Positions 1 to 64,000 of a stretch of DNA of 64,000 nt are shown here, piece after piece. Source of the stretch: an uncultured Gammaproteobacteria bacterium (GTDB taxonomy: Bacteria > Patescibacteriota > Microgenomatia > Levybacterales > UBA12049); the NCBI GenBank assembly GCA_964512695.1, contig CAZEJU010000002.1:76233-140232 (forward strand), in the 5' to 3' direction. Both the position numbers and the translations under genes were made by a program. The notes beneath the pieces are model-generated. The model did not search any database. It was not told the DNA's origin and saw nothing but the letters and a program-made list of their open reading frames with translations. Positions within the stretch are counted from its first letter, which is position 1. The number at the start of each line of letters is the position of its first letter.

Positions 1-953
1 CACCAGATCCTGAAACGCAGAAAAATAAACCCCCTCTTATGGAAGATCTCTATAAGACACTTATGGGTATGGAAAATCCTGTAGCTAAAAATCTCGGCTA
101 TAGACTGGAAAAGTTTATTAAGGGTTCTGCTTCAGGAATTTTTAATCAACATTCAAACTTCGATTTAAAAAATCCATTAACTATTTTTTCTATCAGAAAC
201 CTTGAGGAAGAACTACGCCCTATCGCAATGCATATTATTCTTGATTTCGTTTGGACGAAAGTGAAGCGTTCTTTAAAACGGCGATTACTTATTCTTGATG
301 AGGCTTGGTATATGATGAAATATCAGGATTCAGCGAGTTTTGTCTATTCTCTTGCAAAGCGCGCCAGAAAATATTATCTAGGACTTACCACGGCCACACA
401 GGATGTTGAAGATTTCTTGAAAAATGAATATGGAAAAGCTGTATTAACCAACTCTTCTGTCCAAATTCTTCTTAAGCAAGGCACAGCTGAGGTCGATATG
501 GTAGGTGAAACATTTTATCTATCTGAAGGAGAACGGGAACTTCTTCTTGCAGCAGACGTCGGAGAAGGTTTATTCTTCGCGGGGAAAAATCATGTGGCTA
601 TGAAGGTAATCGCTGCGCCCTTCGAGTATCAGCTCATAACCTCAAACCCAGAAGAGCTTTTAAAAAGACAGCAAGAAGCACAAATGCAACAAATTAACTC
701 TCTACAGACCTCTACCGTTAGCACGCCACAGCCGGTAACACCGCGTCCAGCTAGTACGCCAACTGTTCAAGCTACGCAAACTCTTCCTTCTACTCAACAG
801 GCCTCACAGCCACAGGTCGTTCAACCAACACCAGCCCAGCAGCCTGCTCCCTCTAAACCCGCAGCGCAAGCACCTTCCCAACAACCTAATCAACCGACAG
901 GAAACCCTGACAACAAGAACGCATCATCTCCCTATGTATCTCCAATACCATAA
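1..953 (+). CDS. 5'-truncated VirB4/TrbE-like type IV secretion ATPase C-terminal region with a Pro/Gln/Thr-rich low-complexity tail
   Basis: The ORF is open to the window edge. It has a 'LLILDEAWYMM' Walker-B/DEAW motif typical of VirB4/TraC ATPases. The tail (about 660-953) is PQ/T-rich. Confidence 0.5.
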   Translation, partial: PDPETQKNKPPLMEDLYKTLMGMENPVAKNLGYRLEKFIKGSASGIFNQHSNFDLKNPLTIFSIRNLEEELRPIAMHIILDFVWTKVKRSLKRRLLILDEAWYMMKYQDSASFVYSLAKRARKYYLGLTTATQDVEDFLKNEYGKAVLTNSSVQILLKQGTAEVDMVGETFYLSEGERELLLAADVGEGLFFAGKNHVAMKVIAAPFEYQLITSNPEELLKRQQEAQMQQINSLQTSTVSTPQPVTPRPASTPTVQATQTLPSTQQASQPQVVQPTPAQQPAPSKPAAQAPSQQPNQPTGNPDNKNASSPYVSPIP

Positions 954-975
954 TTTGCTACTATAGAGGTAGTCT

Positions 976-3900
976 ATGGACGAAAAGAATAAGATACTGA
1001 CATTTGAAGATTACCTCGCGAAGTATCCCGAATTAATGGGAGTACGAACCCTTGAAGAGTTCGATGCACTGTTGGCAGATTTACCGGAAAAGATACCTCA
1101 TGATTTATGGGATATTATAGAACCAACAATCGTTGAAAGGGCTGACATCAGTATTGATCACCCTCAAACGAAAAAAAAGACACCTGAGAGAAAGAAAGCT
1201 CCGTCTCCGTATGCTAACAAAGCTGTTACACATATCTCTGGAACAGTAAAACCCAAATCACTTGAAGAAAATCCAGAATACATTCGCTTACGGAATGATA
1301 GAAAGAGAGAATGGTTTGAAAACCGACCAGGTATTGATGAAGACGCCTTCGTGGCTCGAGCTTATTTTAACAATCTAGAAACAGACTCTAACCATCCAGT
1401 TGATACTCTCTTCCCTTTTAAAAAAGTCCACTCAGATTTTGAGGAAGAGATCCGTAAAGAGTTTTTTCAGCTACATCCTCAGGCTGAAAAGGAACATAAA
1501 GAGTTTGAGAGAACTCACAGATATAATAATCCCATCGAAGACCCGACATATTTGGGTTTTATGCTAACAGCCAAAAAGAGAGCTCGAGAATGGTATGACA
1601 GACAGCTTTCTGAAGGGATTACGCCCTCCCCTACACAACTTGAACATCAGTTCAGTATAGAAAGAGCAAAAGCACTAGCTACCTTTCAGAACGAACATCC
1701 TCTAAAAGCAGATATCTATCAGGAACAATTTGGATCAGTTGAGAAAGCAGTTAGCCAGGCTCGAAAAGAAACGGAGGGGAAAACCTCATCAGAAACGGAA
1801 GCGCCCCAAGAATCAACTACCTACCTTATTATTGATGAAAGCGCACGAAAAGACATGCCGCTTGTTTCATTCTCTCTTCCTTCCACAAAGCTAAGAAAAG
1901 ATCAGGAATACATTCAATTTCGAGAAGCGTTACGCAATGAAAAAATCAGGGTTTGGGAAAGAGATCATCCGGACAAAAAACCGTCCGACAGAGTCTATGA
2001 TGCTAAATTTACCAGTTATTTTGATCGTAATCCAGAAACAGGAGATTTGCCGTTTTATGAAGATGCTGAAAGAATATTTCGTGGTATGCGGCCTGAAAAA
2101 GCTGCTGCTTATGACGCGTTAGAGAGAAGGAGGGTTTATAACGATCCTTTCTCAGACCCTGTTTTTGTTCAGTATCTTAAACAATCGTCAAAAGCAGCCG
2201 AGAATGCTGTAAGAGAGGCTCGCAAAGCGAATCCGAAAATCACGCGTCCTGAAGAAGAAAGAATTTACCTTGTTGAGAGATACCGTTACAGTCTTACTTT
2301 TCATGTTTTGTTTCCTGAGAAAGCTGCTGGTTATGCAAAAGTTCACAGCCCTTTTACAAGCGTAGGCAACTACCGAAAAACCGTTGGAGAGAAAACACGT
2401 CTTTTCTCTTCCTCTTCAACGCAACACAAGGCAACAGGTGAGTCCTATGATGACATTTTTAAATCTGTGACTGGTGGAGCTGTACCGAGTTCACATGCTG
2501 AAAAGCTTCCCTTTTCAAAGCCTCAAATTTCTCCTTCCGAAGAGACTGAGGAATGGGAAGAGGAAGAGGCAAGCGATAATCGTTTATATAATACGAGCGG
2601 TTCTACAAATTATAATGATGCTCGTAGCGAAAGGCCGGATAGAAGAAGAGAACCTCTCTCTAGAAGAGCAAGAGAGGCACAACGATCAATAAATAGAGCC
2701 CGCCAACGAATCCAAAACGCCAAGAAATTAGCTGAGAGAGGGCGAAAGGTCGCTCAGCTAGCACAACGCTTCGAAAAAGCGGCTCAGGTAGCCAGGGTTG
2801 CAGGTACTTTTATAGCAAGTCCTGAGTTCATCGTTGTCGTTATAATTATTTTAGTCATTTTACTGTTTTTCATTATTTTCAGTAGCATGATGAGTTCTAC
2901 CAACATCGAGCAGAGACGAGGCTATATAGATGATAGGACGCTAGCAAGAGTATCTATTCTGAAACAAGGACCAAGTATCGTAACTATACCAAGAAAATTA
3001 GTTCCACTACCAGACGATCCTTTTAACACAGAGCCTGACTGGGATAAGGTTTATGTAACCTATAGAATGAATGTTACGTATCCCGGAATCGCAGAAGATG
3101 TCATTATCGCTGAAGCTGTGCCTGAAGGAACTGAAATAATTACAAATGATGATCCTACTACACCTAGCATTGAAGAAACTACCGAACCGTTTAAGCGTCT
3201 TGATGAAAATGGAGAGGCTGTCAGAAATAACAGAGATACAAGAGTTATAGAGTGGTCGTTAAAAGACTTACAAGATCCGGTACGAGTAGCAACCCCAAAC
3301 CCTTCTCAGCCTGTTAGAAACGTTACAGCATATACCAACCCTCCCTATAATTTCCCCGCTCCTTCAGGCACATCGGACACTACGTATTCAGATGCCGAGC
3401 TTACCCGGTTAAATGAGCTGGGTGGAAGAGTTAGAAAGTATGATTCGTATCTACTCGGAATTGTTAACAGTAATAGCGAGTATACCGATCCTTTCCTTTC
3501 TGTAATTTGGGCAGGCGCGATTGCAAAAACAGGTGGTGATCCATATTACTGGAAATGCGGATCCCGAAGAGTAAACGATGGTTGTTCTTCTGGAGCCTTC
3601 TCGTCTGGAGAGTGGTTAACAGGGCATGCAATGCCCGTGAACAAAGCAACTGACAGTCTTTACAGTGTTTTTGCTGCAGTATATGGTGTTAGCGGCGCAG
3701 AGAATCCTGATCGGGTTAGAGAAATAGGTCAACGTGTTGTAGATTTTTCAGGTAGTTCTCCTCTCGGAGGTATTCAGAACCCTATTACCTTCCCCAGCAA
3801 ACGACTTGGATTACTTATAGATGAAGCAAAAGCTGGCAACTCAGAAGCTCAACAAGCGGTCGCGATATTACTTATGGATCCAGATATCGCAGCGCTTTCA

Positions 3901-4608
3901 CTTGCACGAATGATTGCGCTTGACATATCCCGAAATAATGACTGGGCATCAACGCTGCGTGGTTATGGATATTCTGATATACAAACATATGCAAATAGAT
4001 TGAACGCAATTATTCAAAAATACTCAGGAACTATTGTCGGAAAATTTGATTCTGAAGAAATTGTTGTTACATTTAAAATCCCTTCTGACATGTGGATAGC
4101 GAACACAGCAGTAGGAACTGTCATAGGCGCTCAAAGAACAGATGATCGGAGTCCCTCACAACTGCCTAATGATGAAAACTGCAATGGTTTTTATACGCTA
4201 AACAATAAAATTCATAAAAACTTCGGTGACCCTGGATGTGATTACAAAAGCGATAAAGATAAAGCAAAGCAAGAATTAATCGCGAGATTAGGAGCAGATA
4301 ATCCCGATGTTAATAAATGGGCTCTTGTCGTAATCCCTTGTGAAAGCGGCTATAATGCAAACGCATATGCTTCACATGAAAGTATAGGAACTCCTGATAA
4401 AGGTGGCGCTTGGGGTATGTTTCAAATGGGTAGCTGCATAGACGCTCCAGGATCCGGATGTGATGGAAAAAATGGTCCTTATGATAAGGGTGATGTAAAC
4501 TGGCAGCTGCAAATTCGAAACGCTGTAGAATATAATAGAATTTTAGAGAGAAATCGTCGAAAGTGGCAGTACTGGGCATGTGCTAAACGATATTGGGGAC
4601 AACCATGA
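976..4608 (+). CDS. Giant membrane-anchored protein (one TM near aa 615-640) with a C-terminal SLT-like lytic transglycosylase domain (VirB1-like)
   Basis: 1210-aa ORF. It has a hydrophobic segment 'FIVVVIIILVILLFFIIF'. The C-terminal 'CESGYNANAYAS...GAWGMFQMGS' resembles the SLT ES...GLMQ motif. It lies next to a VirB4-like ATPase. Confidence 0.5.
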   Translation: MDEKNKILTFEDYLAKYPELMGVRTLEEFDALLADLPEKIPHDLWDIIEPTIVERADISIDHPQTKKKTPERKKAPSPYANKAVTHISGTVKPKSLEENPEYIRLRNDRKREWFENRPGIDEDAFVARAYFNNLETDSNHPVDTLFPFKKVHSDFEEEIRKEFFQLHPQAEKEHKEFERTHRYNNPIEDPTYLGFMLTAKKRAREWYDRQLSEGITPSPTQLEHQFSIERAKALATFQNEHPLKADIYQEQFGSVEKAVSQARKETEGKTSSETEAPQESTTYLIIDESARKDMPLVSFSLPSTKLRKDQEYIQFREALRNEKIRVWERDHPDKKPSDRVYDAKFTSYFDRNPETGDLPFYEDAERIFRGMRPEKAAAYDALERRRVYNDPFSDPVFVQYLKQSSKAAENAVREARKANPKITRPEEERIYLVERYRYSLTFHVLFPEKAAGYAKVHSPFTSVGNYRKTVGEKTRLFSSSSTQHKATGESYDDIFKSVTGGAVPSSHAEKLPFSKPQISPSEETEEWEEEEASDNRLYNTSGSTNYNDARSERPDRRREPLSRRAREAQRSINRARQRIQNAKKLAERGRKVAQLAQRFEKAAQVARVAGTFIASPEFIVVVIIILVILLFFIIFSSMMSSTNIEQRRGYIDDRTLARVSILKQGPSIVTIPRKLVPLPDDPFNTEPDWDKVYVTYRMNVTYPGIAEDVIIAEAVPEGTEIITNDDPTTPSIEETTEPFKRLDENGEAVRNNRDTRVIEWSLKDLQDPVRVATPNPSQPVRNVTAYTNPPYNFPAPSGTSDTTYSDAELTRLNELGGRVRKYDSYLLGIVNSNSEYTDPFLSVIWAGAIAKTGGDPYYWKCGSRRVNDGCSSGAFSSGEWLTGHAMPVNKATDSLYSVFAAVYGVSGAENPDRVREIGQRVVDFSGSSPLGGIQNPITFPSKRLGLLIDEAKAGNSEAQQAVAILLMDPDIAALSLARMIALDISRNNDWASTLRGYGYSDIQTYANRLNAIIQKYSGTIVGKFDSEEIVVTFKIPSDMWIANTAVGTVIGAQRTDDRSPSQLPNDENCNGFYTLNNKIHKNFGDPGCDYKSDKDKAKQELIARLGADNPDVNKWALVVIPCESGYNANAYASHESIGTPDKGGAWGMFQMGSCIDAPGSGCDGKNGPYDKGDVNWQLQIRNAVEYNRILERNRRKWQYWACAKRYWGQP

Positions 4609-5156
4609 AAAATCTATTAGAAATATTGTCGGACAAAAGGTTAAAATATATTCTTGTTGGAATTCCATTGTTACTAGTCATCTATGTTTTTCTATTAGGG
4701 TCTAGGCCTCAAAGAAACATTACGAATCGGCCTATTACGCCTACTCCTACTTCAGGAACTTCGGCAATAGTAACTGCGCCTCTTACAAAAGACTATTATG
4801 ATCCTGATGCAATGGATAGATTTATTAACACTATAGAGACACCTGTCCCTTTATCCCGAGCAGACCAGTTAGCCAAACAAAATATCATTAATCAGTTAAA
4901 TAAACAGTCCGGAATCACACAGCGAACCTCCGAATACATAATTGAATATGTTAATAGTTCAGATGTCTTTATGGTAGAGATAACAACTATTGATGTTGCT
5001 TCGGCAAAACAGCAGGTTAAAAATTGGTTCTTAGGCAATGGCTTTAGTAGTGAATCGTTGTGTACCATGCCTGTTATCTTTTATTTGAATTTTGAAATAG
5101 CCAATATTTTTAGAAATGAAGGAAGAACCTTCAGTCCACTTGCAGAGGGATGCTAA
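4605..5156 (+). CDS. Small membrane-anchored hypothetical protein
   Basis: ATG overlaps the upstream stop (ATGA). It has an N-terminal TM 'YILVGIPLLLVIYVFLL'. Confidence 0.4.
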   Translation: MKNLLEILSDKRLKYILVGIPLLLVIYVFLLGSRPQRNITNRPITPTPTSGTSAIVTAPLTKDYYDPDAMDRFINTIETPVPLSRADQLAKQNIINQLNKQSGITQRTSEYIIEYVNSSDVFMVEITTIDVASAKQQVKNWFLGNGFSSESLCTMPVIFYLNFEIANIFRNEGRTFSPLAEGC

Positions 5157-5190
5157 TAATTTTGTCATTTGCTATACTATTTTTACATTT

Positions 5191-5919
5191 ATGAAAAGAC
5201 TTATTTCAGTCTTGTTACTACTCTCTTCTTTTCTACAATACCCTTCTCTCAGCCATGCACAAATATCTGAAAGTAATTGTGTTCTAACGCAGGTAGGAAA
5301 TCCTGCTGCTCCATCTCCAAACTGTGGAAAGAAAAGCACAACGTTAATAACTGAAGCATCAGACTATATCCGTCAAGGGTATGTAAAGTGTGGAAGACCA
5401 AGTGGAGCAACGTATCTCTACGATGGATTAGGAGGCTGCTTAAGAGGTGAACTACAGAGACTTTCTGGAAATAAATATACAGACATACAGCTTCAAGCTT
5501 TTGAAGCTGTAAGAAGAAGCGTTATTGCAAATAATTGTTCACAGTGCATAGGATATGTAAAATCTGTATTAGCGCTTGTTGATGAATCTACTTCTCCTAT
5601 TCCGGGATCGACAAACGCTAACACTGTTATCAACTCGGCTACAAATGGTAATTTTATGTCTGGGAGATATAGGTATACCCTTGTTGGACGTGGTACCGCT
5701 GCAGACATTCAGCCTGGCGATGTAGGAGCAACAAACGAAGGGGTCTGGGGGCATATTTTAATAGTTAAGCAAGTACATAATAATACTCACTTTTACGCAT
5801 ACGAATCTCATTGGCATTTAAGCTGTGGTGTTACTGATAATGTTTTGCATCCAAAAGCTAATCCTCAGACAGGTGCTGAATATTATTTCTACAGGAGACA
5901 AGATACGCCTGCTACATAA
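5191..5919 (+). CDS. Secreted CHAP-domain peptidoglycan hydrolase/amidase
   Basis: Signal peptide 'MKRLISVLLLLSSFLQYPSLSHA'. The Cys motif 'SQCIGYVKS' and His motif 'GHILIVKQV' are typical of CHAP. Confidence 0.55.
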   Translation: MKRLISVLLLLSSFLQYPSLSHAQISESNCVLTQVGNPAAPSPNCGKKSTTLITEASDYIRQGYVKCGRPSGATYLYDGLGGCLRGELQRLSGNKYTDIQLQAFEAVRRSVIANNCSQCIGYVKSVLALVDESTSPIPGSTNANTVINSATNGNFMSGRYRYTLVGRGTAADIQPGDVGATNEGVWGHILIVKQVHNNTHFYAYESHWHLSCGVTDNVLHPKANPQTGAEYYFYRRQDTPAT

Positions 5920-5921
5920 TT

Positions 5922-6644
5922 ATGAACAAATATTTTTTCTTATTAAAACAGAATCGAATTCTTTTCATAGGAGCTTTTATACTCTTCTTTCTCTTATTTT
6001 TTTTCATTGTTTCTTCTTTTACACGTTTTGCTCCTCTACATAATCCTGATGGATCTCTACAAAACAATACGCCCTCGTTAACTCCTACAATTATACAAAC
6101 GCAGAAATCTTTCCGGATTTTAAAAACTAATCCTGCATTAGGCGAAAACAATATTTATCCTGGAGAAATTATTATAACCATAACAACTAATGAACCTGTT
6201 GTTTCCGTCAAGAATATCTCACTCTCATTCTCTCCAGAACTTCCTTCTTCGTCGTATTGGAAGTTCACGAACTTTTTTCCTAGCAAAACTCTTACAGCAC
6301 AGATTTATGGTGGGCTTCAATTAAATACACAATATACTGTAACCATTAAGAATTCTCTGAACCAAGATATATATGATTGGTTTTTCATAACCTCAGGTGA
6401 GACGCCAGAAAATAACACGCAACTTGTAAGAGAATCTGAAGAAGAGGCTAATAAAAAATACTTTCCTTTAATTAAATATGTGCCTTACTCCACAAGTACT
6501 TTCTCTATTGATTATGTCGATGGACTTATTCTCGAAGTCAAGATGAAGGGAACAAATGAAGGAGAAATAAAAAGACAAGTCACAGACTGGATACGTAACA
6601 GAGGAGTTGACCCTTCTACTCATACAATACGATATACAAGATAA
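5922..6644 (+). CDS. Membrane-anchored or secreted hypothetical protein
   Basis: N-terminal TM 'ILFIGAFILFFLLFFFIV'. No recognisable motif. Confidence 0.35.
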   Translation: MNKYFFLLKQNRILFIGAFILFFLLFFFIVSSFTRFAPLHNPDGSLQNNTPSLTPTIIQTQKSFRILKTNPALGENNIYPGEIIITITTNEPVVSVKNISLSFSPELPSSSYWKFTNFFPSKTLTAQIYGGLQLNTQYTVTIKNSLNQDIYDWFFITSGETPENNTQLVRESEEEANKKYFPLIKYVPYSTSTFSIDYVDGLILEVKMKGTNEGEIKRQVTDWIRNRGVDPSTHTIRYTR

Positions 6645-7766
6645 CTATTCATGAAGCCTAATAGGCATAATTAAGTGAAGGTATGATTCATCTTCTGCTA
6701 TTTTAAATACCCCTGGATTTAGAGGTCCGGTCATAGCAAATTCCAATCTATCAGCGTTTACATTACCAAGTAAATCCATAAGATATCGCGCATTAAACGC
6801 TATCTCATTCTCCTCTCCTTTTAATGTCGCTTCAACCGTGACTGTATTTTCTCCAGCTGAAGCTGTTTTAGAAGAAACAATAATACTTTCTTTCTTAAGG
6901 GAAAGAGTAATAATATTCGCGTTATCTCGAGCAAAAATTGAACATATCTTAACAGCTTTTAACATTTCTTCACGATCGAAAAAAGATTGGGCTGAGAAAT
7001 CTCCTGGAATAATCTTTTGATAATTAGGATATGTTGCTTCTATTAGCCTACCTACCAGAATAGTCTCCCCCATATCAAAAAGGACTTGATTACTTGTTTT
7101 AGCTATATACATAATAACCTCCTCTTTTTCTTCTCGTATAGCATGAAGCTCTCTAAATAACCTGGCTGGAATTATCATGGAAATATCATTATTGACAGGT
7201 TGTTCCTGGTCGTTTTTAATGACCGCATGTCTTTTTAAAGAAAGCCTATATCCATCTGTAGCCACTAATAAAAAACCTTCTGTTTCCTGCTTAACTAAAA
7301 GACCTGAAAGCGCTGGCTTCGTAGTATCAGTACTAGCAGCAAAAACAATTGATGAAATATCTTTCCTTAGTTGTTCAGCGTGTAATGTGGCACTTAATAC
7401 TCCTCTTTCTTCATAAAGCTTTGGGAATTCTTCTTTAGGAATCGTTTGGAAAACACTTTTTGTTTTTTTTGATGTAACATGAACGTTTTGATCTGTCGAC
7501 TCTACTGTAATTGTTTCTATGGGTAAAGAGTTTATTAGTTCTGTGAATGTTTTTGCAGGAATAGTTACTACTCCGGGTTCATCAATCGTTGCTTTACAGA
7601 ATGTCTCAATGCCTATTTCTAAATCTGTACTGCTAAGAACAATTTTGTTTTCTTGTGTCTCTAAGAGAAAGTTTTGGAGGACTGGGAGTTGGGTTTTTGA
7701 AGAGATAGCATGATTTATAAACGCAAGCTTTTTTTGTAACTGTTCAGTATTTATATGAATCTTCAT
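6645..7766 (-). CDS. dnaN: DNA polymerase III beta sliding clamp
   Basis: 373 aa. It begins 'MKIHINTEQLQKKLAFINHAISSKTQLPVLQNFLLE' and lies immediately downstream of dnaA. Confidence 0.9.
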   Translation of the reverse strand: MKIHINTEQLQKKLAFINHAISSKTQLPVLQNFLLETQENKIVLSSTDLEIGIETFCKATIDEPGVVTIPAKTFTELINSLPIETITVESTDQNVHVTSKKTKSVFQTIPKEEFPKLYEERGVLSATLHAEQLRKDISSIVFAASTDTTKPALSGLLVKQETEGFLLVATDGYRLSLKRHAVIKNDQEQPVNNDISMIIPARLFRELHAIREEKEEVIMYIAKTSNQVLFDMGETILVGRLIEATYPNYQKIIPGDFSAQSFFDREEMLKAVKICSIFARDNANIITLSLKKESIIVSSKTASAGENTVTVEATLKGEENEIAFNARYLMDLLGNVNADRLEFAMTGPLNPGVFKIAEDESYLHLIMPIRLHE

Positions 7767-7974
7767 ATATTACAATTTGTTGTTGTAGTAGTGTATATGG
7801 AAATGTGGAAAAAATCAACAAGTTTTATCCTGTAAGACTAGTGGCGAGAATCAGAACAGAAATTTTTTGTTGTAATAATATATATATGCGTCATGGCTAA
7901 TCAAATGGGGAATATTCGTTGATAAAAATGTGGATAATATGTGGAAAGCTATATTCTCAACATTCTTAATACTT
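7767..7974. promoter_or_regulatory. Candidate oriC in the dnaA-dnaN spacer, with DnaA boxes and an AT-rich stretch
   Basis: Perfect TGTGGATAA at 7929-7937. Near-boxes are TGTGGAAAG at 7940-7948 and TGTGGAAAA at 7804-7812. An AT-rich run 'gttgtaataatatatatatg' sits around 7871-7890. Confidence 0.55.
7929..7937 (-). promoter_or_regulatory. Consensus DnaA box (TTATCCACA on the minus strand)
   Basis: Exact 9-mer. Confidence 0.6.
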
Positions 7975-9327
7975 TTACACATATAACTGTTGAGTAATCC
8001 TCTCAATATCCTCATTTATTGCAGCCTTGTTTTCCACAAGATGCTCTATTTTCTCCACACCATGCATAATCGTTGTATGGTCTCTCCCTCCAAGCAGGTT
8101 GCCAATCTCAACAAGTGTAAGGGAAAGCTTCGTTTTTAGAAGGTACATGGTAATTTGTCGTGCTTTAACAAGTGAGGCTTCTCTTTTTGGGCCTCTTAAT
8201 TGGGTTGGTTTAATATTATAGTACGTACAAACATTTTTAATAACATCTTCTGCATGAAGATGTGGCTTAGTGTCTCCGACTTCTCTACCCAATGCCTGAG
8301 AGATTACGCTCACAGTAAGAGGAACGTTTTTCGTAGTAGCGATAGTTACTGTGCGTAATAAAAGCCCTTCTAACGTTCTTGCATCTGTTGCTTGTTCTGC
8401 GAGAAACTTTGCCACATCTATAGGTAGATCGATATTATACTTTCTGGCTTTAATGAGCAAAATCGCAGTTTTAAGTTCGAAATCAGGAGCTCCTATATCT
8501 ACTGTGAGGCCACCAGCAAATCGCGATGACAACCTTTTCTCCAGTTTCTTAATCTCTTCAGGTGGGCGGTCAGAAGAAAGAACAATTTGCGCTCCTTGAT
8601 CAATAAGTATATTAAAAGTATGGAATAGCTCTTCTTGTACCCGCTCTTTACCTTCTATAAATTGAATATCATCAATAAGCAGTAATATCGCTGATCTGAA
8701 GCGCTTCTTCATCTTTGCAGTTTCATTTGTACGGATTGCTTCAACCACCTCGTTTGTAAACTCTTCACTCGTTATGTAAATAATCTTTCTGTCTGGCTGT
8801 TTTTGATAAACATCATTTGCAATTGCGTGCATAAGGTGCGTTTTTCCTACTCCCACTGGACCATAAATAAAAAAAGGATTGTAGGAAGTCCCTGGATTTC
8901 CGGCTACAGTTGATGCAGACACAAAAGCTAATTGGTTACTGGAAGATACAGCGAAGTTCTGAAATGTAAAATCCGGCCGTACTCGTGGTAAGTGTCCAAT
9001 AACGAGTGAGGTAGGTTTTTGAACTGGTGCTTGAACAAAAAGAGGTGTATGTTCTTCTTCTATCTCTGTAGCCTGTATGGATTTAACAATAAAGAGAATG
9101 GAACTTTGTAAACCGGTTATGGTATCAATATGGGTTTTTATTCGCTCAGAAAACCTTCTTTGCAACATATCAACAATCATTGGGGAAGGTGCTGCGATGG
9201 TAGCTATCTCGTCGGCAAATGAAATAAGTGACGTTTGTTTAAATAATGTTAAAAAGTTAGCACGAGAAACTTCTTTTTCAATTTCTATTAAAACCTTTTG
9301 CCAAATGTTTTGTGGATCAGCCTCCAT
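7975..9327 (-). CDS. dnaA: Chromosomal replication initiator DnaA
   Basis: Walker A 'GPVGVGKTHLMHAIAN', AAA+ and C-terminal DNA-binding domain. The start is chosen at 'MEADPQNIWQKV' because the longer N-terminal ORF extension is not DnaA-like. Confidence 0.9.
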   Translation of the reverse strand: MEADPQNIWQKVLIEIEKEVSRANFLTLFKQTSLISFADEIATIAAPSPMIVDMLQRRFSERIKTHIDTITGLQSSILFIVKSIQATEIEEEHTPLFVQAPVQKPTSLVIGHLPRVRPDFTFQNFAVSSSNQLAFVSASTVAGNPGTSYNPFFIYGPVGVGKTHLMHAIANDVYQKQPDRKIIYITSEEFTNEVVEAIRTNETAKMKKRFRSAILLLIDDIQFIEGKERVQEELFHTFNILIDQGAQIVLSSDRPPEEIKKLEKRLSSRFAGGLTVDIGAPDFELKTAILLIKARKYNIDLPIDVAKFLAEQATDARTLEGLLLRTVTIATTKNVPLTVSVISQALGREVGDTKPHLHAEDVIKNVCTYYNIKPTQLRGPKREASLVKARQITMYLLKTKLSLTLVEIGNLLGGRDHTTIMHGVEKIEHLVENKAAINEDIERITQQLYV

Positions 9328-9369
9328 ATATAAACCTAGAGATAAAGTCGATACAAAGCAGTGTACTAA

Positions 9370-9378
9370 TGTGGATAA
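9370..9378 (-). promoter_or_regulatory. Consensus DnaA box upstream of dnaA (rpmH/dnaA divergent region)
   Basis: Exact TGTGGATAA. Confidence 0.5.
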
Positions 9379-9490
9379 CTTTTTGTCAAGAAGGAGTTTT
9401 TCTACGAAAGAATAGTCTACCATTTGATGTTTGAAGCTTAACTCGAGTAGGACTTGTGGTTCTCTCCCCTACTTTGCTATACTATACAGA

Positions 9491-9625
9491 TATGGAAAAA
9501 TTTGTTACCCTAAAAAAGGTTCGCCGAAAAAGAAAACATGGCTTTCTTGCTCGTATGGCTTCTCATACTGGTAGAAAGGTAATAAGTCGACGACAAAAAA
9601 CTGGAAGAAAGAGAATAACAGTCTA
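9491..9625 (+). CDS. rpmH: 50S ribosomal protein L34
   Basis: Hand-translated 44 aa '[44 protein letters not shown]'. It is missing from the ORF track because it is under 60 aa. Confidence 0.85.
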
Positions 9626-9636
9626 ACTAATTCTGC

Positions 9637-9966
9637 ATGATACCACGCGAACATCGTCTTCCGGCAAGCGTAGTTTTTCAGAACACATTCAGTGTCTCTT
9701 CTCAATCATTCCTTTTTAAATACGCAAAAAACAATTTGGATGGAAATAGATATGCATTTGTGGTATCCAAAAAAGTTTGTAAAACAGCAGTGGCAAGAAA
9801 TAGGGTGAGAAGAAGAGTTCGAGCCTGGGTAGAGTCTAATATGCCGAACATTAAGCCTGGTTATGATATCTTATTAATTATCAGACAGGACTTATCCAGT
9901 ATTACGTACCAAGACATAAAAGAAGAGTTACAAACGGTTTTTACAAAAGCAAGTTTATTGTTATGA
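9637..9966 (+). CDS. rnpA: Ribonuclease P protein component
   Basis: 109-aa basic protein directly after rpmH, in the conserved rpmH-rnpA-yidD-yidC order. Confidence 0.75.
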   Translation: MIPREHRLPASVVFQNTFSVSSQSFLFKYAKNNLDGNRYAFVVSKKVCKTAVARNRVRRRVRAWVESNMPNIKPGYDILLIIRQDLSSITYQDIKEELQTVFTKASLLL

Positions 9967-10181
9967 AGCACTTCATAATTCTTGTTATAACGTTTTATCA
10001 ATATACTATCTCGCCTTTTATAAAACAAACGCTCGGGGTTAGGGGGATGTGTCGTTATAACCCCTCTTGTTCTGCATATGCGAAGAATTCTATTGAGAAA
10101 TATGGTATTATTAAAGGCAGCTATTTGGCATTACGAAGATTGTTACGTTGTCAGCCGTGGTTTACTGGAAACAACTCTTAG
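9963..10181 (+). CDS. yidD: Membrane protein insertion efficiency factor YidD
   Basis: 'MCRYNPSCSAYAKNSIEKYGIIKGSYLALRRLLRCQPW' is the characteristic YidD motif. Confidence 0.85.
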   Translation: MKHFIILVITFYQYTISPFIKQTLGVRGMCRYNPSCSAYAKNSIEKYGIIKGSYLALRRLLRCQPWFTGNNS

Positions 10182-10214
10182 TGTACTAGCTGCCATAAAA
10201 AATAGTAAATTTGT

Positions 10215-11021
10215 ATGTTTAATACATTAATTACACAACCGCTTACGAATATCCTTATCGCAATTTATCAACTACTAACACTCGTGGGGATTCCTTTTGC
10301 CTTGGGCTTTTCAATAATAGTCTTGACGATTCTCATTAGACTACTCCTTTTTCCTCTTATAGCTTCTCAAACTCGTGCCTCTAAGAAAATGCAACAAATT
10401 CAACCACACATTAACCAGCTCCGGGAAAAACACAAAAATGATCCCAAGAGACTTCAAACGGAAACAATGCAACTTTATAAAGAACATGGTGTGAACCCGG
10501 TGGCGGGTTGTCTTCCTATATTAATTCAACTGCCTATTCTTTGGGGATTATATGGTGTCTTAAATGAAACCGTTAAGCAGACCTCTTTCCAGGTAATAAA
10601 TAAAGCTCTTTATCTAGATTCATTAAAGCTGACTAAGCTGTGGGATACGAAGTTCTTTGGTATTCCTTTAGGGCAATCCCCTTCAGAACTATTCCCAAGT
10701 GTAGGTGTAGGTATCCTGATCGTTCCTGTTCTAACGGGTGTTCTTCAGTATTTCCAATCGAAAATGATGTTTAAACCCTCTCAAGAGCAGCCAAAAGAGA
10801 AAAAATCCACTGGTGAGGATTTTGCAGCAGCAATGCAAACACAATCACTGTATATATTCCCCGTTATGATTGGTTTCTTTGCTCATTCTTTCCCCATAGG
10901 TTTATCTCTCTACTGGAATACTTTCTCAATTTTTGGTATCATACAGCAATTAATGATGGATAAGGAAAGTGCGATACGTGTTCCTTCACCAACCTTATCT
11001 AAGACTAGTAAGAAAAAATAA
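10215..11021 (+). CDS. yidC: Membrane protein insertase YidC (short form)
   Basis: Multi-TM 268-aa protein in the conserved position, with a basic C-terminal tail. Confidence 0.8.
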   Translation: MFNTLITQPLTNILIAIYQLLTLVGIPFALGFSIIVLTILIRLLLFPLIASQTRASKKMQQIQPHINQLREKHKNDPKRLQTETMQLYKEHGVNPVAGCLPILIQLPILWGLYGVLNETVKQTSFQVINKALYLDSLKLTKLWDTKFFGIPLGQSPSELFPSVGVGILIVPVLTGVLQYFQSKMMFKPSQEQPKEKKSTGEDFAAAMQTQSLYIFPVMIGFFAHSFPIGLSLYWNTFSIFGIIQQLMMDKESAIRVPSPTLSKTSKKK

Positions 11022-11025
11022 CTAT

Positions 11026-11499
11026 ATGACAGAACCAATGCAAACAATTACAACAGAAGAGAAAGCAGTTGCCGAAGAAATAACAAAGGAGTTCTTTGCT
11101 AAGCTTGGTGTATCAGTAAATGCAACAGTAAGTATTGTGGATGACTCTTTTGACGTTGCTTTAGAAACCTCAGAAAGTGGTATCCTTATCGGTTACCATG
11201 GAGAAACCCTTGAAAGTCTTCAATTGCTCTTATCATTAGCTGTTAGTAAACGTCTCGGAAGATTTGTAAGGGTTATGATAGATGTGGGAGACTATAGAAA
11301 ACAAAGGACTGTATACCTCGAACAGCTTGCGCAACAAATGAAGGATTCTGTTCTAAGAGAACAACGAGAACGCGTTTTTACCTCTTTAAAATCTTGGGAG
11401 CGAAGAGTTATACACTTGTTATTACAGGATGATCCGCAGGTTATTACTGAATCTCGCGGAGAAGGTCGAGATAGAGTTCTCGTTCTTAAACCTCGTTAA
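11026..11499 (+). CDS. jag: Jag/KhpB R3H RNA-binding protein
   Basis: Follows yidC. It has KH/R3H-like motifs ('GYHGETLESLQ'). The start is trimmed to the ATG at 11026. Confidence 0.7.
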   Translation: MTEPMQTITTEEKAVAEEITKEFFAKLGVSVNATVSIVDDSFDVALETSESGILIGYHGETLESLQLLLSLAVSKRLGRFVRVMIDVGDYRKQRTVYLEQLAQQMKDSVLREQRERVFTSLKSWERRVIHLLLQDDPQVITESRGEGRDRVLVLKPR

Positions 11500-11579
11500 T
11501 TCTTCTCTTGTGCTTCGTGTAAGTATAATCGCTATTTCTTGTTAAACATATCCTTATCTGGTATTGTTTAGCAATCACC

Positions 11580-12974
11580 ATGCAAAGGTTTTACCCTACA
11601 AGTTTGCTCAGTCAATATAGATCAAAAATGTCAATCTCTTTTTTAGAAAGCGCGCTTTTCTTTCTCCTCGTTGTTTTTCTTCCCACACAGTTCGGAAAGC
11701 ATTTTTGGCCGAGTTTTTCGATAGTTGCGGGCTTGCGGATTGATTACCTCTCCCCCACCCTCTATTTTACAGATATTTTACTTGGGATTCTTTTTATAAT
11801 TTTCTTAATGAGACTTTTCTCTCAAAGAAGAATTCTTGAATTATTAAAATCATTATTAAAACAAAAAAAACAAAGCATTATCTACTCAACTATATGCATC
11901 TTTCTGCTCTTAAATATTTATTATTCTAGTAAGCCACAAGCAGGACTATATGGCCTCCTTCGCTTATTGGAATACTTGTTCTTTAGCTATGCAGTTGTAA
12001 GCATGGTAGTACGAAAAAAATCCTTAATACTTTATAAAGGTCTTGCAATTGCAGTCATCTTCCAATCGTTTCTTGCAATAGGACAGTTTTTACACCAGGG
12101 ATCATTAAACGGGTTATTTTATTATGTTGGGGAAAGAACTTTTACGAGCGGTACTCCAGGCATTGCCAATGCTTCTATCGACGGTGCGTTATTGCTAAGA
12201 CCTTATGGAACAATGCCTCATCCGAATGCCCTTGGAGGATTTTTCCTGGTTAGTCTTCTGTTACTTCTTAACGCATATGTACAGGAAAAGAGAAAGATTA
12301 TTATAATTGCGATTCTGGTTAGTTTTCCAGCCTTCTTCTTAACGCTTAGCAGAAGTGCTTTCCTTGCGGGGACAGTTGTCTCAGTAGTTATCCTTTATAA
12401 ACTTGGTAGTGAGAGAAAACTAACAAAAAGACTTCTCAGTAGAGTTAGTCTACTTTTTTGGTTACCTATCTCTCTGAGCTTTGTTTCCCTTCACCAGATA
12501 CTTTTTCCTAGGATTCTGGAGTTTACCTTTCATGGGGAGGATGTACAGCAAAGACTTTCTCTTACTCAAGCAGCATTTGCAATGATAAAAGACAATATAT
12601 TCGTGGGTGTTGGTTTAAAGAACTTTCTTATAGCACTTCCCTATTATCAGTCACAACTGTCAGGACAAATCTTTATACAGCCAGTACACAACATTTATTT
12701 GCTGATAGTTTCGGAGTTAGGGATGTTTTTAAGTATTTTTATACTTTTCCTTTTTCTCACGTTTCTTCAAAGACTAAAGAGAAATAGAGTTTCATCAATA
12801 AACATCGCATTAATTATAGCTGTATTAATAATAGGACTCTTAGATCACTACATCTTGACAACACAACAAGGAGGGTTATTGCTATCGCTAATTATGGGAT
12901 ACTTATATGGCAATAGTACTTTCACAAACCGTGGAGGGAAAAATAATCGAATAAAGACTGTCAGGACAACATAA
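11580..12974 (+). CDS. O-antigen ligase/polymerase-like polytopic membrane protein
   Basis: About 10-12 hydrophobic segments with a Wzy_C-like layout. This is a tentative family call. Confidence 0.4.
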   Translation: MQRFYPTSLLSQYRSKMSISFLESALFFLLVVFLPTQFGKHFWPSFSIVAGLRIDYLSPTLYFTDILLGILFIIFLMRLFSQRRILELLKSLLKQKKQSIIYSTICIFLLLNIYYSSKPQAGLYGLLRLLEYLFFSYAVVSMVVRKKSLILYKGLAIAVIFQSFLAIGQFLHQGSLNGLFYYVGERTFTSGTPGIANASIDGALLLRPYGTMPHPNALGGFFLVSLLLLLNAYVQEKRKIIIIAILVSFPAFFLTLSRSAFLAGTVVSVVILYKLGSERKLTKRLLSRVSLLFWLPISLSFVSLHQILFPRILEFTFHGEDVQQRLSLTQAAFAMIKDNIFVGVGLKNFLIALPYYQSQLSGQIFIQPVHNIYLLIVSELGMFLSIFILFLFLTFLQRLKRNRVSSINIALIIAVLIIGLLDHYILTTQQGGLLLSLIMGYLYGNSTFTNRGGKNNRIKTVRTT

Positions 12975-13159
12975 AATAGATATTTATCTATTTTCACGAG
13001 AGTCAACAGAGATAATTTTGTTTTTAATCAGATTATCTTGTTATCTTAATAAAAACAGCAGTTATTTTTAAAACATTCGAATAAAAAAGGCGAATAATGT
13101 TATGGGATAGCCTTCTTTTCTAATAAATTTCTCCCGTCGGTTTTCGAAATATAGAAAAT

Positions 13160-15823
13160 ATGGTATGCTTACATACAGTTCTGCCTATGCAAACCGAGCC
13201 TTCTATAAATCCAGTTTTATTATACGACCCAAGCGGTCTATACGGAAATATTATTGCTGAGAATCTTCCATCATTAACAACAAGAGTTCTTGTAAGTCCA
13301 AAACCAAGTATTAAGAGCCCGAATCTTTTTTACATCCCACTTAAAAGAAATATACCGACATTACCTGCTTGTATTTACTCAAACCATTTTATTTTTTATG
13401 ATAAACAGAGTAATATACTTCCCCTCTTACCTTTTTTTCTGCAAAAAAAGAGACAGGATAATGCCAGAATTTACCTTTTTATTCCAATCAGAGAAATTTC
13501 AATTCAACTATTAGAAACAATAAGAAATCTTTCCTCAGAAGTCATAGTTGTTGGTATTGGTGATTTCTTTGGGACACTTTCCAATTGGGAGAATCCACTT
13601 ACTGAACTTATTGAACAGGCGAGTCATGGAACTTTGCACCTGACTTCCAGCGGACTTTCTAAACTCTATCCAGTATATGACCGGGATGCAATATCAGTCT
13701 TTACGGACTTAGCTTTTGGACGGTTATCCCTACAACCTCCTACGATTCACGTTATATCCCAACAGCCAGTCACAACTCTTTCTCTTGCAAGGCAGTTACA
13801 CAAGAAAGAGCCTCTTATTGCTATTCGCTTATCTTCCACACACTCTTCTATAAAAGATGCTGTAAATCTACCCTTCTCTTTTCTTTGTAAATCGTTTAAC
13901 TATGGAGAAAAGCTTCCTCATATTGTTCTCTCCATAGAATCATCGAAAAAACAGAAAAAAGAGAAAGCACAAGTAAACAAGCCTTATAACTATCTTTATG
14001 CGGTGATGGCTTCTGTGTGTGTGGGGTTCTTTATCACTCTTATTGTGCCTTTGGTAAGTGCATTAGTAGGAGCAGAATATCTTACACGCGCATATCATAA
14101 TGTTGAGAAAGGGGATTTCCAAAAAGCGTATACTTCTGCTTCTACTGCGAAAACACTCTTTTCTTTTGCTGGTAAGACAATGGCAAGTATAGAGATGTTT
14201 GAAAACTTGGGATTTCAAAAAGGACTAGTCATATTTAAAAAAAGTGTAGTCACAGGGAAAGAAGTTTCGGAATCTTTTTTGGTAGGAATTGATGGCATAC
14301 AGCTGTTACGAAACGTTTTTTCAAAGAAAAGCATTGAACCTCGTCAAGATTTTTTAACAGGATTGCGTTATGTCCGAGAATCCATGACTCAATTAACCTC
14401 ATTACAAGCTGAAGATAAAATTCCAGAAAAGTACAAAAGTAAGTTTGCTGCTTTACAAATAACACAAGACCTTTTTACCGGAACTTTTGATGTATTACCG
14501 GAGGTTCTGGGTATGCAAGAAAAGAAAACGTATTTATTATTATTTCAAAATAATATGGAGCTTCGTCCAGGCGGAGGGTTTGTAGGTTCTTATGGTATTT
14601 TAGAGCTTGATCAAGCTAAGATTACGAACTTTACAATACATGATGTATATGACGCAGATGGACAACTGAAAGAACATATAGAACCACCTTTTCAGCTTAA
14701 GAAATATATGGGAGCAAATCATTGGTTTTTACGAGATAGCAACTTTGATGTTGATTTCCCTAAGAGTGCAGCAGCAGCAGCGCTTTTCTTGAAGTTAGAA
14801 ACAGGAGAGGTTGTAGATGGGGTTATTGCAATAGATACGTTATTTATTAAAAATCTTCTTTCCGAGATAGGTCCACTATATATTCAAGAATACAAGGAAA
14901 CAGTAACAGCTGACAATTTCTTTTTATTAACACAAAAGTATGTTCAGGAAGAATTTTTCCCTGGATCTACTCAGAAGAAAGATTTTCTCCAGGCAGTATA
15001 TACTACCCTTTCACTAAAGCTATTGGATTCTGACAGAACCCCCTATATAGAAATTGCTGATGCAATCGTTAAAAGTGTTGCTCAGAAAAATATTCTTTTC
15101 GCATTTCCGGATAAAGATATCCAAAAGGTTTTTACCTGGAATAATTTATCATCAACTCTTATAGATACTCGAGAAAAAGAAGATGGATATATTTATGATT
15201 TTTTTGGAATTAATGAAGCGAATATAGGAGCGAATAAAGTAAACTATTATCTTGATAGGGCGATTAATCACAGTGTGGCATTAATGGAGTCAGGTGTCGC
15301 TTCAGAGAACGTGGTAATTGAATACTATAATAAAAGTACAGCAGCTGATGCGTTCGGGGGAGATTATAAAACGTATGTCCGCTTTATTCTTCCGTTAGCA
15401 GCAGATTTACAGGCTGTTACAATTGATGGCATACAACAGTCTCTTCTACCAGCCGTTACAGATGTATCATTAATTCCCGACGACCTCGTAATTCTCCCGA
15501 ACGAGGTAGAGGTAGAGAAGTCAGAGCAAGAAGGGAAAAAGATATATGGTTTTTATACTACCGTACCGATGGGAGCTAAGAAAACCATAAAGATTTCGTA
15601 TGACTTCCCTGTAAATATAGGACAGGCTAGCAATACGTATTCTCTTCAGGTTTTTAAACAACCGGGCACGAACGCAGATCCTTATGTTTTTTCTTTACAA
15701 ACTCCAGAGAACTATGACATTCGTTCGGATAACCCCCGAGTTAACATTCAGAATAAAAAAGCAACATATTTTTCAGATTTATCGGAAGACAGAGAGATAA
15801 ACGTAATGATAGTGAAGAAATGA
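13160..15823 (+). CDS. Large hypothetical protein with a DUF4012-like core and a central TM
   Basis: Motif 'LLFQNNMELRPGGGFVGSYGILEL' is recalled as the DUF4012 signature. TM 'YAVMASVCVGFFITLIVPLV'. Confidence 0.35.
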   Translation: MVCLHTVLPMQTEPSINPVLLYDPSGLYGNIIAENLPSLTTRVLVSPKPSIKSPNLFYIPLKRNIPTLPACIYSNHFIFYDKQSNILPLLPFFLQKKRQDNARIYLFIPIREISIQLLETIRNLSSEVIVVGIGDFFGTLSNWENPLTELIEQASHGTLHLTSSGLSKLYPVYDRDAISVFTDLAFGRLSLQPPTIHVISQQPVTTLSLARQLHKKEPLIAIRLSSTHSSIKDAVNLPFSFLCKSFNYGEKLPHIVLSIESSKKQKKEKAQVNKPYNYLYAVMASVCVGFFITLIVPLVSALVGAEYLTRAYHNVEKGDFQKAYTSASTAKTLFSFAGKTMASIEMFENLGFQKGLVIFKKSVVTGKEVSESFLVGIDGIQLLRNVFSKKSIEPRQDFLTGLRYVRESMTQLTSLQAEDKIPEKYKSKFAALQITQDLFTGTFDVLPEVLGMQEKKTYLLLFQNNMELRPGGGFVGSYGILELDQAKITNFTIHDVYDADGQLKEHIEPPFQLKKYMGANHWFLRDSNFDVDFPKSAAAAALFLKLETGEVVDGVIAIDTLFIKNLLSEIGPLYIQEYKETVTADNFFLLTQKYVQEEFFPGSTQKKDFLQAVYTTLSLKLLDSDRTPYIEIADAIVKSVAQKNILFAFPDKDIQKVFTWNNLSSTLIDTREKEDGYIYDFFGINEANIGANKVNYYLDRAINHSVALMESGVASENVVIEYYNKSTAADAFGGDYKTYVRFILPLAADLQAVTIDGIQQSLLPAVTDVSLIPDDLVILPNEVEVEKSEQEGKKIYGFYTTVPMGAKKTIKISYDFPVNIGQASNTYSLQVFKQPGTNADPYVFSLQTPENYDIRSDNPRVNIQNKKATYFSDLSEDREINVMIVKK

Positions 15824-15868
15824 AGCATAAGGGCTGGAACATATCTGCAGAAAACTTATTATGTATTA

Positions 15869-16723
15869 TTAATGGAATATAAGCTCAGAAACGATGTGGT
15901 AAACTTCATAGAATCCCCATCCGGCAATAAGAACGAAGGCTAGCCCTCCTATTATTAATACCCATGGATTTTGTACTGCCAGAACAGTTTTCTTAGGAGA
16001 GATAAAAAGCGCTACATTTAGTATCATATGCCCTAAGAATACTCCGATAGCAAAGCCATAAACATTAATAATGTCAAAAAGCGGAATATAGCCAGCGAAG
16101 TCATCAAGTCCGAGAATAAACGGAATAGATGATGAAAAGATGATGAGACTTTTCCAGGGTAAAGATTTCATATTTGTTAAACTCGCACTGGGTGAAATAA
16201 AGCGAATAAGAGGGGCAAGTGTTTTATTTGAGACATGGAGAACTTTTTTGATAGTTTGTAGTTGCTGTAGTAAAAAATGTGGTATTGCTTTTTCTTTATG
16301 TGTCAATTCCTCAAAGCTTTCCTCAGCCATTTTTAATAAAACAAGAGAAGCTAGAAAAATCATAATGGCCATAAGCAAAGGAACCTCTCTGAAAAAATTC
16401 CAAATAACGAGAATTACCAAAGTTCCGAGAGCATTTCCCCCAGCAGTGCCGAGTTCTATGGCAACTCTGTTTTTCCATCCCGGATTACTTCGCATGAGAT
16501 TGCCTATAAAGATAGCGAAGTCCACAGATGTTTTTAGGTAAATAGTTAACCCAACGAGAATATCTCTTTTCCGAATCTCAAGAACTATTTTTTCTCGGGA
16601 AGGTAAAAGATTTAATCCCACTATAGTAAGATAGAGAAGGGCACAAAACCCGAAAAATGTTATAACTGTCAACACTATGGGTAATACTTGTTCGCGGAAA
16701 AAGCGGCTACTCGTGTTAGTCAT
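15869..16723 (-). CDS. Polytopic membrane protein, unknown family
   Basis: Multiple hydrophobic helices. Confidence 0.4.
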   Translation of the reverse strand: MTNTSSRFFREQVLPIVLTVITFFGFCALLYLTIVGLNLLPSREKIVLEIRKRDILVGLTIYLKTSVDFAIFIGNLMRSNPGWKNRVAIELGTAGGNALGTLVILVIWNFFREVPLLMAIMIFLASLVLLKMAEESFEELTHKEKAIPHFLLQQLQTIKKVLHVSNKTLAPLIRFISPSASLTNMKSLPWKSLIIFSSSIPFILGLDDFAGYIPLFDIINVYGFAIGVFLGHMILNVALFISPKKTVLAVQNPWVLIIGGLAFVLIAGWGFYEVYHIVSELIFH

Positions 16724-17420
16724 TCAAGTGGTCCTTCTTTAGAGTTTTCTGAATATCTTTATAGGTTGCTTGTTCTAATTGCTTTTTAGACATTTTTGGA
16801 GCTCTCTTATGATTTATATATTCTATAATCATTGGAAGTATAGATACCAACACGATTAATATAACTGCATATTCGAAGTTGTTCTTTACTATTGGTAAGC
16901 CTCCAAGGAAGAACCCGAGAACAGTAAGACTTGTTACCCAAATAAATGCTCCAGTAACATTATAGAAGAGAAACGTATTATAGTGCATTTTTCCTACTCC
17001 TGCGACGAACGGAGCAAATGTTCGAACAATTGGTACGAAGCGAGCAAGAATTATCGTCTTTCCCCCATGTTTCTCATAAAACTCACGGGTTTTCTCTAAA
17101 TATTCCTTTTTAAAAACCCGAGAGTTTTCTTTCGCAAAAACCCGTGGACCGATATGATGTCCGACCCAGTAATTAACAGTATCACCGAGAATTGCTGCCA
17201 GCATAAGCGTAATATAAACCATCCAAAAATTCAGTAATCCGCTTCCTGCGAGTGTCCCTGCGACGAATAAGAGGGAGTCTCCAGGTAAAAAAGGAGTAAC
17301 GACGAAACCTGTTTCAGCAAACACTATTAAAAATAAAATAAGGTAAGTAAGCGGACCGAACATCGCAATTATATTTTTCAAATGTTCATCAAAATGCAAG
17401 ATAAGGTCGAATAGATCCAT
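16716..17420 (-). CDS. DedA/VTT-family membrane protein
   Basis: 'PFLPGDSLLFVAG' and 'ARFVPIVRTFAPFVAG' are typical DedA motifs. Confidence 0.65.
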   Translation of the reverse strand: MDLFDLILHFDEHLKNIIAMFGPLTYLILFLIVFAETGFVVTPFLPGDSLLFVAGTLAGSGLLNFWMVYITLMLAAILGDTVNYWVGHHIGPRVFAKENSRVFKKEYLEKTREFYEKHGGKTIILARFVPIVRTFAPFVAGVGKMHYNTFLFYNVTGAFIWVTSLTVLGFFLGGLPIVKNNFEYAVILIVLVSILPMIIEYINHKRAPKMSKKQLEQATYKDIQKTLKKDHLND

Positions 17421-17486
17421 AATATGTGTATTATATTGAATTATTTAGTTTACGTCTATCTGCATTATTATTGTATAATATAAAAC

Positions 17487-18047
17487 ATGAATTATAGACA
17501 GTTATTAGGATACATAAACATTGTCGCAGAAGCACATCAGGAGAAAGAAAATAAGCATGGCAAAGTTTTAAGAAAACTACCGAGTGGAGAAGAAAACCCC
17601 TATTTTCTCCATCCTTTGTGGTGTTCAATTATGATTTTATCTGAACCTAATTTGCAAAAAGATATAAGAGAAAATGGTGCAATCGCATTACTCTTCCATG
17701 ATATTCTAGAAGATACAACTATAGATCTACCTCCGGAAATTCCGGAAATAGTAAAAAAACTCATACTGGATATGACAGTTCCTAAACTTCCTGAGTATAA
17801 TTATAGTAGTTGGGCTTTGGAGAAGCATACAATCTTATATAAACCGGTTGAGCTACAGCTATTAAAACTCTACGATAAAACTGCTTCGTTATATGATTTA
17901 GTTTTGGATAAGAATCGATACAAAGAATGGATGGATATTATTGAGAAACTTGCTGAAAATGTTGAAGAGCATTATGGGAGATTGAATATCGTAGTCCTTG
18001 CCAAGTCTCTTGTAGAAAACCGAAGAAAAAGTTTGGGTATTATTTAA
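17487..18047 (+). CDS. HD-domain phosphohydrolase
   Basis: 'FLHPLW' His followed by the 'LLFHDILEDT' HD motif. Confidence 0.5.
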   Translation: MNYRQLLGYINIVAEAHQEKENKHGKVLRKLPSGEENPYFLHPLWCSIMILSEPNLQKDIRENGAIALLFHDILEDTTIDLPPEIPEIVKKLILDMTVPKLPEYNYSSWALEKHTILYKPVELQLLKLYDKTASLYDLVLDKNRYKEWMDIIEKLAENVEEHYGRLNIVVLAKSLVENRRKSLGII

Positions 18048-18201
18048 AAGCTATGAAAACCCGATAATGGTCTGATGCTTCATTTGCAGCTTTTGACTTA
18101 AGTACATTATATTTCTTTGCATATATGGCGAGAGTTTCTGATACGAATATATAATCGAGGCGTAAAGGAGCTTCATTCACTGCATCCACATTAGCTATAT
18201 C

Positions 18202-19170
18202 TTAAGCCCTTGGTAACATGCGAGCAGCTTGTTGTACTTCTGTTGCATCAGGAAGAATACCGCCTATATGAATATGGGTCGCTTTATATACCGCATTCAT
18301 TGTCGACGCATCAATCCCCCCTTCTAGTTGTGCTTCAGCTGCCAAAATGCGAAGTTTATCAACATCCCACGGTGTTGGCTCAGTAAGTACTCTTTCTCGT
18401 TCGCTCGGTGGTAGATCTATCCTTCGGAAAGCATCAGGTCCTAGGTGATATCCAATCATCATTTTAACTTCGTCCGCAGGAATTTTTCTTCCAGCAACAC
18501 CTCGAATTACTTGTGGATATAAGACTTCTACCTGTGCGTCTCCATAATACCGTTCATAAATGAAAGTAGCAAACTGTTCTGGTGGTTCTGGTGATTCCGT
18601 AATTCGTACGCCTGTCGTATCGTCTTCATAGCGAGGAGGCATATGATCTATATACCATAGTCTTCTTCCGCTATCCTTTGCAAAATTCCCTAATGCAGGA
18701 TCAAGCGAAACTCTTCTACCAGGTCGTCCGTTTTCTCTAACTCGGCGGAACATTTCTAAATAACCTCGAAGATCATCTTTAACGACATCATCAGGATAAC
18801 TTGGATCAGAAAAAAGTTTTCGCAAATCTACCCCTGCAGGCTTAACGGCTTCAGAAAGCATTACTTTTCCTTCGTGTCCGTTTGGTTGAATAATGTGGCC
18901 AATAGTCGGTGCAACTGGGACGCCAAGTTCTGTAGCAATTCTGTCAAATGTGCGCATATGCAATGCTAGCTCATATGCTTGTCGCTGGGATAGCCCATCT
19001 TCTGCCTTTCTGCCAGCGCTCTTGATAAAAACCTGTTCGCTACTTCCGTTTTTTCCTATCTGGCCACGCAGTAGATCTGTGTGAAATCCGGTGTTATCTG
19101 TAACAACACTTAGGCCAGTGAAAGCAGCATGCATATTAATAATTTGTTCAGCATCCATTAGTTTTGCCAT
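18202..19170 (-). CDS. Hypothetical protein, 322 aa, with locally higher GC
   Basis: Long intact ORF with no recognisable motif. Confidence 0.4.
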   Translation of the reverse strand: MAKLMDAEQIINMHAAFTGLSVVTDNTGFHTDLLRGQIGKNGSSEQVFIKSAGRKAEDGLSQRQAYELALHMRTFDRIATELGVPVAPTIGHIIQPNGHEGKVMLSEAVKPAGVDLRKLFSDPSYPDDVVKDDLRGYLEMFRRVRENGRPGRRVSLDPALGNFAKDSGRRLWYIDHMPPRYEDDTTGVRITESPEPPEQFATFIYERYYGDAQVEVLYPQVIRGVAGRKIPADEVKMMIGYHLGPDAFRRIDLPPSERERVLTEPTPWDVDKLRILAAEAQLEGGIDASTMNAVYKATHIHIGGILPDATEVQQAARMLPRA

Positions 19171-19406
19171 ATAGCTTGAATAGTAAACGAATTATCTCAC
19201 GGCTAAATGAGTACACTCTTGACGAGTTTGAAACTTTTTCTTGACATATACCTGACAAATATGACAAAACGAGGCTAGTAAAACTTAACTATTAAGAGGA
19301 ATGTAAGAAGTTTTACCCATATGGAAAATCCACTCTATATAAACGTTAATTTATAGAGTGTCCTTTGAATGCCCAAAGTTACACTTGCTGTTTCTAATCA
19401 ATAAGT

Positions 19407-19415
19407 TGCTATAAT
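19407..19415 (+). promoter_or_regulatory. Extended -10 promoter element (TGcTATAAT) for pgi; the transcript is likely leaderless
   Basis: TATAAT at 19410-19415 is preceded by TGc. The ATG is at 19422. A TTGCTG-like -35 lies at 19385-19390. Confidence 0.35.
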
Positions 19416-19421
19416 ACTTCC

Positions 19422-21038
19422 ATGATTGATTTAATTTTATCTTTAGAATGGCAGGCATTGCAGAAACATTATGAAGAAATAAAAAATTCTCATTTGCGAG
19501 AGGTATTTTCTCAGGATGAAAAACGAGGAGAAACGTTTATCCTACAAGTAGGAGATTGGTATCTGGATTACTCAAAAAATAGAGTTACGAATAAAACGCT
19601 GCAATTGTTACTTCAACTAGCTAACTCAGTTAATCTTAGGCAAGCCATAGATGCTATGTTTTCTGGACAAGCTATTAATACTACTGAAAATCGTCCGGTT
19701 TTACATGTCGCACTTCGAAATCGTTCAAATACTTCCATTATTGTTAATGGTACTGATGTGATGCCAGAGGTAAATAGAGTGCTTGAACAAATGCGAACAT
19801 TTGCACTTAAAGTTCGTTCAGGTGAGTGGAAAGGATATACGGAAAAGAGAATTAAAAATATAGTAAATATCGGTATCGGTGGATCTGACTTAGGACCAGT
19901 AATGGCTTATGAAGCCTTAAAAGCATATAGTGATCGGTCGTTAACTATCAGATTTATTTCTAATATAGACGCAACACATTTTTATGAATCTACCCGGGAT
20001 TTAGCTCCCGAAGAAACTCTCTTTATTATCGCTTCTAAAACATTTACGACAGAAGAAACCATGACAAATGCAGAAACTGCGAGGAAATGGCTTGTAGATG
20101 CACTAGGCAGTCAAGAAGCAGTATCTAGACACTTTATCGCCTTATCTACAAATATGGAGAAAGTAAAGGCTTTTGGGATAGATCCAGAAAACATGTTTGT
20201 TTTTTGGGATTGGGTGGGTGGCAGATATTCTCTCTGTAGCGCGATCGGTTTACCAGTAATGATTGCGATTGGTCCGGAGAATTTTGACAAGATGCTTGAC
20301 GGGTTTCATTCGATGGATCATCATTTCAGAACTGCTTCTTTTGAAAAAAACATGCCAGTTATTCTTGGATTGCTTGGAATATGGTATAACAACTTCTTTG
20401 GAGCGGAAACATATGCGCTGTTACCCTATGATCAGTATCTGCACCGATTCCCGGCTTACTTTCAGCAAGGAGATATGGAGAGTAACGGTAAATCAGTACG
20501 AAAAGACGGGAAGCGAGTGGAATGTCAGACAGGTCCAGTTATCTGGGGAGAACCAGGAACAAACGGTCAGCACGCTTTTTACCAGTTAGTCCATCAAGGT
20601 ACGAAACTTATTCCAGCAGATTTCATTGGGTTTAAAGAACCATCACACCAAATTGGAGATCATCATCAGAAGCTCATGGCGAATTTTCTCGCACAGACAG
20701 AAGCATTAGCTTTTGGGAAAACTGCAGATGAACTTAGGGCAGAAGGTGTAGGGGAAAGTCTTATCTCTCATAAAACATTTGAAGGAAATAGGCCAACGAA
20801 TACGTTGTTAGCTACTAAGCTTACCCCTCACACGTTAGGACAGTTAATAGCATTATATGAACATAAAATTTTCGTTCAGGGAGTTATCTGGGGAATTAAT
20901 TCTTTTGATCAGTGGGGAGTGGAGTTGGGGAAAGTATTAGCAAAAAAAATATTACCAGAGTTAAAAGATGAGAAAACAGAGCTGCACCATGATTCTTCTA
21001 CAAACAACCTCATTAAAAAATGTCGAGAGCTTCAATAA
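19422..21038 (+). CDS. pgi: Glucose-6-phosphate isomerase
   Basis: '[18 protein letters not shown]' and '[14 protein letters not shown]' are PGI signatures. Confidence 0.9.
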
Positions 21039-21089
21039 GATATTAATTTTATTAACTGAAAACTGTTGGAATCTTTTTCAGTATATGTC

Positions 21090-21590
21090 ATAGAGTGGTG
21101 GGGCCACGCCTGTTTAAGGAATGGCCCCATTAGCCGACGGTTTTTAGCCGTCGAGAGTGAGTGTAAAAAGCCTGTGGTCAAATCCGGCTTCTGTGCAGAA
21201 TGACTCTGCATGCCTCTTGACCACCTCGTCCAGCCGGGTGTCTCTGCTCAGCGCAGCTCTGAAGTTACGTGGAATACCCACCAGCGGTGGGCCGGTATGC
21301 TTCCACAGGGTAACCCCTGCAAATTCTACCGTCCAGAGTACTTCGACCAGAAGCCACCCCTCGAGGTCCTGGCCATCGGGCCATTTTGTGGCGCCTCGGC
21401 GGAATTCGACGGGATGACCCAGTCGCTGCTGTGCGTCTCGCTGGATGCTCTGCAGCAACTTCTGCTGGGCCTGTTTGTACAGGCGGTTGTCAACTGTCAT
21501 GACAGACATTCTTAATCTCCTCTGTAAAAGTTCAGCCGCGCGAATGCGGCATGGAGTCACCGGCCCTCGTGCCGGTAACAGAAAAATAGT
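21090..21590. other. GC-rich (about 58-60%) foreign-looking segment with paired hairpins at one end
   Basis: There is an abrupt compositional shift relative to the flanks. Hairpins are GGGGCCA...TGGCCCC (21099-21127) and CGACGG...CCGTCG (21129-21150). Confidence 0.5.
21144..21509 (-). CDS. Hypothetical protein inside the GC-rich segment, with CTG/CGC-rich codon usage
   Basis: ORF beginning 'MSVMTVDNRLYKQAQQKLLQ...' (track ORF 21144-21560). It is followed on its strand by the hairpins. Confidence 0.35.
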   Translation of the reverse strand: MSVMTVDNRLYKQAQQKLLQSIQRDAQQRLGHPVEFRRGATKWPDGQDLEGWLLVEVLWTVEFAGVTLWKHTGPPLVGIPRNFRAALSRDTRLDEVVKRHAESFCTEAGFDHRLFTLTLDG

Positions 21591-21690
21591 ATAGCAAAGA
21601 TAGCCTATAGTGGCAAGTTCTGGCTGTAAATATTGTGGTGATGAATTGGTATTTGATACACAAGTATCATGGTGAAATAGTGGGTTATTT

Positions 21691-23082
21691 TTAGTGTGGC
21701 TGTACTGTATTCTGCAGATACATAGCTTTTAAGTAGGCTATGTGGTTGTTTGTCAGAGATGTTAAGATTGTTCCGCCTGCTGTGAACGCGTGAGTTACGT
21801 CATCTAGTGATCCATATTTTTCGAGTGCGACCCGTCCTTCTCCGCCTCCTACATAGGTTTTAATACCTGCTAGTGTCATCTGTTTTAGTAATGGTATAAA
21901 TTCTTTTGTACCATTCTCGAACAGAGGATCTTCAAATTTTCCAAATACACCATTGTGGAACATGACATATGGTGTTTGAGCGGTCTTGCTTTCTTCTATA
22001 TAGGAACGAATTTTTTCTGCAAAAAGTTTTCGTGTTTCAGGGCCGATATCTAGTTGCGTTCGACCTTCAGGGATAGTTTTACTAGCCTCGCCATTTTCTA
22101 ATATAAAATCGACAGGGAATACGACATCAATATTATTATCTTGGCATATTTGCATAATTTCTTTAGCTTGGTCAAATCGTTTCGGCTCTACATACGCTTC
22201 ACTAGCAGGATCATTCTCAGCAGCCCCTGCAGAAAACTCCACTCCTTCAAGTTCGCTCTTCGCTTTTAGTAACGGCATAGCTAACGCCCCAGCAGTAAAG
22301 ATCAGTTTAAGATTTCCTCTTTCGACCATACCTTCTAAGTCATCCAATTTATCCATTTTTATACCACTCATAACGACGAAGTTTGCGTTTCTAACATTCC
22401 GGATATGTGTCTGCATCTCGTCAGCTATGTAAAATCCGAGAGCTGTTTTTTTCATCAGTAGGGGAATTGCGACTGAAGAAAAATCCACGTTTGATGCTGC
22501 GATAGCCTCGTTAATCTCAACTTGAGTTAGCCGGTCACTTATATCTTTACTCACAGTGTACATTTTTTCACTGATGGCTGGGAATGTTTCTTCTGTCGCT
22601 TTCCACAGCGCTCGTTCCATATCATATTTTCTGGTATTCTCTAAAAGGAAAATACTTTTTGGCTCAGCTGATTTTACTTTCTCTACTACATCATCGGTCA
22701 GTTTATTTTTAGCTTCATCAAGCCATTCAGGAATAAATGTTACAGGAAGGCTAGTATAATCGCTAATTGCTTTAACTATTGGAAGTGCTGTGTTCGTTTT
22801 ATCTCGTCCTACATGGCCGAAAAGAATTGTTTTCCAACCTTTATCGTAGGTGAATTTTATTGTTTGGGCAATGGATTCTATTCGGCTCATATCTTTCACA
22901 GCCCCGTCTTTTACAGGAACATCGATATCAACCCTTATTAACACAGGCGTTCCACTTGGCAATTCAGATAACGAATCAACACGCGGAATAGCGTCGAGTA
23001 ATGTCTCTAAAGGAAGATTGTTTATCTCGGCATCTTGGGCAAAAATTTTGTGGAGAAGGGTATTAAATGATTGAAAATCCAT
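21691..23082 (-). CDS. pgk: Phosphoglycerate kinase (long form)
   Basis: 'VLIRVDIDVPV', 'YVGGGEG' and 'FTAGGTILTSL' are PGK motifs. Confidence 0.8.
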   Translation of the reverse strand: MDFQSFNTLLHKIFAQDAEINNLPLETLLDAIPRVDSLSELPSGTPVLIRVDIDVPVKDGAVKDMSRIESIAQTIKFTYDKGWKTILFGHVGRDKTNTALPIVKAISDYTSLPVTFIPEWLDEAKNKLTDDVVEKVKSAEPKSIFLLENTRKYDMERALWKATEETFPAISEKMYTVSKDISDRLTQVEINEAIAASNVDFSSVAIPLLMKKTALGFYIADEMQTHIRNVRNANFVVMSGIKMDKLDDLEGMVERGNLKLIFTAGALAMPLLKAKSELEGVEFSAGAAENDPASEAYVEPKRFDQAKEIMQICQDNNIDVVFPVDFILENGEASKTIPEGRTQLDIGPETRKLFAEKIRSYIEESKTAQTPYVMFHNGVFGKFEDPLFENGTKEFIPLLKQMTLAGIKTYVGGGEGRVALEKYGSLDDVTHAFTAGGTILTSLTNNHIAYLKAMYLQNTVQPH

Positions 23083-23084
23083 AC

Positions 23085-24449
23085 TTACTCTGTAACGTAT
23101 TGCTTAACAGTATCCATAGTTCCCTCAATTTTCAGTTCGTCATAGATCTTTCCTATATACTCTTCAAGCGCATGAATAATAGGTTTCTTTTCTGCTTCTG
23201 ATAAGTGCCAAAGCTGTTTTTTAAATGGTCCCCATGTCTTTTTTCGTACTTTATAGAGAAATTGATTTTCAGTCCATCCAGTGGCCCATTCATCCTTTAA
23301 TTCTTTCTTCGCCCACTCATACATTTCATCTCTTAAAGCTGCAGGCATTGTGTCGAATACGATGTTCTGAAAACCTGTAGATAGATGAATTTCTGCTGTG
23401 TGCGATTTTACGAAGGTATTAAATACATCCATAGGAAGAGTAGAAGCCCCATGCTGTACTGGCCCTGCCAAATGATATTTTTCTTTCGCAACTTTTCCTA
23501 TTGATTCAAGAACTGAAAAATCAACTGGCATTTTTTGTACTTCCCCTGTAGAGCTGATAACTCCACCATGGCTAGTTCCTGTTTGAACGCTTACCTTACT
23601 TATACCGCTTCCACGAGGAATTTTATTAAGATACTGATGCATAAAAGCTTCAAAATCTTCAACAGTACTATTCTTCTCTCCGATATGCCCGATCTCTCCA
23701 CCTATAACGATAGGAGACGAAGCAGCGTACGGATGGTTATCTCGTTGTAATTGTGTTTCTTTTTCACGAATGAACTTCGTCATCTCAGCAGTTACATACG
23801 CATTCTCATGTTGTTGTGCTGTTAATGAAGGCTTACTTAAATCGACAAGTGTAGATCCATCAATATCGATGTTCCTAAAGCCAGCTTCTAATAAAATCGT
23901 AACCCAGTCTCTTAGTCGCTGTAATTCTTGTTCTTTGTCGGATGAAAATCTTTTTAAGCTAAATTGACAATGATCTCCTTGGATAAAAACAGGACCTTTG
24001 TAATTTTCCCGTAATGCAGCGCCTAAAATAACTGCTGCAAATTCATCTGGATGCTGATCTGTATACTCACTTTCTGTTTTCGCAATTTCAATAATTAATG
24101 CTCCAGCCTTTTTCTTTTGTGCTACCCGAAACATTGCGCGGGCAGTATCATACGCCATCATGCGGATATTCATTGCGGGAACAGTAAAACCAGACACTTT
24201 CTGTTCTCCTAAAGCCTGATAAAGCGGGCGAATAGATGCGGAAGAGGCATCGAGATTTTTCGATAATCCATGAATAATACGGCGAGCTTTCGCTTTTAAA
24301 GAATCATCTGAACCGAAAACTGAAGTATAGACTAGTTTATCAATCATCTCGTGTGTAATTTTATCCGGGTGAGTTATATCGAAGGAGTCGTCATGAAGAG
24401 CAATAGCATGATGAAGTTCTATTTTTAAGTCGTTTAGATTTTTAAACAT
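23085..24449 (-). CDS. Class II fructose/ketose-bisphosphate aldolase family protein
   Basis: 'VPAMNIRMM...FIQGDHCQF' is the class II aldolase zinc-site pattern. The start is trimmed to 'MFKNLNDL'. Confidence 0.65.
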   Translation of the reverse strand: MFKNLNDLKIELHHAIALHDDSFDITHPDKITHEMIDKLVYTSVFGSDDSLKAKARRIIHGLSKNLDASSASIRPLYQALGEQKVSGFTVPAMNIRMMAYDTARAMFRVAQKKKAGALIIEIAKTESEYTDQHPDEFAAVILGAALRENYKGPVFIQGDHCQFSLKRFSSDKEQELQRLRDWVTILLEAGFRNIDIDGSTLVDLSKPSLTAQQHENAYVTAEMTKFIREKETQLQRDNHPYAASSPIVIGGEIGHIGEKNSTVEDFEAFMHQYLNKIPRGSGISKVSVQTGTSHGGVISSTGEVQKMPVDFSVLESIGKVAKEKYHLAGPVQHGASTLPMDVFNTFVKSHTAEIHLSTGFQNIVFDTMPAALRDEMYEWAKKELKDEWATGWTENQFLYKVRKKTWGPFKKQLWHLSEAEKKPIIHALEEYIGKIYDELKIEGTMDTVKQYVTE

Positions 24450-24531
24450 ACCGTCACATATTCTATAAGAATATAGCCTTCTACGCAAGTCATATTTTGA
24501 GATAGAGAGAAAATACGATACAATATCTACC

Positions 24532-25851
24532 ATGATTCCATCAATTATTGAAGCAGAATATCCTTTACGTTTCCGTGAAGAGGACGCGATGCGCCTTGGT
24601 GAATTTCTCCGCCAGCATGAAAGTGTAGATATTATTGGCATGAAGCGTGTCGGTATTAGTAATTTTTTACGGTTTTTCCTAAACCATAGAAATATCGTTC
24701 CTACATATATTAGTAAAGAAGAGAGACATGTATTTATCGCTGTTGACCTAAATGATCTTATCGAACGAGAGATTTTTCCTTTCTGGACATTAACGTTAAA
24801 AAGAATTGTGGACAGTGTCTCTAAAATAGATATGCCTTCTGGCAAAAAAGAAGATATTGAACAGCTATTTCTCAAGACGATTCAAGCCCAAGATCATTTT
24901 CTTACAATTGATAGCGTTCGCAATGTCTTATTAAAGATCATTAATGCGGGTTATTTTCCAACACTTTTCTTTCTTAGGTTTGATCGTATGAGTGAGGTTG
25001 CGACCCCATCTTTTTTTGATAACTTGCAAGGGCTAAAAGATGCAACACATCAAAAGTTATCGTACGTCTTTACTAGCTATAGAAGTCTAGACGAGCTTTC
25101 TCCATCAGTATTTACACCAGCTTCACTTTCTCTTTTTTGCAAAAATATGTACATGAGTCTTGCTCATAGATCAGATATGGAAACTATCTATGAGACATAT
25201 GCATCGCGTTATGGATTAGAACTTCCTGTAGAGTTACAACACTCTGTCCTTAATTTAGTCAGTGGTTATGTTCAATATCTCCAGTTAAGCCTTATTATTC
25301 TTCATGAGAATAAAGATAAATTGCCTCAGAATATGCAAGAATTATTCTCTCTATTAGTTCAGGATGAAAGGATCACTCTTCAATCCGAGGAGTTGTGGGA
25401 TAGTTTACATGAAAAGGAGAGAATTATTCTTCATAAAGTAGCTGTGGGGTTAACTATTGAAGAGGCAGATAGGAAAGAAGCATCTTATCTTTGGGAAACA
25501 GGTTTTCTTATGGAAAAGCAAGAAAAGAATTATGTTTTTAGTCCTTTATTTCAAGAATACCTTGGTCAACAAGTGCAAGTAATGTATCCACAGCAGAATA
25601 GCATTCATTTTAGTCGTAAGGAGCATGCTCTTTTTACTGTTTTAGAAGCAAAGAAGGATCAAATATGCGAACGGGAAGAAATTATAGAAGCGGTATGGCC
25701 GGAATCAAAAGACTTCGGTATTTCTGACTGGGCTATAGATAGACTTATCGCCCGTGTTCGAACAAAATTACGACAGCAAAATAGCCCTTATGAAATACGC
25801 ACAATTAGGACGCGGGGATATCAACTAGTAGACAAACAGGTTTCCTCGTAG
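24532..25851 (+). CDS. Regulator with an N-terminal NTPase-like domain and a C-terminal OmpR/PhoB-type winged helix
   Basis: C-terminal 'ICEREEIIEAVWPE...WAIDRLIARVRTKL...IRTIRTRGYQL' matches Trans_reg_C. It is divergent from the aldolase gene. Confidence 0.55.
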   Translation: MIPSIIEAEYPLRFREEDAMRLGEFLRQHESVDIIGMKRVGISNFLRFFLNHRNIVPTYISKEERHVFIAVDLNDLIEREIFPFWTLTLKRIVDSVSKIDMPSGKKEDIEQLFLKTIQAQDHFLTIDSVRNVLLKIINAGYFPTLFFLRFDRMSEVATPSFFDNLQGLKDATHQKLSYVFTSYRSLDELSPSVFTPASLSLFCKNMYMSLAHRSDMETIYETYASRYGLELPVELQHSVLNLVSGYVQYLQLSLIILHENKDKLPQNMQELFSLLVQDERITLQSEELWDSLHEKERIILHKVAVGLTIEEADRKEASYLWETGFLMEKQEKNYVFSPLFQEYLGQQVQVMYPQQNSIHFSRKEHALFTVLEAKKDQICEREEIIEAVWPESKDFGISDWAIDRLIARVRTKLRQQNSPYEIRTIRTRGYQLVDKQVSS

Positions 25852-25952
25852 TCTGGTTAGGGATAGACGTTTGAGAACTATGAAAGAGCTAGAGGTTTCT
25901 CACGGTTCATTGTAAAAACAACAAACTTACATTAATACAGACATTGGCAATC

Positions 25953-25980
25953 CCCGAGCTTTTCCCGACCTATTCCCGAA
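25953..25980 (+). repeat. Copy A of a 28-nt motif cccgagcttttcccga-NN-tatt-cccgaa, upstream of valS
   Basis: 24/28 identical to the copy at 29053-29080. Confidence 0.5.
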
Positions 25981-25990
25981 CATCTCTTTC

Positions 25991-26020
25991 TTGAACCTAC
26001 TATTCATGCTATGCTACAAT
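25991..26020 (+). promoter_or_regulatory. Sigma70-like promoter TTGAAC-18nt-TACAAT for valS; the ATG at 26028 makes the transcript near-leaderless
   Basis: Hexamers read directly from the sequence. Confidence 0.4.
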
Positions 26021-26027
26021 CAGCCTC

Positions 26028-28316
26028 ATGGATAAAGCATATAACTTTAAAGACGCAGAAGAGAAACTGTATTCTTTCTGGGAAGAAAAGGGATATTTCA
26101 AACCATCCGTCGATAATGCTCAGGATAAGAAACCATTTACAATAGTTCTTCCGCCCCCAAATGCAAGCGGGAAAATGCATACAGGGAATGTTCTTATGAT
26201 TGCGATTGAGGATTTACTTATTCGTTGGCATCGTATGAAAGGCGAGCCTACTTTATGGATTCCCGGCACAGACCATGCAGGGACAGAAACTCAGATAACG
26301 TTTGAAAAAGCATTAAAAAAGCAGGGGAAATCAAGATTCCAATATACGCGTAAGCAACTTTATGATGAGATTTGGAACTTCGTCCAGAATAATAAACATT
26401 TAATTGAGCGTCAAATACGAAGAATGGGTGCCAGTGTCGACTGGAGTCGTTATCGTTTTACTCTTGACGACCAAGTTATTAAGACTGTACATGAAACGTT
26501 TAAAAAAATGGTAAAAGACGATTTAGTATATCGTGGTAACCACATGGTGAATTATTGTACTAAATGCGGTACAACTTATGCAGATGTAGAGTTAAAACAC
26601 GAAGAGAGAACAGATCCACTTTATTATATGAAATATGGCCCTTTTATTCTCGCAACTGTAAGACCAGAGACGAAATTTGGAGACACTGCAGTCGCTGTAA
26701 ACCCGACTGATAAACGATATAAAAAATGGATAGGAAGTGAAATAGAGGTTGAAGGTTTAAATGGGAACTTCAAACTAAACGTTATTGCTGATGAATTTGT
26801 CGATCCGGCTTTCGGAACTGGGGTAGTAAAAGTGACACCAGCTCATGATAAGAATGATTATGAAGCAGGTCTTCGTCATAATCTCGAGGTTCGGCCGGTT
26901 ATTGATTTAAACGGTAAGTTAAATGATAAAGCAGGAAAGTATGCGGGACTCAGCGTCGCAGAAGCTAGAAAACAAGTTGTTGCAGATTTACAGGCAAGGG
27001 GTCTTATGGATCATATTGATGAAAAATATGTTCATACGGTTGCATTATGTAAAGCAGGGCATGAAATTGAGCCAATGGTTTTGCCTAATTGGTTTATAAA
27101 AGTAGACGCTCCTCATAAATCATTTAAAAAGCCTGCATATGAAGCCGTCAAGAATGGGACTATACGAATATATCCTCAATGGAGAGAAATAACCTATTTA
27201 CGCTGGATGGAGGAAATGCGTGATTGGCCGATTTCCCGTCAGAACGTATGGGGAATACAAATTCCTGTATGGTATGAAATAGAAAATGAGAGTCAATTTT
27301 ACGTCTGGTTTACTACCAAAGCAGGTGAATATAAACATGGTGTTTTAGGAGAACTGTTATCTAGCGAAATAACGTTTGAGGAGATTATAGAAGGTTTACA
27401 GCGCGTTACAGCAGTGTCTGGTGTAACTTGGGTCTTTGAAGACGAAAGAGAAGTAGGGAAACGATATTTACCGGAAACAGATACTTTTGATACGTGGTTT
27501 TCCTCTGGGCAATGGCCACTTGTAACGCTCGGATATCCTGATTCTGAAGATTTCAAGTACTTTTATCCTACAACCGTTTTAGAGACAGGCTGGGAAATTA
27601 TTCGTTTATGGGTTTCTCGTATGATTATGTTTGGTTATTACCTTACTGATAAACCGCCATTTGAATATGTTTATCTTCATGGTATTGTCCGCGCACTTGA
27701 TGGAAGAAAGATGAGTAAGAGCTTAGGCAACGTTATAGATCCTGAAGAATATATTAACCAGTACGGCGTAGACTCACTTCGTATGGGTCTTATCTCAGGA
27801 ACAGCTAATGGAAAAGATTTTAATTTTCCAAAAGATCGAGTTATCGCGTATAAACATTTCGCAAATAAAGTTTGGAACATGGGAAGATTCTTACTCTATG
27901 AAAGTGAAAAATCAAAAATCAAAAGTCAAAAGTTGGAAGACATAGAGAAAAGCAGGTTTACGGATGAGGACAATAAAATAATACAAGGTTTGCATAGTCT
28001 TATTAAAGAAGTTGAGGCTAATCTTGAGAAGTTTCGATTTGCTGACGCAGGAGAAGCAATCTACCAGTTTTTATGGCATGAAGTCGCTGATAAGTATATT
28101 GAACAACTTAAAAATAGGGAAGATAAGGATATCGCATTATCAGTTTTATCACATGTTTTTCTAACAAGTTTGAAACTACTTCATCCCTTTATGCCATTCG
28201 TCACAGAAGAAATCTACCAAAAAATGCCAGGCCATGGAGAGTCTATCATGATAGAAAAATGGCCAACCTTAGAGTTGCAAAGTAACAAAGTTTCAAAGCT
28301 GCAGAGAAAAGTCTAA
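26028..28316 (+). CDS. valS: Valyl-tRNA synthetase
   Basis: 'PPPNASGKMHTGN' HIGH-region, 'KMSKSLGN', and editing-domain 'TVRPETKFGDTAVAVNP'. Confidence 0.85.
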   Translation: MDKAYNFKDAEEKLYSFWEEKGYFKPSVDNAQDKKPFTIVLPPPNASGKMHTGNVLMIAIEDLLIRWHRMKGEPTLWIPGTDHAGTETQITFEKALKKQGKSRFQYTRKQLYDEIWNFVQNNKHLIERQIRRMGASVDWSRYRFTLDDQVIKTVHETFKKMVKDDLVYRGNHMVNYCTKCGTTYADVELKHEERTDPLYYMKYGPFILATVRPETKFGDTAVAVNPTDKRYKKWIGSEIEVEGLNGNFKLNVIADEFVDPAFGTGVVKVTPAHDKNDYEAGLRHNLEVRPVIDLNGKLNDKAGKYAGLSVAEARKQVVADLQARGLMDHIDEKYVHTVALCKAGHEIEPMVLPNWFIKVDAPHKSFKKPAYEAVKNGTIRIYPQWREITYLRWMEEMRDWPISRQNVWGIQIPVWYEIENESQFYVWFTTKAGEYKHGVLGELLSSEITFEEIIEGLQRVTAVSGVTWVFEDEREVGKRYLPETDTFDTWFSSGQWPLVTLGYPDSEDFKYFYPTTVLETGWEIIRLWVSRMIMFGYYLTDKPPFEYVYLHGIVRALDGRKMSKSLGNVIDPEEYINQYGVDSLRMGLISGTANGKDFNFPKDRVIAYKHFANKVWNMGRFLLYESEKSKIKSQKLEDIEKSRFTDEDNKIIQGLHSLIKEVEANLEKFRFADAGEAIYQFLWHEVADKYIEQLKNREDKDIALSVLSHVFLTSLKLLHPFMPFVTEEIYQKMPGHGESIMIEKWPTLELQSNKVSKLQRKV

Positions 28317-28360
28317 TAAAAAGTATAGCTCTGTAACTGTGGATCTTTAAATTTTATAAG

Positions 28361-28984
28361 ATGTGGATACCGCAGAAGCCGCCATATGCTAGATTTAAGA
28401 AGAAGAAGTACGCCGATGTACTGCAGACGTTTTCTTTCGTTTATCAACTCGGTGATTCTCCCATACTCCGTCAATCTTCGCAAGAAGTTGGAGATATCAC
28501 GTCAGAAGAATTTAAGGAAAAACTTGCTTATCTTAAACGTTGTCTTTCCCGATATAGGAGACTAACAGGTATGGGAGTTGGAATAGCAGCGGTTCAGGTA
28601 GGTATACCGGAACGTTTTGCTATAATCCATATGCCTACCTTTGATCAACACACGTTTATTATCATTAATCCAAGAATAGTAAAAACATCAGAAAAACAGT
28701 TGCTATATCCTGAAATGTGTATGAGCGCGCATCCTTGTATCGCGCTAGTAAAAAGATCAGCTTGGATTGAGTTTACCTATTATGATATAAAAGGAGAGGA
28801 ACAGTACTGGAACAGGAAATCAGATGATGAAGTTGGAAAACGACTGAATAGAGTATTTCAACACGAAATAGATCATATGGACGGTATTATTAATATTGAT
28901 CGTGTAGAATCTAAAGACATCATTTTTGAGTCAGATCCGCATTTTTATAAGAATGCGAAATTTGTAGAGGATACTGTTGTATGA
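28361..28984 (+). CDS. def: Peptide deformylase with an N-terminal extension
   Basis: 'GVGIAAVQVG', 'CMSAHPC' and 'QHEIDHMDG' are PDF motifs 1-3. Confidence 0.8.
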   Translation: MWIPQKPPYARFKKKKYADVLQTFSFVYQLGDSPILRQSSQEVGDITSEEFKEKLAYLKRCLSRYRRLTGMGVGIAAVQVGIPERFAIIHMPTFDQHTFIIINPRIVKTSEKQLLYPEMCMSAHPCIALVKRSAWIEFTYYDIKGEEQYWNRKSDDEVGKRLNRVFQHEIDHMDGIINIDRVESKDIIFESDPHFYKNAKFVEDTVV

Positions 28985-29421
28985 GACCGTCACTGCCTAA
29001 GAGTTTTTTTCCGAAAGTTACTGTAAAAGCATTTTCTCTAAGAAGAGTGGAATTCCCGAGCTTTTCCCGATTAATTACCGAATCAGTTGCTAGTGTACGG
29101 GCAACAGGGTCTTTTGCTTATGTCATCGTACTGTCTTTAGTCTTATGTCTAGCCATAGGTATAGTTCTAAAAGATATTAGAAAGAATCAGGAACTACTTA
29201 ATGCATTACAAGCGGAAAAAGAAAATCTGCTTAAGGAACGTGTTTATTGGGAAAAAACAGTTACGCGATATAAAGATTATCGAGATGGCTACTATCAACT
29301 CGCGCTTTTGGAATATCAGCTTGGGAACACTGACGCCGCAAGATCTTATGTAGATAAGGCGTTATCAATAGATCCGCAGTTTTACCAGGCGAAGTATTTA
29401 TTACAAACGATAGAGAGGTAA
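28981..29421 (+). CDS. Small membrane-anchored hypothetical protein with a TPR-like C-terminus; the start is uncertain
   Basis: TM 'FAYVIVLSLVLCLAIGIVL'. The 5' part overlaps repeat copy B, so the true start may be downstream or non-ATG. Confidence 0.35.
   Translation: MRPSLPKSFFPKVTVKAFSLRRVEFPSFSRLITESVASVRATGSFAYVIVLSLVLCLAIGIVLKDIRKNQELLNALQAEKENLLKERVYWEKTVTRYKDYRDGYYQLALLEYQLGNTDAARSYVDKALSIDPQFYQAKYLLQTIER
29053..29080 (+). repeat. Copy B of the 28-nt motif
   Basis: See copy A at 25953-25980. Confidence 0.5.
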
Positions 29422-29423
29422 TT

Positions 29424-30092
29424 TTATTTTTCTTCAGGGGCTTCTGCAGCAGCTTCTTCTCCTTCAGTTTCTTTTTTCTCTGTGATAACCTCTGGCATTT
29501 CTATCTCACCTTCTGCAGGTACTGGCTCTTCTTCTTTCATCATTTCACCAATTCTTGCTACAACCTGAGCTGCATCAGTAAGTACGGTTACACCAGAAGG
29601 AACTTTTAAGTCGGCAACGGTGATTTGTTCATCAAGAGCAGCAAGTGTTTCGACATTTACCTCAATAGAATCTGGTAATTCTTCTGGAAGTGCTTCAACT
29701 TCAATTTCAGAGAGAGGGGTAAGAAGCACGCCAACTTTTTCTGCGACAGCTTTAGGTTCGCCAGTGATGGTAACGGGAACCATACTTTTAACTTTTTCTT
29801 TAAGATTTACTTGATAGAAATCTACGTGGAGAGGTGTGCGTGTTCGGAAATTCCATTGTATATTTTTGAAAAGAACAGGTCGTCGTTCACCATCAAGCAT
29901 AACATCGACAAGTCCTGTTTCTCCAACTTCTTTATAAACAGGTTCGAAGTCAGTATATTTAACTTGGATTGCTACTGAGGCAAGAGCCTTGCCATAGATA
30001 TTTGCAGGAAGATAGCCTTCTCTACGAAGTTTTTTTACTTGTTTGCCTAAAACTGTTCGTTTTTGAACTTCTAACTTAGGATGCTGTGCCAT
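29424..30092 (-). CDS. rplY: Ribosomal protein L25 / general stress protein Ctc with an acidic C-terminal tail
   Basis: 'MAQHPKLEVQKRTVLGKQVKKLRREGYLPANIYG' is L25-like. Confidence 0.8.
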   Translation of the reverse strand: MAQHPKLEVQKRTVLGKQVKKLRREGYLPANIYGKALASVAIQVKYTDFEPVYKEVGETGLVDVMLDGERRPVLFKNIQWNFRTRTPLHVDFYQVNLKEKVKSMVPVTITGEPKAVAEKVGVLLTPLSEIEVEALPEELPDSIEVNVETLAALDEQITVADLKVPSGVTVLTDAAQVVARIGEMMKEEEPVPAEGEIEMPEVITEKKETEGEEAAAEAPEEK

Positions 30093-30185
30093 AATGATAT
30101 ATTTTACTGTACTTTCGTATTATACACAAGGGTGAGATAAAAGTCAACGAACTATGGGACGTTTAAGCGTGCTATACTAGTATTT

Positions 30186-30680
30186 ATGAGGATTTTAGGT
30201 GTTGATCCAGGGATTGGGAGAACGGGGTGGGGGGTAATAGAAATTCAACATTCAAAACTCAAAACTCAAAATTTTGGATGCATAGAAACAGAGGTAAATG
30301 GACTTCTAGAACAACGGCTTCAGGCCTTGTATACTCAGTTATGCGCCATAATTAACGATGAGAAGCCAGAGGTGGTAGCAGTAGAAGAATTATTTTTTAA
30401 TACAAATGCGAAGACCGCCCTTATAGTAGGACAGGCGCGTGGTGTAGTCTTACTGGCTGCTGCACAGGCAGGCCTTACATTAGCCATATATACACCTTTA
30501 CAAGTAAAAATGGCGTTAACAGGATACGGAAGAGCAGAGAAAGCACAAATAGGACAAATGGTGAAAGTATTACTTTCGTTGCCATCTATTCCCCGACCAG
30601 ATGATACCGCAGATGCACTCGCGATAGCGATTACTCATGCTTTTTCTCACAAAATACACAGCTCATCCAAGGTTATGTAA
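30186..30680 (+). CDS. ruvC: Holliday junction resolvase RuvC
   Basis: 'MRILGVDPGIGRTGWGVIE'. Confidence 0.85.
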   Translation: MRILGVDPGIGRTGWGVIEIQHSKLKTQNFGCIETEVNGLLEQRLQALYTQLCAIINDEKPEVVAVEELFFNTNAKTALIVGQARGVVLLAAAQAGLTLAIYTPLQVKMALTGYGRAEKAQIGQMVKVLLSLPSIPRPDDTADALAIAITHAFSHKIHSSSKVM

Positions 30681-30733
30681 GAATGTAATCTGTTTGCCAG
30701 TGTTCTTAAAAAATGTTAGAATGAGCTACCTTT

Positions 30734-31306
30734 ATGATAGCTCTGCTCAAAGGAATTGTAGCATTACGTAATGATCCGTATTTAATTATCGATGTTAATG
30801 GGGTAGGTTATAAAATCCTCGCTTCTCAGCATGTCCTTTCCAATACCACAGTGGGTGATTCTCTTAAGGTTTTTACCTATACTCATGTCCGCGAAGATAT
30901 TCTCGATCTTTATGGTTTTTCTGAACCTGAAGACTTGCGACTTTTTGAGCTACTGATAAGTGTTTCTGGAATAGGACCAAAAACAGCAATTGGTGTTTTT
31001 TCAGTAGGTTCGAGAAATGATATTATGAGAGCAATTATGAGCGGTGATGTGCAGTTTTTTACTGCTGTCCCTCGTTTAGGAAAGAAGAACGCTCAAAAAC
31101 TTATTATTGAGCTAAAAGGAAAATTGGGTAGTGGAGAAGATATAGATCTTACTACTGTTGATGGAGTTCGGGATGAGGTGATTACAGCCTTAAAAGCCTT
31201 CGGATTCTCAACACAGGAAGCAGCAACTGCAATGCGAGCCACACAAAAAGATGGAACTACGACAAGTGAGAAGATACGGTTGGCACTAAAGTATTTAGGG
31301 AAATAA
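30734..31306 (+). CDS. ruvA: Holliday junction branch-migration protein RuvA
   Basis: 'MIALLKGIV...IIDVNGVGYKI', 'ISVSGIGPKTA'. Confidence 0.85.
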   Translation: MIALLKGIVALRNDPYLIIDVNGVGYKILASQHVLSNTTVGDSLKVFTYTHVREDILDLYGFSEPEDLRLFELLISVSGIGPKTAIGVFSVGSRNDIMRAIMSGDVQFFTAVPRLGKKNAQKLIIELKGKLGSGEDIDLTTVDGVRDEVITALKAFGFSTQEAATAMRATQKDGTTTSEKIRLALKYLGK

Positions 31307-31419
31307 AAAATTAAATAGTAAATATAAAAAATACAAATAAAATATGTTTAAAGAATAAAGTTGCTGTTATTTTTTAAATATTCACTTTATATTTTACTAT
31401 TACATCTTTGATATTTTAT

Positions 31420-32445
31420 ATGGATAAAAACCAAAAGACAACAGAGCAGCCAAATCCCGAGGAAGAAATATTATTAACTTCAGTCCGTGCGAAAACGTGG
31501 GTTGAATTTCATGGACAGGAAAATATTAAATCAGCATTACAGATAGGGATTCAAGCAGCAAAACAACGTAGTGAAGCTATAGAGCATATCTTATTATATG
31601 GTCCTCCAGGGTTAGGAAAAACGACGCTCTCTCACATTATCGCTAAAGAAATGAGCAGTAATATTCGAGTTACTTCAGGTCCAGCGATTGAACGTGCCGG
31701 AGATCTTGCTTCTATTCTGACAAATTTAGAAAAAGGTGACATTCTCTTTATCGACGAGATTCACAGACTGAATAAAGTTGTCGAAGAAACATTGTACCCA
31801 GCGATGGAAGATTTCGCCTTAGATATTATAATAGGAAAAGGACCTTCTGCGCGAACACTACGGCTTGATTTGCCTCAGTTTACAATTATCGGTGCTACGA
31901 CTAGAATCGGATTATTATCAGCACCGCTACGTGATCGCTTCGGAGTAATACATAGACTTAACTTTTATTCTCCAGAAGAGTTAGGAGTTATTATTAAAAA
32001 TGCTGCAACAAAACTGCAAGTAACTATTGATGAAGATAGTGTGTTAGAGATTGCGAAAAGAGGCCGAGGAACTCCCCGTATTACATTAAAGTTTTTAAAA
32101 CGGGTTCGAGATTATGCACAAGTGAAAGGTGCAGGTTTAATAACAAAGCATATTACAACTGAGGCATTACACATGCTTTCTATAGATCAGTTGGGACTAG
32201 ATGATTTAGATACAAAATACTTAAAAGCAATTATAGAAAAACATAATGGAGGACCTGTAGGTATTGACACAATTGCTTCAACCATTTCAGAAGATATTGG
32301 CACGTTAGAAGAAGTTGTTGAACCGTACTTATTACAAATCGGTTTTATTCAACGCACTCCTCGAGGGAGAGTTGCTACAAAATTTGCATATTTTCATTTG
32401 GGCATACCTTTTGAAGAAGAGACGATACAACAGCGATTACTGTAG
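31420..32445 (+). CDS. ruvB: Holliday junction helicase RuvB
   Basis: '[13 protein letters not shown]', 'DEIHRL'. Confidence 0.9.
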
Positions 32446-32449
32446 CTTT

Positions 32450-33322
32450 CTACTCCTTTTTATCATAAGCCGCAAGAATTGTTGCCGCTAATTTTGCTAT
32501 TTTTTCTTTTACTTCTTTTTCAGAATTGCCTATATCTGATGTCATTACTCCAAGGAAGAAAACTGTCCCATCTTTTTGGATAATGCCTATATCGTGTAAT
32601 CCCCCCGTAGCATCCCCAGTTTTATGATAGACATTTGTGTTAGCTGGCATATTCGCAGGAAGCCTATCTTCTATGTCTGTATCAATCATAAAACCGAAAA
32701 GTTCTTGTGTACGTCCGATGGACGCTATCTCACCTTTATATAGTTTCTTGAATAAAAGATACATATCATAGGGGGAAGTTTTATTATTTTCCATATCTGT
32801 TTGTGTTAAACCCCATTGTTCTATTGTTTTTTGAATAGCAGGCACACCTATCCGTTTTGCTAAAATATGTGCTGCGGTATTATCTGATTGTTGTAAGGAT
32901 AACTTTGCTAAAGTTTTTAATGAGTACACTCCACCTGGTTCCTGATAGCGTAATGTTCCTGTTCCGTAATCTTGAATATCTACTTGTTGAAGCGTAATTT
33001 GTTCATCAAGATCGATTTCCCCCTTTTCCTGTAAATAGTAAAGGACTGCGACGATAGGAACTTTATTAACAGAAGCACCAGTAAAAATTTCTTTATGATT
33101 AATACCGATTGTATCTGTATTCTTGAGATCAGCATAGTAAACTCCGTAATTACCTTTAGCTGATTTTATGAGGTCATGCACCTGTTTTTTTAAGTTGATG
33201 ACGAACATGTTTTTCTGTTCTTTTTCAGTCGTAAAAAGATAGAATCGAGGGAGTTGCGTTAAGTTTCTCCCGATAAGAAGCATAATGATCGTATAAACTA
33301 TGATAGTAAAAACTTTTCTCAT
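32450..33322 (-). CDS. Class A beta-lactamase-like serine hydrolase, signal or TM-anchored
   Basis: SxxK ('ASVNK'), SDN ('QQSDNTA') and KTG ('YHKTGDATG') motifs are in the correct order. Confidence 0.6.
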   Translation of the reverse strand: MRKVFTIIVYTIIMLLIGRNLTQLPRFYLFTTEKEQKNMFVINLKKQVHDLIKSAKGNYGVYYADLKNTDTIGINHKEIFTGASVNKVPIVAVLYYLQEKGEIDLDEQITLQQVDIQDYGTGTLRYQEPGGVYSLKTLAKLSLQQSDNTAAHILAKRIGVPAIQKTIEQWGLTQTDMENNKTSPYDMYLLFKKLYKGEIASIGRTQELFGFMIDTDIEDRLPANMPANTNVYHKTGDATGGLHDIGIIQKDGTVFFLGVMTSDIGNSEKEVKEKIAKLAATILAAYDKKE

Positions 33323-33395
33323 AAATAGCTGATAAGTATTTAGTATAAAGTATCACGTATTATTAATAATACACACGTAATACATACTATTAACA

Positions 33396-34928
33396 TTATA
33401 CTTCTTGTTGGTGGGGACGGTACTGTAATGCTTCAGCAATATGTGTGATTTGAATAGTATCCGCATCCTCAAGGTCAGCAATTGTTCTGCTGAGTTTTAT
33501 AACACGATGATAAGATCTTCCAGAAAGATTTAATTTTAAAACTGCTTGATGAAGAAGCTGTTTGGCTTCTGGTGAAAGAATGCAAAATTCTTTTATGGAT
33601 TTATTTGATAATTCTGCATTGCAGGTTATGGATGTCTTCTCATATCGTTTTGTTTGTTTATTGCGGGCTCTTTGTACTCGTTCGCGAACAATAACTGATG
33701 ATTCGTTGGAAGAATGTAGTTCATCTGCAGTTAGTTTATCTATTTTCACTGCGGGTACATCCAAATGAATATCTATCCTATCTAAAAGTGGACCCGAAAT
33801 TTTTTTTTGATACCTTTGGATCTGTAGATTCGTACATGTACAGCTGTGCAGTTTATCTCCATAAAAACCGCAAGGACAAGGGTTTTGAGCAGCGACTAGC
33901 ATACATTTGGCAGGAAATGTTGTTTTCCCATTCGCCCGGGAGATGGTTACGATACCATCTTCGATTGGTTGTCGTAATCCTTCAAGGATTTGCCTGGGAA
34001 ACTCAGGGAATTCGTCTAAGAAAAGTACACCTCTGTGCGCAAGCGTTATCTCTCCAGGTCGAGGATTACTGCTGCCCCCAATCAGCCCTACTAATGATAT
34101 TGTATGGTGCGGTGAACGAAAAGGGCGGCGGCCAATAATTTTTTGGTCTTTTAATAAACCAGCAACACTATAAATTTTGGTAACCTCGAGTGTTTCTTCA
34201 AATGTTAACTGCGGCATAATTGAAGCAAGCGTTCTAGCCAGGAGGGTTTTTCCAGCTCCAGGTGGACCTTTAAGAAGAATATTATGGCCACCAGCAGCAG
34301 CAACCTCCATAGCTCGTTTTGCTTTTTGTTGGCCTTTAATATCTTTCATATCAAAATCATCCTCATATGAAGATACAAGATCTGAAAAAGATTGTTGAGA
34401 TAGTGGTTGAATGGGTAAATCTTTGTTTAAATGATGGAAAAGTGAAAGAAGGGTTCTAACAGGATATACGGTAACACCATCTAAAATAGCAGCTTCAGAT
34501 GCATTATCTGCAGGTAAAAAAAAGTGTTCTATTCGATTCTGTCTGGCCATGATAACCTGGGGTAAAATGCCATTTCCGGGACGTACTCTTCCATCCAAAG
34601 AAAGTTCGCCACTAAAAAGCATATTGGCAATATTTGCTTTAATCTGGCCAGATGCAAGAAGAATACCAAGTGCAATTGGCAAGTCGTACATAGGACCTTC
34701 TTTCGGAAGATCTGCAGGCGCTAAGTTAACTGTGATCCGTCGAGCAGGAAATTCAGCTCCACTATTTCGTATCGCTGAGCGTACTCGTTCTTTTGATTCT
34801 TCAACAGCTTTATCGGGAAGGCCGACAATAAAAAAGTTGGGGAGACCTTGGGAAGCAATATCAATTTCAACTTCGACAGGAATAGCATCTAATCCGACAA
34901 CCGCTGCAGATAAAACTCTCGCAAGCAT
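33396..34928 (-). CDS. comM: YifB/ComM Mg-chelatase-like AAA+ ATPase
   Basis: N-terminal 'MLARVLSAAVVGLDAIPVEVEIDI', a Lon-like domain, and Walker A 'GPPGAGKT'. Confidence 0.85.
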   Translation of the reverse strand: MLARVLSAAVVGLDAIPVEVEIDIASQGLPNFFIVGLPDKAVEESKERVRSAIRNSGAEFPARRITVNLAPADLPKEGPMYDLPIALGILLASGQIKANIANMLFSGELSLDGRVRPGNGILPQVIMARQNRIEHFFLPADNASEAAILDGVTVYPVRTLLSLFHHLNKDLPIQPLSQQSFSDLVSSYEDDFDMKDIKGQQKAKRAMEVAAAGGHNILLKGPPGAGKTLLARTLASIMPQLTFEETLEVTKIYSVAGLLKDQKIIGRRPFRSPHHTISLVGLIGGSSNPRPGEITLAHRGVLFLDEFPEFPRQILEGLRQPIEDGIVTISRANGKTTFPAKCMLVAAQNPCPCGFYGDKLHSCTCTNLQIQRYQKKISGPLLDRIDIHLDVPAVKIDKLTADELHSSNESSVIVRERVQRARNKQTKRYEKTSITCNAELSNKSIKEFCILSPEAKQLLHQAVLKLNLSGRSYHRVIKLSRTIADLEDADTIQITHIAEALQYRPHQQEV

Positions 34929-34960
34929 ATATTACTTCTATAATAGCATTCAATCTCGTA

Positions 34961-36367
34961 TTAATGTAGGGATGTGTTTGAAGATCTTATTTCTCGAATT
35001 GCTAGATCTGTTAGACGTTCCGCATAGCCGATATATTGTAAAGGAGTTAGGTCTTTAAGCTGTTTTTTTAGGTCTTCTTGTACGGGCAATTGTTCAATCC
35101 ACAGTCTCCAGTCTTTCTCTTGTAGTTTCTTACCTCTTGAAAGTGTCGCGATAAGTGAATACGGATCTTTTATACCATGAACGCGCATAAGAGTCTGTAC
35201 TCCTTCAGTTAAGATAGCCCAGTTTTCGTGAAGATGTTGCTCAATAACTGTGATATTTGGCCTAACCTTTTCTAAACCCCTTAATGTACTTTTTAAAGCA
35301 AGTAAACCATGTCCTAACCCAATCCCGACATTCCGCATGGTTGTACTATCTGATAAATCTCTTTGTAAACGAGATACTCCCAATTTACGAATCATGCCTT
35401 CCCATAAGCTATTCGCAATACTGATATTCCCTTCACTGTTTTCGAAGTCTATTGGATTTACTTTTTGAGGCATTGTAGAAGAGCCAACTTCACCCTTTTT
35501 TATTTCCTGTGAAAACCAATCATCGCTAATGTAGCGCCACATATCCTGATTTAGATCTAAAACTATTGTGTTTATTCTGTGGAATACTTGGAAAGATTCT
35601 ATTAAATCATCGTAGGGATTTATTTGCGTAGTGAAAAGATTGGGTTTCAAACCTAACCTTTTTATAAAGTTCCTAGAAAACAGTATCCAATCGATGTCTG
35701 GTGCTGCAATAACATGCGCGTTAAAGTTTCCTACTGCACCCGTGATTTTTCCAGTAAGTTGGATATGTTCTAACTGTTCTTTCTGTTTATGTAAACGGAT
35801 GGCAATATTAATAAGTTCTTTCCCAAGGGTTGTAGGCACTGCTGCTTGGCCATGTGTTCTCGCTAGAATAGCAAGTATTTTATTTTTTTCTGCCATATCG
35901 ACGAGTGTATTAATAAGTTCAGCTAAAAGAGGTATATATAATGCTGTGGTGGCTCTTTTAAGAAGAAGACGATGTGAAATATTATTAACATCTTCAGAGG
36001 TTAACCCGAAGTGAATCATCTCAACCGTGTCTTTCAAGCTTGTTTGTAAAAGCATTTCCCGAAGGTTTCGTTCAATAGCTTTAATGTCGTGACGGGTTGT
36101 TTTTTCAATCGTTTTTACTTGTTCAATATGTTTAAGAGTCATTTGCGGTCCGAGATTGAGGAGAAATTGTTTTTCTTTCTGTGTAATCTTTCGTAAGAGG
36201 CCGATTTCAGCCAGTGCGATGAGATACTGACATTCAATTTCGGTTCTTATTTTAATCAGTGCCATTTCGGAAACATACGCTGCTAAATCACGCATATCTT
36301 CCCAGTAACGTCCATCAAGCGGTGAAATAGCCGTTAATTCGTTTAGCATGTTACTTTTTTTGTTCAT
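34961..36367 (-). CDS. purB: Adenylosuccinate lyase
   Basis: 'ISPLDGRYW' and 'SSTMPQKVNP' signatures. Confidence 0.85.
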   Translation of the reverse strand: MNKKSNMLNELTAISPLDGRYWEDMRDLAAYVSEMALIKIRTEIECQYLIALAEIGLLRKITQKEKQFLLNLGPQMTLKHIEQVKTIEKTTRHDIKAIERNLREMLLQTSLKDTVEMIHFGLTSEDVNNISHRLLLKRATTALYIPLLAELINTLVDMAEKNKILAILARTHGQAAVPTTLGKELINIAIRLHKQKEQLEHIQLTGKITGAVGNFNAHVIAAPDIDWILFSRNFIKRLGLKPNLFTTQINPYDDLIESFQVFHRINTIVLDLNQDMWRYISDDWFSQEIKKGEVGSSTMPQKVNPIDFENSEGNISIANSLWEGMIRKLGVSRLQRDLSDSTTMRNVGIGLGHGLLALKSTLRGLEKVRPNITVIEQHLHENWAILTEGVQTLMRVHGIKDPYSLIATLSRGKKLQEKDWRLWIEQLPVQEDLKKQLKDLTPLQYIGYAERLTDLAIREIRSSNTSLH

Positions 36368-36560
36368 ACGCTTAAATTTTTTCTCTTCTCGTGCATGACT
36401 CTTACCAACTTCTTACTTGTATTTGGTAAAACGAATCTATGTACGATCCCATAGCGACTTTTTTAATAGCATGGATGGTTATTGTTCCTGTAGGCTTAAC
36501 ACTTCTTATGATAGTGGTCGATTATTTAAATAACAGGAAAGTAAGCTAGTGTACGCCTCC

Positions 36561-38150
36561 TTAAATAAGATATCCCTTAAATGTAGTAATGTGTTTTCTT
36601 TCTGGTCCAGTTGTAGCTGCCACAATAGGGAAGCCAATCCTTTTTTCTAGAAAAGCTAAAAATCGCAAACAATTTTCAGGTAACTCTTCTATCCTGGTCG
36701 CTTTCTGGCATGCTTCTCCGTCCCATCCAGGTAGAGAGATATAGTGAGGTATGACATCTTTTACATATTCTAAGCCAGGTTGATACGGAATGAGATTACC
36801 TTTTTTATCCGTGTAGTGAGTACAAACCTGAATAGTGTCGGTATTCCTCGCGATGTCAGCATGTGTTACTGCCAATGATTCTATTCCTGACATTCTTGCG
36901 TTATATGTAATGAGATTTAGGTCTAAATGATTAATGTCTCGTGGACGTCCTGTTGTGGTTCCATATTCATGTGCTGTCTCTCGAACAAAAGCGGCCCATA
37001 GCTGCTCTTCAGTTGCGTTTTTCGGAAGATCAGCTAGATTCTTTGGTAGCTCTATATGAGTAGGCATGCGGCGAGCGCCAACACTAGATGTATACGGGAT
37101 CTTTATCACACCTATACGGTTGGCGATATTATATATTTGCCAAAAAGCAGTACCTTCTCTAATTCCATAAACTGACGTGTTTGAGGCTGTTACATCAGGT
37201 CGTGTGCCTAGCCATGCATCAAGACCAGCTGCTTGCGCTCCTTCGAAAAGTAATGCAGCAGTTTTATTTGAAGCAATTTCTTGGTGAAGACGATACGTAT
37301 TTATGACCATAGCCCTTTTCTGTAACCAAATACGTACTTTTGCAAGTCTCTCTATAAATGTTTTTTTATCACCCACTTTTCTTATTGTGGCGATGCCAGT
37401 TTTTTTCGTTGTGAAAAAATCTGGAACTTCTACTTCTGCAATTTGTAAGTCAAAGGCAGCAAGTTCTTTACTATATCTATCGTAATGCGCTTCTAGTTTT
37501 TCTTGCCAGTCTTCCTTTATTAAGTCAACTATGTGAAGACCTGTTTTATCATAGTGATGGGCATAACTTGGTCCTATTCCTCTTCCTGTTCCACCTTTCG
37601 ATTTACCTTCTTTCACTTTATTTAACTGTTCCTCTGCGCGTTCAAGATCAGTACACATAATCGCATCTTGCGAGAGAAATAACCGGTTTTTTAAGGTCCC
37701 TACTTTTTCTTCAGCATATAATATTTCAGTTTGTAAATCTTCAGGATGAATAATCATCCCTCTATCCATAATGCCTATCACTTGCTTATAGAAAACACCA
37801 GAAGGAACGACGTGAAGAGCTAGTTTTACTCCTTCTTTCTCAACAGTATGCCCCGCATTATTACCGCCTTGAAATCGAATAAGATAGACTTTCTTAACAC
37901 CTTTTTTCTTTAAAAATGCCGAGATAATATTATCTACTAGCCTGCCTTTTCCTTCATCACCCAACGCTGCTCCGACTATTGCTGCACTATTTGGTCGGGC
38001 AACACTATCATATAGCCGATTTTTTTTACCGCTCCAACCAACAGAAATATTTTTACTTTTATATATACTCTGAAAATCTTTATGTATTTGTTTTTCTAAC
38101 GCAGTAGTTTGCGAAGATAGTTTACGTGATGTTGAAGCTTTCTTTGTCAT
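36561..38150 (-). CDS. purA: Adenylosuccinate synthetase with an N-terminal extension of about 55 aa
   Basis: 'GAALGDEGKGRLVD' and 'QGGNNAGHTV'. Confidence 0.8.
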   Translation of the reverse strand: MTKKASTSRKLSSQTTALEKQIHKDFQSIYKSKNISVGWSGKKNRLYDSVARPNSAAIVGAALGDEGKGRLVDNIISAFLKKKGVKKVYLIRFQGGNNAGHTVEKEGVKLALHVVPSGVFYKQVIGIMDRGMIIHPEDLQTEILYAEEKVGTLKNRLFLSQDAIMCTDLERAEEQLNKVKEGKSKGGTGRGIGPSYAHHYDKTGLHIVDLIKEDWQEKLEAHYDRYSKELAAFDLQIAEVEVPDFFTTKKTGIATIRKVGDKKTFIERLAKVRIWLQKRAMVINTYRLHQEIASNKTAALLFEGAQAAGLDAWLGTRPDVTASNTSVYGIREGTAFWQIYNIANRIGVIKIPYTSSVGARRMPTHIELPKNLADLPKNATEEQLWAAFVRETAHEYGTTTGRPRDINHLDLNLITYNARMSGIESLAVTHADIARNTDTIQVCTHYTDKKGNLIPYQPGLEYVKDVIPHYISLPGWDGEACQKATRIEELPENCLRFLAFLEKRIGFPIVAATTGPERKHITTFKGYLI

Positions 38151-38207
38151 GATGTGAAAGTTGTGAGTTGAGTATACTGCGGAGTTCCATGAAGGTCAAG
38201 GATTATT

Positions 38208-38960
38208 TTATTGAGAAGATATTTCAGTAACGAAAAGATATGCAGTTTCTGCGTATCCCCATATTTTGTATCCTGATACAGCAGCCATTGCTCCGACACT
38301 CGTTTCAATGTCTTTTGCTATATCATGATTACTAGGTACGAGAGCTATCTGTGTTGTGGGTTCTCCACTTGCGTTAAACGCTTCATTTACCGCTTCCCCC
38401 CATACATATAAAGCATAATCATATGCTATATCAGAAGCAGGTCTGTTCATTCTAACAATCCGCCCTGAGAACGAGCGTATGTTTTCTTTCGTCATTGCGC
38501 TTGAAGGTGATAGTTTTTGTATTCTACACTCATCATATTCGAGTACAGAAACCGTCTCTGGAAGAAGTGCTGACCGTTCGAATGTATATTGGGTCTCTAG
38601 GTTAAACGTATTTTGTGTAATATCTTCCCAGCCAGATTTTATTCTCCCTGTTATTTGAACACATTTTCCCAAATACGTGCCATATGTAGGATCAGTTATT
38701 TCGAGGAAATAACCCTGAATAGCCCCATTACCGTAAATATCTTTATTAAAATCCGTTATTTGATAATGAATATATGTTAAGCCAAGGTTTTGTCTCTCAT
38801 TTGTTTGAAGCCCATCTGATCGAATGAAGCCTTGTATAGTAATTTTATTGCTGTCGTTTTGGGGAAGATCACCTCTTAGAAAACTAAATATAAATATTCC
38901 AAATAGTATAAATACTACTATGAGTGTTAAAAGGATTGTCGTACGGGTACGGTTGCTCAT
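38208..38960 (-). CDS. Membrane-anchored hypothetical protein
   Basis: N-terminal TM 'ILLTLIVVFILFGIFIFSFL'. Confidence 0.4.
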   Translation of the reverse strand: MSNRTRTTILLTLIVVFILFGIFIFSFLRGDLPQNDSNKITIQGFIRSDGLQTNERQNLGLTYIHYQITDFNKDIYGNGAIQGYFLEITDPTYGTYLGKCVQITGRIKSGWEDITQNTFNLETQYTFERSALLPETVSVLEYDECRIQKLSPSSAMTKENIRSFSGRIVRMNRPASDIAYDYALYVWGEAVNEAFNASGEPTTQIALVPSNHDIAKDIETSVGAMAAVSGYKIWGYAETAYLFVTEISSQ

Positions 38961-38966
38961 GAATCT

Positions 38967-39476
38967 TTACTTGTTTCCTTGCAAAATCATGTTAATAAAT
39001 TGTGTTTTTGCAACACGATAAGCACTCCGCTCTTTTCCTTCAAACTGTAGTTTTAATTGATTGAATCGTTCGCGTAACGAGGCGTTTTTCTTAAGTTCAT
39101 CTCGTACTTTTGTAAATTCGATATCTTCTTCACCTTCTGCTACCACAAGCTGTATACCTAAAGGAAAATTATATTGTTGAGAGTCAAATCCTGTGTATGT
39201 CTCAGTCGGTGGGTTACCAGGATCAAAACGATAAAGAGAAGTAAGCTTCTCTTTTGCTTCAGCGAATTGTTCTTTTTTAACTCGTACGAGAATATCCAAA
39301 TCACCTTTCGTTAGAAGACCAGGGATGGCTGTACTTCCTACGTGTTGAACATCGCTATATGGAAGCTCTTTTTTTATTTTCATTTTTTCTCTCTCGAAGA
39401 TCCGGTTGAGTAATGTTTGTAATTCGGACGTATTTTGAAAGTGAAGTTGCATGGACCAATTGTACACTAAATGCAT
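38967..39476 (-). CDS. GrpB/UPF0157 nucleotidyltransferase-fold protein
   Basis: 'VQHVGSTAIPGLLTKGDLDILV'. The start may be at MQLHF (39452). Confidence 0.55.
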   Translation of the reverse strand: MHLVYNWSMQLHFQNTSELQTLLNRIFEREKMKIKKELPYSDVQHVGSTAIPGLLTKGDLDILVRVKKEQFAEAKEKLTSLYRFDPGNPPTETYTGFDSQQYNFPLGIQLVVAEGEEDIEFTKVRDELKKNASLRERFNQLKLQFEGKERSAYRVAKTQFINMILQGNK

Positions 39477-39628
39477 ATGAATAGGAATTCGTTATATTGC
39501 ATGATACAATTCGGTTATCCCACAAGGGTACTAGCTTTTGCGGTTTTCCATGAATATATAAAACAGATCAACAGTGAACTGACACGCTGCATGCTGACAA
39601 TTGATAATCGGAAACTGATTACTGGACT

Positions 39629-41401
39629 ATGGATCAAGTCACACAAATTAGAGAGAAGCTCGACATTATAAGTTTTATTTCAGAATATATCCCTGTTAAA
39701 AAAGCAGGCAAGAATTTCCAAGCCCTCTGTCCTTTTCATGGAGAAAAAACTCCGAGCTTTAATATTTCGCCCGAACGGCAGCTCTGGCACTGTTTCGGGT
39801 GTGGGAAAGGTGGAGATATTTACACCTTTCTTATGGAATATGAGCGGCTAGAGTTTCCTGAAGCTTTAAAGATTTTGGCTAAGAAAGCAGGGATAGAACT
39901 AGTATCCACTTCTTATGCCGATACTGTAACATCTTCGAAAAAAGACCTTCTTTATAAGATTAATAGTCTTGCTGCAGAATTTTATCATTATATTCTTATG
40001 CAACATCCTGCAGGTAAACAAGCCTTAGCGTATGTACAGAATCGAGGAATTAACGATAAAGTTATTGGAACATTTAAACTAGGATTTGCGCCTGTTAGCG
40101 GATCATCTCTTTGTCAATATTTATTAAATAAAAAACAATTTAAGAGAGAAGATGTTTTTGATGCTGGGTTAGCTATACAAGGCAGACGTGATGTTATTGA
40201 TTTTTTTAGAGGGCGGCTTATTTTTCCTCTTATTGATCATCACGATAATGTTGTCGGATTTTCTGGCAGGATGATTGATGGTATTCCTGCAACTGGAGGG
40301 AAATATATTAATACACGAGATACACTCGTATATCATAAAAGAGATCAAATCTTCGGTTTACCAGTTACAAAAGACGCTATTCGGAAACAGAATCAGGTGT
40401 TACTTGTAGAAGGAGAGTTTGATGTGATGAGTTGTTTCCAAAATGGCGTTAGTAATGTCGCGGCAGTGAAAGGAACTGCTTTGACAGAGCAACAAGTGCG
40501 ATTATTATCTCGATACACTCAGAAAATAACATTTTGTTTTGATGGTGATGAAGCGGGAAAGGAAGCGATAAAACGAAGTTTATCTATGGTAGCTAAGCGA
40601 GGTATAACCGCAACTGTTGTAGTGATTCCATCGGGAAAGGATCCTGATGAGTCATTGCGAACAAATCCTGTCGAATTTAAAGAGGCAGTAAAACACGATG
40701 AGAATGTCTATGATTATCTATTTAACGAAGTTTTGAAAAAGTATGATAGTTCATCTTCGGAAGGTAAACAAGAAATAGCCGCATCATTTTTACCGTTTGT
40801 AAATGAAATCGAAAATGCGATTGTCCGGGAACATTATATGAGGAAATTAAGTAGTGCTATCCAAATAAGTTATGAAAGTATTAGTAGAGAGTTAGAAAGA
40901 TTGCAGAAGAAACTCCCGCCTGTAACGAAAGAGCCGATAGAACTCCAATCAAAAACGCGAGATGAAAAGATGGAAGAATATCTTTTAGCTCTTATTCTGC
41001 AATCCTCGAAGCCTGTTGAGGCTTTTCATCAAGTATGGCTTGTAATAAGAGAGTTTTTAGAAACTCAGAGAGCATCCCAAAAACTATTTGTGTTTTTACA
41101 GGAAGTCGGAGTAAAGGATAATGAACTTGACGTTAAAACAATTGGAACACGTATACCCAAGGAATTGTCAGAGGCATATAGTATAGCTATACTTTTGCCT
41201 TTGCCAGATTTCGAGAGTGAAGAAAAAAGAAAATTAGAAATGCAAAAAACAGCGTATAAACTCCGGGCACTCTACTTAAAAGAAAAGATACGAAAACTTG
41301 GAGAAGAAATTAAGATAGTAGAAAAAAATGCTTCTGAGGAGGAAAGTATTACCTTAAAACAGACCTATTCCCGTTTAGTGACATTATTAAAAGCTTCGTA
41401 G
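39629..41401 (+). CDS. dnaG: DNA primase
   Basis: CHC2 zinc finger 'CPFHGEKTPSFNISPERQLWHCFGCGKGGD' and TOPRIM 'LVEGEFDVMS'. Confidence 0.9.
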   Translation: MDQVTQIREKLDIISFISEYIPVKKAGKNFQALCPFHGEKTPSFNISPERQLWHCFGCGKGGDIYTFLMEYERLEFPEALKILAKKAGIELVSTSYADTVTSSKKDLLYKINSLAAEFYHYILMQHPAGKQALAYVQNRGINDKVIGTFKLGFAPVSGSSLCQYLLNKKQFKREDVFDAGLAIQGRRDVIDFFRGRLIFPLIDHHDNVVGFSGRMIDGIPATGGKYINTRDTLVYHKRDQIFGLPVTKDAIRKQNQVLLVEGEFDVMSCFQNGVSNVAAVKGTALTEQQVRLLSRYTQKITFCFDGDEAGKEAIKRSLSMVAKRGITATVVVIPSGKDPDESLRTNPVEFKEAVKHDENVYDYLFNEVLKKYDSSSSEGKQEIAASFLPFVNEIENAIVREHYMRKLSSAIQISYESISRELERLQKKLPPVTKEPIELQSKTRDEKMEEYLLALILQSSKPVEAFHQVWLVIREFLETQRASQKLFVFLQEVGVKDNELDVKTIGTRIPKELSEAYSIAILLPLPDFESEEKRKLEMQKTAYKLRALYLKEKIRKLGEEIKIVEKNASEEESITLKQTYSRLVTLLKAS

Positions 41402-41521
41402 CGATGTTTGTTTTACTTTTAAACACTATAAAACCAATATTATGAAAGTTAAGAATAGGGCTTGTAACTTTATGGGATTATGATAGAATCAGAGATACCA
41501 CCATGAAAATGGCGGTAATTT

Positions 41522-42619
41522 TTGTTGTCTATGAGTACAAAAACAAAGTTCCCAACCATTCTAAATGATGTTGTCGTAAGTGCGAAGAAACGTGGTTATA
41601 TAACCCAAGAAGAAATATTGGGTATTTTTTCGCGGCCAGAAGACCATATAGAAGAGCTTGATTCTCTTTATGACAAGCTCATGAAGTCAAATATTGATGT
41701 TTTTGAGTCTGTTGCTCAAGAACGAGAAGATCAGAAATCAATTGAAGATCTTGAAAAAGAACTAGAAGCGTTAACTGTTTTGACAGAAGGTGTTGTTTCA
41801 GATCCTGTCAGGATGTATTTAAAAGAAATTGGTCGTATCCCATTACTCACGTTTGATCAGGAAATAGAACTTGCAAAGAAAGTAGAGAAAGGTGATAAAC
41901 ACGCAAAACAGAAGTTAATTAATTCAAATCTTCGTCTTGTTGTTTCAATTGCAAAAAAATATATTGGTCGTGGCTTGACATTACTTGATCTCATTCAGGA
42001 AGGTAACCAAGGCTTAATTCGTGCAGTTGAGAAATATGACTGGAGAAGAGGATTTAAGTTTTCAACCTATGCTACCTGGTGGATTCGTCAGTCAGTAACT
42101 CGTGCAATTGCTGATCAAGCAAGAACTATCCGTATCCCAGTTCATATGGTCGAGAATATCAATCGATTTCTCCGTACCTCTCGAAAACTCATGCAAGAAC
42201 TTGGCCGTGAGCCAACACCGGAGGAAGTGGCAAAAGTACTCGGTATAGAACCTGAAAAAGCTCTTGAGATTATTAAAATATCTCAAAACCCCGCCAGTCT
42301 GGAATCCCCTGTCGGAGATGAAGAGGATAGCAAACTTGGAGATTTTATTCACGACTCAGCAGCTCCGACACTTTTTGATACAGCTTCAAAAGAGCTTCTT
42401 AAGGAGCAGGTAGATCAAGTATTACAGACACTCTCAGATAGAGAGCGGAGAGTTCTTGAGGAACGCTTTGGGTTAAAAGACGGCAGACCGAAAACGCTTG
42501 AAGAAGTAGGGCGAATGTTTGCTGTTACTCGTGAGCGTATTCGCCAGATTGAAGCTAAAGCCCTCCGGAAACTGAGACACCCTTCTCGAGGTAACAAGCT
42601 AAGAGATTACTTAGGCTAA
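41522..42619 (+). CDS. rpoD: RNA polymerase primary sigma factor
   Basis: Region 2 '[14 protein letters not shown]' and region 4.2 '[30 protein letters not shown]'. Confidence 0.9.
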
Positions 42620-43951
42620 ACTTTTTGTTTGTAGTAATTGTGAAATAGTTATCCAGAGTTGTTCCACACCATCAGGCGAGGTTTCTCTCGTTTCTAGCTT
42701 TCTTTTATAATGTATCATCTTTGTAAACAATCCTTGGCTTTGACACCATACTATAAATGCTGCTGCTTGTTTGGGATTATCAGGCAGGCGGAGTGCCCGC
42801 CAGTTATGAGCTTCTTTTAATAGTTCAGTATTTCTAATAGGTTGTTTAGCTTCAGATAATTGCCAAAGTTTCTCATGTGTGTGTTTGCTTGGCATCATCC
42901 CATGATTTCGTAAGAAGTGAAGGTTATCGTACTCTTGTCTGCCAACTGGATGAGAGAAAAGAAGAATAGCTCCACCTCTTTGTGAAGGAGTAGCAAGTGC
43001 CTTAAACGCTTGTTCGCTTGGTTTCGTTACCTCAAGCGCGATGATGTTTTGTTTATATACTTGCTCGTAATTATCTACAGTTGTCCGATCATGGTTTGAT
43101 ATAGCAATTTTTATATACGGTAGATTTTTTATCTCATTTAAAAAATGTGTCGTATATGGAGCTTCCTTCGAAATTATATGAAACATGAAGGTATCTGAAG
43201 CACTGTGAAGTTCTTTTACTAATGCACTTATATGAGTTGTTCCTACAGCAGCTCCAGAGACTGGAATACATACATGGATAGTTTCTTTTTGTTGCAGTTG
43301 CACTTGACGTAGCCGTTTCTTAAATTCTGATTCCGTTAGTTTTTCTGTTAGAAGTGGACTAATAGGATACGCAATAACTTTAATAGGTACAAGGGGATAG
43401 TTCATGCTTTTAGCATAGGCAAGTAGATTTTCTTTTGTATATTCACTTGGAACGAAAATCGTATCCGCTTCTTCTACATACCATATTGTTTGTGGGCTAT
43501 CATCTGTTACTTGGACTACGAGAATAACATTCATACCTGTCTCTTCTTTAAGCTTTTGTTTGAGTTGGCCTAACTGGTGCGCTAGTGCAGTGTGTGTTGC
43601 TATGAGAAGAAGCGTTTTGGGAACTGTTAATCGTTCGCCCAGAATGGTGATTAGTTGCTGGTAAAGAAGTTTTACATGGGATCGTAAATATATTCTACTA
43701 ACACCCGTAAATACGTGTTCAAGTGGTCCGTTTTGTAACCATTCCATTATTGATCGGGTGAGTGGATGAATACTGACAAAACGGTAAAGATTGCTTATTG
43801 ATGGATCTTGCGCGCCGAGTAGCACATGTGGAACTGTATCAGGTAAGCCATGGTAGAGGGCATCTGTAACTCGCAGATGACCAAGCCCTGTAGGAGAAGT
43901 AGCAAATACAATCATTAGCTCTTTATTCTCAAGCGTAGGATAGGAGTCCAT
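42611..43951 (-). CDS. GT-B glycosyltransferase, MGDG-synthase/UgtP/MurG-like (GT28)
   Basis: N-terminal '[20 protein letters not shown]' resembles the MGDG_synth motif. This is a tentative call. Confidence 0.4.
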
Positions 43952-44114
43952 GTTTTTAGTCTAAAGAAGAATATACGGGGAAATCAAGAAGGAATGAATT
44001 AACAGGAGTAAGAATTTGTTACGTGTAAAGACTCATCGAAAAACTGACTATATCGCTGTGAAGGGGATTTCGTAAACGGAGCTTAAGTATGTCGAATTTT
44101 TTCATGGCATTATT

Positions 44115-44552
44115 CTATATCCAATTTGATTCAGAAAAAATTATGTTTTTTTTGTAGCTTTTTATCGCATCTTTTACATAAGGGAGCATTTTATTAGGGA
44201 GATTATTAATGGGAAACCACTGCATATCATCACATTTATCAGGTTCTGTGATATGCGGCTCTCCTTTCCATGTATCTGCAAGAAGGAAAAAGTCTATATA
44301 TTCGACATCGGACATTCTATGCATCACATGGACAACACGTACATTTTTCTTTTTAATAGTTATCCCGGCTTCTTCTCTCGCTTCCCGTATCATAGCTTGC
44401 GTTACCGTTTCATTTCCATCTAAGTGTCCAGCAATGAGACTGTAGTATCCATCTTTCCATCCGGTATTATATCGACGGATGAAGAGAACATTTTCCTCTT
44501 TAATAAGTAGTAAGTATACTGCAACTCGTAGTGTATGACGAGGCTCGCCCAT
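44115..44552 (-). CDS. Nudix hydrolase
   Basis: Nudix box 'GHLDGNETVTQAMIREAREEAGI'. Confidence 0.75.
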   Translation of the reverse strand: MGEPRHTLRVAVYLLLIKEENVLFIRRYNTGWKDGYYSLIAGHLDGNETVTQAMIREAREEAGITIKKKNVRVVHVMHRMSDVEYIDFFLLADTWKGEPHITEPDKCDDMQWFPINNLPNKMLPYVKDAIKSYKKNIIFSESNWI

Positions 44553-44680
44553 AATTTTTGTTATTATATCAGGTTAGTATCTGTGTCTTGAGCTGTAACA
44601 ACCTACATGCTAAAATACGGAGACAAAATATTCCCCTGTAGTCCGCCAGCTGGCGGACAGGAAGCTGTATAGGAGAGAAT

Positions 44681-44934
44681 ATGTGGACTGTATACGTCTT
44701 ATACAATCAGGCAAATCAAAAGATATATATTGGCGTAAGCGCTAATATCGAACAAAGATTAAAGGAGCATAATGTAAAAATAGCAAATCATTATACGATA
44801 CGGCTAAATTTTAAGGGATTTGGGTGTTAATATATAAAGAAGAAATTAATAATAAAAAAGACGCTTTGGTACGAGAAAAGCAACTTAAAAGTTTTAGAGG
44901 TAGAGAATTTATTAAAAAATACATTCCCCTGTAG
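44681..44934 (+). pseudogene. GIY-YIG (UPF0213) nuclease gene interrupted by a +1/-1 frameshift near 44825-44832, ending inside the tRNA
   Basis: Frame A reads 'MWTVYVLYNQANQKIYIGVSANIEQRLKEHN...'. Frame B reads '...IYKEEINNKKDALVREKQLKSFRGREFIKKYIPL*'. Together they reconstitute a typical about 85-aa GIY-YIG protein. Confidence 0.5.
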
Positions 44935-44996
44935 CTCAACGGTAGAGCAGGAAGCTGTTAACTTCAAGGTTCGTGGTTCGAATCCACGCGGGGGAG
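44925..44996 (+). tRNA. tRNA-Asn (anticodon GTT)
   Basis: Hand-folded cloverleaf. Acceptor TCCCCTG/CGGGGGA, D-arm GCTC-AACGGTA-GAGC, anticodon loop CTGTTAA, T-arm CGTGG-TTCGAAT-CCACG. The 5' end resembles E. coli tRNA-Asn. Confidence 0.75.
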
Positions 44997-46565
44997 CAAG
45001 TTCGTTCTTAATATAACTGCCTGTTGGTCAATTAACTCCTGGACAAGCGGAGAATAGACCGTATTAGCAATCTTTTTGTCGTGTACCTCCAGCTTCTCAA
45101 AGAAAAACCGGAGATAACTTTTTTTCAGAAAATCAGGTGCTTCTTTGTACGCTTTCGGAATATCACGGGTCAGTGCGAGTACTTCTTCCAATAAGTCGAA
45201 ATCAAATTTCCTGCTACTTTCAAGTTTTGCTAGTTCCTTATCTACATTCTTAATTTTTTCCTCAACCTCATCACGCAGTCGGCGATTAGCTTCTCTATTG
45301 AACAAAGCATTTGAAAACACGTCCTCCTCAAGAATTCTTCTCCTCCTTATCAGTCCCGCTCTTTCATTCAAATATCCTTTTCGGACTTTTGACTCCTCCT
45401 TATCTCTGTCATTCAGATACCTTCTCACTTTCGCAGTAAGTGCATCAGTGAAACCTTTTGTGAACTTAATACCTCTGAAATGACTGGCAACTTTGTTTTC
45501 AAGGTCGTCTGCCTCCACATAAGGAGCTTTGCAGGGCTTTCTTTTCTGACAATGATAGTAATGTACTGTATCCCTTTTTTTCGAATGAGCAGGGTGCGGT
45601 TCGGCGGTATATCTGAGACCGCAGTCAGCACAGAAAATAATGCCTCTTAACAGATAGTCATACTTTCTTTCTCTTATGGCGAATCCTCTGTGTTTGGCCA
45701 GTATCACCTGACACAAGTCAAAAAGCGGTTTGGATATCAAGGGTTCATGATTACCCATTCGTTCTCTGTTGTTTGTCTCCTGTTTCATCAGACCGTAATA
45801 GAAAGGATTAGTAAGAATCTGCTGAATAGTGCTGTGAGCTAAGGGTTTTCCGTTGACTGTCGTCAGTCCTTTGGTATACATGAACAGCCCGAGCCTTTTT
45901 ACTGAGTACTTGCCTGTAGCGAATCTTTTGAATACTTCTTTCATGAGTGGTCCGTGAATCGGGTCAACTTCAATGGGTAAGGGTTTTCTCGGAAGGGAAT
46001 CTATGTATTGCTGTCTCTCTGGCGTGCGTTTCTTACCCGCGATTCTACCTTCCTTGTCGATATTCAGATATCCGTAAGTTACACCAGTCGGATACCAGCC
46101 GTTATTCCATCTGGTATCTAAGCCTCGCTTTGTCTTTCTGCCTAAGTCCCGTGAGTAGAATTCATTAATTCCCGCCATGAAAGTGTCCAACAATCTTCCT
46201 TCCGGGCTTTCATCCAACATCGGCTGAACAACGGAAATTAGCCTTGTTCCTGCTTTTTTGAGCTGTTCCTTGATAAGAAAATGGTCTGTGGCATTTCTGG
46301 CGAAACGGTCAGTGTTGTAGACAATTATGGCTCCTACTTTCCTGGTGTCAATTTGTTCAAGCATTTTCAGAAACTCGGGTCGATTGGAGACTGTGGCACT
46401 TTGTCCTTCGTCTTTGAATGTTTCCAATATTTCATACTCTAATTCGTGAGCTTTCTTGGTACATATATCTGTTTGAGCTTCAATGGAGTACCCTTCCTTG
46501 GCTTGTTCCTCCGTACTTACTCTGCAGTAGATGAAACATGTTTTCTGGTCGTTATTCATATTCAT
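44964..46565 (-). mobile_element. Large serine recombinase (integrase) whose last about 11 codons are encoded by the tRNA-Asn 3' half
   Basis: N-terminal resolvase domain 'CFIYCRVSTEEQAKEGYSIEAQ', a recombinase domain, a Cys-rich zinc ribbon 'CADCGLRY...HYYHCQKRKPC', and a coiled-coil. Codon usage is distinct. Confidence 0.75.
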
Positions 46566-46734
46566 AGTCCTATAGCATTATTATAAGCAATTCTGAAAAG
46601 CATTGAAACAAAGTTAAGATAATATACCGTTATTAGAAGATATGGGAAGGTGACTATATAGTTACTGTTAATAGAGTTACTATATAAGTTACATACCGTT
46701 ATTCCTTTGTTGAATATTTCTGTATTACTCATAA

Positions 46735-47082
46735 TCAGAACGGGATATCGTCAGGATTAACTTCTTCGTTGCTTTCTGATTTCTCCTTGTATGCCTCGAA
46801 GATTTTCTTCTCGATAGTTTTCCATAATTCCTCTTCGAAGTAGACTACCTTTGAATAGTTACCTTTCTTACTCCTGTAACAGGGCGGCTCAATCCATATC
46901 GGTTCTCCGAAGTCTTCATGAGGATAATCAGATTTTTTGACGGTGCAACCGCGGATAATTTGACCCGGAAGCTGTATTTCTGCCTGTGCTAACAGCCAGG
47001 CTTTCCTATAGAGTTTGACTTTGACAGTCACATTTTCGATGATGTACTTTCTGACCTGTTCTTCCGTAATATTCATGTTCAT
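46735..47082 (-). CDS. Island hypothetical protein, 115 aa
   Basis: Intact ORF with island-type composition. Confidence 0.35.
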   Translation of the reverse strand: MNMNITEEQVRKYIIENVTVKVKLYRKAWLLAQAEIQLPGQIIRGCTVKKSDYPHEDFGEPIWIEPPCYRSKKGNYSKVVYFEEELWKTIEKKIFEAYKEKSESNEEVNPDDIPF

Positions 47083-47100
47083 AATTAGGTTTGTTGTATT

Positions 47101-47352
47101 TCAATAAGACATTTTTTCTTTTTCCGACTCCGTAAATATGAAATTCTTCAATGTTCTTATCGCTTCAACAAAAGAGAGAGCGTCAACGGTAACTTTGCCG
47201 AGCCAATACTGAGAAACCATTTTTTCGCAGTCTGTATTATTTCTGAAGATGAACCAATAGCTTCTGCCTGATTTGTTGAGTCCTATGAACTCTTTTTTTT
47301 TGGCGTAGAGCATCGAGCTTATATAGAGGTCTTTTGTTAAGTAGTTTTCCAT
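47101..47352 (-). CDS. Island small hypothetical protein, 83 aa
   Basis: Intact ORF. Confidence 0.3.
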   Translation of the reverse strand: MENYLTKDLYISSMLYAKKKEFIGLNKSGRSYWFIFRNNTDCEKMVSQYWLGKVTVDALSFVEAIRTLKNFIFTESEKEKMSY

Positions 47353-47577
47353 AGTTTTTTCATTTTCATCTGTTTATTCTTCTTGTACTGGATAGTTGCT
47401 AGAGCTAAATCAAACCATTGTTCAACAGCTAGCCGGAAATAGTCGTCATTCTTGGGAGTCTGCAGCAATTGGCTTTTCTTAATTTTCATTAAGTCAATTG
47501 TCGGAAAATTAGAGGATTATTCGGAGGGCCCAGCTGGAGTAATTCGATTTGTCCCTCTGTATGAAGTAGAAGTATTC

Positions 47578-48549
47578 TTATTCGCTATCGGGATTTTTAT
47601 TATATCTTTTGAGAAGTTGCTTATATCTGTTGACTGATTTTTTGACTGCGGGTGTTGCTATATCGACATGACTGATTATTCTTTCAGCCTCTTCCTTTTG
47701 TTTCCTTAAATCCTGGTTGAGTGGAACTTTTCTGAGTCTCTTCGAATCCGACATTGCCTTCTTGTACTTATCAAGACCTTCTTCACCCGCAGCTATTAAT
47801 TTGTATCCCGTACCAGATTTATTTTGCCAGTATCTTTTTCTGTCACGAAAGATTTCATCTTTCGTAGATGAGGGAATAGTTCTGTCTACGCCCCAACCGC
47901 TATTTTGAGCCGGAAGTATTTCTTTCCTGTAGGCATTGACTACATCGTCCAAAGTTGCCTCCAGAGGTATGGACATATTGAAGTGTATGAAAAGCGTCGG
48001 CACTCCGTTCTTGTTTTTTTCAAACTCCTGTGAAACTTGTACTCCCGATAAGTCATCAACTGTCACTTTGTTGCATATAATTGCATGAGCCAGAACTCGT
48101 TCCATTCTTTCCGAAGTATGAAGTTGTCGTCTGAGATTGGTAAGCGTCTTTCCGAACTCGTCAGTTATTTTCATTTCCCTTTTTCTCTTTCCGAATGCAT
48201 AAGATATAAGTCTGTTATACAAACCGCTTTCCTTTTGTTGTACATGTTGCTTTGAGTCGGGTATGTCATACCAAATATCCTGAGAAAGAATATCGTATAA
48301 GCCTCCGAAGCGAAGAGAAAACCATAATTTTAATAAGTCAGTTGTATCAGTCTTGGATGCTAAAAAAGACTCAAAATATGATTTGCCTTCTTTGGAATGA
48401 GGACAGTTTCTCGAGGTATCAATATTAAATTGGTATCGTATCTTAAGTAGTATTTTCTGGAAGTCTTCTCTATCAACAGTCAGGGCAATTGCTGCGAACT
48501 TTCTTCTGTTCTTCTCATTTTCTTCAATATCAATATCTACCTTGTTCAT
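47578..48549 (-). CDS. Island hypothetical protein, 323 aa
   Basis: Intact ORF with no motif recognised. Confidence 0.4.
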   Translation of the reverse strand: MNKVDIDIEENEKNRRKFAAIALTVDREDFQKILLKIRYQFNIDTSRNCPHSKEGKSYFESFLASKTDTTDLLKLWFSLRFGGLYDILSQDIWYDIPDSKQHVQQKESGLYNRLISYAFGKRKREMKITDEFGKTLTNLRRQLHTSERMERVLAHAIICNKVTVDDLSGVQVSQEFEKNKNGVPTLFIHFNMSIPLEATLDDVVNAYRKEILPAQNSGWGVDRTIPSSTKDEIFRDRKRYWQNKSGTGYKLIAAGEEGLDKYKKAMSDSKRLRKVPLNQDLRKQKEEAERIISHVDIATPAVKKSVNRYKQLLKRYNKNPDSE

Positions 48550-48580
48550 ACATAATGTTCATATTCAGGCAGAGAATAAG

Positions 48581-49141
48581 TTATTCTATTTGACGGTTTT
48601 CGTCGACTGATTCTAATCTTTCGAATTCTTTGAGCATAATAGCAAGTTCTTCATAAGTCATGCGTTGTAAGGCTCGTCCGAATTGAGTGTTCATTACTGA
48701 AGATATCGACATCGCTGTAACTGTATTGACTGTGTTATTTATAAGTGGTCTCTGGTTGACTACTCCCACTGCTTCACGCTCTTCCTGGAGACCAATTTCT
48801 ACCAATCTTGTTGCCTGCGGTTCGGAAACATCCTTCGTATCTCGTTTTCTCATCGCTTCCAAACCCCTTGCCTGAAGGAAGCGGGCAACTTTGGCTTGTC
48901 TTTTCCTTACTTCAACCTCGCTATCGCTTACCCATTTGACCATTTTGTCTTCAGTTTCCTGTTCAAGCAGCCTTCGATATTCATCTCTTTCAGCTCTCCA
49001 TCCGGTCGTGATTCTGGTGACATTTCCGTTAATCTTGATTTCCTTGCTTTCAAGAAAGGCATTAACGGATTCAATGGTACCGTATTTGTATTCCTGTTTG
49101 AGTGTATTCCAGTCAAATTTAATCGGTGCGTCCATACGCAC
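48581..49141 (-). CDS. Island hypothetical protein, 186 aa, highly charged and coiled-coil-like
   Basis: Intact ORF. Confidence 0.35.
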   Translation of the reverse strand: MRMDAPIKFDWNTLKQEYKYGTIESVNAFLESKEIKINGNVTRITTGWRAERDEYRRLLEQETEDKMVKWVSDSEVEVRKRQAKVARFLQARGLEAMRKRDTKDVSEPQATRLVEIGLQEEREAVGVVNQRPLINNTVNTVTAMSISSVMNTQFGRALQRMTYEELAIMLKEFERLESVDENRQIE

Positions 49142-49207
49142 TCACATTATACCTGAAACAGACCAATAAGAGGCAATGAATAGACGTTTCTTACATGCGT
49201 ACAATCT

Positions 49208-50014
49208 TCAATAATTTTGAGTCCATTTGGTCAGCAGACCGTTCTTGAAGTAGAGGAATAACTTTTGTCCGTTACTTCCGTAGTATGACCAACTTTCAGT
49301 TTCATCAGGAACTAAGAAACCAGATTCTGTTGTCTTTGACTTGTCGTCCGGAATACCCAAAGAATAATTGGCTTCAAATTGATTCATGTTCTGCCAATAG
49401 CGTTGATTGACAATATCTTCTATATGGTCTGCGTATCCTGCGAAAGTCAGGGCCGTTATAGCTTTGACACAATCCTGGGATGTGAGATTCTCTCCCTGTT
49501 TTGTTGTTTCTGGTTTCAGTTCCGCTTTTCCGTCTGCTCCGTCACTTAATTCAAGAACCGTATAGAGTCTTGTAGTGTTTCTGCGTTCATTGCAATAAGC
49601 CTCAGCCATGTCACCTGCCTTTTTGACATTAGCAGCCGTTTCTTTGACGGTTGTAGCGTCTTGCATGGCATTTTTTGATTCAGACTCCTGCTTCGTTTGT
49701 TCTGTCTGAGCTATGGGAGTGGGAGAAGCTGTCTGATTAGAAATTTTCGTACCGACGGTCTTGGCGGAAGGTGGCAGTGTTTCAAAACTGAATATCAATA
49801 CTGCGACAAACAATATAACTCTTATCAAGCCAGGGACTTTGAATGACACACGCTTGTTTATGATTTTCCAGAAAGGAGGGAAGATAATCAGGCCGGAAAA
49901 AATCATCAATAAGGCAGACTTCGGGTAGGCAAAAGTCAGAAGCAGGCCAACAATAAGAATAAGTATCGAAAGCGGCCAAATTATAAGTTTCAGTATTCGT
50001 TCCATACCGTACAT
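49208..50014 (-). CDS. Island membrane protein (two N-terminal TMs plus an extracytoplasmic domain)
   Basis: 'IIWPLSILILIVGLLLTF' and 'LMIFSGLIIFPPF'. Confidence 0.4.
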   Translation of the reverse strand: MYGMERILKLIIWPLSILILIVGLLLTFAYPKSALLMIFSGLIIFPPFWKIINKRVSFKVPGLIRVILFVAVLIFSFETLPPSAKTVGTKISNQTASPTPIAQTEQTKQESESKNAMQDATTVKETAANVKKAGDMAEAYCNERRNTTRLYTVLELSDGADGKAELKPETTKQGENLTSQDCVKAITALTFAGYADHIEDIVNQRYWQNMNQFEANYSLGIPDDKSKTTESGFLVPDETESWSYYGSNGQKLFLYFKNGLLTKWTQNY

Positions 50015-50111
50015 ACATGCGTTATTTTCAGCCTCAAAGCTGTCTGAATCTTAACACATTGTGACTGTGAGTCGCAAGACTCCCAGTCACATTCTTAGTA
50101 CATTTTGGAGT

Positions 50112-50366
50112 ATGGGACGAACTAATAAGTCATTTCCCGTAGACCAAAAAGACAAGGCGGTGTTACAGAAAAAGTTCGGTAAGAGACTCGCTGAAATAAG
50201 AACTGAGAAAGGGATCACTCAGGAAGGGTTGTCGTTTGAAACAGGGGTCGACAGGACGTATATTAGCTATATTGAGCGGGGTGAGCGAAATCCATCACTC
50301 TTCATGCTTTGGAGACTTTCAAAAGCTCTTAAGATCAGGATTAACGAGCTGACGGATTTTCAGTAA
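50112..50366 (+). CDS. XRE-family helix-turn-helix regulator, a possible controller protein
   Basis: 'LAEIRTEKGITQEGLSFETGVDRTYISYIERGERNPSL'. Confidence 0.65.
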   Translation: MGRTNKSFPVDQKDKAVLQKKFGKRLAEIRTEKGITQEGLSFETGVDRTYISYIERGERNPSLFMLWRLSKALKIRINELTDFQ

Positions 50367-50448
50367 CATTCTTCCTTAATTTCATCTTTGTCAGAAGTGT
50401 GTCCTTCTTACGGTATAATTGAGACCGGTAAGGAGTGGAGTTACTCGC

Positions 50449-50868
50449 ATGGATGTTCATACAAAAGAACAAAGAAGCTATAACATGTCACGGGTGAAGT
50501 CGAAAAATACTAAGCCTGAATTATTAATGTTTTTGTTACTCGAAGAGGCCGGATATAAGTTTGAAAAACATTATCCGATTACGGGTAAGCCCGATATCGC
50601 ATTTCCCGAACACAAGGTTGCCGTGTTCATTGATGGAGAATTCTGGCATGGTAAGGATTACAAGCAGATAAGAGATTCCATTCCGCCTTTTTGGGTCAAA
50701 AAAATAGGAGAAAATCTTAAACGGGACGGGAGAAATATGAGAAAGCTAAGAAGTGAAGGCTGGCGTATTCTGCACTTTTGGGATAAGAAAGTGGTCAAAT
50801 ATCCTGAGAGGTCACTCCGAAGAATTACGCGGTTTCTTGAGCGTGTAAGAATCTCTGACGGAAAGTAG
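50449..50868 (+). CDS. vsr: Very-short-patch repair endonuclease
   Basis: 'MDVHTKEQRSYNMSRVKSKNTKPE' and 'VAVFIDGEFWHG'. Confidence 0.8.
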   Translation: MDVHTKEQRSYNMSRVKSKNTKPELLMFLLLEEAGYKFEKHYPITGKPDIAFPEHKVAVFIDGEFWHGKDYKQIRDSIPPFWVKKIGENLKRDGRNMRKLRSEGWRILHFWDKKVVKYPERSLRRITRFLERVRISDGK

Positions 50869-51955
50869 GAACAAGTTTCTTTGTCGTTTTCAATTCATTC
50901 ATCGATTTAAGAAGAGCATCGGCGGCTCTTTTTGCAAGCAAAGGCGGAACTGCGTTTCCTATCTGTTCGGCAATCTGGCCAAAATTGCCTATGAATTTGA
51001 AATCATCAGGAAAAGTCTGAAGTCGTGCAGCTTCACGAAGAGATATTGCTCTGTTTTGTTCCGGGTGTCCGAATCTTCCCTTTGAAATCATCGCACAACC
51101 TCCTGTCATTGTAGGTGATGGTTGGTCCCACCTCATTCTTCCGTATACGTCTTTGTGTCCCTTTGTATTTCGGTGACATTCGAGGACTAACTCATCAGGC
51201 CATGAAGTTCTGTCTCCACCATCGTGAGGGGTCAACATGAGTCTTTTCAGATTGATTTCGGCGAGACTGGCGGAAGCATGCATGGCGTCATCCGGGTGTT
51301 TCTCGCCAGCCTGAATTTTGGGCAAGTCGTTGATGGCTTCTCTTACCGTATTCCAAGCTGGTAAATCATCAGAAGTTGCCGGGTCAATGTTGGTCTTAGA
51401 AGGAAAAGATAGCCTGATATCCGAATTATTAGTGCCCATAAGGACGAGCCTCTTTCTTCTCTGAGGAACGCCGTAATCGGCCGTATTCACAACGTCGTAG
51501 ACTGTCTGATACCCCAGCTCATGAAGTTTCTGCAGTATTTGAAGAAAGAGAGGTTTCCCGATTCCCGTCGCAAGCCCCGGAACGTTTTCAAGAACGAAAG
51601 CAAGCGGCTTAATTTCTTCAACAATTCTCAGGAATTCATATATCAGTTTGTTTCTCGGGTCTGTTAATCTTTGTGAGTTTCTCCTGGCACTCGAAAACCC
51701 CTGACAGGGAGGACAAGCGATGAGAACCACCTGTTTTCCGTTTTTGAATCCTCCCGCTTTCAACAGCTCCTTACCTGACAGATAAGAGATGTCTGACGGG
51801 AATACGGCACAGTCGGGAAAGTTTGCCTTGAATGATTCGGATGCGTTTTTGTCGATATCAACGGCAACTTTGATATCAAAACCAGCTTGCTGAAAGCCTA
51901 ACGCCGAACCTCCGCAACCGGAAAAAAGGTCAATTACACCCAAGTTTCCCTTCAT
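50825..51955 (-). CDS. dcm: DNA (cytosine-5)-methyltransferase
   Basis: Motif I 'DLFSGCGGSALGF', motif IV 'PPCQGFS', motif VI 'ENV'. It is convergent with vsr and overlaps it by 44 nt. Confidence 0.85.
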   Translation of the reverse strand: MKGNLGVIDLFSGCGGSALGFQQAGFDIKVAVDIDKNASESFKANFPDCAVFPSDISYLSGKELLKAGGFKNGKQVVLIACPPCQGFSSARRNSQRLTDPRNKLIYEFLRIVEEIKPLAFVLENVPGLATGIGKPLFLQILQKLHELGYQTVYDVVNTADYGVPQRRKRLVLMGTNNSDIRLSFPSKTNIDPATSDDLPAWNTVREAINDLPKIQAGEKHPDDAMHASASLAEINLKRLMLTPHDGGDRTSWPDELVLECHRNTKGHKDVYGRMRWDQPSPTMTGGCAMISKGRFGHPEQNRAISLREAARLQTFPDDFKFIGNFGQIAEQIGNAVPPLLAKRAADALLKSMNELKTTKKLVPTFRQRFLHAQETA

Positions 51956-52112
51956 GATAATAATATATCATTTTTCGCCCGGTCGCTGTCGGGGTTTTTT
52001 GAAGAGTGTATATACTCATTCATTCCGTGTTATATATTTTATAAGTGTTGACTACAGAATGAAAATATAGTATCCTTTGTTCCAGCAAATCGGTCTAAAT
52101 ACTGAAATTAAT

Positions 52113-52340
52113 ATGAAAACAGGCGAAACAAAAGGTGCGGCTTTCAAAAGGCTCGCTTCCAACAGAACGAATAACGCAATCAGGAACATCAAACTTCTGG
52201 GTAATTTGTCCAACAAACATAATTACTCCTACTCCGAAGAGGACTTCAAACGAATTTTCAACAGCGTCGAACATGAACTTAAACTGGCAAAATCGAAATT
52301 TCTTATCTCGCTGAGTAAGAGTAAGAAATTCAAACTCTGA
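52113..52340 (+). CDS. Small basic hypothetical protein, first gene of the candidate operon
   Basis: ATG at 52113. The track's 52077 start is a TTG. Confidence 0.35.
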   Translation: MKTGETKGAAFKRLASNRTNNAIRNIKLLGNLSNKHNYSYSEEDFKRIFNSVEHELKLAKSKFLISLSKSKKFKL

Positions 52341-52363
52341 AAAGTGGATAATTAATTATTAAA

Positions 52364-53014
52364 ATGAAAATGAAAAAAGATATAACATCACTGAAGCTCA
52401 CAAGACCACAGAAGATTCTCGTAACACTGTATCAACTTTCCGACGGTACTAATAAACAGGTCAGGTTCGAAGATATAGCAGTAGGCGTTTATAAGAACTT
52501 CACTTCCGATTTTCAGCTAAGAGGTTATCCTCAATACCCTGATACGGGTGATATTGTACATAAACCGCTGTATAGCGAATTGAAAAAAGGCGGATATGTA
52601 TTATCCGGCAATAAGTACTTTTCCCTTACTCCGAAAGGAATTGCGTACGCCAAAAGACTGCTCCGCGTTTCAGAGAAAGAAACCGAACCGGGTAAAACCG
52701 CTTCAGTGAAACTTACGGCAGACCAGCAGAAAGAGCTTGACAGATTGAAATCTTCAAAGGCTGTTGAGTTGTTTCTTAACGGCAAGAAAGAGGATATTCT
52801 TGATATAGACTTCTATTCCTATCTGGAAGTTACAGTGAGGACGGGTAAGAATGACTTTCTGGGAAGACTTCGCACGGTAGAAGACGCCATTAATGCTACA
52901 AAAAACAGAAGTGACACGCTGTACAAAAAGCTGAGAGAATGTCACGAGTATCTTCTTGAAAGATTCAGAGGAAACATTGATTTCGTAAGGAACAGCAAAG
53001 GAGGTAAGAGGTAA
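52364..53014 (+). CDS. Putative winged-helix DNA-binding protein, 216 aa
   Basis: 'RPQKILVTLYQLSDGTNKQVRFEDIAV...GGYVLSGNKYFSLTPKGIAYAKRL' is PadR/MarR-like. Its stop overlaps the next start. Confidence 0.4.
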   Translation: MKMKKDITSLKLTRPQKILVTLYQLSDGTNKQVRFEDIAVGVYKNFTSDFQLRGYPQYPDTGDIVHKPLYSELKKGGYVLSGNKYFSLTPKGIAYAKRLLRVSEKETEPGKTASVKLTADQQKELDRLKSSKAVELFLNGKKEDILDIDFYSYLEVTVRTGKNDFLGRLRTVEDAINATKNRSDTLYKKLRECHEYLLERFRGNIDFVRNSKGGKR

Positions 53015-54858
53015 TGGCAACGACAATACAAATGAAAATTAAGGAAGAGCAGAATGTCTATCATGACAACATTCTTGATATTTGGGGTAATGACTTCAAT
53101 TTCAGTCATGAAAAGGGTTTGGCAGAATGGCTTAAGAATTCAGTAGACGCATACCGCAGAGTCGGGGCTGCCGACAAAGACCAATACATTATCTTCCGTT
53201 TCACTGACGGTACTCAGACGACACCTCCAGTTATTGAGTGCATTGATTTCGTGGGAATGGAATTGGTTGATATTGAGAAGGCTTTCAAATGGTGGGGTGA
53301 CCCTGATGCGGCAAAAAGAGGTCAAAAAATTAAGGTATTCGGCGGTCATGGAAACGGCGGAAAGTTCTATATGCGTCAGATGTTTCTGCAATCACATTTT
53401 GTGACATACAGGCAGGGAAAAATTAACGTCTTCGGATTCAATGAAAACAGGAAGTATGGTTTTGCAGAAGGATATAAGGACAAAAAAGTTACACTTGATG
53501 AAGCCCTGAAGATAGCCGGGATAGAAAGGTCAACTATTCCCAATGCGGTTTTGCGTCAACTTGAACACGGAGAGACTGGGTTTACTGTTGTCAAAGGAAT
53601 CAGACCGAAAAAAGTCGTCGGTAGGAGTCTTCCCGTATTCAGAATATGTGACAAGCTGAAGTATCATCCTCAGGCAAGAAGTCCTCTTAAGTTCAGTAAT
53701 GTATCCGTTATCCATAACGGCAAGATAATTGCGAACGGCCTGAGAATGGAAGATATCGAACCGCTTGAAGGTTTTGAAGGACCGTTCTTTTTTGAGATTC
53801 CCGACGAAATAGATTCCATAGCGGACGGAGAAACAGGAAAGAAAGTGAATATGTATGACAAGAGGTATGGGAAAGGCAGTCTGGTATTAAAAACTTCATC
53901 TCTTCCTTTCGGTCGCGGAGGTAGAAAACCTGAGCTGAATTGTATTGATATTGTCGGTGAAATCGGTGTTATTGCTTCATATAACATGCAACAGATAGGC
54001 TTTCTCCGATACTTCCCTCAGGCTCAATATATATATGGAGAGTGCTCATGTCCCATTCTTGAAGACCCGGAATATGATTGTGTTCAGAATGACAGAGAAA
54101 GACTTGTCGATAATGAAAAAACAGCAGCTCTCCTTCAATGGATTGCAAGAAGAATAGATGAAGTGGCAGGCAAGATTGCCGATAATGAAGCGAAGGCGGA
54201 AGAAGCTGAGAATATAAGAGCTACAGACGAGTTTAATCAGATTCTCAATAAGTGGAAGAATCAGTTTATGTCGAAGCTGTTTGCTGAGGTCTTGGGCGGT
54301 ACGGGAAAAGGAGATTCTACCGGTGGTCAGGGTGACGAAGGCTCAGGTGGCGGCACGAAGAAAGAATCAAAAGACAAGGACGGATTAGGCTCAGGAGCCG
54401 GTAAGGGTGGCGGAGAAGGAGATGAGAAGAAGAAAGGTTCAAGAGCACCCCTTGTACTTTTGTCCGGACAGGAAGACCCGGAATTTCCCGGTATGCCTGT
54501 AACTTTTTCTGACAGACATTTCGCTGTGGAACAAAGACAGCAGGATGTAGACAGAGGAATATATTGGATTAATCTTGAAAAGCCGATGGCGAAGAAGATA
54601 ATCGATAAGTACGGAGTTGACTCTCCGAGGTGGAGAAACTATTTATTCCAGAGATATGTTGACATATTTACAAAGGAAACATTGTATCGTCTGGCAAAGA
54701 AGGAAGGAGGCTCTCTTACGCCCGAACAGGCTGACTACGAAATAATGCGTGTGTCATCTCTTGTATATGATAAGGCCACAATCGACCTTGAAGATTTTCT
54801 TCTGAGCGAGAGATACAATTCAGGCAAGAATAATGAAAATGAATCCGAACAATCATGA
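53014..54858 (+). CDS. GHKL/MORC-like ATPase with a Gly/Lys/Asp-rich linker
   Basis: Bergerat N-box 'AEWLKNSVDA' (ExxxNxxDA) and G2-like 'FGGHGNGGKFY'. Low-complexity stretch 'GGTGKGDSTGGQGDEGSGGGTKKESKDKDGLGSGAGKGGGEGD'. Confidence 0.55.
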   Translation: MATTIQMKIKEEQNVYHDNILDIWGNDFNFSHEKGLAEWLKNSVDAYRRVGAADKDQYIIFRFTDGTQTTPPVIECIDFVGMELVDIEKAFKWWGDPDAAKRGQKIKVFGGHGNGGKFYMRQMFLQSHFVTYRQGKINVFGFNENRKYGFAEGYKDKKVTLDEALKIAGIERSTIPNAVLRQLEHGETGFTVVKGIRPKKVVGRSLPVFRICDKLKYHPQARSPLKFSNVSVIHNGKIIANGLRMEDIEPLEGFEGPFFFEIPDEIDSIADGETGKKVNMYDKRYGKGSLVLKTSSLPFGRGGRKPELNCIDIVGEIGVIASYNMQQIGFLRYFPQAQYIYGECSCPILEDPEYDCVQNDRERLVDNEKTAALLQWIARRIDEVAGKIADNEAKAEEAENIRATDEFNQILNKWKNQFMSKLFAEVLGGTGKGDSTGGQGDEGSGGGTKKESKDKDGLGSGAGKGGGEGDEKKKGSRAPLVLLSGQEDPEFPGMPVTFSDRHFAVEQRQQDVDRGIYWINLEKPMAKKIIDKYGVDSPRWRNYLFQRYVDIFTKETLYRLAKKEGGSLTPEQADYEIMRVSSLVYDKATIDLEDFLLSERYNSGKNNENESEQS

Positions 54859-56266
54859 CAATTCCATCCTGCCCGCACAGTTATCACTGCATAACACAAC
54901 TTCGAATACCGGAGCTGTTAATTATTTGTCAGAGAATGAAATATCCCTCCCTCCTTCTCTGAGTAATGACGACTCCATTGAAGTATTGGGTCTACCAATA
55001 AGACTGGAAAACGCTCTCAAAAATTCAGGAAATATCACGACAGTCGGACAGTTAGTTAATACCGCTGACGAAAAGTTGCTGAAGTTGAGGAATCTCGGTC
55101 ATAAGTCCGTCAACTATCTTATGCAGGTGAAATTGAAGATAGATGAAAAGTTCAGTACTCTCCAAAACAGAACACCCACAGAAATAACTGAGCAAAAACA
55201 AGAGGAAAAAATTATTCCTGTCAATCAACTCCTCAATTTGTTGCTCGATAGATGCGGTAGTGAAAGAGTCAAAGAAATAGTCAAAAGACGATACGGCCTT
55301 ATGGACGGAGAAAGACAAACTCTCGAAGAAATCGGTGAGCATTACGGAGTAACTAGAGAAAGAATCAGACAGATTCAAGTTAAGGCATTGAAGAGCATGC
55401 GACATCCGATTACTACAGCCAGGAAACCGATTACGGATATTATGGAAACCATTCTGTTTCGGAATGGCGGAATAATTTCTGCTGAAGAAGCGGACACCAT
55501 AATTCCGGAAGCTTTCAGTGATACGGGTAACGACGGGAGTTCTGTGCTTGATTTACTTTGTGAATTGGGCTGGATTCAGAGCTGCAGAATCGGAGATATA
55601 GCAATATATTCACCGAAATTTGACGGTGTTTCTCTGTGCAAGTTGTCGGAAAAAATCACATTTCTGATTAAGAAACAGGATTTAGGGATTGACATTCCTT
55701 CAATATTCAAAGGTGTCAGTATGTTCAGAAGAATCAGAGACCAACGTTTCAATCCTCAGGACTTCGTTCTCAGATATTGCAGAATCGACCCTCGGATTGA
55801 AGAAATCGGACTTACATCAGCACAACCCGAAGTTTTTTTCAGGTACTATACAGTCGGTCATTTCGCTAAGAAGGGTTGGGTGGTTCTTATGACCAGAGTG
55901 TTGGAACAGGAACAAATGCCGTTACATTTCACTGAAATTGCAGATAAGGTAAATGACCTTCTGGGTAATTCTGAGAGGAGACTGGATGTAAGAAGAGCAC
56001 ATTCGATATTGATTGACGATGAAGCATTCGCTCACAGTGGTATTAACGGGACGTACGGTCTTACATCGTGGGGTTTGAGAAAAGATTCAACTGTCGAACT
56101 GGCAGAAGAGTGTCTGAGAAAAGCGGGGTTCCCGTTACATTGGAAGCAAATATTCAATTATGTGAGCAGGTATAAGAATACAAAACCGGGAAACATTACC
56201 AGTATTCTTGAAAATCATCGCAGATTCAAAAGAGTTGAATCAGGAATTTATTGGCTTAATGACTAG
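54833..56266 (+). CDS. Multi-HTH protein made of RNA-polymerase-subunit-like modules: alpha-CTD-like, sigma70 region-4-like, and two HARE-HTH-like domains
   Basis: 'IRLENALKNSGNITTVGQLVNTADEKLLKLRNLGHKSVNYL' resembles the RpoA CTD. '[41 protein letters not shown]' resembles sigma r4.2. 'PLHFTEIADKV...GTYGLTSW' and 'PLHWKQIFNYV...GIYWL' resemble HARE-HTH. It overlaps the upstream gene by 26 nt. Confidence 0.6.
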   Translation: MKMNPNNHDNSILPAQLSLHNTTSNTGAVNYLSENEISLPPSLSNDDSIEVLGLPIRLENALKNSGNITTVGQLVNTADEKLLKLRNLGHKSVNYLMQVKLKIDEKFSTLQNRTPTEITEQKQEEKIIPVNQLLNLLLDRCGSERVKEIVKRRYGLMDGERQTLEEIGEHYGVTRERIRQIQVKALKSMRHPITTARKPITDIMETILFRNGGIISAEEADTIIPEAFSDTGNDGSSVLDLLCELGWIQSCRIGDIAIYSPKFDGVSLCKLSEKITFLIKKQDLGIDIPSIFKGVSMFRRIRDQRFNPQDFVLRYCRIDPRIEEIGLTSAQPEVFFRYYTVGHFAKKGWVVLMTRVLEQEQMPLHFTEIADKVNDLLGNSERRLDVRRAHSILIDDEAFAHSGINGTYGLTSWGLRKDSTVELAEECLRKAGFPLHWKQIFNYVSRYKNTKPGNITSILENHRRFKRVESGIYWLND

Positions 56267-56274
56267 TGATATAT

Positions 56275-58680
56275 ATGGACATACAGAAAATTAAAATTAA
56301 GAGCGATTATAAATTAGCGGATATCGTTCATGATATTGAAAAAGGAATCTTGAGGATTCCTCAATTCCAGAGAGAGTTTGTGTGGGATAAGCCCCGGGTC
56401 ATCAAACTTCTGGAAAGTATCTATCTTGAATACCCGATTGGGTCTTTTTTCTTCTGGGACGCTCCGCGAAAGTATTACGACTTCTATCGTGATATCGCTG
56501 AGTTGGGTCTTCCCAAGCCCGATAGGTACGAAAAAATTGTTTTCATTCTCGACGGTCAACAGAGGCTTACTTCCCTCTATGTTACGGTCAAAGGGTTGAC
56601 GCTCTACAGTAGGGATTACAAAAAGATTTGTTTTGACCTGGATGAAAAAATATTTGTTGACAGAATACCTGACAATCAGAGATTCGTTTCTGTTTCAGAT
56701 TTACTATCGAATGACCGATTTGATGTCTATGAACGACTTACGGTTGAGCGAAAGAAATCATTCAACGAATGCTATCAGCGATTCAATAATTATCCTTTCT
56801 CAGCGATTGATGTCCGGGACAAGGAACTTGATGAGGTCTGTGACATCTTTGAGCGTATCAACCAGGGAGGACAGAGACTCAATTTGTTTGACCTCATTTC
56901 AGCAAGCACTTGGACTCCCGAGTTTGACTTAAGGTTTGCGGTCAAGAAAGAGAATGACAATCTGAAGACAAAGGGCTTCGGAGATATTGATAATGAAGTC
57001 TTTCTTCAAACACTTTCCCTTATCGCCAAGGGTTCATGTACGAGACCTGTCCAATTACAATTAAGGGCCGAAGACGTTAATAAGTTCTGGCAGGAGACAG
57101 TCAATTCAATGTCTCTGGCAATTGATTATCTGAAGAACAACTTAGGGGTGGTCAATTCGGTGTTCATTCCGTACAGAAGTATGATAGCTGTTGTTGCTTA
57201 CCTGTTCTCTGTCAACAAAGGCAGGAGTCTGAATCACGAGCAGTCAGAGCTATTGTCCCAATGGTTCTGGCAGACTACGTTTTCAGAGCGGTACGGAGCT
57301 TCAATTCTGACGTTAATGACCGAAGACAAAAAATTAATGGACAAAATAGCTTCAGGAACTGATATCAGCGTTAAGTATCCGTTTTCGTTGGATATTGATT
57401 CACTTATTCAGGTGAGAATGTATCGAAAGTCGGCTGTTAAAAACGGCATTCTGTGCCTGTTGGCTAAGAGAAACCCCAGACATTTCAAAAACAATGTCCC
57501 TCTTCTGCTCAAAGACGGATATTATTCAGATTTCAACAATTCAGAGAAACATCATATTTTTCCTAAGGCGATTGTTCAGAAGAAGTTCCCTATGGTCATG
57601 GTACATTCACTCCCAAACTTCTGTTTCATTCCTGCGGAACTTAATAAGGAGATATCAGACAAACAGCCGAGCAAGTATTTTGAAGAGTATTTGAGTATAA
57701 ACCCCGACTTTGAAGATACTCTCAGAACCCACCTGATTAAGTACGATGATTCAATCAGACAGAACGATTTCATGTCTTTTCTGGCTTCAAGAGCGGCGAT
57801 GATTCTTGAGGAAATAACGAGAGCTACCGGTTCAAAAATCAGTCGGGTAGTAGCAGATAACGTTAACAAGGCGATAGATGATACTGAGAAGAAACTGCGT
57901 GACTTCATAGATAAGCAATTATCCTTAAATAATACTGATTATTGGAAAACATCAGTACCGAGCGATGTTGTCGGAATAATGCGTCAGAGAGTCAATCAAT
58001 ATCTGTCCAAAGACCCTTCAAAGATAATCAGCGATTTCAGTTCAAGGGACTTACTCGACTTCTGTGACATTATGGATTATTCAAAAATGGTCATCTCAAA
58101 CTGGAACATATTTTCAACTTTTTTCAGGTCGAAGATTGAAACTGAGAAAAGATTTTTGAATCTGAAAGAGTTCAGAAACGCAGTCAAACATACAAGAGGA
58201 GAGATTGTTCCTTTCATTCAGAAAGAAGGAGAAGCGGCTCTGGAATGGCTATCAATCATTCTTGGTGAAGTCAGAAAAAAGGGAGAGGAAAGAGCTTCAG
58301 TTACAGAGACCGACGAACAAACCATTAACAGGGTTGAATCGGAGTTTGTCAAACATATGGTCAAAGGAATACCTCAATGGATTGAAAACGATTACCCTGA
58401 AGGAACCAGTTCAATAGTGAAGTTGGTGGGCGGTACGGGTTCTGACCATTACATAAAAACAAACAGCAGAACAGCTATCTGGTATTATTTCGCTAAACAA
58501 TGGGTGTTCATGGAGTTGAAGGATGCGACTGTTGAAGAAGCTAAATTGTTGAGGGAAAGGATTTCAAAGCCCGAGTCAATATTAGAAAAGCAAAACGGTG
58601 CCGTCAGATTTCATCTGATGAATGATAATGATTTGAAGGTGGTAACGGACATTATAAGAATCAGAGCTAATAACGGTTGA
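56275..58680 (+). CDS. GmrSD-family-like nuclease: DUF262 (ParB-like) plus DUF1524 (His-Me finger) plus a C-terminal extension with a HEPN-like RNxxxH motif
   Basis: 'IPQFQREFVWD' and 'LDGQQRLTSLYV' are DUF262 motifs. 'SEKHHIFPKAIV' is DUF1524. 'EFRNAVKHTRGE' is an Rx4H motif. ATG at 56275; the track start 56266 is a GTG. Confidence 0.65.
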   Translation: MDIQKIKIKSDYKLADIVHDIEKGILRIPQFQREFVWDKPRVIKLLESIYLEYPIGSFFFWDAPRKYYDFYRDIAELGLPKPDRYEKIVFILDGQQRLTSLYVTVKGLTLYSRDYKKICFDLDEKIFVDRIPDNQRFVSVSDLLSNDRFDVYERLTVERKKSFNECYQRFNNYPFSAIDVRDKELDEVCDIFERINQGGQRLNLFDLISASTWTPEFDLRFAVKKENDNLKTKGFGDIDNEVFLQTLSLIAKGSCTRPVQLQLRAEDVNKFWQETVNSMSLAIDYLKNNLGVVNSVFIPYRSMIAVVAYLFSVNKGRSLNHEQSELLSQWFWQTTFSERYGASILTLMTEDKKLMDKIASGTDISVKYPFSLDIDSLIQVRMYRKSAVKNGILCLLAKRNPRHFKNNVPLLLKDGYYSDFNNSEKHHIFPKAIVQKKFPMVMVHSLPNFCFIPAELNKEISDKQPSKYFEEYLSINPDFEDTLRTHLIKYDDSIRQNDFMSFLASRAAMILEEITRATGSKISRVVADNVNKAIDDTEKKLRDFIDKQLSLNNTDYWKTSVPSDVVGIMRQRVNQYLSKDPSKIISDFSSRDLLDFCDIMDYSKMVISNWNIFSTFFRSKIETEKRFLNLKEFRNAVKHTRGEIVPFIQKEGEAALEWLSIILGEVRKKGEERASVTETDEQTINRVESEFVKHMVKGIPQWIENDYPEGTSSIVKLVGGTGSDHYIKTNSRTAIWYYFAKQWVFMELKDATVEEAKLLRERISKPESILEKQNGAVRFHLMNDNDLKVVTDIIRIRANNG

Positions 58681-58882
58681 AATTACATAAGGTCAAGAGT
58701 GGAGTGTTTTTTAACTGATAGAAGGATATCTCCTGCAAAAATAACAATTAAGACGAGAACAATAAATATACTCAATTTCTTCATATTTACACTGCTATTA
58801 TATTCCTTTTTTATTCGTGTTTACTCGAGAATTCATTGTGTGAAATTGAAAATATTGGTACATTATTATAAGTAATATACTT

Positions 58883-59842
58883 ATGAGTCTTATAACGAAT
58901 ATTTTACTGTACTTAATATCATTTGCAGCAATTTGGTGGGGTGCAGGTCTGATTATTCAATCAGTCGACAAGATTGCCCACAGACTAAAACTTTCTTCTT
59001 TTGCCATTTCATTTTTTGTATTGGGACTACTTACATCTATTCCGGAAACAGCAGTCAGTATCCAAGCTGTATCAGAGCATAATCCTGAAATCTTTGTCGG
59101 TACTTTGTTGGGAGGAGTGTTAGTTATTTTCTGCTTTGTAATTCCTATTTTAGCCATTTTAGGCAAGGGAATTAAAATAAATCATGATTTAGACAAGAAA
59201 ACGTTACTTCTGGCCTTGGCTGTTATGGCAACACCAAGTTTCTTAGTCATAGACCATAGAGTAACTAATCTTGAGGGATTGATAATGCTGGTCGTTTACT
59301 CCGTTCTATTTTATGTAATCCAGAAGAGGCACGGGATATTTGACAGCGAAAAAGCGGAGGTTTTACAGATTAAGGCATATTCATTTCTGGATTTACTGAA
59401 AGTCATCCTTGGTATTGCTGTAGTCTTCGTATCAAGTAGTTATATTGTTGACCAGACAATCATCTTTTCTCAGATATTAAATATTTCGACCTTTTACATA
59501 AGTATTCTGGCACTAAGTTTAGGAACAAATTTGCCTGAGTTATCTCTTGCCGTTAGGGCAATATTGGCAGGCAAGAAAGATATTGCCTTTGGTGACTATC
59601 TGGGTTCAGCTTCAGCAAACACCTTACTTTTTGGCTTTTTTACACTGATTTACGATGGTGAAGTCTTAACAACCAACAGTTTTCTAATAACATTCGGATT
59701 TATAGTGTTTGGATTAGCATTATTTTATTATTTCTCTCAATCTAAAAAGGATATTTCGATTAAGGAGGGTATCGGGCTTCTAGTAGTCTATGTCTTATTC
59801 GTGCTTTATGAACTTAGCAAAGCAACAACATTCCTGAAATAA
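58883..59842 (+). CDS. CaCA-family cation/Ca2+ exchanger membrane protein
   Basis: Two alpha-repeats: 'GLLTSIPETAVSI' and 'LGTNLPELSLAVRA'. Confidence 0.6.
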   Translation: MSLITNILLYLISFAAIWWGAGLIIQSVDKIAHRLKLSSFAISFFVLGLLTSIPETAVSIQAVSEHNPEIFVGTLLGGVLVIFCFVIPILAILGKGIKINHDLDKKTLLLALAVMATPSFLVIDHRVTNLEGLIMLVVYSVLFYVIQKRHGIFDSEKAEVLQIKAYSFLDLLKVILGIAVVFVSSSYIVDQTIIFSQILNISTFYISILALSLGTNLPELSLAVRAILAGKKDIAFGDYLGSASANTLLFGFFTLIYDGEVLTTNSFLITFGFIVFGLALFYYFSQSKKDISIKEGIGLLVVYVLFVLYELSKATTFLK

Positions 59843-60216
59843 GAATCGAAAGATAGTTTCGGGTCTAAGTATGCTTTCTTCCTCTAATCCATTCATTAAA
59901 ACTTAACTCTGATAATAGGTAGAATCTATAATAAAATCCGGCAGCCATTCTGTCTTTCAACTTTGTTTTCTTCACGAACTTCTCGAATGATATCTTCTTA
60001 AGCTGAGACATAAGATAAGTGTACCTTAGGGAGGTTTCCTACAGTACCGATTTCTGTTATTATGTCGATAAGTTTCTTGATGGAATCTTGTATATTAAGG
60101 TGTGAGGGACGGAGCATGATCTTCTTAACTTTAATATTCTAACAAACCGAGTTGGTTAGAGCCTCATGTTGATCCGTGTCACATCATTTTTACTACGAAA
60201 GGTCTATAAATACATT

Positions 60217-60450
60217 ATGAAAATTAATGCAGCATGGCATAGTAAAAACAAAATGAAAATGCCAACCACACTTGCAGATCGAGTTAAATGGCATGAAGAG
60301 CATTTAAAACATTGTCAATGTCGTAAAGATGTACCACCAACTATCTTGGTTGAATTTAGAAAGCAGGGGAAAAATGTTTGTAGCAGAGGGCATTTTTATG
60401 AAGGTAGTGGTCCATGTCCTATTTGCTGGCCAGGATCATTAAAAAAATAA
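60217..60450 (+). CDS. Small Cys/His-rich hypothetical protein
   Basis: 'WHEEHLKHCQCRKD...CSRGHFYEGSGPCPICW'. Confidence 0.3.
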   Translation: MKINAAWHSKNKMKMPTTLADRVKWHEEHLKHCQCRKDVPPTILVEFRKQGKNVCSRGHFYEGSGPCPICWPGSLKK

Positions 60451-60505
60451 CTTTTTATAAAGTAACTTTTCATGGACAGTTCGAACCTCTCATATACTCA
60501 ATCTT

Positions 60506-60847
60506 ATGCATAAAGTCTTTGTACTGCGCGTTATTCATGGTTTGTTTGCCCTTTATTTTCTTTTTTGTCTTGCATATTTATACTATGCCGCATTATTTTC
60601 CGTAATTAACAATTTTTTGCTGATTGCGGTTTTAAGTTTAGCTGTCGAAGGGTTTATCGTATTTGTTCTGAATAAAGGAGATTGCCCGCTTATTCATATC
60701 CAGAGAAAAATTGGGGATAACACGCCGTTTTTTAATCTTTTCTTTCCTGCAAAAATTGCTAACAAAGTAATTCCAATATTGGTTAAGGTAACCTGGATAG
60801 GGATAGTATTGTTAGCAATCCGCTTTGTGATTACCTACATATTTTGA
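60506..60847 (+). CDS. Small polytopic membrane protein
   Basis: Three or four hydrophobic helices. Confidence 0.3.
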   Translation: MHKVFVLRVIHGLFALYFLFCLAYLYYAALFSVINNFLLIAVLSLAVEGFIVFVLNKGDCPLIHIQRKIGDNTPFFNLFFPAKIANKVIPILVKVTWIGIVLLAIRFVITYIF

Positions 60848-61200
60848 TTTATAAAATAAGTTCCAGCTTTCTATTAGGCAGAGTATTTTGCTTTTTTATA
60901 AGGCGACTTGTATATTTGTGTTATAGAGTAATGGAAATAATAATTTCCGATAAGATATATATTTCTTCATCCCATATACCAAAAGCTGGTAGAGGTGTAT
61001 TTTTGCACGGGTGGCAATAAAAAAAGGAGAAATTAGAGAATTGTGCCCAGTTTTTTGTCCTTCCTACATCAGACTACCCACTAATTAAGAAAACCATACT
61101 GAGAAACTACTCCTTGAGCCAGATGTAGTAAGTATCCTCGAGTCAATATTCTTACAGAATTAATGCAATAAAGTTTTTAGAATGTGTTAGAATAAAAAAA

Positions 61201-61701
61201 ATGAGTAGATTAATTACATGTATATGGTTTGCAAATAATAACGGAGAAGAAGCAGTAAAATACTACATAGATACTTTCAATGCAGCTCCTGGAGAACATT
61301 CCGCAATACTCGGGGATATCACAAAAGCACCAAAGGCATCACAAGAAGTTTCAGGTATGCCTGCTGGCTCCGTCATGACAGCTGAATGCGAGCTTGATGG
61401 AACAAGCTTTATGTTTCTTAATGGTGGTGCGATGGAACAATTCAAACTTAATGGGTCTACCTCTTTTATAATTGAGTGCGAAACACAAGAAGAAATTGAT
61501 TTCTTCTGGGAAAAACTCTCAGCAGTTCCTGAAGCTGAACAGTGCGGATGGTGTACAGACAAATTCGGTATAACATGGCAAGTAGTCCCACGTATTTTAG
61601 ATGAAATGATGAGAGATCCTGAAAAAGCAGAGGCGGTAACTGCTGCTTTTATGCCCATGAAGAAACTTGACCTCGAAACAATCCGAAAAGCTGGCGAATA
61701 G
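61201..61701 (+). CDS. PhnB-like / 3-demethylubiquinone-9 3-methyltransferase-domain (VOC superfamily) protein
   Basis: 'ITCIWFANNNGEEAVKYY' and 'GWCTDKFGITWQVVP'. Confidence 0.55.
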   Translation: MSRLITCIWFANNNGEEAVKYYIDTFNAAPGEHSAILGDITKAPKASQEVSGMPAGSVMTAECELDGTSFMFLNGGAMEQFKLNGSTSFIIECETQEEIDFFWEKLSAVPEAEQCGWCTDKFGITWQVVPRILDEMMRDPEKAEAVTAAFMPMKKLDLETIRKAGE

Positions 61702-61750
61702 AATCTGATTCCCTAACTGAAACGATATTTTATACTCACCTTGTACATAT

Positions 61751-62347
61751 ATGAGAAAAATAATTGTTCTCGAATTCATTACTCTGGATGGCGTTATGCA
61801 AGCTCCTGGTGGGCCAGAAGAAGATACTTCAGGAGGTTTTACTTTTGGTGGATGGACTGTCCCTTATTTTGATGATTATACTGGACATGTCATGGCTGAT
61901 CAAATGAAAGAACCTTACAGTCTCCTACTGGGTAGAAAAACATTCGAAATTTTTTCTTCGTATTGGCCACAGCATGCAGATGGCTGGCCAGGAGTGAACG
62001 AATCCACAAAATATGTCGTTTCGAGTACTCTTTCATCATCTGATTGGCACAATTCAGTTTTTCTAAAAGGAGATGCAGTTGAAGAAATTAAGAAGTTAAA
62101 AGCAGGGGAAGGTCCTGATTTAAAAGTGTGGGGTAGTGGGGATTTGGTACAGACACTTCTTAAAAATGATTTGGTGGATGAGCTGAAGCTGAAGATTTTC
62201 CCTATAACGCTCGGCAAAGGAAAACGTTTATTCGGAGACGGAACAATTCCGAGCGCATTTACATTAACAGAATCGGAAACTTCTCCCAGTGGAGTAATAA
62301 TCGTAAACTACAAACGATCCGGAGAAGTTAAAACTGGCTCGTTTTAG
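61751..62347 (+). CDS. RibD C-terminal / dihydrofolate-reductase-like protein
   Basis: '[21 protein letters not shown]', '[11 protein letters not shown]' and '[13 protein letters not shown]'. Confidence 0.6.
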
Positions 62348-62634
62348 TCTTCACTGCTTCAAAATATTCCGTTACTTGGAAAAGAAAAGATGGAAGCACG
62401 AGGAATACAGAAGTTATCCTCGTTCCGATAAGTTATAGTAGACATACATTTGCGCTTCATTTTATATCCGGTTAACGTAGGACCTTTTGCTATAATGCTT
62501 CTATGGCTGATAGCCGCTTTCGCTGAAGATATTATCAGTCATATTTTGTCACCAATGACATTCATAGAAACAAAGAGTACGGAAAAGTAGGTGACGCATA
62601 CACGAGGCGTTTTTAAATATATCTTATGGTATGA

Positions 62635-63939
62635 TTGACTCATATGGGTGAAAGTTCTTCCACCATACAAGCAAATAAAGTACGTTTTGACAGTTTAGGT
62701 TATGGATATCAAGACACTCTCCCTCACCAACGTAGGAAAGAGACTATTCTGGACTTAGTGCGGGAAGCTATTAGACCAAGAGATATTTGGCTAAACCCGA
62801 AAGATCACACACTACGCGTTAGTGAAATTGGTATAGGCAACGGTTTTTTATCAGAAGGGTATAGAAGTATATTTGAAGGTCTCCCCTTCCCGACGAGTAT
62901 CACGGGAGTTGATTTAAACTCTACAATGTTGGCAGATCTACAAAAGAAAGGAATAATTGATATGGGTGTTTTAGCTCTAGCGGAGAAACTTCCCATGGCT
63001 GCTGAATCCCAAGATTTAGTAGTTATGTCAGAAGTATTAGAACATACCCGTACACCTCGATTTCCATTAGAAGAACTATACCGAGTTCTGAAACCTAGGG
63101 GGAAGTTTGTGGGAAGTGTTCCAAATATGGCTCAACTGTGGGATAGAATTGCTATGCTGAGCGGTGATGCCCCTCATCAAGTAGCACGAAAAATTGGAGA
63201 TCCAACTTTTACCCATGAGAGTCATTTTACGGTTAACTTACTGAAAGAAGCATTAAGAAAAGCTGGATTTACAGAAATAGAGATTAAGACCAATCTGGTT
63301 CGTCTATTACGTAAAGATGATGGAACTGCTTTTCCCTTTTTGAGTGAAATTATTAAAAATACTGCACCTGGACTAGGGGACAGGTTAATATGGACCGCAA
63401 GCAAACAAGGATCACCATTATTATCTGAGGGTGGTATTCCTACTTTGTATCTGGTATCTGGATCACCTAGAACTGGTAAATCAACTTTATCTCATACATT
63501 GTCTCAAAAAAAAGATATAGATATCGTGAGTATTACTGATATAAGATCTCAGCAGACGAGTGGTGATCCTAAGTTTGTTCCTCAAGAATTGGAAGAAGCA
63601 TATGTATCTTCGGTTGATATAATAAGAGATCTTTTGCAAAGTGGACAGAGTGCTATTTGGGAAGGCACATTCAGAAGTAGAGAAAGCCGAGAAAAAATAA
63701 AATCTCTAATAAGAAGATGTCCTAGTGGCTATAGAATCATTCCCATTGAGTTGAGAGCGTCAAGTGATATTATAGCTAGACGTGTGGAAGCAACTCAAAA
63801 AGAACATTTAGATAGGGATGTGACACCGCAGAGAGCTGTGCAACTTAGCGAATCCCATCCACAGCTTCCCGGTGCTTTTGTCTATGATACATCAGCAATG
63901 TCGGTTGAAGACATTGTAGGATCAGTGCTGAAGATATAG
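62635..63939 (+). CDS. Fusion protein: class I SAM-dependent methyltransferase plus P-loop kinase/NTPase
   Basis: MTase 'VVMSEVLEHTRTP...LKPRGKFVG'. Walker A 'LVSGSPRTGKSTL'. Confidence 0.55.
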   Translation: MTHMGESSSTIQANKVRFDSLGYGYQDTLPHQRRKETILDLVREAIRPRDIWLNPKDHTLRVSEIGIGNGFLSEGYRSIFEGLPFPTSITGVDLNSTMLADLQKKGIIDMGVLALAEKLPMAAESQDLVVMSEVLEHTRTPRFPLEELYRVLKPRGKFVGSVPNMAQLWDRIAMLSGDAPHQVARKIGDPTFTHESHFTVNLLKEALRKAGFTEIEIKTNLVRLLRKDDGTAFPFLSEIIKNTAPGLGDRLIWTASKQGSPLLSEGGIPTLYLVSGSPRTGKSTLSHTLSQKKDIDIVSITDIRSQQTSGDPKFVPQELEEAYVSSVDIIRDLLQSGQSAIWEGTFRSRESREKIKSLIRRCPSGYRIIPIELRASSDIIARRVEATQKEHLDRDVTPQRAVQLSESHPQLPGAFVYDTSAMSVEDIVGSVLKI

Positions 63940-64000
63940 AATCTCTCTTCTATTCTTCTGTTTTTATATTCTTTTGCAAAAGCATTAATTACTATATACT

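Follow-up and report, generated by a model that had tools for sequence, protein, structure and literature searches.

What does a divergent GHKL-type ATPase do in a gene neighbourhood that it shares with a cytosine DNA methyltransferase, a mismatch endonuclease and putative DNA-binding proteins? The question is raised by a gene at 53014–54858 (+ strand) of the 64,000-nucleotide stretch of DNA analysed here (i.e. the window). A first-pass annotation had placed an open reading frame at exactly these coordinates, and the frame, its ATG start and its 614-aa product were confirmed. The assignment of this product as a GHKL plus S5 ATPase draws on the open reading frame, its homologues, an AF2 model searched with Foldseek and hhalign comparisons.

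Conserved motifs and homologues of the ATPase

The GHKL (Bergerat-fold) ATP-binding domain occupies residues 1–228 (53014–53697, + strand), as delimited by motif mapping in hhalign and by invariant residues. The first-pass annotation had reported an N-box of the form ExxxNxxDA, a glycine-rich lid and a divergent DxGxG box, and all three were located. Motif I reads E38-WLK-N42-SV-D45-A46, the lid (motif III) reads G110-GHGNGGK117-FYMRQMF, and the motif II box reads I-D78-F-V-G81-M82, which is one residue shorter than the MORC-type DNGxGM. It is the first Gly of motif II that is missing; D78 and G81 are invariant and the MORC-type Met (M82) is present, and a one-residue gap falls at this point in the hhalign alignment with HATPase_c_3 proteins. 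In this alignment E38, N42 and D45 are matched to E25, N29 and D32 of the HATPase_c_3 proteins, and motif IV (G189-F-T191) to the invariant G156-T157 of the reference family. Motif I, the lid, motif IV and a predicted Bergerat fold, by which the GHKL superfamily is recognised, were all found.

More than 840 homologues were obtained, forming at least 464 clusters at 50% identity. The family spreads over ~187 GTDB species and >10 phyla, and many of its hosts are reduced-genome CPR bacteria. Among 49 homologues reaching down to ~20% identity, twelve positions are invariant (i.e. Met1, G35, E38, K41, N42, D78, G81, G113, G115, K117, R361 and N520) and no others, indicating that the ATPase motifs, which supply nearly all of these positions, are not chance matches. 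From the sequence, E38 is predicted to be catalytic, N42 to bind Mg, D78 to contact adenine and R361 to serve as the finger. As the ATP-site residues and R361 are invariant across so diverse a set, the protein is probably active as an ATPase; absence of the first Gly of motif II means that its affinity for ATP could differ from the canonical one. An alternative is that the divergent DxGxG box abolishes nucleotide binding and that the protein is a degenerate pseudo-ATPase serving only as a scaffold. The shortened, Gly-deficient motif II and the failure of the Pfam GHKL models to detect the protein speak for this explanation, but the invariance of E38, N42, D78, G113/G115/K117 and R361 across the 49 divergent homologues is the pattern expected under selection for catalysis, and a pseudo-ATPase is considered very improbable.

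The 614-aa protein had no match among Pfam, NCBIfam, PADLOC or PHROGs profiles. No Pfam family, HATPase_c_3 (PF13589) and HATPase_c (PF02518) included, was detected at E ≤ 0.1 in the window protein or in ten distant homologues, and no precomputed Pfam domain was present in any of the 120 homologues listed (of >840). Searches of PDB sequences, whether started from the single sequence or from a profile, returned low-complexity noise only, and tblastn for the ATPase across 50,697 phage records returned nothing.

Predicted structure and relationship to MORC proteins

The GHKL fold, on whose presence in a structure prediction the first-pass annotation had staked its assignment, was recovered in the AF2 model of the ATPase (pLDDT 80.6). 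Foldseek aligned this model with MORC2, MORC4, MORC3, SMCHD1 and Hsp90/TRAP1 at E values of 7e-11 to 1e-8, a probability of 1.00 and ~440 columns. A total of 153 PDB chains was matched at E ≤ 0.001, the best 50 of which were all MORC, SMCHD1, Hsp90/TRAP1 or HtpG. The ATPase modules of the eukaryotic MORC2/3/4 and SMCHD1 are the best structural matches, with TM scores of 0.45–0.52 (normalised by target length) and sequence identities of 9–14%. These eukaryotic proteins are DNA-compacting silencers and, unlike them, the window ATPase has no CW, chromo-like or hinge domains. Its lid pattern, GxxGNGxKxxxMR, also occurs in what we take to be the lid of MORC3 (GQFGNGFKSGSMR).

As Hsp90 and TRAP1 are among the top Foldseek matches, and as HtpG C-terminal domains appear, below significance, when the C-terminal domain is searched, the protein could be an Hsp90/HtpG-like chaperone that lies by chance in a mobile element. 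Sequence matches to Hsp90 families are absent, however, and Hsp90 structures superimpose on the model with an rmsd of 13–20 Å. The C-terminal domains of HtpG/Hsp90 match only at E values of 1.7–4.6 with probabilities of ≤0.06 and, moreover, the ATPase is tied obligately to proteins that bind DNA and to a DNA methylase. A chaperone is the most improbable of the explanations considered.

Comparison of profiles by hhalign aligned the ATPase family with a bona fide HATPase_c_3 family, of the VcSduA/paraMORC3 type, over 333 columns (probability 96.4%, E 1.2e-9), with the four ATPase motifs and the S5 Arg all aligned. A first run with a shallow alignment (Neff 2.7) gave a probability of 55% only, and the level of 96% was reached only once distant homologues from an exhaustive representative search had been added. 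A MORC reference built from open reading frames of the locus by iterated HMM searching drifted into histidine kinases and was discarded. The HATPase_c_3 relationship proposed for checking in the first-pass annotation was upheld against proteins of the family but not with the Pfam model. Both structural and profile alignments run through to ~residue 400 and R361 aligns with the Arg of the TNR motif, as in the GHL subgroup. The proposed description as a MORC/GHKL-like ATPase survives as to likeness, by Foldseek and hhalign, and fails for MORC proper: a regular-expression search for the MORC S5 signature GhXhhpXXRhl found it in 0/49 family members. The 614-aa protein is MORC-like, not a MORC.

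Domain organisation of the ATPase

The protein consists of the GHKL domain, an S5-like transducer, a 59-residue helix, a 51-residue linker and a C-terminal domain of ~125 residues. The lower pLDDT of the lid region (63–70) is expected since the ATP lid is mobile. The transducer (residues 229–367; 53698–54114, + strand) is defined by the ~440-column Foldseek alignments to MORC2/3/4 and by hhalign. A check for an S5-fold or transducer domain C-terminal to the ATPase had been proposed; such a domain exists (~229–367) but it precedes the linker and is not part of the C-terminal region. Its N359-D-R361 triplet, containing the invariant R361 (n = 49), aligns in hhalign with the TNR that is invariant in the HATPase_c_3 family, and is predicted from sequence to be the gamma-phosphate finger. 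The transducer is followed by a single helix of ~59 residues (residues 368–427; 54115–54294, + strand), assigned by DSSP on the AF2 model (H368–426, pLDDT 85–95), which is a possible coiled-coil arm.

A Gly/Lys/Asp-rich disordered linker (residues 428–478; 54295–54447, + strand) was delimited by composition, entropy and pLDDT. It consists of 39% Gly, 18% Lys and 18% Asp+Glu, holds the lowest-entropy segment of the protein and has pLDDT values of <50 at residues 430–475. The low-complexity GGxG/K/D-rich stretch described in the first-pass annotation is hence real by composition and entropy, with a length of 51 aa instead of 40 aa. Linker length is kept at 47–53 aa in 31 homologues, and distant homologues of the ATPase carry Big_2 Ig-like domains at this region.

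The C-terminal alpha+beta domain (residues 479–614; 54448–54858, + strand) is ordered to ~residue 600 and, when modelled separately by AF2, has a pLDDT of 88.4. This region had been described as 200 aa without an obvious motif. It contains no motif of a known family, but spans 136 aa and has strongly conserved family-specific motifs (i.e. LLSGxDxDP, QRxxDVxxGIYWIN and RWRxYLFQRYVDI). Conserved residues include D488-P489, Q507, D511, W518 and N520, the last being invariant across the 49 homologues. Foldseek of this domain against the PDB found nothing significant (best E 1.2), and the sole borderline match in a viral library was an uncharacterised Hokovirus protein. As the fold search was negative, C-terminal dimerisation is unsupported and neither a nuclease nor a dimerisation role is claimed for this domain.

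The ATPase gene is part of a conserved cassette

Linkage was counted in 87 related loci, of which a subset of 46 has full flanks. The system is a conserved cassette with the order Vsr-Dcm-87aa-216aa-GHKL-sigma-like (50419–56266 of the window) and not the four co-directional genes of the window as such. A gene for a 216-aa partner (52364–53014, + strand) adjoins the ATPase gene upstream, its stop codon overlapping the ATPase start codon (TAATG), and a partner of ~200 aa is encoded directly upstream of the ATPase in 83/87 loci (43/46 with full flanks). The 216-aa partner has no match in Pfam, PADLOC or NCBIfam. It probably comprises an N-terminal winged-helix domain and a helical C-terminal domain, the evidence for the winged helix being weak (HTH_45 in 6/25 members and a MarR chain at E 0.45). 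A conserved small protein of 87 aa (52077–52340, + strand; motif FKRLAxxRTN...LGNLSNKxxYxY) is encoded in 43/87 loci, each time directly upstream of the 216-aa gene. On the other side, the start of a gene for a 477-aa DNA-binding adaptor (54833–56266, + strand), with RNAP alpha-CTD, sigma-70 region 4 and HARE-HTH domains by Pfam, overlaps the 3' end of the ATPase gene by 26 nt. The adaptor gene is present in 64/87 loci, and adaptor homologues vary from 290 to 1030 aa with one or two alpha-CTD copies. Solirubrobacterales loci without the adaptor encode a SeqA_N+Mrr_N protein directly upstream of the partner gene. The trio of ATPase, partner and 87-aa protein is kept at 24% identity at 59223–62548 of NZ_CP118613.1, a conjugative plasmid of Ensifer adhaerens, where the 87-aa homologue beside the distant ATPase copy is matched at E 4e-25. 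None of the PADLOC models was matched by the ATPase or its partners.

Upstream of these genes, a Dcm-type C5 cytosine DNA methyltransferase is encoded at 50825–51955 (− strand; Pfam DNA_methylase, E 1.8e-71). A Vsr very-short-patch T:G mismatch endonuclease gene (50419–50868, + strand; Pfam Vsr, E 3.4e-25) is convergent with dcm and overlaps it; Vsr is a repair nickase. An HTH_3 (Cro/C1-type) regulator assigned by Pfam (50061–50366, + strand) lies upstream of vsr, is conserved in the closest CPR loci only and is a possible controller protein. Dcm is linked in 63/87 loci, including 36/46 (78%) with full flanks. The other ten of these 46 loci have no Dcm within 8 kb, no Vsr and flanking housekeeping genes, indicating that methylation is not obligatory, at least not in cis. 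Vsr occurs in 46/87 loci, always with Dcm and as a Dcm-Vsr fusion in L035–L037; being absent from 41/87 loci and never seen without Dcm, it follows Dcm and not the ATPase. In Verrucomicrobia and Acidobacteria, five genes form one co-directional operon with vsr last. No nuclease is conserved in the cassette core among the recurring neighbour families of the 87 loci, so that in comparison with restriction-modification (R-M) systems the 78% linkage to Dcm is seen without a conserved restriction nuclease.

With Dcm and Vsr as the sole DNA-acting enzymes of the conserved cassette, the genes could constitute a portable very-short-patch repair kit, with the ATPase replacing MutL and stimulating Vsr at T:G mismatches from deaminated Dcm sites and with the HTH proteins as sensors of lesions or hemimethylation. 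The cassette would then lower the cost in mutations of carrying an orphan, anti-restriction Dcm on a mobile element and would not attack foreign DNA. Such a role would suit the five-gene operons that end in vsr and the many hosts with reduced CPR genomes, and E. coli MutL interacts functionally with Vsr (cited in PMC2292703). The ATPase also resembles MutL in its layout (i.e. an N-terminal GHKL+S5 module joined by a long flexible linker to a separate C-terminal domain) and in its genomic tie to Vsr and methyl-directed discrimination. It differs from MutL in having a Gly/Lys/Asp-rich linker of fixed length (~51 aa), an additional 59-residue helix and a C-terminal domain with neither the MutL endonuclease motif nor a structural match. 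No match to the MutL families (i.e. DNA_mis_repair and MutL_C) was found in Pfam, NCBIfam or PDB sequence searches, and no MutL C-terminal domain by fold. The dependence of Vsr on Dcm, the 41/87 loci without Vsr and the 10/46 full loci with neither gene also argue against a repair kit, and the toxin-like downstream genes and defence-island neighbours point to conflict. We regard repair as the main function of the cassette as decidedly unlikely.

Mobile element and variable downstream genes

A large serine recombinase (44964–46565, − strand; Pfam Resolvase, Recombinase and Zn_ribbon_recom) and a tRNA-Asn gene (44925–44997; tRNA search) mark the mobile element that carries the cassette. Serine recombinases are the sole other family recurring near the cassette (14 loci), and neighbours in related loci include Shedu, PIN and Fic genes. 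A 16-nt direct repeat (46576 and 58861) was evaluated as a pair of att sites and rejected, being within chance expectation.

Downstream of the adaptor, an 804-aa protein with GmrSD_N (DUF262) and Swt1-like HEPN domains is encoded at 56266–58680 (+ strand; Pfam and PADLOC), the start of its gene overlapping the stop of the adaptor gene. Membership of the core was rejected for this gene, as nucleotide homology to related loci stops at 56254 and only 1/87 related loci has a counterpart (L039, upstream of the adaptor gene). It is a locus-specific effector-like add-on. Elsewhere the downstream slot holds Ymh-HEPN, AAA_21, Trypsin_2, Fic or SduA_C genes. Effector-like genes are found there in ~14 loci only and could reflect mere defence-island adjacency.

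Absence of a conserved nuclease also fits a silencer of chromatin type, or a system that regulates the mobile element itself. The alpha-CTD/sigma-4 protein would then find DNA resembling promoters, which the MORC-like ATPase would compact or trap. Genes of an invader, or those of the element, would thereby be repressed at the level of transcription, on the model of eukaryotic MORC silencing. The adaptor combines promoter-recognition modules of RNA polymerase with HARE-HTH, the closest structures are MORC2/3/4 and SMCHD1, and solo copies are placed between housekeeping genes. Eukaryotic MORC silencing is linked to DNA methylation, and the cassette is linked to Dcm. The parallel is one of analogy only, however; sigma-4 and alpha-CTD modules are also present in PglW and MzaA of defence systems, and the variable effector slot is left unexplained. 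Silencing is, in our estimation, unlikely.

Comparison with known systems

ParaMORC ATPases in methylase/Vsr contexts have been a known theme since 2008, when MORC and paraMORC ATPases were described in R-M-like operons that also encode Dcm and Vsr (PMC2292703). Like paraMORC1-5 as presented there, the window ATPase is a prokaryotic GHKL+S5 protein without the MORC-specific motif and with a family-specific C-terminal extension, encoded in R-M-like neighbourhoods that move laterally and also contain cytosine methylases and Vsr. In contrast to the paraMORCs described there, neither the ATPase nor the conserved core contains an SFII helicase, REase, HNH or TIR domain, and the Pfam HATPase_c_3 model misses the window protein. 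The text of PMC2292703 names neither the 216-aa nor the 87-aa partner, nor the alpha-CTD/sigma-4/HARE-HTH adaptor. It describes paraMORC1 with 'intact catalytic motifs', its own C-terminal extension and adjacent MORC, methylase and HNH genes; by comparison with this description, motif II of the window ATPase is not intact. The context is partly paraMORC1-like in that Dcm is linked and a HATPase_c_3 protein is a neighbour in L001–L004. This neighbour was rejected as a system member, since few loci contain it and it carries a PD-ExK nuclease of its own, by which it is Shedu/paraMORC3-like.

In VcSduA (paraMORC3, Shedu type I-D), a single-gene protein with its own C-terminal PD-(D/E)xK nuclease, the GHKL domain gates the nuclease and E27A abolishes defence (PMC12137116). 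The HATPase_c_3 reference family that aligned at 96% hhalign probability is of this type. Unlike VcSduA, the window ATPase has a C-terminal domain of unmatched fold without a nuclease motif, and is predicted to depend on partners. The cassette resembles MZA (MzaA-E) and type 2 BREX (PglW) in being multi-gene with a DNA-binding module of sigma-70 region 4 or alpha-CTD type. The adaptor matches the PADLOC PglW model at residues 800–980, and MzaA over its sigma-4 part, at E values of 1e-10 to 1e-15, and this module is common to the adaptor and the BREX protein PglW (PMC12839542). The MzaA match is confined to the sigma-4 part of the adaptor and scores 37–57 bits (NCBIfam cut-off 800), and the cassette is not assigned to MZA. 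A literature search of incomplete coverage found no account of the cassette, and the ATPase family, its partners and their architecture appear undescribed.

Proposed mechanism

The evidence suggests that the cassette is a mobile DNA-surveillance (i.e. defence-like) system without a recognisable nuclease in its conserved genes. That the ATPase is the ATP-dependent switch of the system, as the first-pass annotation had held, is a reasonable inference from its context. The explanation that we favour, and judge somewhat likelier to be right than wrong, is an ATP-gated clamp or switch acting with DNA-scanning partners, self-marking by Dcm and either blocking of foreign DNA or licensing of an effector. 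The analysis shows the predicted fold, the conserved ATPase residues, the domain order and the gene linkage; dimerisation, DNA clamping, 5mC-based self/non-self discrimination and effector coupling are inferred.

With its Bergerat fold and an S5-like transducer bearing an arginine finger, the GHL-class ATPase would be competent in catalysis and would form an ATP-gated dimeric clamp or switch with a MutL-like layout and a Gly-rich 51-residue tether. The translationally coupled, probably winged-helix 216-aa partner would join it as an obligate component, and with the 87-aa protein and the multi-HTH adaptor (alpha-CTD, sigma-4 and HARE-HTH) the set would scan DNA. Dcm would mark DNA of the host or element as self, and Vsr would mend the T:G damage that Dcm causes. 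On foreign DNA, ATP-driven closure would either block the DNA directly or license an interchangeable downstream toxin or nuclease (here, DUF262-HEPN). The fold, the invariant ATPase residues, the domain order, linkage, overlapping codons, the serine-recombinase element, defence neighbours, the variable slot, the module shared with PglW and the precedents of the paraMORC operons and VcSduA count for this proposal. The lack of a core nuclease, the tracking of Dcm by Vsr, the ~20% of full loci without Dcm, the restriction of effector-like genes to ~14 loci, the altered motif II, the absence of PADLOC matches and the negative fold search of the C-terminal domain count against it.

Implications

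A bolder version, which we hold to be doubtful, is a nuclease-independent immunity or epigenetic system in which 5mC from Dcm is read by HARE-HTH or Mrr_N adaptors and the clamp traps unmarked DNA. If true, a MutL/MORC-like clamp with a glycine tether of fixed length would trap such DNA topologically and then silence it or hand it to a plugged-in toxin. Such a system would represent a prokaryotic parallel to, and perhaps a forerunner of, the coupling between eukaryotic MORC proteins and DNA methylation, with a wide distribution in CPR and other uncultured phyla and a new fold in the C-terminal domain.

The family is a well-defined addition to the GHKL+S5 ATPases that was missed by Pfam, NCBIfam, PADLOC and PHROGs profiles, and its fixed partners are now defined. 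The presence of a distant copy on the conjugative plasmid of the cultured Ensifer adhaerens makes the question of function experimentally tractable. Study of this family may show how methylation-linked conflict systems work without a nuclease in the conserved core, and touches on how the MutL-like ATPases of bacterial R-M contexts and the MORC silencers of eukaryotes are linked by evolution.

Fold and conservation of the ATPase

The ATPase encoded at window positions 53014-54858 (+ strand, ATG start, 614 residues) is a GHKL-S5 protein. Its catalytic residues are conserved, its C-terminal domain is tethered and its partners are fixed. The open reading frame had exactly the boundaries proposed by the first-pass annotation, and the motifs named there were located, i.e. 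an N box (E38-WLK-N42-SV-D45-A46), a glycine-rich lid (G110-GHGNGGK117-FYMRQMF) and a divergent G1 box (I-D78-F-V-G81-M82 in place of DxGxG). Searches of Pfam, NCBIfam, PADLOC, PHROGs and PDB sequences with the ATPase gave zero matches. The family is missed by every profile library tried.

An AlphaFold2 model was generated from 31 homologs (mean pLDDT 80.6, pTM 0.68). The GHKL fold expected from the motifs was recovered, with Foldseek matching the model to human MORC2, MORC4, MORC3, SMCHD1 and Hsp90/TRAP1 (E 7e-11 to 1e-8, probability 1.00) over ~440 aligned columns, at a TM of ~0.5 normalised to the MORC modules. The profile-profile comparison used as its reference a bona fide HATPase_c_3 family of Pfam, seeded by a neighbouring gene in one related locus and enlarged by database search. 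A query alignment with distant homologs matched this family at 96.4% probability (E 1.2e-9, 333 columns), and a shallower query alignment at only 55%. The profile-profile alignment placed motif I at E38/N42/D45, motif II at D78...G81-M82 (one residue shorter than DNGxGM), motif III at G110-K117 and motif IV at G189-F-T191, and paired N359-D-R361 with the invariant transducer-domain Arg. Two independent lines, i.e. predicted structure and profile-profile comparison, establish the predicted fold. The MORC-specific S5 signature was absent from all 49 homologs inspected and, judged by sequence, the ATPase is therefore MORC-like ('paraMORC' in the sense of PMC2292703) and not a MORC.

More than 840 database relatives were found at E ≤ 0.001, and an exhaustive profile search gave 464 clusters at 50% identity. 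None of the relatives listed carried a Pfam domain and, among the matches listed, all named proteins were 'hypothetical' except for one evident misannotation. When one genome was scanned for each GTDB species, 187 species were found to carry the ATPase. The best 80 of these loci were all from metagenome-assembled genomes, of Microgenomates and Parcubacteria (CPR), Acidobacteriota, Nitrospirota, Verrucomicrobiota, Planctomycetota, Myxococcota, Solirubrobacterales and Ignavibacteria; the closest relatives were in Microgenomates-type CPR bacteria (76-94% identity). Besides Met1, only G35, E38, K41, N42, D78, G81, G113, G115, K117, R361 and N520 were invariant in 49 homologs (down to ~20% identity). 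As these are ATP-site residues, the finger and one C-terminal-domain position, the pattern argues that the enzyme is active even though its G1 box is unusual; a pseudo-ATPase scaffold, to which such a box might point, is very improbable.

Domain architecture and the C-terminal domain

In the model, a GHKL domain (residues 1-228; lid of lower confidence, as usual) is followed by a transducer (229-367), one continuous helix (368-426), a disordered linker (428-478; pLDDT <50 for 430-475) and an alpha+beta domain (479 to ~600). The transducer sought by the first-pass annotation is thus present, but lies before the linker and not in the C-terminal region. The low-complexity linker was also real (39% Gly, 18% Lys, 18% Asp+Glu), although 51 rather than 40 residues long, and the region beyond it had been overestimated at 200 residues, the actual length being 136. 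Linker length (47-53 residues) and composition were retained in 31 homologs with an overall identity of only ~47-81%. Members of a distant subfamily (~750-800 aa) have Big_2 Ig-like domains in the linker region; in three homologous proteins (P0150, P0161 and P0196) these bacterial Ig-like domains separate the helix from the C-terminal domain, an odd feature in a cytoplasmic ATPase.

The C-terminal domain (window 54421-54855) was modelled alone at high confidence (pLDDT 88.4) and a PDB structure search with this model returned nothing significant (best E 1.2). HtpG/Hsp90 C-terminal domains scored only E 1.7-4.6 at a probability of ≤0.06 and, the Foldseek matches of the full model to Hsp90/TRAP1 included, a chaperone is an extremely remote reading. 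The sole near-significant neighbour came from a viral structure library: A0A1V0SGC9 (702 aa), an uncharacterised protein of the giant virus Hokovirus HKV1 (E 0.035, probability 0.98, TM 0.52, 140 columns). The invariance of four polar residues (D488, Q507, D511 and N520) suggests a specific site for binding or catalysis. MutL shares the order of ATPase module, flexible tether and separate C-terminal domain; for the C-terminal parts this parallel is an analogy rather than a demonstrated homology.

Partner genes and their linkage

ORFs of 87 related loci were searched with iterated profiles of the window proteins, 46 loci having at least 5 kb of flank on both sides. A 216-aa partner (52364-53014) was found in 83/87 loci (43/46 with full flanks), always directly upstream, and in the window its stop and the ATPase start share nucleotides (TAATG). 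The alpha-CTD/sigma-4/HARE-HTH adaptor (54833-56266) was present in 64/87 (32/46), the Dcm methylase (50825-51955, -) in 63/87 (36/46), Vsr (50419-50868) in 46/87 (27/46) and an 87-aa protein (52077-52340) in 43/87 (24/46). The only further recurring family in the 87 loci was that of large serine recombinases (14 loci). Vsr occurred only where Dcm was present, with a Vsr-Dcm fusion in three loci. Ten of the 46 full-flank loci lacked Dcm and lay between housekeeping genes, the ATPase being alone in two of them. Given the MutL-like layout, the ATPase might be a helper of Vsr repair; with Vsr in only 46 of the 87 loci, this is unlikely. Solo homologs without partner, adaptor or Dcm were seen in two Deltaproteobacteria MAGs (L057, 7893-9752, between glmU-like and glmS-like housekeeping genes; L066, 7947-9737).

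HTH_45 was matched by 6/25 partner sequences, and a MarR chain was hit at E 0.45; on this weak basis the partner is probably a winged-helix protein. The sigma-like adaptor is missing from Solirubrobacterales loci L062, L063, L067, L069, L077 and L085. Five related ORFs (164-223 aa) near the cassette form a cluster across these loci, the member in L069 (6679-7350) being a 223-aa SeqA_N+Mrr_N protein directly upstream of the partner gene. Here a different predicted DNA binder seems to have taken over the role of the adaptor.

Cassette limits and genomic setting

Nucleotide homology to the closest loci extended over 50446-56254 (i.e. Vsr through adaptor), ending just before a DUF262 (GmrSD_N)+HEPN gene (56266-58680) whose start overlaps the preceding stop codon. 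Elsewhere, genes on the same strand within 15 nt of the adaptor encode Ymh-HEPN, AAA_21/AAA_15 ATPases, Trypsin_2 peptidases, Fic/DOC, Shedu SduA_C nucleases or unknown proteins, different toxin- or effector-type genes directly following the adaptor in L005 (13278-14791), L011 (11289-12911), L015 (11276-12538), L021 (4458-5213) and L049 (3493-4728). Effectors might be exchanged at this slot, or the pattern might reflect mere defence-island adjacency.

A tRNA-Asn (44925-44997) and, on the opposite strand, a large serine recombinase gene (44964-46565) overlap at the 3' end of the latter. Because both adjoin the cassette, the cassette is part of an integrative element. At 44625-44641, 293 nt upstream, a 17-nt sequence nearly repeats the 5' region of the tRNA. 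Five ORFs between recombinase and HTH_3 gene (46735-50014, - strand; 115, 83, 323, 186 and 268 aa) are presumably cargo or backbone genes; the three largest had no Pfam match, the two smallest were scanned against PHROGs only, and the 268-aa ORF gave only a weak PHROG match (Sie-like superinfection-exclusion family, E 0.005). The HTH_3 (Cro/C1-type) gene, which lies 52 nt before vsr (the pair spanning 50061-50868) and is kept only in the closest CPR loci, shows a layout typical of controller (C) proteins governing R-M nuclease genes. Nuclease-like motifs were absent from the 216-aa and 87-aa proteins. A rival reading, in which the cassette works without a nuclease as a silencer or regulator of the mobile element, is unlikely.

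In Acidobacteria loci, a HATPase_c_3 protein is found beside the cassette (L001, 14523-16667, -; L002, 2698-4551, +). Its C-terminal D...ELKRP motif is of the PD-(D/E)xK type, which makes it a single-gene system like paraMORC3/Shedu type I-D and, apparently, an independent neighbour.

Proposed function and relation to known systems

The explanation considered somewhat probable on balance is a self-marking clamp. ATP would dimerise the ATPase as in other GHL ATPases, and the winged-helix partner and multi-HTH adaptor would deliver DNA to it. Dcm would mark self DNA, with Vsr mending Dcm-induced T:G mismatches, and the clamp would close on unmarked DNA, blocking that DNA or licensing the variable downstream effector. 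The alpha-CTD-plus-HTH module of the adaptor is also found in the BREX protein PglW (PMC12839542). Precedents are the association of MORC and paraMORC with Dcm and Vsr (PMC2292703) and VcSduA, a nuclease-based defence requiring a GHKL domain (PMC12137116).

MutL/MORC-like ATPases in methylase-linked, laterally mobile conflict cassettes have been known as a kind since 2008 (PMC2292703). Traits of this family's own are the non-canonical G1 box, the fixed-length glycine tether, obligate 216-aa and 87-aa partners and a C-terminal domain that, as modelled, lacks a structural relative in the PDB. None of the core cassette proteins is in PADLOC 2.0. Compared by description with paraMORC1 of PMC2292703, the family fits 'intact catalytic motifs' imperfectly.

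A conjugative plasmid of Ensifer adhaerens, a cultured species, carries a distant 800-aa homolog (24% identity; L088, NZ_CP118613.1), and the three-gene core is kept there (59223-62548; 87-aa homolog E 4e-25, partner homolog E 2e-11). In this plasmid, the 87-aa-type protein is upstream and the 216-aa-type partner downstream of the ATPase homolog; all three are annotated as hypothetical, and their neighbourhood includes a DNA methyltransferase and an AAA ATPase. This copy in a cultured bacterium offers a route to experiments.

Follow-up and report, generated by a model that had tools for sequence, protein, structure and literature searches.

Aravind and Iyer are reported to have described in 2012 (Cell Cycle 11:119) bacterial proteins that join features of the alpha and sigma subunits of RNA polymerase (RNAP) with HARE-HTH domains. 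These proteins are arranged as (alpha CTD)n, sigma region 4 and then HARE-HTH, as is C477, the protein examined here, and the role predicted for them, binding to DNA and telling modified DNA apart, is the same as that proposed for C477. As far as checked, that work describes the architecture and not the operon; C477 has four winged helices and is tied to a specific MORC-like ATPase. The operon as such appears to be undescribed; the domain architecture was reportedly noted in 2012.

A comparable section is found in PglW of type 2 BREX (NF033442, PDLC02512). The central region of PglW has been interpreted as a nucleic-acid-binding section in which an alpha-CTD-like helical domain precedes winged helices (2026 analysis, PMC12839542). 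The N-terminal half of C477 matches PglW (E 1e-12 and 4e-11, NCBIfam and PADLOC models), residues 42-220 aligning with model positions about 800-980 (795-978). Both proteins come from methylation-based defence loci, although C477 lacks the NERD nuclease, the pseudokinase and kinase and the inactive C-terminal STAND domain of PglW. Because the match reaches 41 bits against a full-length cutoff of 990, with a single section matched, C477 was rejected as a BREX PglW and represents a free-standing counterpart of just its DNA-binding section. MzaA of the candidate anti-phage system MZA (NF041931, PDLC02203) resembles C477 as a sigma-70-like protein without full sigma function in a defence-type gene set. 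The similarity is confined to region 4 (E 2e-15, 56.7 bits against a cutoff of 800) and no neighbour of C477 matched a PADLOC Mza model; with the full-length match and the MzaB-E neighbours both missing, C477 was not assigned to MzaA. The MZA set includes a MutL-like GHKL ATPase.

The ATPase encoded next to C477, B614, shares the GHKL and S5 fold of the paraMORC/MORC ATPases of restriction-modification systems (PMC2292703). ParaMORC families are linked to cytosine methylases, Vsr and nucleases (Iyer, Abhiman and Aravind 2008, PMC2292703), and the word "sigma" is absent from the main text of that paper. B614 shows the same linkage to a cytosine methylase and Vsr, with HNH nucleases or a second GHKL gene in some loci; unlike paraMORC systems, its loci contain no superfamily II helicase, and B614 was not assigned to any one of paraMORC families 1-5. 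Response_reg_2/HEF_HK GHKL pairs also consist, like A216-B614, of a small protein and a paraMORC-related GHKL protein beside Dcm and Vsr, but they are not reported to include anything sigma- or alpha-like (PMC8011034). Neither A216 nor B614 matched an ATPase or Response_reg_2/HEF_HK family in Pfam at E <= 0.1.

In the delta subunit (RpoE) of RNAP from Gram-positive bacteria, a single N-terminal HARE-HTH is followed by a long acidic tail, and this HARE-HTH is an RNAP-binding module, not a DNA reader. C477 carries a C-terminal pair of HARE-HTH, has no polyanionic tail and ends in ...SGIYWLND, and it was rejected as a delta subunit. The HARE-HTH of ASXL1 bound 6mA-containing DNA selectively in vitro (PMC6591016).

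Domain anatomy of C477

From its N-terminus, C477 consists of a disordered segment, an alpha-CTD-like helix-hairpin-helix (HhH) domain, a disordered linker, sigma-70 region 4 and four winged helices, the final pair being HARE-HTH (Table 1). The AlphaFold model is of high confidence (pLDDT 84.7), with disorder predicted for residues 1-30 and 113-124. A sequence-only reading of this DNA had recognized an alpha-CTD-like module and a sigma-70 region 4 resembling that of the host RpoD, and both were confirmed by significant Pfam matches to RNA_pol_A_CTD (residues 46-94, E 6e-12, 45.5 bits against a cutoff of 23.8) and Sigma70_r4 (residues 143-191, E 2e-13, 50 bits against 24.1). In the PDB, the former part matches solved alpha CTDs such as that of B. 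subtilis (1z3e_B, E 4e-7), and primary sigma factors are the best matches of the latter (E 2e-23). Over 63 residues, region 4 shares 49% identity with host RpoD (41522-42619); with S. aureus SigA it shares 50%, and it thus shows no host-specific mimicry. Structural matches of C477 include 3n97, a solved complex with the alpha CTD beside sigma region 4 on UP/-35 DNA, as well as sigma-4/beta-flap-tip chimeras.

Table 1. Features of the region around C477. Positions refer to the window, the whole analysed stretch of 64,000 nucleotides; aa, amino acids.
Feature	Position	Strand	Details
Large serine recombinase	44964..46565	-	Pfam Resolvase, Recombinase, Zn_ribbon_recom
Xre/HTH_3 small regulator, upstream of Vsr	50061..50366	+	Pfam HTH_3, E 2e-16
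Vsr, very-short-patch repair endonuclease	50419..50868	+	Pfam Vsr, E 3e-25
Dcm, C5 cytosine DNA methyltransferase	50825..51955	-	Pfam DNA_methylase, E 2e-71
Promoter-like site TTGACT-17-TATCCT	52048..52076	+	Holds conserved dyad
s87, first operon ORF, small, conserved	52113..52340	+	About 75 aa
A216, partner of B614 ATPase	52364..53014	+	216 aa
B614, MORC-like GHKL+S5 ATPase	53014..54858	+	614 aa
C477, protein under study	54833..56266	+	477 aa, ATG start, genuine ORF
C477 alpha-CTD-like HhH domain	54965..55153	+	aa 45-107; Pfam, PDB matches
C477 sigma-70 region 4 (4.1 + 4.2)	55220..55408	+	aa 130-192; Pfam, RpoD, PDB
C477 two middle winged-helix domains	55421..55846	+	aa 197-262, 268-338; AlphaFold model
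C477 tandem HARE-HTH winged helices	55868..56257	+	aa 346-412, 420-475
D804, variable downstream cargo, candidate DUF262/GmrSD-type nuclease	56266..58680	+	Pfam GmrSD_N, E 1e-31

The C-terminal half had been read as two HARE-HTH modules. The tandem pair is supported, but two additional winged helices between region 4 and the pair had been missed, which makes the C-terminal half an array of four winged helices; structural matches liken the tandem array to the SelB C-terminus. The HARE-HTH profile (PF05066) matches C477 partially (residues 355-380, E 1.9e-5, 25.4 bits against a cutoff of 25.9) and reaches 28.9 to 66 bits in its relatives. Both modules have the winged helix-turn-helix fold, which matches delta within an RNAP complex.

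Neither Sigma70_r2 nor Sigma70_r3 was found in C477 with Pfam at E <= 0.1, and full-length sigma models fell far under their cutoffs (e.g. RpoD_Cterm, 62 against 354). Upstream of region 4 the AlphaFold model contains the HhH domain and the disordered linker. Lacking regions 2 and 3, C477 is therefore not a sigma factor of the sigma-70 family. Neither of the results that would have contradicted the sequence-only reading, insignificant profile matches or the presence of sigma regions 2 and 3, was obtained. It was also rejected as an alpha subunit (RpoA): the DNA-binding determinant of the CTD is present, while the N-terminal dimerisation/assembly domain was not found (rpoA models, 32-36 bits against cutoffs of 228-302). 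C477 is indeed assembled from copies of modules that bind DNA and that elsewhere belong to RNA polymerase subunits.

Relatives of C477 contain one to four tandem alpha-CTD copies, and the module is joined in relatives to gyrase-A C-terminal blades and an integrase SAM-like domain; no enzymatic domain was present in the ten longest relatives examined. Some relatives directly adjoin BREX-type modification systems, on the 5' side of BREX-like operons, and short relatives in Patescibacteria stand among housekeeping genes.

Gene linkage and operon structure

C477 belongs to a conserved mobile gene set with a small ORF, A216, B614, Dcm and Vsr, near rpoD and a serine recombinase gene. The recombinase is the probable mobility gene of the island, and the identical recombinase type adjoins rpoD in two other loci (L003 and L005). 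Across 22 complete related loci, each with at least 3.5 kb on either side, Dcm was present in 21, Vsr in 19 and a C477-like gene in 17; since the remaining five lack the latter, the core is able to work without C477. A216 adjoins B614 in 66 of the 70 loci with enough upstream sequence. The proposed nuclease/ATPase operon context held, with a GHKL ATPase upstream and a DUF262/GmrSD-type nuclease candidate downstream, as did the adjacency of Dcm, which Pfam extends to Vsr.

In B614 a GHKL domain precedes an S5-fold transducer domain, and the protein further contains a Gly-rich disordered linker (residues 430-475) and a conserved C-terminal domain without assigned function. In its N box E38 and N42 are invariant, with D45 and A46 conserved at 90% or more; among the further Bergerat-fold ATP-binding motifs (G1 and G2 boxes), D78, G81, M82 and G110-K117 (GGHGNGGK) are invariant. 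The best structural matches are MORC3, SMCHD1 and MORC2. Its partner A216 had no PDB or Pfam match, and its sequence suggests an N-terminal winged helix.

The start of C477 overlaps the 3' end of B614 by 26 nt and D804 begins at the C477 stop codon, which suggests co-translation of subunits. The window-type C477 gene is third or fourth in its operon. In some clades the C477-like gene precedes A216-B614 or diverges from it, an arrangement typical of regulators. The gene 3' of C477 is variable, being a GmrSD-like nuclease candidate here and different genes elsewhere; D804 was present only in the window and one other locus (L086) among those compared. D804 has the GmrSD N-terminal DUF262 domain with QR35, DGQQR96 and FxxxN195 motifs, and matches the PADLOC models PDC-M55C (9e-46) and HEC-05 (1e-42). 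[quoted passage not shown] In three loci (L102, L109, L165), C477 is replaced after B614 by a short gene encoding a sigma-4.2-like HTH, a Zn ribbon and an HNH nuclease. Furthermore, HNH, NERD-like and DUF262 genes occur among the neighbours of B614 loci. No nuclease was found in the invariant core of the gene set, so the system might not be a restriction system.

The dyad in the promoter-like site (halves ACTACA, 52051-52056, and TATAGT, 52066-52071) is kept in the same place across window-type loci, amid flanking sequence that is not conserved. This promoter leads directly into s87, not C477; s87 is kept ahead of A216 in many loci and is a candidate controller protein. Since a conserved dyad operator precedes the small first ORF, a separate regulator is already available to the operon. 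Promoter-like sites of the region were no commoner than in shuffled sequence. Restriction-modification controller (C) proteins are small Xre-type HTH dimers that act on a dyad (C-box) within the promoter of their own gene. C477 was itself rejected as such a protein, given its 477 residues, six different domains and the presence of a separate HTH_3 gene.

Conservation and evolution of C477

Residue conservation was counted across 48 family members. In region 4, R153, T174, R175, E176, R177, R179 and Q180 are invariant (48/48), and position R145 is R in 40 and K in 8 sequences. Together these are, by alignment, the equivalents of E. coli sigma-70 R554, R562, T583, R584, E585, R586, R588 and Q589. 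In the alpha-CTD-like domain R57, N60, G89, K91 and S92 are conserved in 34 to 47 of the 48, corresponding by alignment to E. coli alpha R265, N268, G296, K298 and S299. The family-conserved residues are thus the equivalents of DNA-contact residues in sigma-70 and alpha. The region-4 recognition helix does not vary and is the same as in primary sigma factors, which fits a universal target; instead of -35-like DNA, this target could just as well be a protein, for instance RNAP. The basic patch behind the helix is mostly K or R across the family, and the region 4.1 helix is far less conserved than the recognition helix.

C477 evolves faster than its neighbours, its enzymatic partners included (73% against 94-95%, 62% against 80%, 42% against 69% and 26% against 52%). 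Among the globular parts, the two middle winged helices are conserved least (per-domain identity 0.39 and 0.28); these and the linkers, not the RNAP-like modules, change most quickly.

Proposed role of C477

An unlikely though credible alternative is that C477 regulates transcription of the island, repressing or activating defence genes at their UP-like and -35-like elements and perhaps releasing them once foreign DNA titrates its HARE-HTH, in analogy to BrxR-type regulators at defence operons. Every module of C477 is a classical transcription-factor DNA-binding domain, its -35-contact residues are invariant, and the TTGACT -35 hexamer of the operon promoter is a good one, preceded by AT-rich sequence. 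Regulation would also suit the upstream or divergent gene in several clades, the relatives 5' of BREX-like operons and the short Patescibacteria relatives, whose housekeeping surroundings are compatible with a general transcription role of the ancestral form. However, the window-type gene is only third or fourth and starts inside the ATPase gene, a small first ORF behind the dyad operator and an HTH_3 gene are already present, and C477 has no obvious dimeric symmetry to suit that dyad. Its position is alternatively filled by the sigma-4-like HTH-HNH nuclease fusion, which is no regulator, its homologous module in PglW sits inside an enzyme, and promoter-like sites do not exceed their frequency in shuffled sequence. 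Occupation of promoter elements also figures in an improbable proposal, that the gene set is no restriction system and instead silences DNA under the guidance of methylation, as a bacterial equivalent of MORC-based silencing in eukaryotes. The alpha-CTD-like and sigma-4 modules would occupy UP/-35 elements while the HARE-HTH pair checks the Dcm mark; the MORC-like ATPase clamp would be loaded on unmarked (foreign) DNA, blocking RNA polymerase, with the exchangeable nucleases as backup only. The nuclease-free invariant core, the invariance of -35-contact residues across hosts of different phyla and the MORC3, SMCHD1 and MORC2 matches of B614 fit such silencing.

The sequence-only reading had proposed an RNAP mimic, a decoy or guard that phage anti-sigma or alpha-modifying factors (such as ADP-ribosyltransferases) would bind or modify, thereby licensing the ATPase and nuclease; this we consider improbable. 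The module types, three in number, do have counterparts in three RNAP subunits, R57 is equivalent to alpha R265, the residue ADP-ribosylated by T4 enzymes, the patch past the recognition helix is mostly basic, and C477 evolves fast, like arms-race sensors. The related PglW module is, in addition, attached to protein kinases (PMC12839542). The proposal nevertheless gained no support: region 4 is no nearer to host RpoD than to S. aureus SigA, alpha-CTD copies vary from one to four and are combined with ordinary DNA-binding domains, sister operons fuse a sigma-4-like HTH to HNH nucleases, and evolution is quickest outside the RNAP-like modules. The positions conserved best are DNA-contact residues, and binding to DNA accounts for them at least equally well. 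There is similarly little likelihood that C477 docks on RNAP, with region 4 on the beta flap and HARE-HTH placed as in delta, so that the MORC-like ATPase and the nuclease would reach transcription complexes, or so that sigma would be displaced and transcription shut down during infection. Docking would suit the presence of both 4.1 and 4.2 in a region 4 nearest to primary sigma factors, the beta-flap-tip chimeras among structural matches, the fold match to delta within RNAP and the seemingly housekeeping Patescibacteria relatives; against it, region 4.1 is much less conserved than the DNA-recognition helix, and C477 has no sigma region 2 for core binding.

Our preferred, if tentative, explanation, to which we give a little less than an even chance, is that C477 serves to recognize DNA, as reader or targeting subunit, within a mobile defence or restriction-like system of MORC type that is linked to Dcm; that it binds DNA, tells modification states apart and contacts the ATPase is inferred, as is any defence phenotype. 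Counting for a DNA reader are the conserved DNA-contact residues, the 3n97 complex among the structural matches, the extra DNA-binding modules of relatives, the PglW match, BREX adjacency and the sigma-4-HNH gene in the C477 position. The linkage to Dcm, Vsr and A216-B614, the overlapping genes, the variable downstream gene, the fast evolution of C477, the 6mA selectivity of the ASXL1 HARE-HTH and the separate regulator in the operon also speak for it. Counting against it are the absence of C477 from five of the 22 loci, the regulator-like gene position in some clades, the core without a nuclease, the invariant region-4 helix, which might target RNAP, and the RNAP-binding role of the delta HARE-HTH.

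In the proposed mechanism, Dcm would place 5-methylcytosine on host DNA and Vsr would mend the resulting mismatches. In Dcm-Vsr pairs, Vsr repairs T:G mismatches arising by 5mC deamination. C477 would bind DNA by six independent modules, with the alpha-CTD-like HhH in the minor groove, as alpha at UP elements, the region-4 HTH in the major groove, as sigma at the -35 element, and then the four winged helices, among which the tandem HARE-HTH pair would read the modification state. On DNA judged foreign, it would recruit or license the A216-B614 MORC-like ATPase, which may clamp or loop DNA upon ATP binding. The complex would then direct a nuclease, encoded by a separate, exchangeable gene (here GmrSD-like D804) or, in some relatives, fused straight to the sigma-4-like HTH (HNH). 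A coupling of the nuclease, through HARE-HTH, to the modification state set by Dcm, which the sequence-only reading had also raised, fits the data better than a decoy does. C477 is most likely a fast-evolving DNA-reading subunit, not an RNA polymerase decoy.

Domain architecture and residue conservation of C477

C477, the product of a real open reading frame of 477 residues, had been described in the sequence-only reading as an assembly of alpha-CTD-like, sigma-70 region 4 and HARE-HTH modules, and this make-up was confirmed by Pfam searches, an AlphaFold model, and alignments with RpoD and with alpha CTDs. In Pfam, RNA_pol_A_CTD (aa 46-94, E 6e-12) and Sigma70_r4 (aa 143-191, E 2e-13) matched well over their curated cutoffs, and the HARE-HTH match was partial (aa 355-380, 25.4 bits with the cutoff at 25.9). 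The AlphaFold model, for which the alignment input was 48 family members, had a mean pLDDT of 84.7 and contained four winged helices, of which the first two, in the middle of the protein, had been missed in the earlier layout. Region 4 shares 49% identity over 63 residues with the host RpoD (encoded at 41522-42619), primary sigma factors were the best matches of the family profile (E 2e-23), and the alpha-CTD part matched solved alpha CTDs (E 4e-7). An ordinary sigma or ECF factor was rejected because regions 2 and 3 are absent; furthermore, no alpha N-terminal domain was found in Pfam and full-length family model searches. C477 thus cannot be classed as either a sigma factor or an alpha subunit.

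Residue conservation was counted over the 48 family members, with positions given in E. coli numbering, backed by the RpoD and alpha-CTD alignments. Equivalents of sigma-70 R562, T583, R584, E585, R586, R588, and Q589 were invariant, that of R554 was R or K in all sequences, and those of alpha R265, N268, G296, K298, and S299 were each retained in 34-47 sequences, and the region 4.1 helix was far more variable. The positions kept are the contact residues for -35 and UP-element DNA. One of the structural matches, 3n97, is a solved complex in which an alpha CTD and a sigma region 4 lie next to each other on DNA of this kind. Conservation inside C477 was highest in region 4 and the HARE-HTH pair and lowest in the linkers and the first two winged helices. 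The protein as a whole was less conserved than its neighbours at every locus compared (73 vs 94-95%, 62 vs 80%, 42 vs 69%, and 26 vs 52% identity).

Operon and island organization

C477 is encoded in a tightly packed operon on the + strand, together with s87 (a small ORF), A216 (a 216-aa partner protein), B614 (a MORC-like GHKL ATPase), and D804 (a GmrSD-type DUF262 protein). B614 was identified by predicted fold only, and sequence-profile searches of the PDB returned nothing for either B614 or A216. D804 retains intact QR, DGQQR, and FxxxN motifs and carries a C-terminal HEPN-like domain with an R-x4-H motif (RNAVKH at residue 637); DUF1524 was not found in it by Pfam. Its PADLOC matches are the candidates PDC-M55C and HEC-05.

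The operon promoter contains a dyad, ACTACA-N9-T(G/A)TAGT, between its -35 and -10 hexamers; the window copy reads ACTACA-N9-TATAGT and spans 52051-52071. In the window and in L001, L003, L086-L094, L097, and L101 (related loci on other contigs), the dyad holds a constant position while the intergenic DNA around it has diverged; in L095 and L096 it is altered to the TACA...TGTA type. From this pattern the dyad looks like an operator, or C-box. The s87 product had no family match; its gene keeps the first place, ahead of the one for the 216-aa protein, at many related loci, and the product is a candidate for the controller acting at this dyad. Promoter-like sites in the region did not exceed shuffled expectation.

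In the window (41522-46565), the large serine recombinase of the island lies near the 3' end of rpoD with one glycosyltransferase-like gene in between, and in L003 (370-3075) and L005 (3-1928) it directly adjoins rpoD, which suggests a preferred insertion site beside this gene. When direct repeats were sought as island ends, the sole candidate was a 16-nt pair that differs at one position and lies in AT-rich DNA, too weak to be called as attachment sites; it may be what is left of such sites or may have arisen by chance in DNA of this composition.

Positions of features in the window, in C477, and in related loci
Feature	Sequence	Position	Strand	Remark
Large serine recombinase	window	44964-46565		farther upstream of operon, then rpoD
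16-nt repeat, CATTATTATAAGCAAT	window	46576-46591		adjoins recombinase gene start
HTH_3 gene	window	50061-50366		upstream of operon
Vsr	window	50419-50868		upstream of operon
C5 cytosine methylase (Dcm)	window	50825-51955	-	upstream of operon
Terminator-like hairpin and T tract	window	51978-51993	+	between divergent Dcm gene and operon promoter
Operon promoter, TTGACT-17-TATCCT	window	52048-52076		5' of small first ORF
s87, small ORF, 75 aa	window	52113-52340	+	first gene of operon
A216, 216 aa	window	52364-53014	+	
B614, 614 aa	window	53014-54858	+	3' end overlaps C477 start by 26 nt
C477, 477 aa	window	54833-56266	+	
D804, 804 aa	window	56266-58680	+	begins at C477 stop codon
16-nt repeat, ...GTAAT	window	58861-58876		just past 804-aa gene
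N-terminus	C477			disordered (AlphaFold model)
HhH domain	C477	aa 46-107		AlphaFold model
Linker	C477	aa 113-124		disordered (AlphaFold model)
Region-4 helical domain	C477	aa 130-190		AlphaFold model
Four winged helices	C477	aa 197-262, 268-338, 346-412, 420-475		AlphaFold model
Sigma-4.2-like HTH and zinc ribbon proteins	L102, L109, L165, L163	5913-6866, 2508-3389, 11819-12745, 8777-9400		directly 3' of MORC-like ATPase gene
Second GHKL ATPase gene	L119, L120, L125	1030-2946, 2635-4551, 1484-3400		loci without C477-like gene

Related loci

About 90 full-length relatives of C477 (35-73% identity) were found, the majority from metagenome assemblies; those with a source name belong to Patescibacteria lineages. 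The ATPase B614 has many relatives (43-94% identity), and its profile was used to retrieve 80 metagenome loci onto which homologues of the window genes were mapped. The 216-aa gene adjoins the ATPase gene in 66 of the 70 loci with enough upstream sequence. Among the 22 complete loci, defined by at least 3.5 kb on each side, Dcm was present in 21, Vsr in 19, and a C477-like gene in 17. The C477-like gene was positioned right after the ATPase (8 loci), upstream on the same strand (4), upstream and divergent (3), or after Dcm-Vsr (2).

The gene 3' of C477 is not conserved across related loci: a DUF262 protein occurs there in the window and L086 only, in L001 the place is taken by an AAA_15/AAA_21 ATPase, and in L003 by unknown genes. 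In L102, L109, and L165 the ATPase is followed by a protein of roughly 300 aa with an N-terminal sigma-4.2-like HTH, then a Cys-rich zinc ribbon, and a C-terminal HNH nuclease recognized by Pfam in L102 and L109 and by its Cys/His pattern in L165. The corresponding protein of L163 is short and has no HNH domain, and a NERD-like gene comes next. In L119, L120, and L125 a second GHKL ATPase (Pfam HATPase_c_3, 638 aa) is encoded just 5' of the 216-aa/614-aa pair. At L127 (9117-14439), DISARM-like genes for a DrmE_C-domain protein and a DEAD-box helicase come after the Dcm-Vsr pair.

A plasmid collection search found no C477 homologues and one distant B614 match without comparable context; B614 also had six viral-contig matches, and PHROG gave no informative match. 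Because plasmid and phage collections yielded few or no matches, the system is considered chiefly chromosomal-island borne.

The wider module family

Among 1.84 billion representative proteins, the C-terminal module of four winged helices had 46 relatives at E < 1e-30 and 585 at E < 1e-3. Domain make-up was inspected in the ten longest, nine of which combine one to four alpha CTDs with sigma region 4; HARE-HTH was detectable in eight of those nine. In some of the ten, an integrase SAM-like or TPR domain is added at the N-terminus; enzymatic domains were absent from all ten. Gyrase-A C-terminal blades occur in other relatives. One relative, P0093 (L170-L172), is encoded directly 5' of a type-4 BREX-like set (PAPS reductase, DUF4007, BrxC, PglZ) and another, P0261 (L181), directly 5' of a PglX-like methylase and DUF4007; no mention of alpha-CTD/sigma-4/HARE-HTH proteins beside BREX-like sets was found in a 2026 BREX survey.

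Patescibacteria also encode short forms of about 350 aa, consisting of sigma region 4 and HARE-HTH, whose neighbours are housekeeping genes (SecDF, DnaE, TopA/DprA, and BipA; L006-L009, and L166-L169 with P0103). A contig scan with the family alignment, in which the pattern VTRERIRQI is common to housekeeping sigma factors, gave four usable distant Patescibacteria relatives (L006-L009) among the matches listed. This short form may be a general transcription factor specific to the lineage, from which the island-borne form may descend.

Comparison with known systems

Aravind and Iyer reportedly remarked on the three-part alpha-CTD/sigma/HARE-HTH architecture in 2012. In C477, residues 42-220 match the centre of PglW from type 2 BREX, and region 4 has a further match in MzaA, from the candidate MZA system. 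These matches are partial and far under cutoffs, and membership of C477 in either family was rejected; modules related to its own occur in both. The matching part of PglW, described as an alpha-CTD-like domain with winged helices after it, has been read as a nucleic-acid-binding section (PMC12839542). No PADLOC model matched the operon of s87, A216, the MORC-like ATPase, and C477 with Dcm and Vsr, nor was its description found in the literature searched. A role in restriction-modification was predicted in 2008 for GHKL ATPases of the MORC type with a link to cytosine methylases (Iyer et al. 2008, PMC2292703), and no experimental characterisation of these ATPases was found in the literature searched.

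Inferred role of C477

We favour one reading as the best supported, tentatively and at somewhat less than even chances: as a subunit that binds DNA multivalently, C477 would supply the reading or targeting function of a defence or restriction-like system that is of MORC type, linked to Dcm, and served by exchangeable nucleases. Such a role agrees with both the paraMORC themes of Iyer et al. 2008 (PMC2292703) and the modification-reading role proposed for HARE-HTH. The main rival, in which C477 acts as a regulator, appears unlikely: since a small first ORF already stands behind the conserved dyad-bearing promoter and the island has a separate HTH_3 gene, C477 is not needed for that purpose. Less probable still is the suggestion of the sequence-only reading that C477 is a decoy or guard, which found no specific support, as there is no host-specific mimicry, alpha-CTD copy number varies, and modules of this type are joined to ordinary DNA-binding domains.

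With C477 read as a targeting subunit, the window offers a compact, complete, and mobile example of a methylase-MORC system. The candidate targeting subunit is built from modules whose DNA contacts in RNA polymerase are known at the atomic level, and point mutations for testing are therefore obvious. Furthermore, since the alpha/sigma/HARE-HTH module is also found within PglW and next to BREX-like systems, knowledge of its target, with promoter-like DNA, modification state, or RNA polymerase as candidates, would inform several modification-based defence systems. The findings also touch on how bacterial methylase-MORC sets are linked in evolution to MORC silencing in eukaryotes, and the C477 operon provides a clean, testable case of how methylase-MORC systems may locate their targets.

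Follow-up and report, generated by a model that had tools for sequence, protein, structure and literature searches.

The window (the whole 64,000-nt stretch of DNA analysed) contains a gene whose product was read in the initial annotation as a GmrSD-like DUF262–DUF1524 nuclease with a C-terminal HEPN-like motif and, possibly, as a dual DNase/RNase effector. This raises the question of whether the gene encodes a plain DNA-cutting type IV enzyme or one that also carries an RNase, and whether it acts on its own.

The gene lies within a single plus-strand open reading frame (ORF), given as 56266(GTG)..58680 in the ORF listing of the window. A start at GTG 56266 would add three codons compared with ATG 56275; as homologues begin with M[DE]IQKIKIK, we consider the ATG the likely true start. 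The ORF is full length, coverage being 100% for the majority of the 28 top homologues. Both the ORF and its four motifs were found where the initial annotation had placed them. In ATG numbering, these are FQREFVW at aa 31 (nt 56365–56385), DGQQR at aa 93 (nt 56551–56565), EKHHIFPKA at aa 424 (nt 57544–57570) and KEFRNAVKHTRGE at aa 631 (nt 58165–58203). NCBIfam contained no model matching the protein. From the N-terminus, the domains are a DUF262 ParB-like NTPase, a middle domain, a DUF1524-type His-Me nuclease, a Swt1-like HEPN and a variable alpha/beta domain (Table 1), and all the predicted catalytic residues are conserved.

Table 1. Features of the gene, with the evidence on which each assignment was based.
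Feature	Coordinates (nt)	Strand	Basis or remark
Complete gene	56275..58680	+	801 aa + stop codon; intact
DUF262 / GmrSD_N ParB-like NTPase domain (aa 14–210)	56314..56904	+	PF03235, BrxU 7P9K, invariant motifs
Middle domain or linker, DUF262 to nuclease (aa ~211–400)	56905..57474	+	Approximate boundaries; BrxU alignment up to aa 322
Likely DUF1524-type His-Me (HNH) nuclease region (aa ~401–505)	57475..57789	+	HEC-05 profile, invariant residues
Swt1-like HEPN domain (aa ~530–665)	57862..58269	+	PF18731, PDC-M34B, AF2 model
RNAVKH (R634, N635, H639), Rx4-6H motif, predicted RNase active site	58174..58191	+	Conservation, model position
C-terminal alpha/beta domain (aa ~680–801)	58312..58677	+	AF2 model, Foldseek, tail swapping

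The N-terminal part of the protein matched Pfam PF03235 (GmrSD_N) over aa 14–210 with an E-value of 1.3e-31 (110.7 bits; gathering score, 33.2). Its closest solved relative was BrxU (7P9K; E 5.6e-21 across aa 14–322), in an alignment that pairs QREFVW and DGQQR with the window protein. The residues of DGQQR and FQR.F.W were invariant in the corresponding alignment (A3), and together these observations back the DUF262 assignment. The middle domain is presumed to be helical as in BrxU/GmrSD, a family whose linker is alpha-helical and 200–400 aa long (Machnicka 2015).

The nuclease region was assessed via its motif residues, E424-K-H426-H427-I-F-P430 followed by N448 and N457. E424, H426, H427, P430, N448 and N457 were invariant in the alignment, and HHIFP is the counterpart of the DHIYP/EHICP motifs targeted by mutation in BrxU and HEC-06. 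Positions 508–592 (of 600) of the PADLOC HEC-05 (BrxU type) model matched aa 427–515 (E 2.1e-6), and BrxU itself aligned weakly to aa 441–514. No match to Pfam DUF1524 (PF07510) was obtained in this region, even at an E-value of 10. The C-terminal HEC-05 match and the invariant residues speak for the His-Me/DUF1524 assignment, but the Pfam family was not recovered; the region is likely a divergent DUF1524.

The HEPN assignment was approached via family profiles. Against Pfam HEPN_Swt1 (PF18731), the window protein scored 20.5 bits as a whole and 24.7 bits as an isolated domain, compared with a gathering score of 27.5. The consensus sequences of the window's family (28.8 bits) and of all representatives (32.1 bits) exceeded this cut-off, and their secondary matches all fell within other HEPN families, namely SAV2148 and Abi_2. 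HEPN_Swt1 was matched in 22 of 25 diverse homologues (best E 1.8e-6) and was the only consistent Pfam match; no rival family was consistently matched by the HEPN region among these 25. Three PADLOC PDC-M34B models matched the region as well (best E 3.6e-11); a search of the literature for PDC-M34 found nothing. Searching with a profile of the HEPN-region domain yielded 1422 clusters at 50% identity (E ≤ 1e-3). In the 108 representatives scanned, HEPN_Swt1 was detected in 44 (E ≤ 1e-3, best 6.4e-9), HEPN_SAV2148 in three and Abi_2 in one.

R and H of the motif were kept in all 120 best homologues, with identity down to 42%, and N in 119 of them. In the 164-column domain alignment (A1), R130 and H135 were among just 15 invariant columns. 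The conservation of these two residues is not due to chance. Among the 149 representatives of domain clusters, drawn from many architectures, 134 carried RNxxxH, and the only invariant or near-invariant columns across 108 proteins were E and R in helix 1, W, F, R-N-x3-H and W.

The AlphaFold (AF2) model of the domain was all-alpha, with a pLDDT of 85. It placed RNAVKH at the C-terminus of the third core helix (sub-residues 116–135), with a loop afterwards, and both this placement and the predicted topology are compatible with the published description of HEPN domains. Foldseek searches of the model against PDB and BFVD gave no significant match (best E ~1, highest probability 0.47); among the top four PDB matches, two were the HEPN RNases Csm6′ and Csx1-Crn2 (non-significant). 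Comparing the HEPN alignment profile with PDB sequences gave noise only. We also looked in PDB sequences and with Foldseek for a confident match to a non-HEPN fold, and found none. Taken together, the matches in homologues, the consensus scores, the retention of R and H and the topology of the model support, for aa ~530–665, the HEPN reading proposed in the initial annotation.

The last domain of the protein was modelled with a pLDDT of 89 and had no sequence-family match in Pfam or PADLOC. Its PDB matches in Foldseek were 2oc6, 9t2w, 2fki and 5jlt (probability 0.9–1.0, TM 0.5–0.6, E 0.01–0.1), which suggests a YdhG(DUF1801)/YjbR/T4 MotA-CTD-like fold; for this structural similarity the probability was 0.99–1.00 with an rmsd of ~4 Å, but E was only 0.012–0.03, the resemblance being at the level of fold only. 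In close homologues (62–77% identical proteins), unrelated domains stand in its place, with DUF5655 and DUF4268 among the tail types. As hhalign found no similarity between the tail of the window protein and tails of six other types (best probability <1%), we do not claim homology among the swapped tails. The swappable last domain, similar in fold to DNA-binding domains (T4 MotA-CTD and YjbR among them), would most likely be a specificity or sensor module.

Next, we considered the genomic context and distribution of the gene. In four of the five contexts examined, a type I R-M operon adjoined the gene or the gene ended the operon, and OLD/Gabija-like, Shedu or SMC-like genes were also present in the type I R-M contexts. 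Serine recombinases were found near the gene in several loci. The gene is transferred horizontally as one unit and is located within defence islands. The family is large, with 4812 matches for the whole protein at 90% clustering, and is found chiefly in uncultured Patescibacteria and archaea, whose defence biology is barely explored. The gene is a mobile stand-alone defence module, usually located beside type I R-M and mostly found in Patescibacteria.

These data could be read in other ways. RNxxxH might be a chance match, with aa 520–801 forming a family-specific helical extension unrelated to HEPN: RNAVKH (aa 634–639) is the sole Rx4-6H string in the protein, a single occurrence is within chance given an estimated expectation of ~2 per 800-aa protein, the Pfam score of the protein taken singly is below threshold, and Foldseek was silent. 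Such a reading is barely tenable in view of the HEPN_Swt1 matches among homologues and representatives, the PDC-M34B match, the consensus scores above the cut-off, the recurrence of RNxxxH among representatives and the lack of a consistently matched competing family in the region. The domain could instead be a real HEPN that is not an RNase but has a part in dimerisation, nucleic-acid binding or regulation, which would leave the protein a plain type IV enzyme that cuts DNA. The eukaryotic Swt1 HEPN domains, founders of the family, have been inferred to be inactive binders (PMC3710099), BrxU-type enzymes need dimerisation, and the active-site geometry found no confirming structural match in Foldseek. 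However, the invariance of R and H, together with the recurrence of RNxxxH in unrelated architectures that include stand-alone proteins of ~150–220 aa, is a pattern typical of catalytic residues and not of an interface, and ParB+HNH fusions were classed as 'active' by Anantharaman et al. (PMC3710099). We therefore regard a non-RNase role as unlikely.

A further alternative concerns the genes upstream. The co-directional neighbours encode proteins of 87, 216 and 614 aa and a 477-aa sigma-r4/alpha-CTD/HARE-HTH protein; these genes share a strand and adjoin or overlap one another, and the 477-aa gene has its stop codon 8 nt ahead of the ATG. The gene might accordingly act as effector subunit in a system of four or five genes and not as a stand-alone enzyme, and the arrangement is repeated in the loci of the closest homologue, L003 and L004. 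These two loci, however, look like one and the same element (neighbours 73–95% identical) and are the only ones in which the upstream trio accompanies the gene: any of the three genes was present in 0 of the 18 other loci with family members. Elsewhere the gene comes after type I R-M operons or alone, and the characterised relatives act as single proteins. On the basis of co-occurrence, we rejected the upstream genes and the window gene as one system, and regard a subunit role as quite improbable. The 614-aa neighbour gave a by-eye impression of a GHKL ATPase, which was unsupported by Pfam, PADLOC, NCBIfam and PDB sequence searches.

The explanation we favour, with a probability of roughly 0.6, is a stand-alone anti-phage effector made of one polypeptide: a member of the GmrSD/BrxU (type IV restriction-like) family that has gained two further domains at its C-terminus and is predicted to be a dual DNase/RNase. 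This dual activity is one that we infer by analogy. Going by GmrSD, BrxU and SspE, all of them characterised relatives, the DUF262 domain would bind and hydrolyse NTP and sense DNA, probably modified phage DNA, and this sensing would license the His-Me nuclease for DNA cutting. The HEPN domain, as in the HEPN superfamily, would be a metal-independent endoRNase with an active site arising from two paired HEPN domains. As BrxU-type proteins are dimers that change state on binding nucleotide, in the simplest model one and the same rearrangement, driven by NTP and DNA, would also switch on RNA cleavage; the coupling of the NTPase state to HEPN pairing is one that we purely infer. RNA cleavage may then provide a second, growth-arresting or suicidal arm should DNA cleavage alone fail.

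Should the HEPN domain prove to be an active RNase controlled by the DUF262 NTPase, this family would combine direct phage DNA restriction with abortive-infection-type RNA shut-off in one polypeptide, providing a compact model of the coupling between first-line and last-resort immunity. More tentatively, and with considerable doubt on our part, the protein may be a two-armed self-contained effector in which one NTP-driven DUF262 sensor runs both the His-Me DNase and the HEPN RNase, while the fast-exchanged MotA-CTD/YjbR-like fifth domain sets recognition (e.g., of DNA hypermodification or a phage protein). Tail swapping among 62–77% identical proteins would in that case represent a modular specificity cassette of a type IV enzyme, a feature undescribed for GmrSD/BrxU. 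A natural experiment on specificity is provided by the exchangeable C-terminal domain.

We compared the protein with four known or predicted systems. BrxU (7P9K)/PADLOC HEC-05, a GmrSD-like type IV restriction enzyme, shares with it the DUF262 domain with DGQQR, the middle domain and, in all likelihood, the His-Me nuclease, which is C-terminal in BrxU. BrxU-type genes often lie within or beside type I R-M, BREX and Hma systems, and the gene described here likewise usually lies beside type I R-M. Defence by BrxU and HEC-06 was lost upon mutation of DGQQR or His-Me residues. BrxU, however, has 587 aa and ends after DUF1524, whereas the window protein continues for another ~300 aa (HEPN and alpha/beta tail); the nuclease motifs also differ (HHIFP in the window protein, which Pfam DUF1524 misses, and DHIYP in BrxU).

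Two other systems combine HEPN domains with defence proteins. PD-T4-2, whose mechanism is given as N/A, is a two-gene DUF262 + HEPN phage-defence system (Vassallo et al. 2022) and resembles the window protein in pairing a DUF262 protein with a HEPN protein. It differs in having two genes, no His-Me nuclease and a HEPN of PF18735, compared with one gene and a PF18731-like HEPN; its PD-T4-2_A model matched the window protein weakly and over aa 15–58 only (E 2.1e-5). In the HEPN-DUF499 ATPases (HmaC / Ava_2192 type) of Hma/'BR' systems, a Swt1/Abi2-clade HEPN is likewise joined to a defence NTPase; this HEPN has been put forward as a suicide RNase of last resort, alongside an arm that targets DNA. 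These have other partner domains in another order and belong to a multi-gene system. Three representatives from the domain-profile search, with the domain N-terminal in proteins of 863–965 aa, are candidate HEPN-DUF499-like proteins.

The same three core domains, in the same order and with the same HEPN family, occur in the ParB(DUF262)+HNH+Swt1-like HEPN fusions that were catalogued computationally and listed as 'active' (Anantharaman, Makarova, Burroughs, Koonin, Aravind 2013; PMC3710099 Table 1), with VNG7073 of Halobacterium as an example. The fusion is thus not new: it was predicted in 2013, and the window gene adds one more member. In the literature searched, we found no experiment on any member of this family. 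The only relatives of the window HEPN region in the plasmid collection were Halobacterium pNRC100/pNRC200 genes. The VNG7073 candidate, WP_010890508.1 from pNRC100, aligned to aa 207–665 with 34% identity (E 1e-91), KHHIFP and FRNALAH included. As annotated now, the Halobacterium gene differs from the window gene in lacking the DUF262 core (aa 1–197), stopping right after the HEPN domain and having no fifth domain. With the fusion already on record as a prediction and similar 'backup RNase' proposals made for HEPN-DUF499, the value of the window gene lies in the choice of a testable candidate and not in a new concept.

The gene can be read as a single long ORF from a GTG codon, which shares nucleotides with the stop codon of the preceding gene. 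The product from the ATG at 56275 starts with MDIQKIKIK. Because homologues begin in the same way, we took this ATG as the start, which gives a protein of 801 aa and bears out the gene coordinates of the initial annotation. A motif search found all four motifs quoted there in the protein (Table), and RNAVKH at aa 634–639 is its sole Rx4-6H string. We assign to the protein, with a probability of about 0.9, an architecture of DUF262, His-Me nuclease, HEPN, and C-terminal domains.

Table. Coordinates of the target gene, its motifs and neighbours, and a related haloarchaeal gene (nt of the window unless stated otherwise)
Feature	Position	Strand	Remarks
Single long ORF	56266–58680	+	GTG start; ORF listing of the window
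Target gene	56275–58680	+	ATG start; 801 aa
FQREFVW	aa 31		target protein
DGQQR	aa 93		target protein
EKHHIFPKA	aa 424		target protein
KEFRNAVKHTRGE	aa 631		target protein
Tail domain	58312–58677		exchanged in homologues P0029, P0037, P0064, P0067, P0070, P0072
Upstream block of four genes	52077–56266	+	87, 216, 614, 477 aa; ORF listing, family scans
HTH_3/Vsr/C5-methylase trio	50061–51955		adjoins the block
Large serine recombinase	44964–46565	-	Resolvase + Recombinase + Zn ribbon; upstream of the block
Methyltransferase-kinase fusion	62635–63939	+	434 aa
WP_010890508.1 gene	4005–5402 of locus L023		pNRC100, NC_001869.1 73259–74656

The N-terminal part belongs to DUF262, as had been proposed. 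Residues 14–210 matched Pfam GmrSD_N/DUF262 (E 1.3e-31), and a profile built from the first 520 aa of ten homologues and searched against PDB sequences found BrxU (PDB 7P9K; E 5.6e-21, aa 14–322) with QREFVW and DGQQR aligned, followed by weaker matches to more DUF262 and SspE chains. For the following His-Me region, named DUF1524 in the initial annotation, Pfam DUF1524 gave no match even at E 10, but aa 427–515 matched the C-terminal positions 508–592 (of 600) of the BrxU-type PADLOC model HEC-05 (E 2.1e-6), and E424, H426, H427, P430, N448, and N457 were invariant in an alignment of homologues down to 43% identity. The HHIFP motif is the counterpart of DHIYP in BrxU and EHICP in HEC-06, mutation of which abolishes defence (Payne et al.). 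On its sequence, we take this region for an intact nuclease of the DUF1524 type, although a divergent one.

Apart from these two domains, a family signal recurred only at aa ~530–665. Pfam HEPN_Swt1 (PF18731) scored 20.5 bits on the whole protein and 24.7 bits on the isolated region, both below the gathering score of 27.5. The same family matched 22 of 25 diverse homologues (best E 1.8e-6), and no other family recurred in the Pfam scan of their HEPN region. The threshold was passed by two consensus sequences, that of the family (28.8 bits) and that of the wider domain family (32.1 bits), with secondary matches to other HEPN families only (HEPN_SAV2148, Abi_2). Three PADLOC PDC-M34B models matched the region (best E 3.6e-11), and a PADLOC RT-associated HEPN model gave a weak match touching the motif region. 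The motif R and H were kept in 120/120 best homologues and the N in 119/120. The HEPN domain suspected from the motif is supported by the homologue and consensus matches and by this conservation.

The HEPN reading is more than a motif, given the R/H conservation, the spread of the domain profile, and the shared features of its matches. When the profile of the HEPN region was searched against 1.84 billion cluster representatives, 1422 clusters were found at E <= 1e-3 and 365 at E <= 1e-10, in many architectures: stand-alone (~150–220 aa), at the C-terminus of DUF262 and other proteins, and at the N-terminus of proteins of 863–965 aa. Among the matches listed, 134 of 149 representatives had RNxxxH, and most others had R[HRK]xxxH. 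In an alignment of 108 representatives, full or nearly full conservation was confined to the columns of the helix-1 E and R, W, F, R-N-x3-H, and a final W; Pfam detected HEPN_Swt1 in 44, GmrSD_N in 35, HEPN_SAV2148 in three, and Abi_2 in one. The motif R and H were among the 15 invariant columns of 164 in the domain alignment. Structure prediction, proposed in the initial annotation as a check, agreed: the AlphaFold model of aa 505–668 was all-helical (pLDDT 85, core > 93); its first helix, a long one, and the second are followed by a helical insert, a helix ending in RNAVKH, a loop, and a last helix. This fits the HEPN layout of Anantharaman et al. (PMC3710099), where helix 3 ends in the motif, which continues into the loop before helix 4, and inserts occur between helices 2 and 3.

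The tail (aa ~680–801) had no sequence-family match in Pfam or PADLOC. It was modelled as an alpha/beta domain (pLDDT 89), and its best PDB neighbours in Foldseek were YdhG/DUF1801 (2oc6, 9t2w), YjbR (2fki), and the DNA-binding C-terminal domain of T4 MotA (5jlt, 1kaf), with probability 0.9–1.0 and TM 0.5–0.6 but E only about 0.01–0.1. Proteins 62–77% identical to the target over the first ~665 aa varied in this last domain: some carried DUF5655 (PF18899) or DUF4268 (PF14088), some a domain of one of at least four more types, and some had no such domain. Seven tail sequence types were present among the 120 best matches, and hhalign profile–profile comparison detected no similarity between them. 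This exchangeable fifth domain is a modestly interesting feature; DUF4268 and DUF4357 are already recorded as extra domains of GmrSD homologues (Machnicka et al. 2015).

In GmrSD/BrxU/SspE-type proteins, DUF262 is an NTP-binding and NTP-hydrolysing sensor and DUF1524 a DNA nuclease; the DGQQR and His-Me residues are essential, and BrxU requires dimerisation (Payne et al.). Based on these relatives and the conserved residues, the target would perform NTP-controlled DNA cleavage, probably of modified phage DNA. By analogy with its superfamily, the HEPN domain would be a metal-independent endoRNase with a site formed by pairing of two HEPN domains; our own hypothesis is that the conformational change acting on the DNA arm would also switch it on. 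The tail would most likely be a nucleic-acid-binding or specificity module. On these analogies, the balance tips slightly towards a dual DNase/RNase function.

The target gene closes a co-directional block of genes lying downstream of HTH_3, Vsr, and C5 cytosine methylase genes. The four block genes before it may form an undescribed R-M-like or defence module. The 477-aa block protein, similar to parts of MzaA and PglW, combines RNAP alpha-CTD, sigma70 region 4, and HARE-HTH domains. Searches of Pfam, PADLOC, NCBIfam, and PDB sequences matched neither the 216- nor the 614-aa protein to a family; by eye only, the N-terminus of the 614-aa protein looks GHKL-like (EWLKNSVDA, DFVGM, GGHGNGGKF). 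Housekeeping genes (purB, purA, dnaG, rpoD) also lie upstream, separated from the block by a serine recombinase, and G+C is about 0.40–0.46 in the block and falls to 0.34–0.36 right after the target gene, which suggests an integrated element of ~14 kb (44964 to ~58700). Further downstream, and unrelated to the present finding, the window encodes a protein in which a class I SAM methyltransferase (Methyltransf_11) is joined to a C-terminal AAA_33/zeta-toxin-like kinase domain.

The neighbours of the target gene recur beside its closest homologue (88% identity); the upstream ones are absent from all of the other 18 loci examined. At other loci, the family gene follows or adjoins type I R-M operons with OLD-like, SMC-like, PD-(D/E)XK, or Shedu genes, and serine recombinases recur near family members (loci L006/L012, L008, L010, L011, L016, L019). 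Genome matches were mainly to Patescibacteria MAGs, and also to MAGs of Bathyarchaeia, Thermococci, Gammaproteobacteria, and Terriglobales. The behaviour is that of an autonomous, horizontally mobile defence gene, and the context fits the "embedded GmrSD-like genes" of Payne et al. Locus L007 (MAG contig GCA_964445435.1, 13815–14981) has downstream genes in common with the window (61201–62347), encoding a PF06983 protein (80% identity) and a RibD_C protein (72%). In the same place lies a family member with an identity of only 42%, preceded by a type I R-M system in which a Shedu gene is embedded. The site resembles a chromosomal hot spot for defence genes, with differing cargo in related genomes.

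The architecture itself has a precedent: for Swt1-like HEPN domains, Table 1 of Anantharaman et al. 2013 (PMC3710099) records fusions to "ParB (DUF262) with HNH (VNG7073), active". In the plasmid collection, relatives of the HEPN region were found only in Halobacterium pNRC100/pNRC200. The protein WP_010890508.1 (465 aa), probably VNG7073, aligned with target aa 207–665 (34% identity, E 1e-91) across KHHIFP and FRNALAH, and it ends just after the HEPN domain. Its locus represents only target aa 198–665, and the DUF262 core was not found there. Just upstream lies a 204-nt ORF, and a second ORF 3.7 kb away encodes an identical product; the Halobacterium relative may have been truncated through a small repeated element. 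Experimental work on a DUF262-HNH-HEPN fusion was not found in the searchable literature. For HEPN-DUF499 ATPases, a role as backup suicide RNases has been put forward, and PD-T4-2 pairs DUF262 and HEPN as two genes, whereas the target holds both in one protein. The initial observation is confirmed and its interpretation supported; the target does not amount to a new kind of system and adds a new, intact member to an architecture known from computation.
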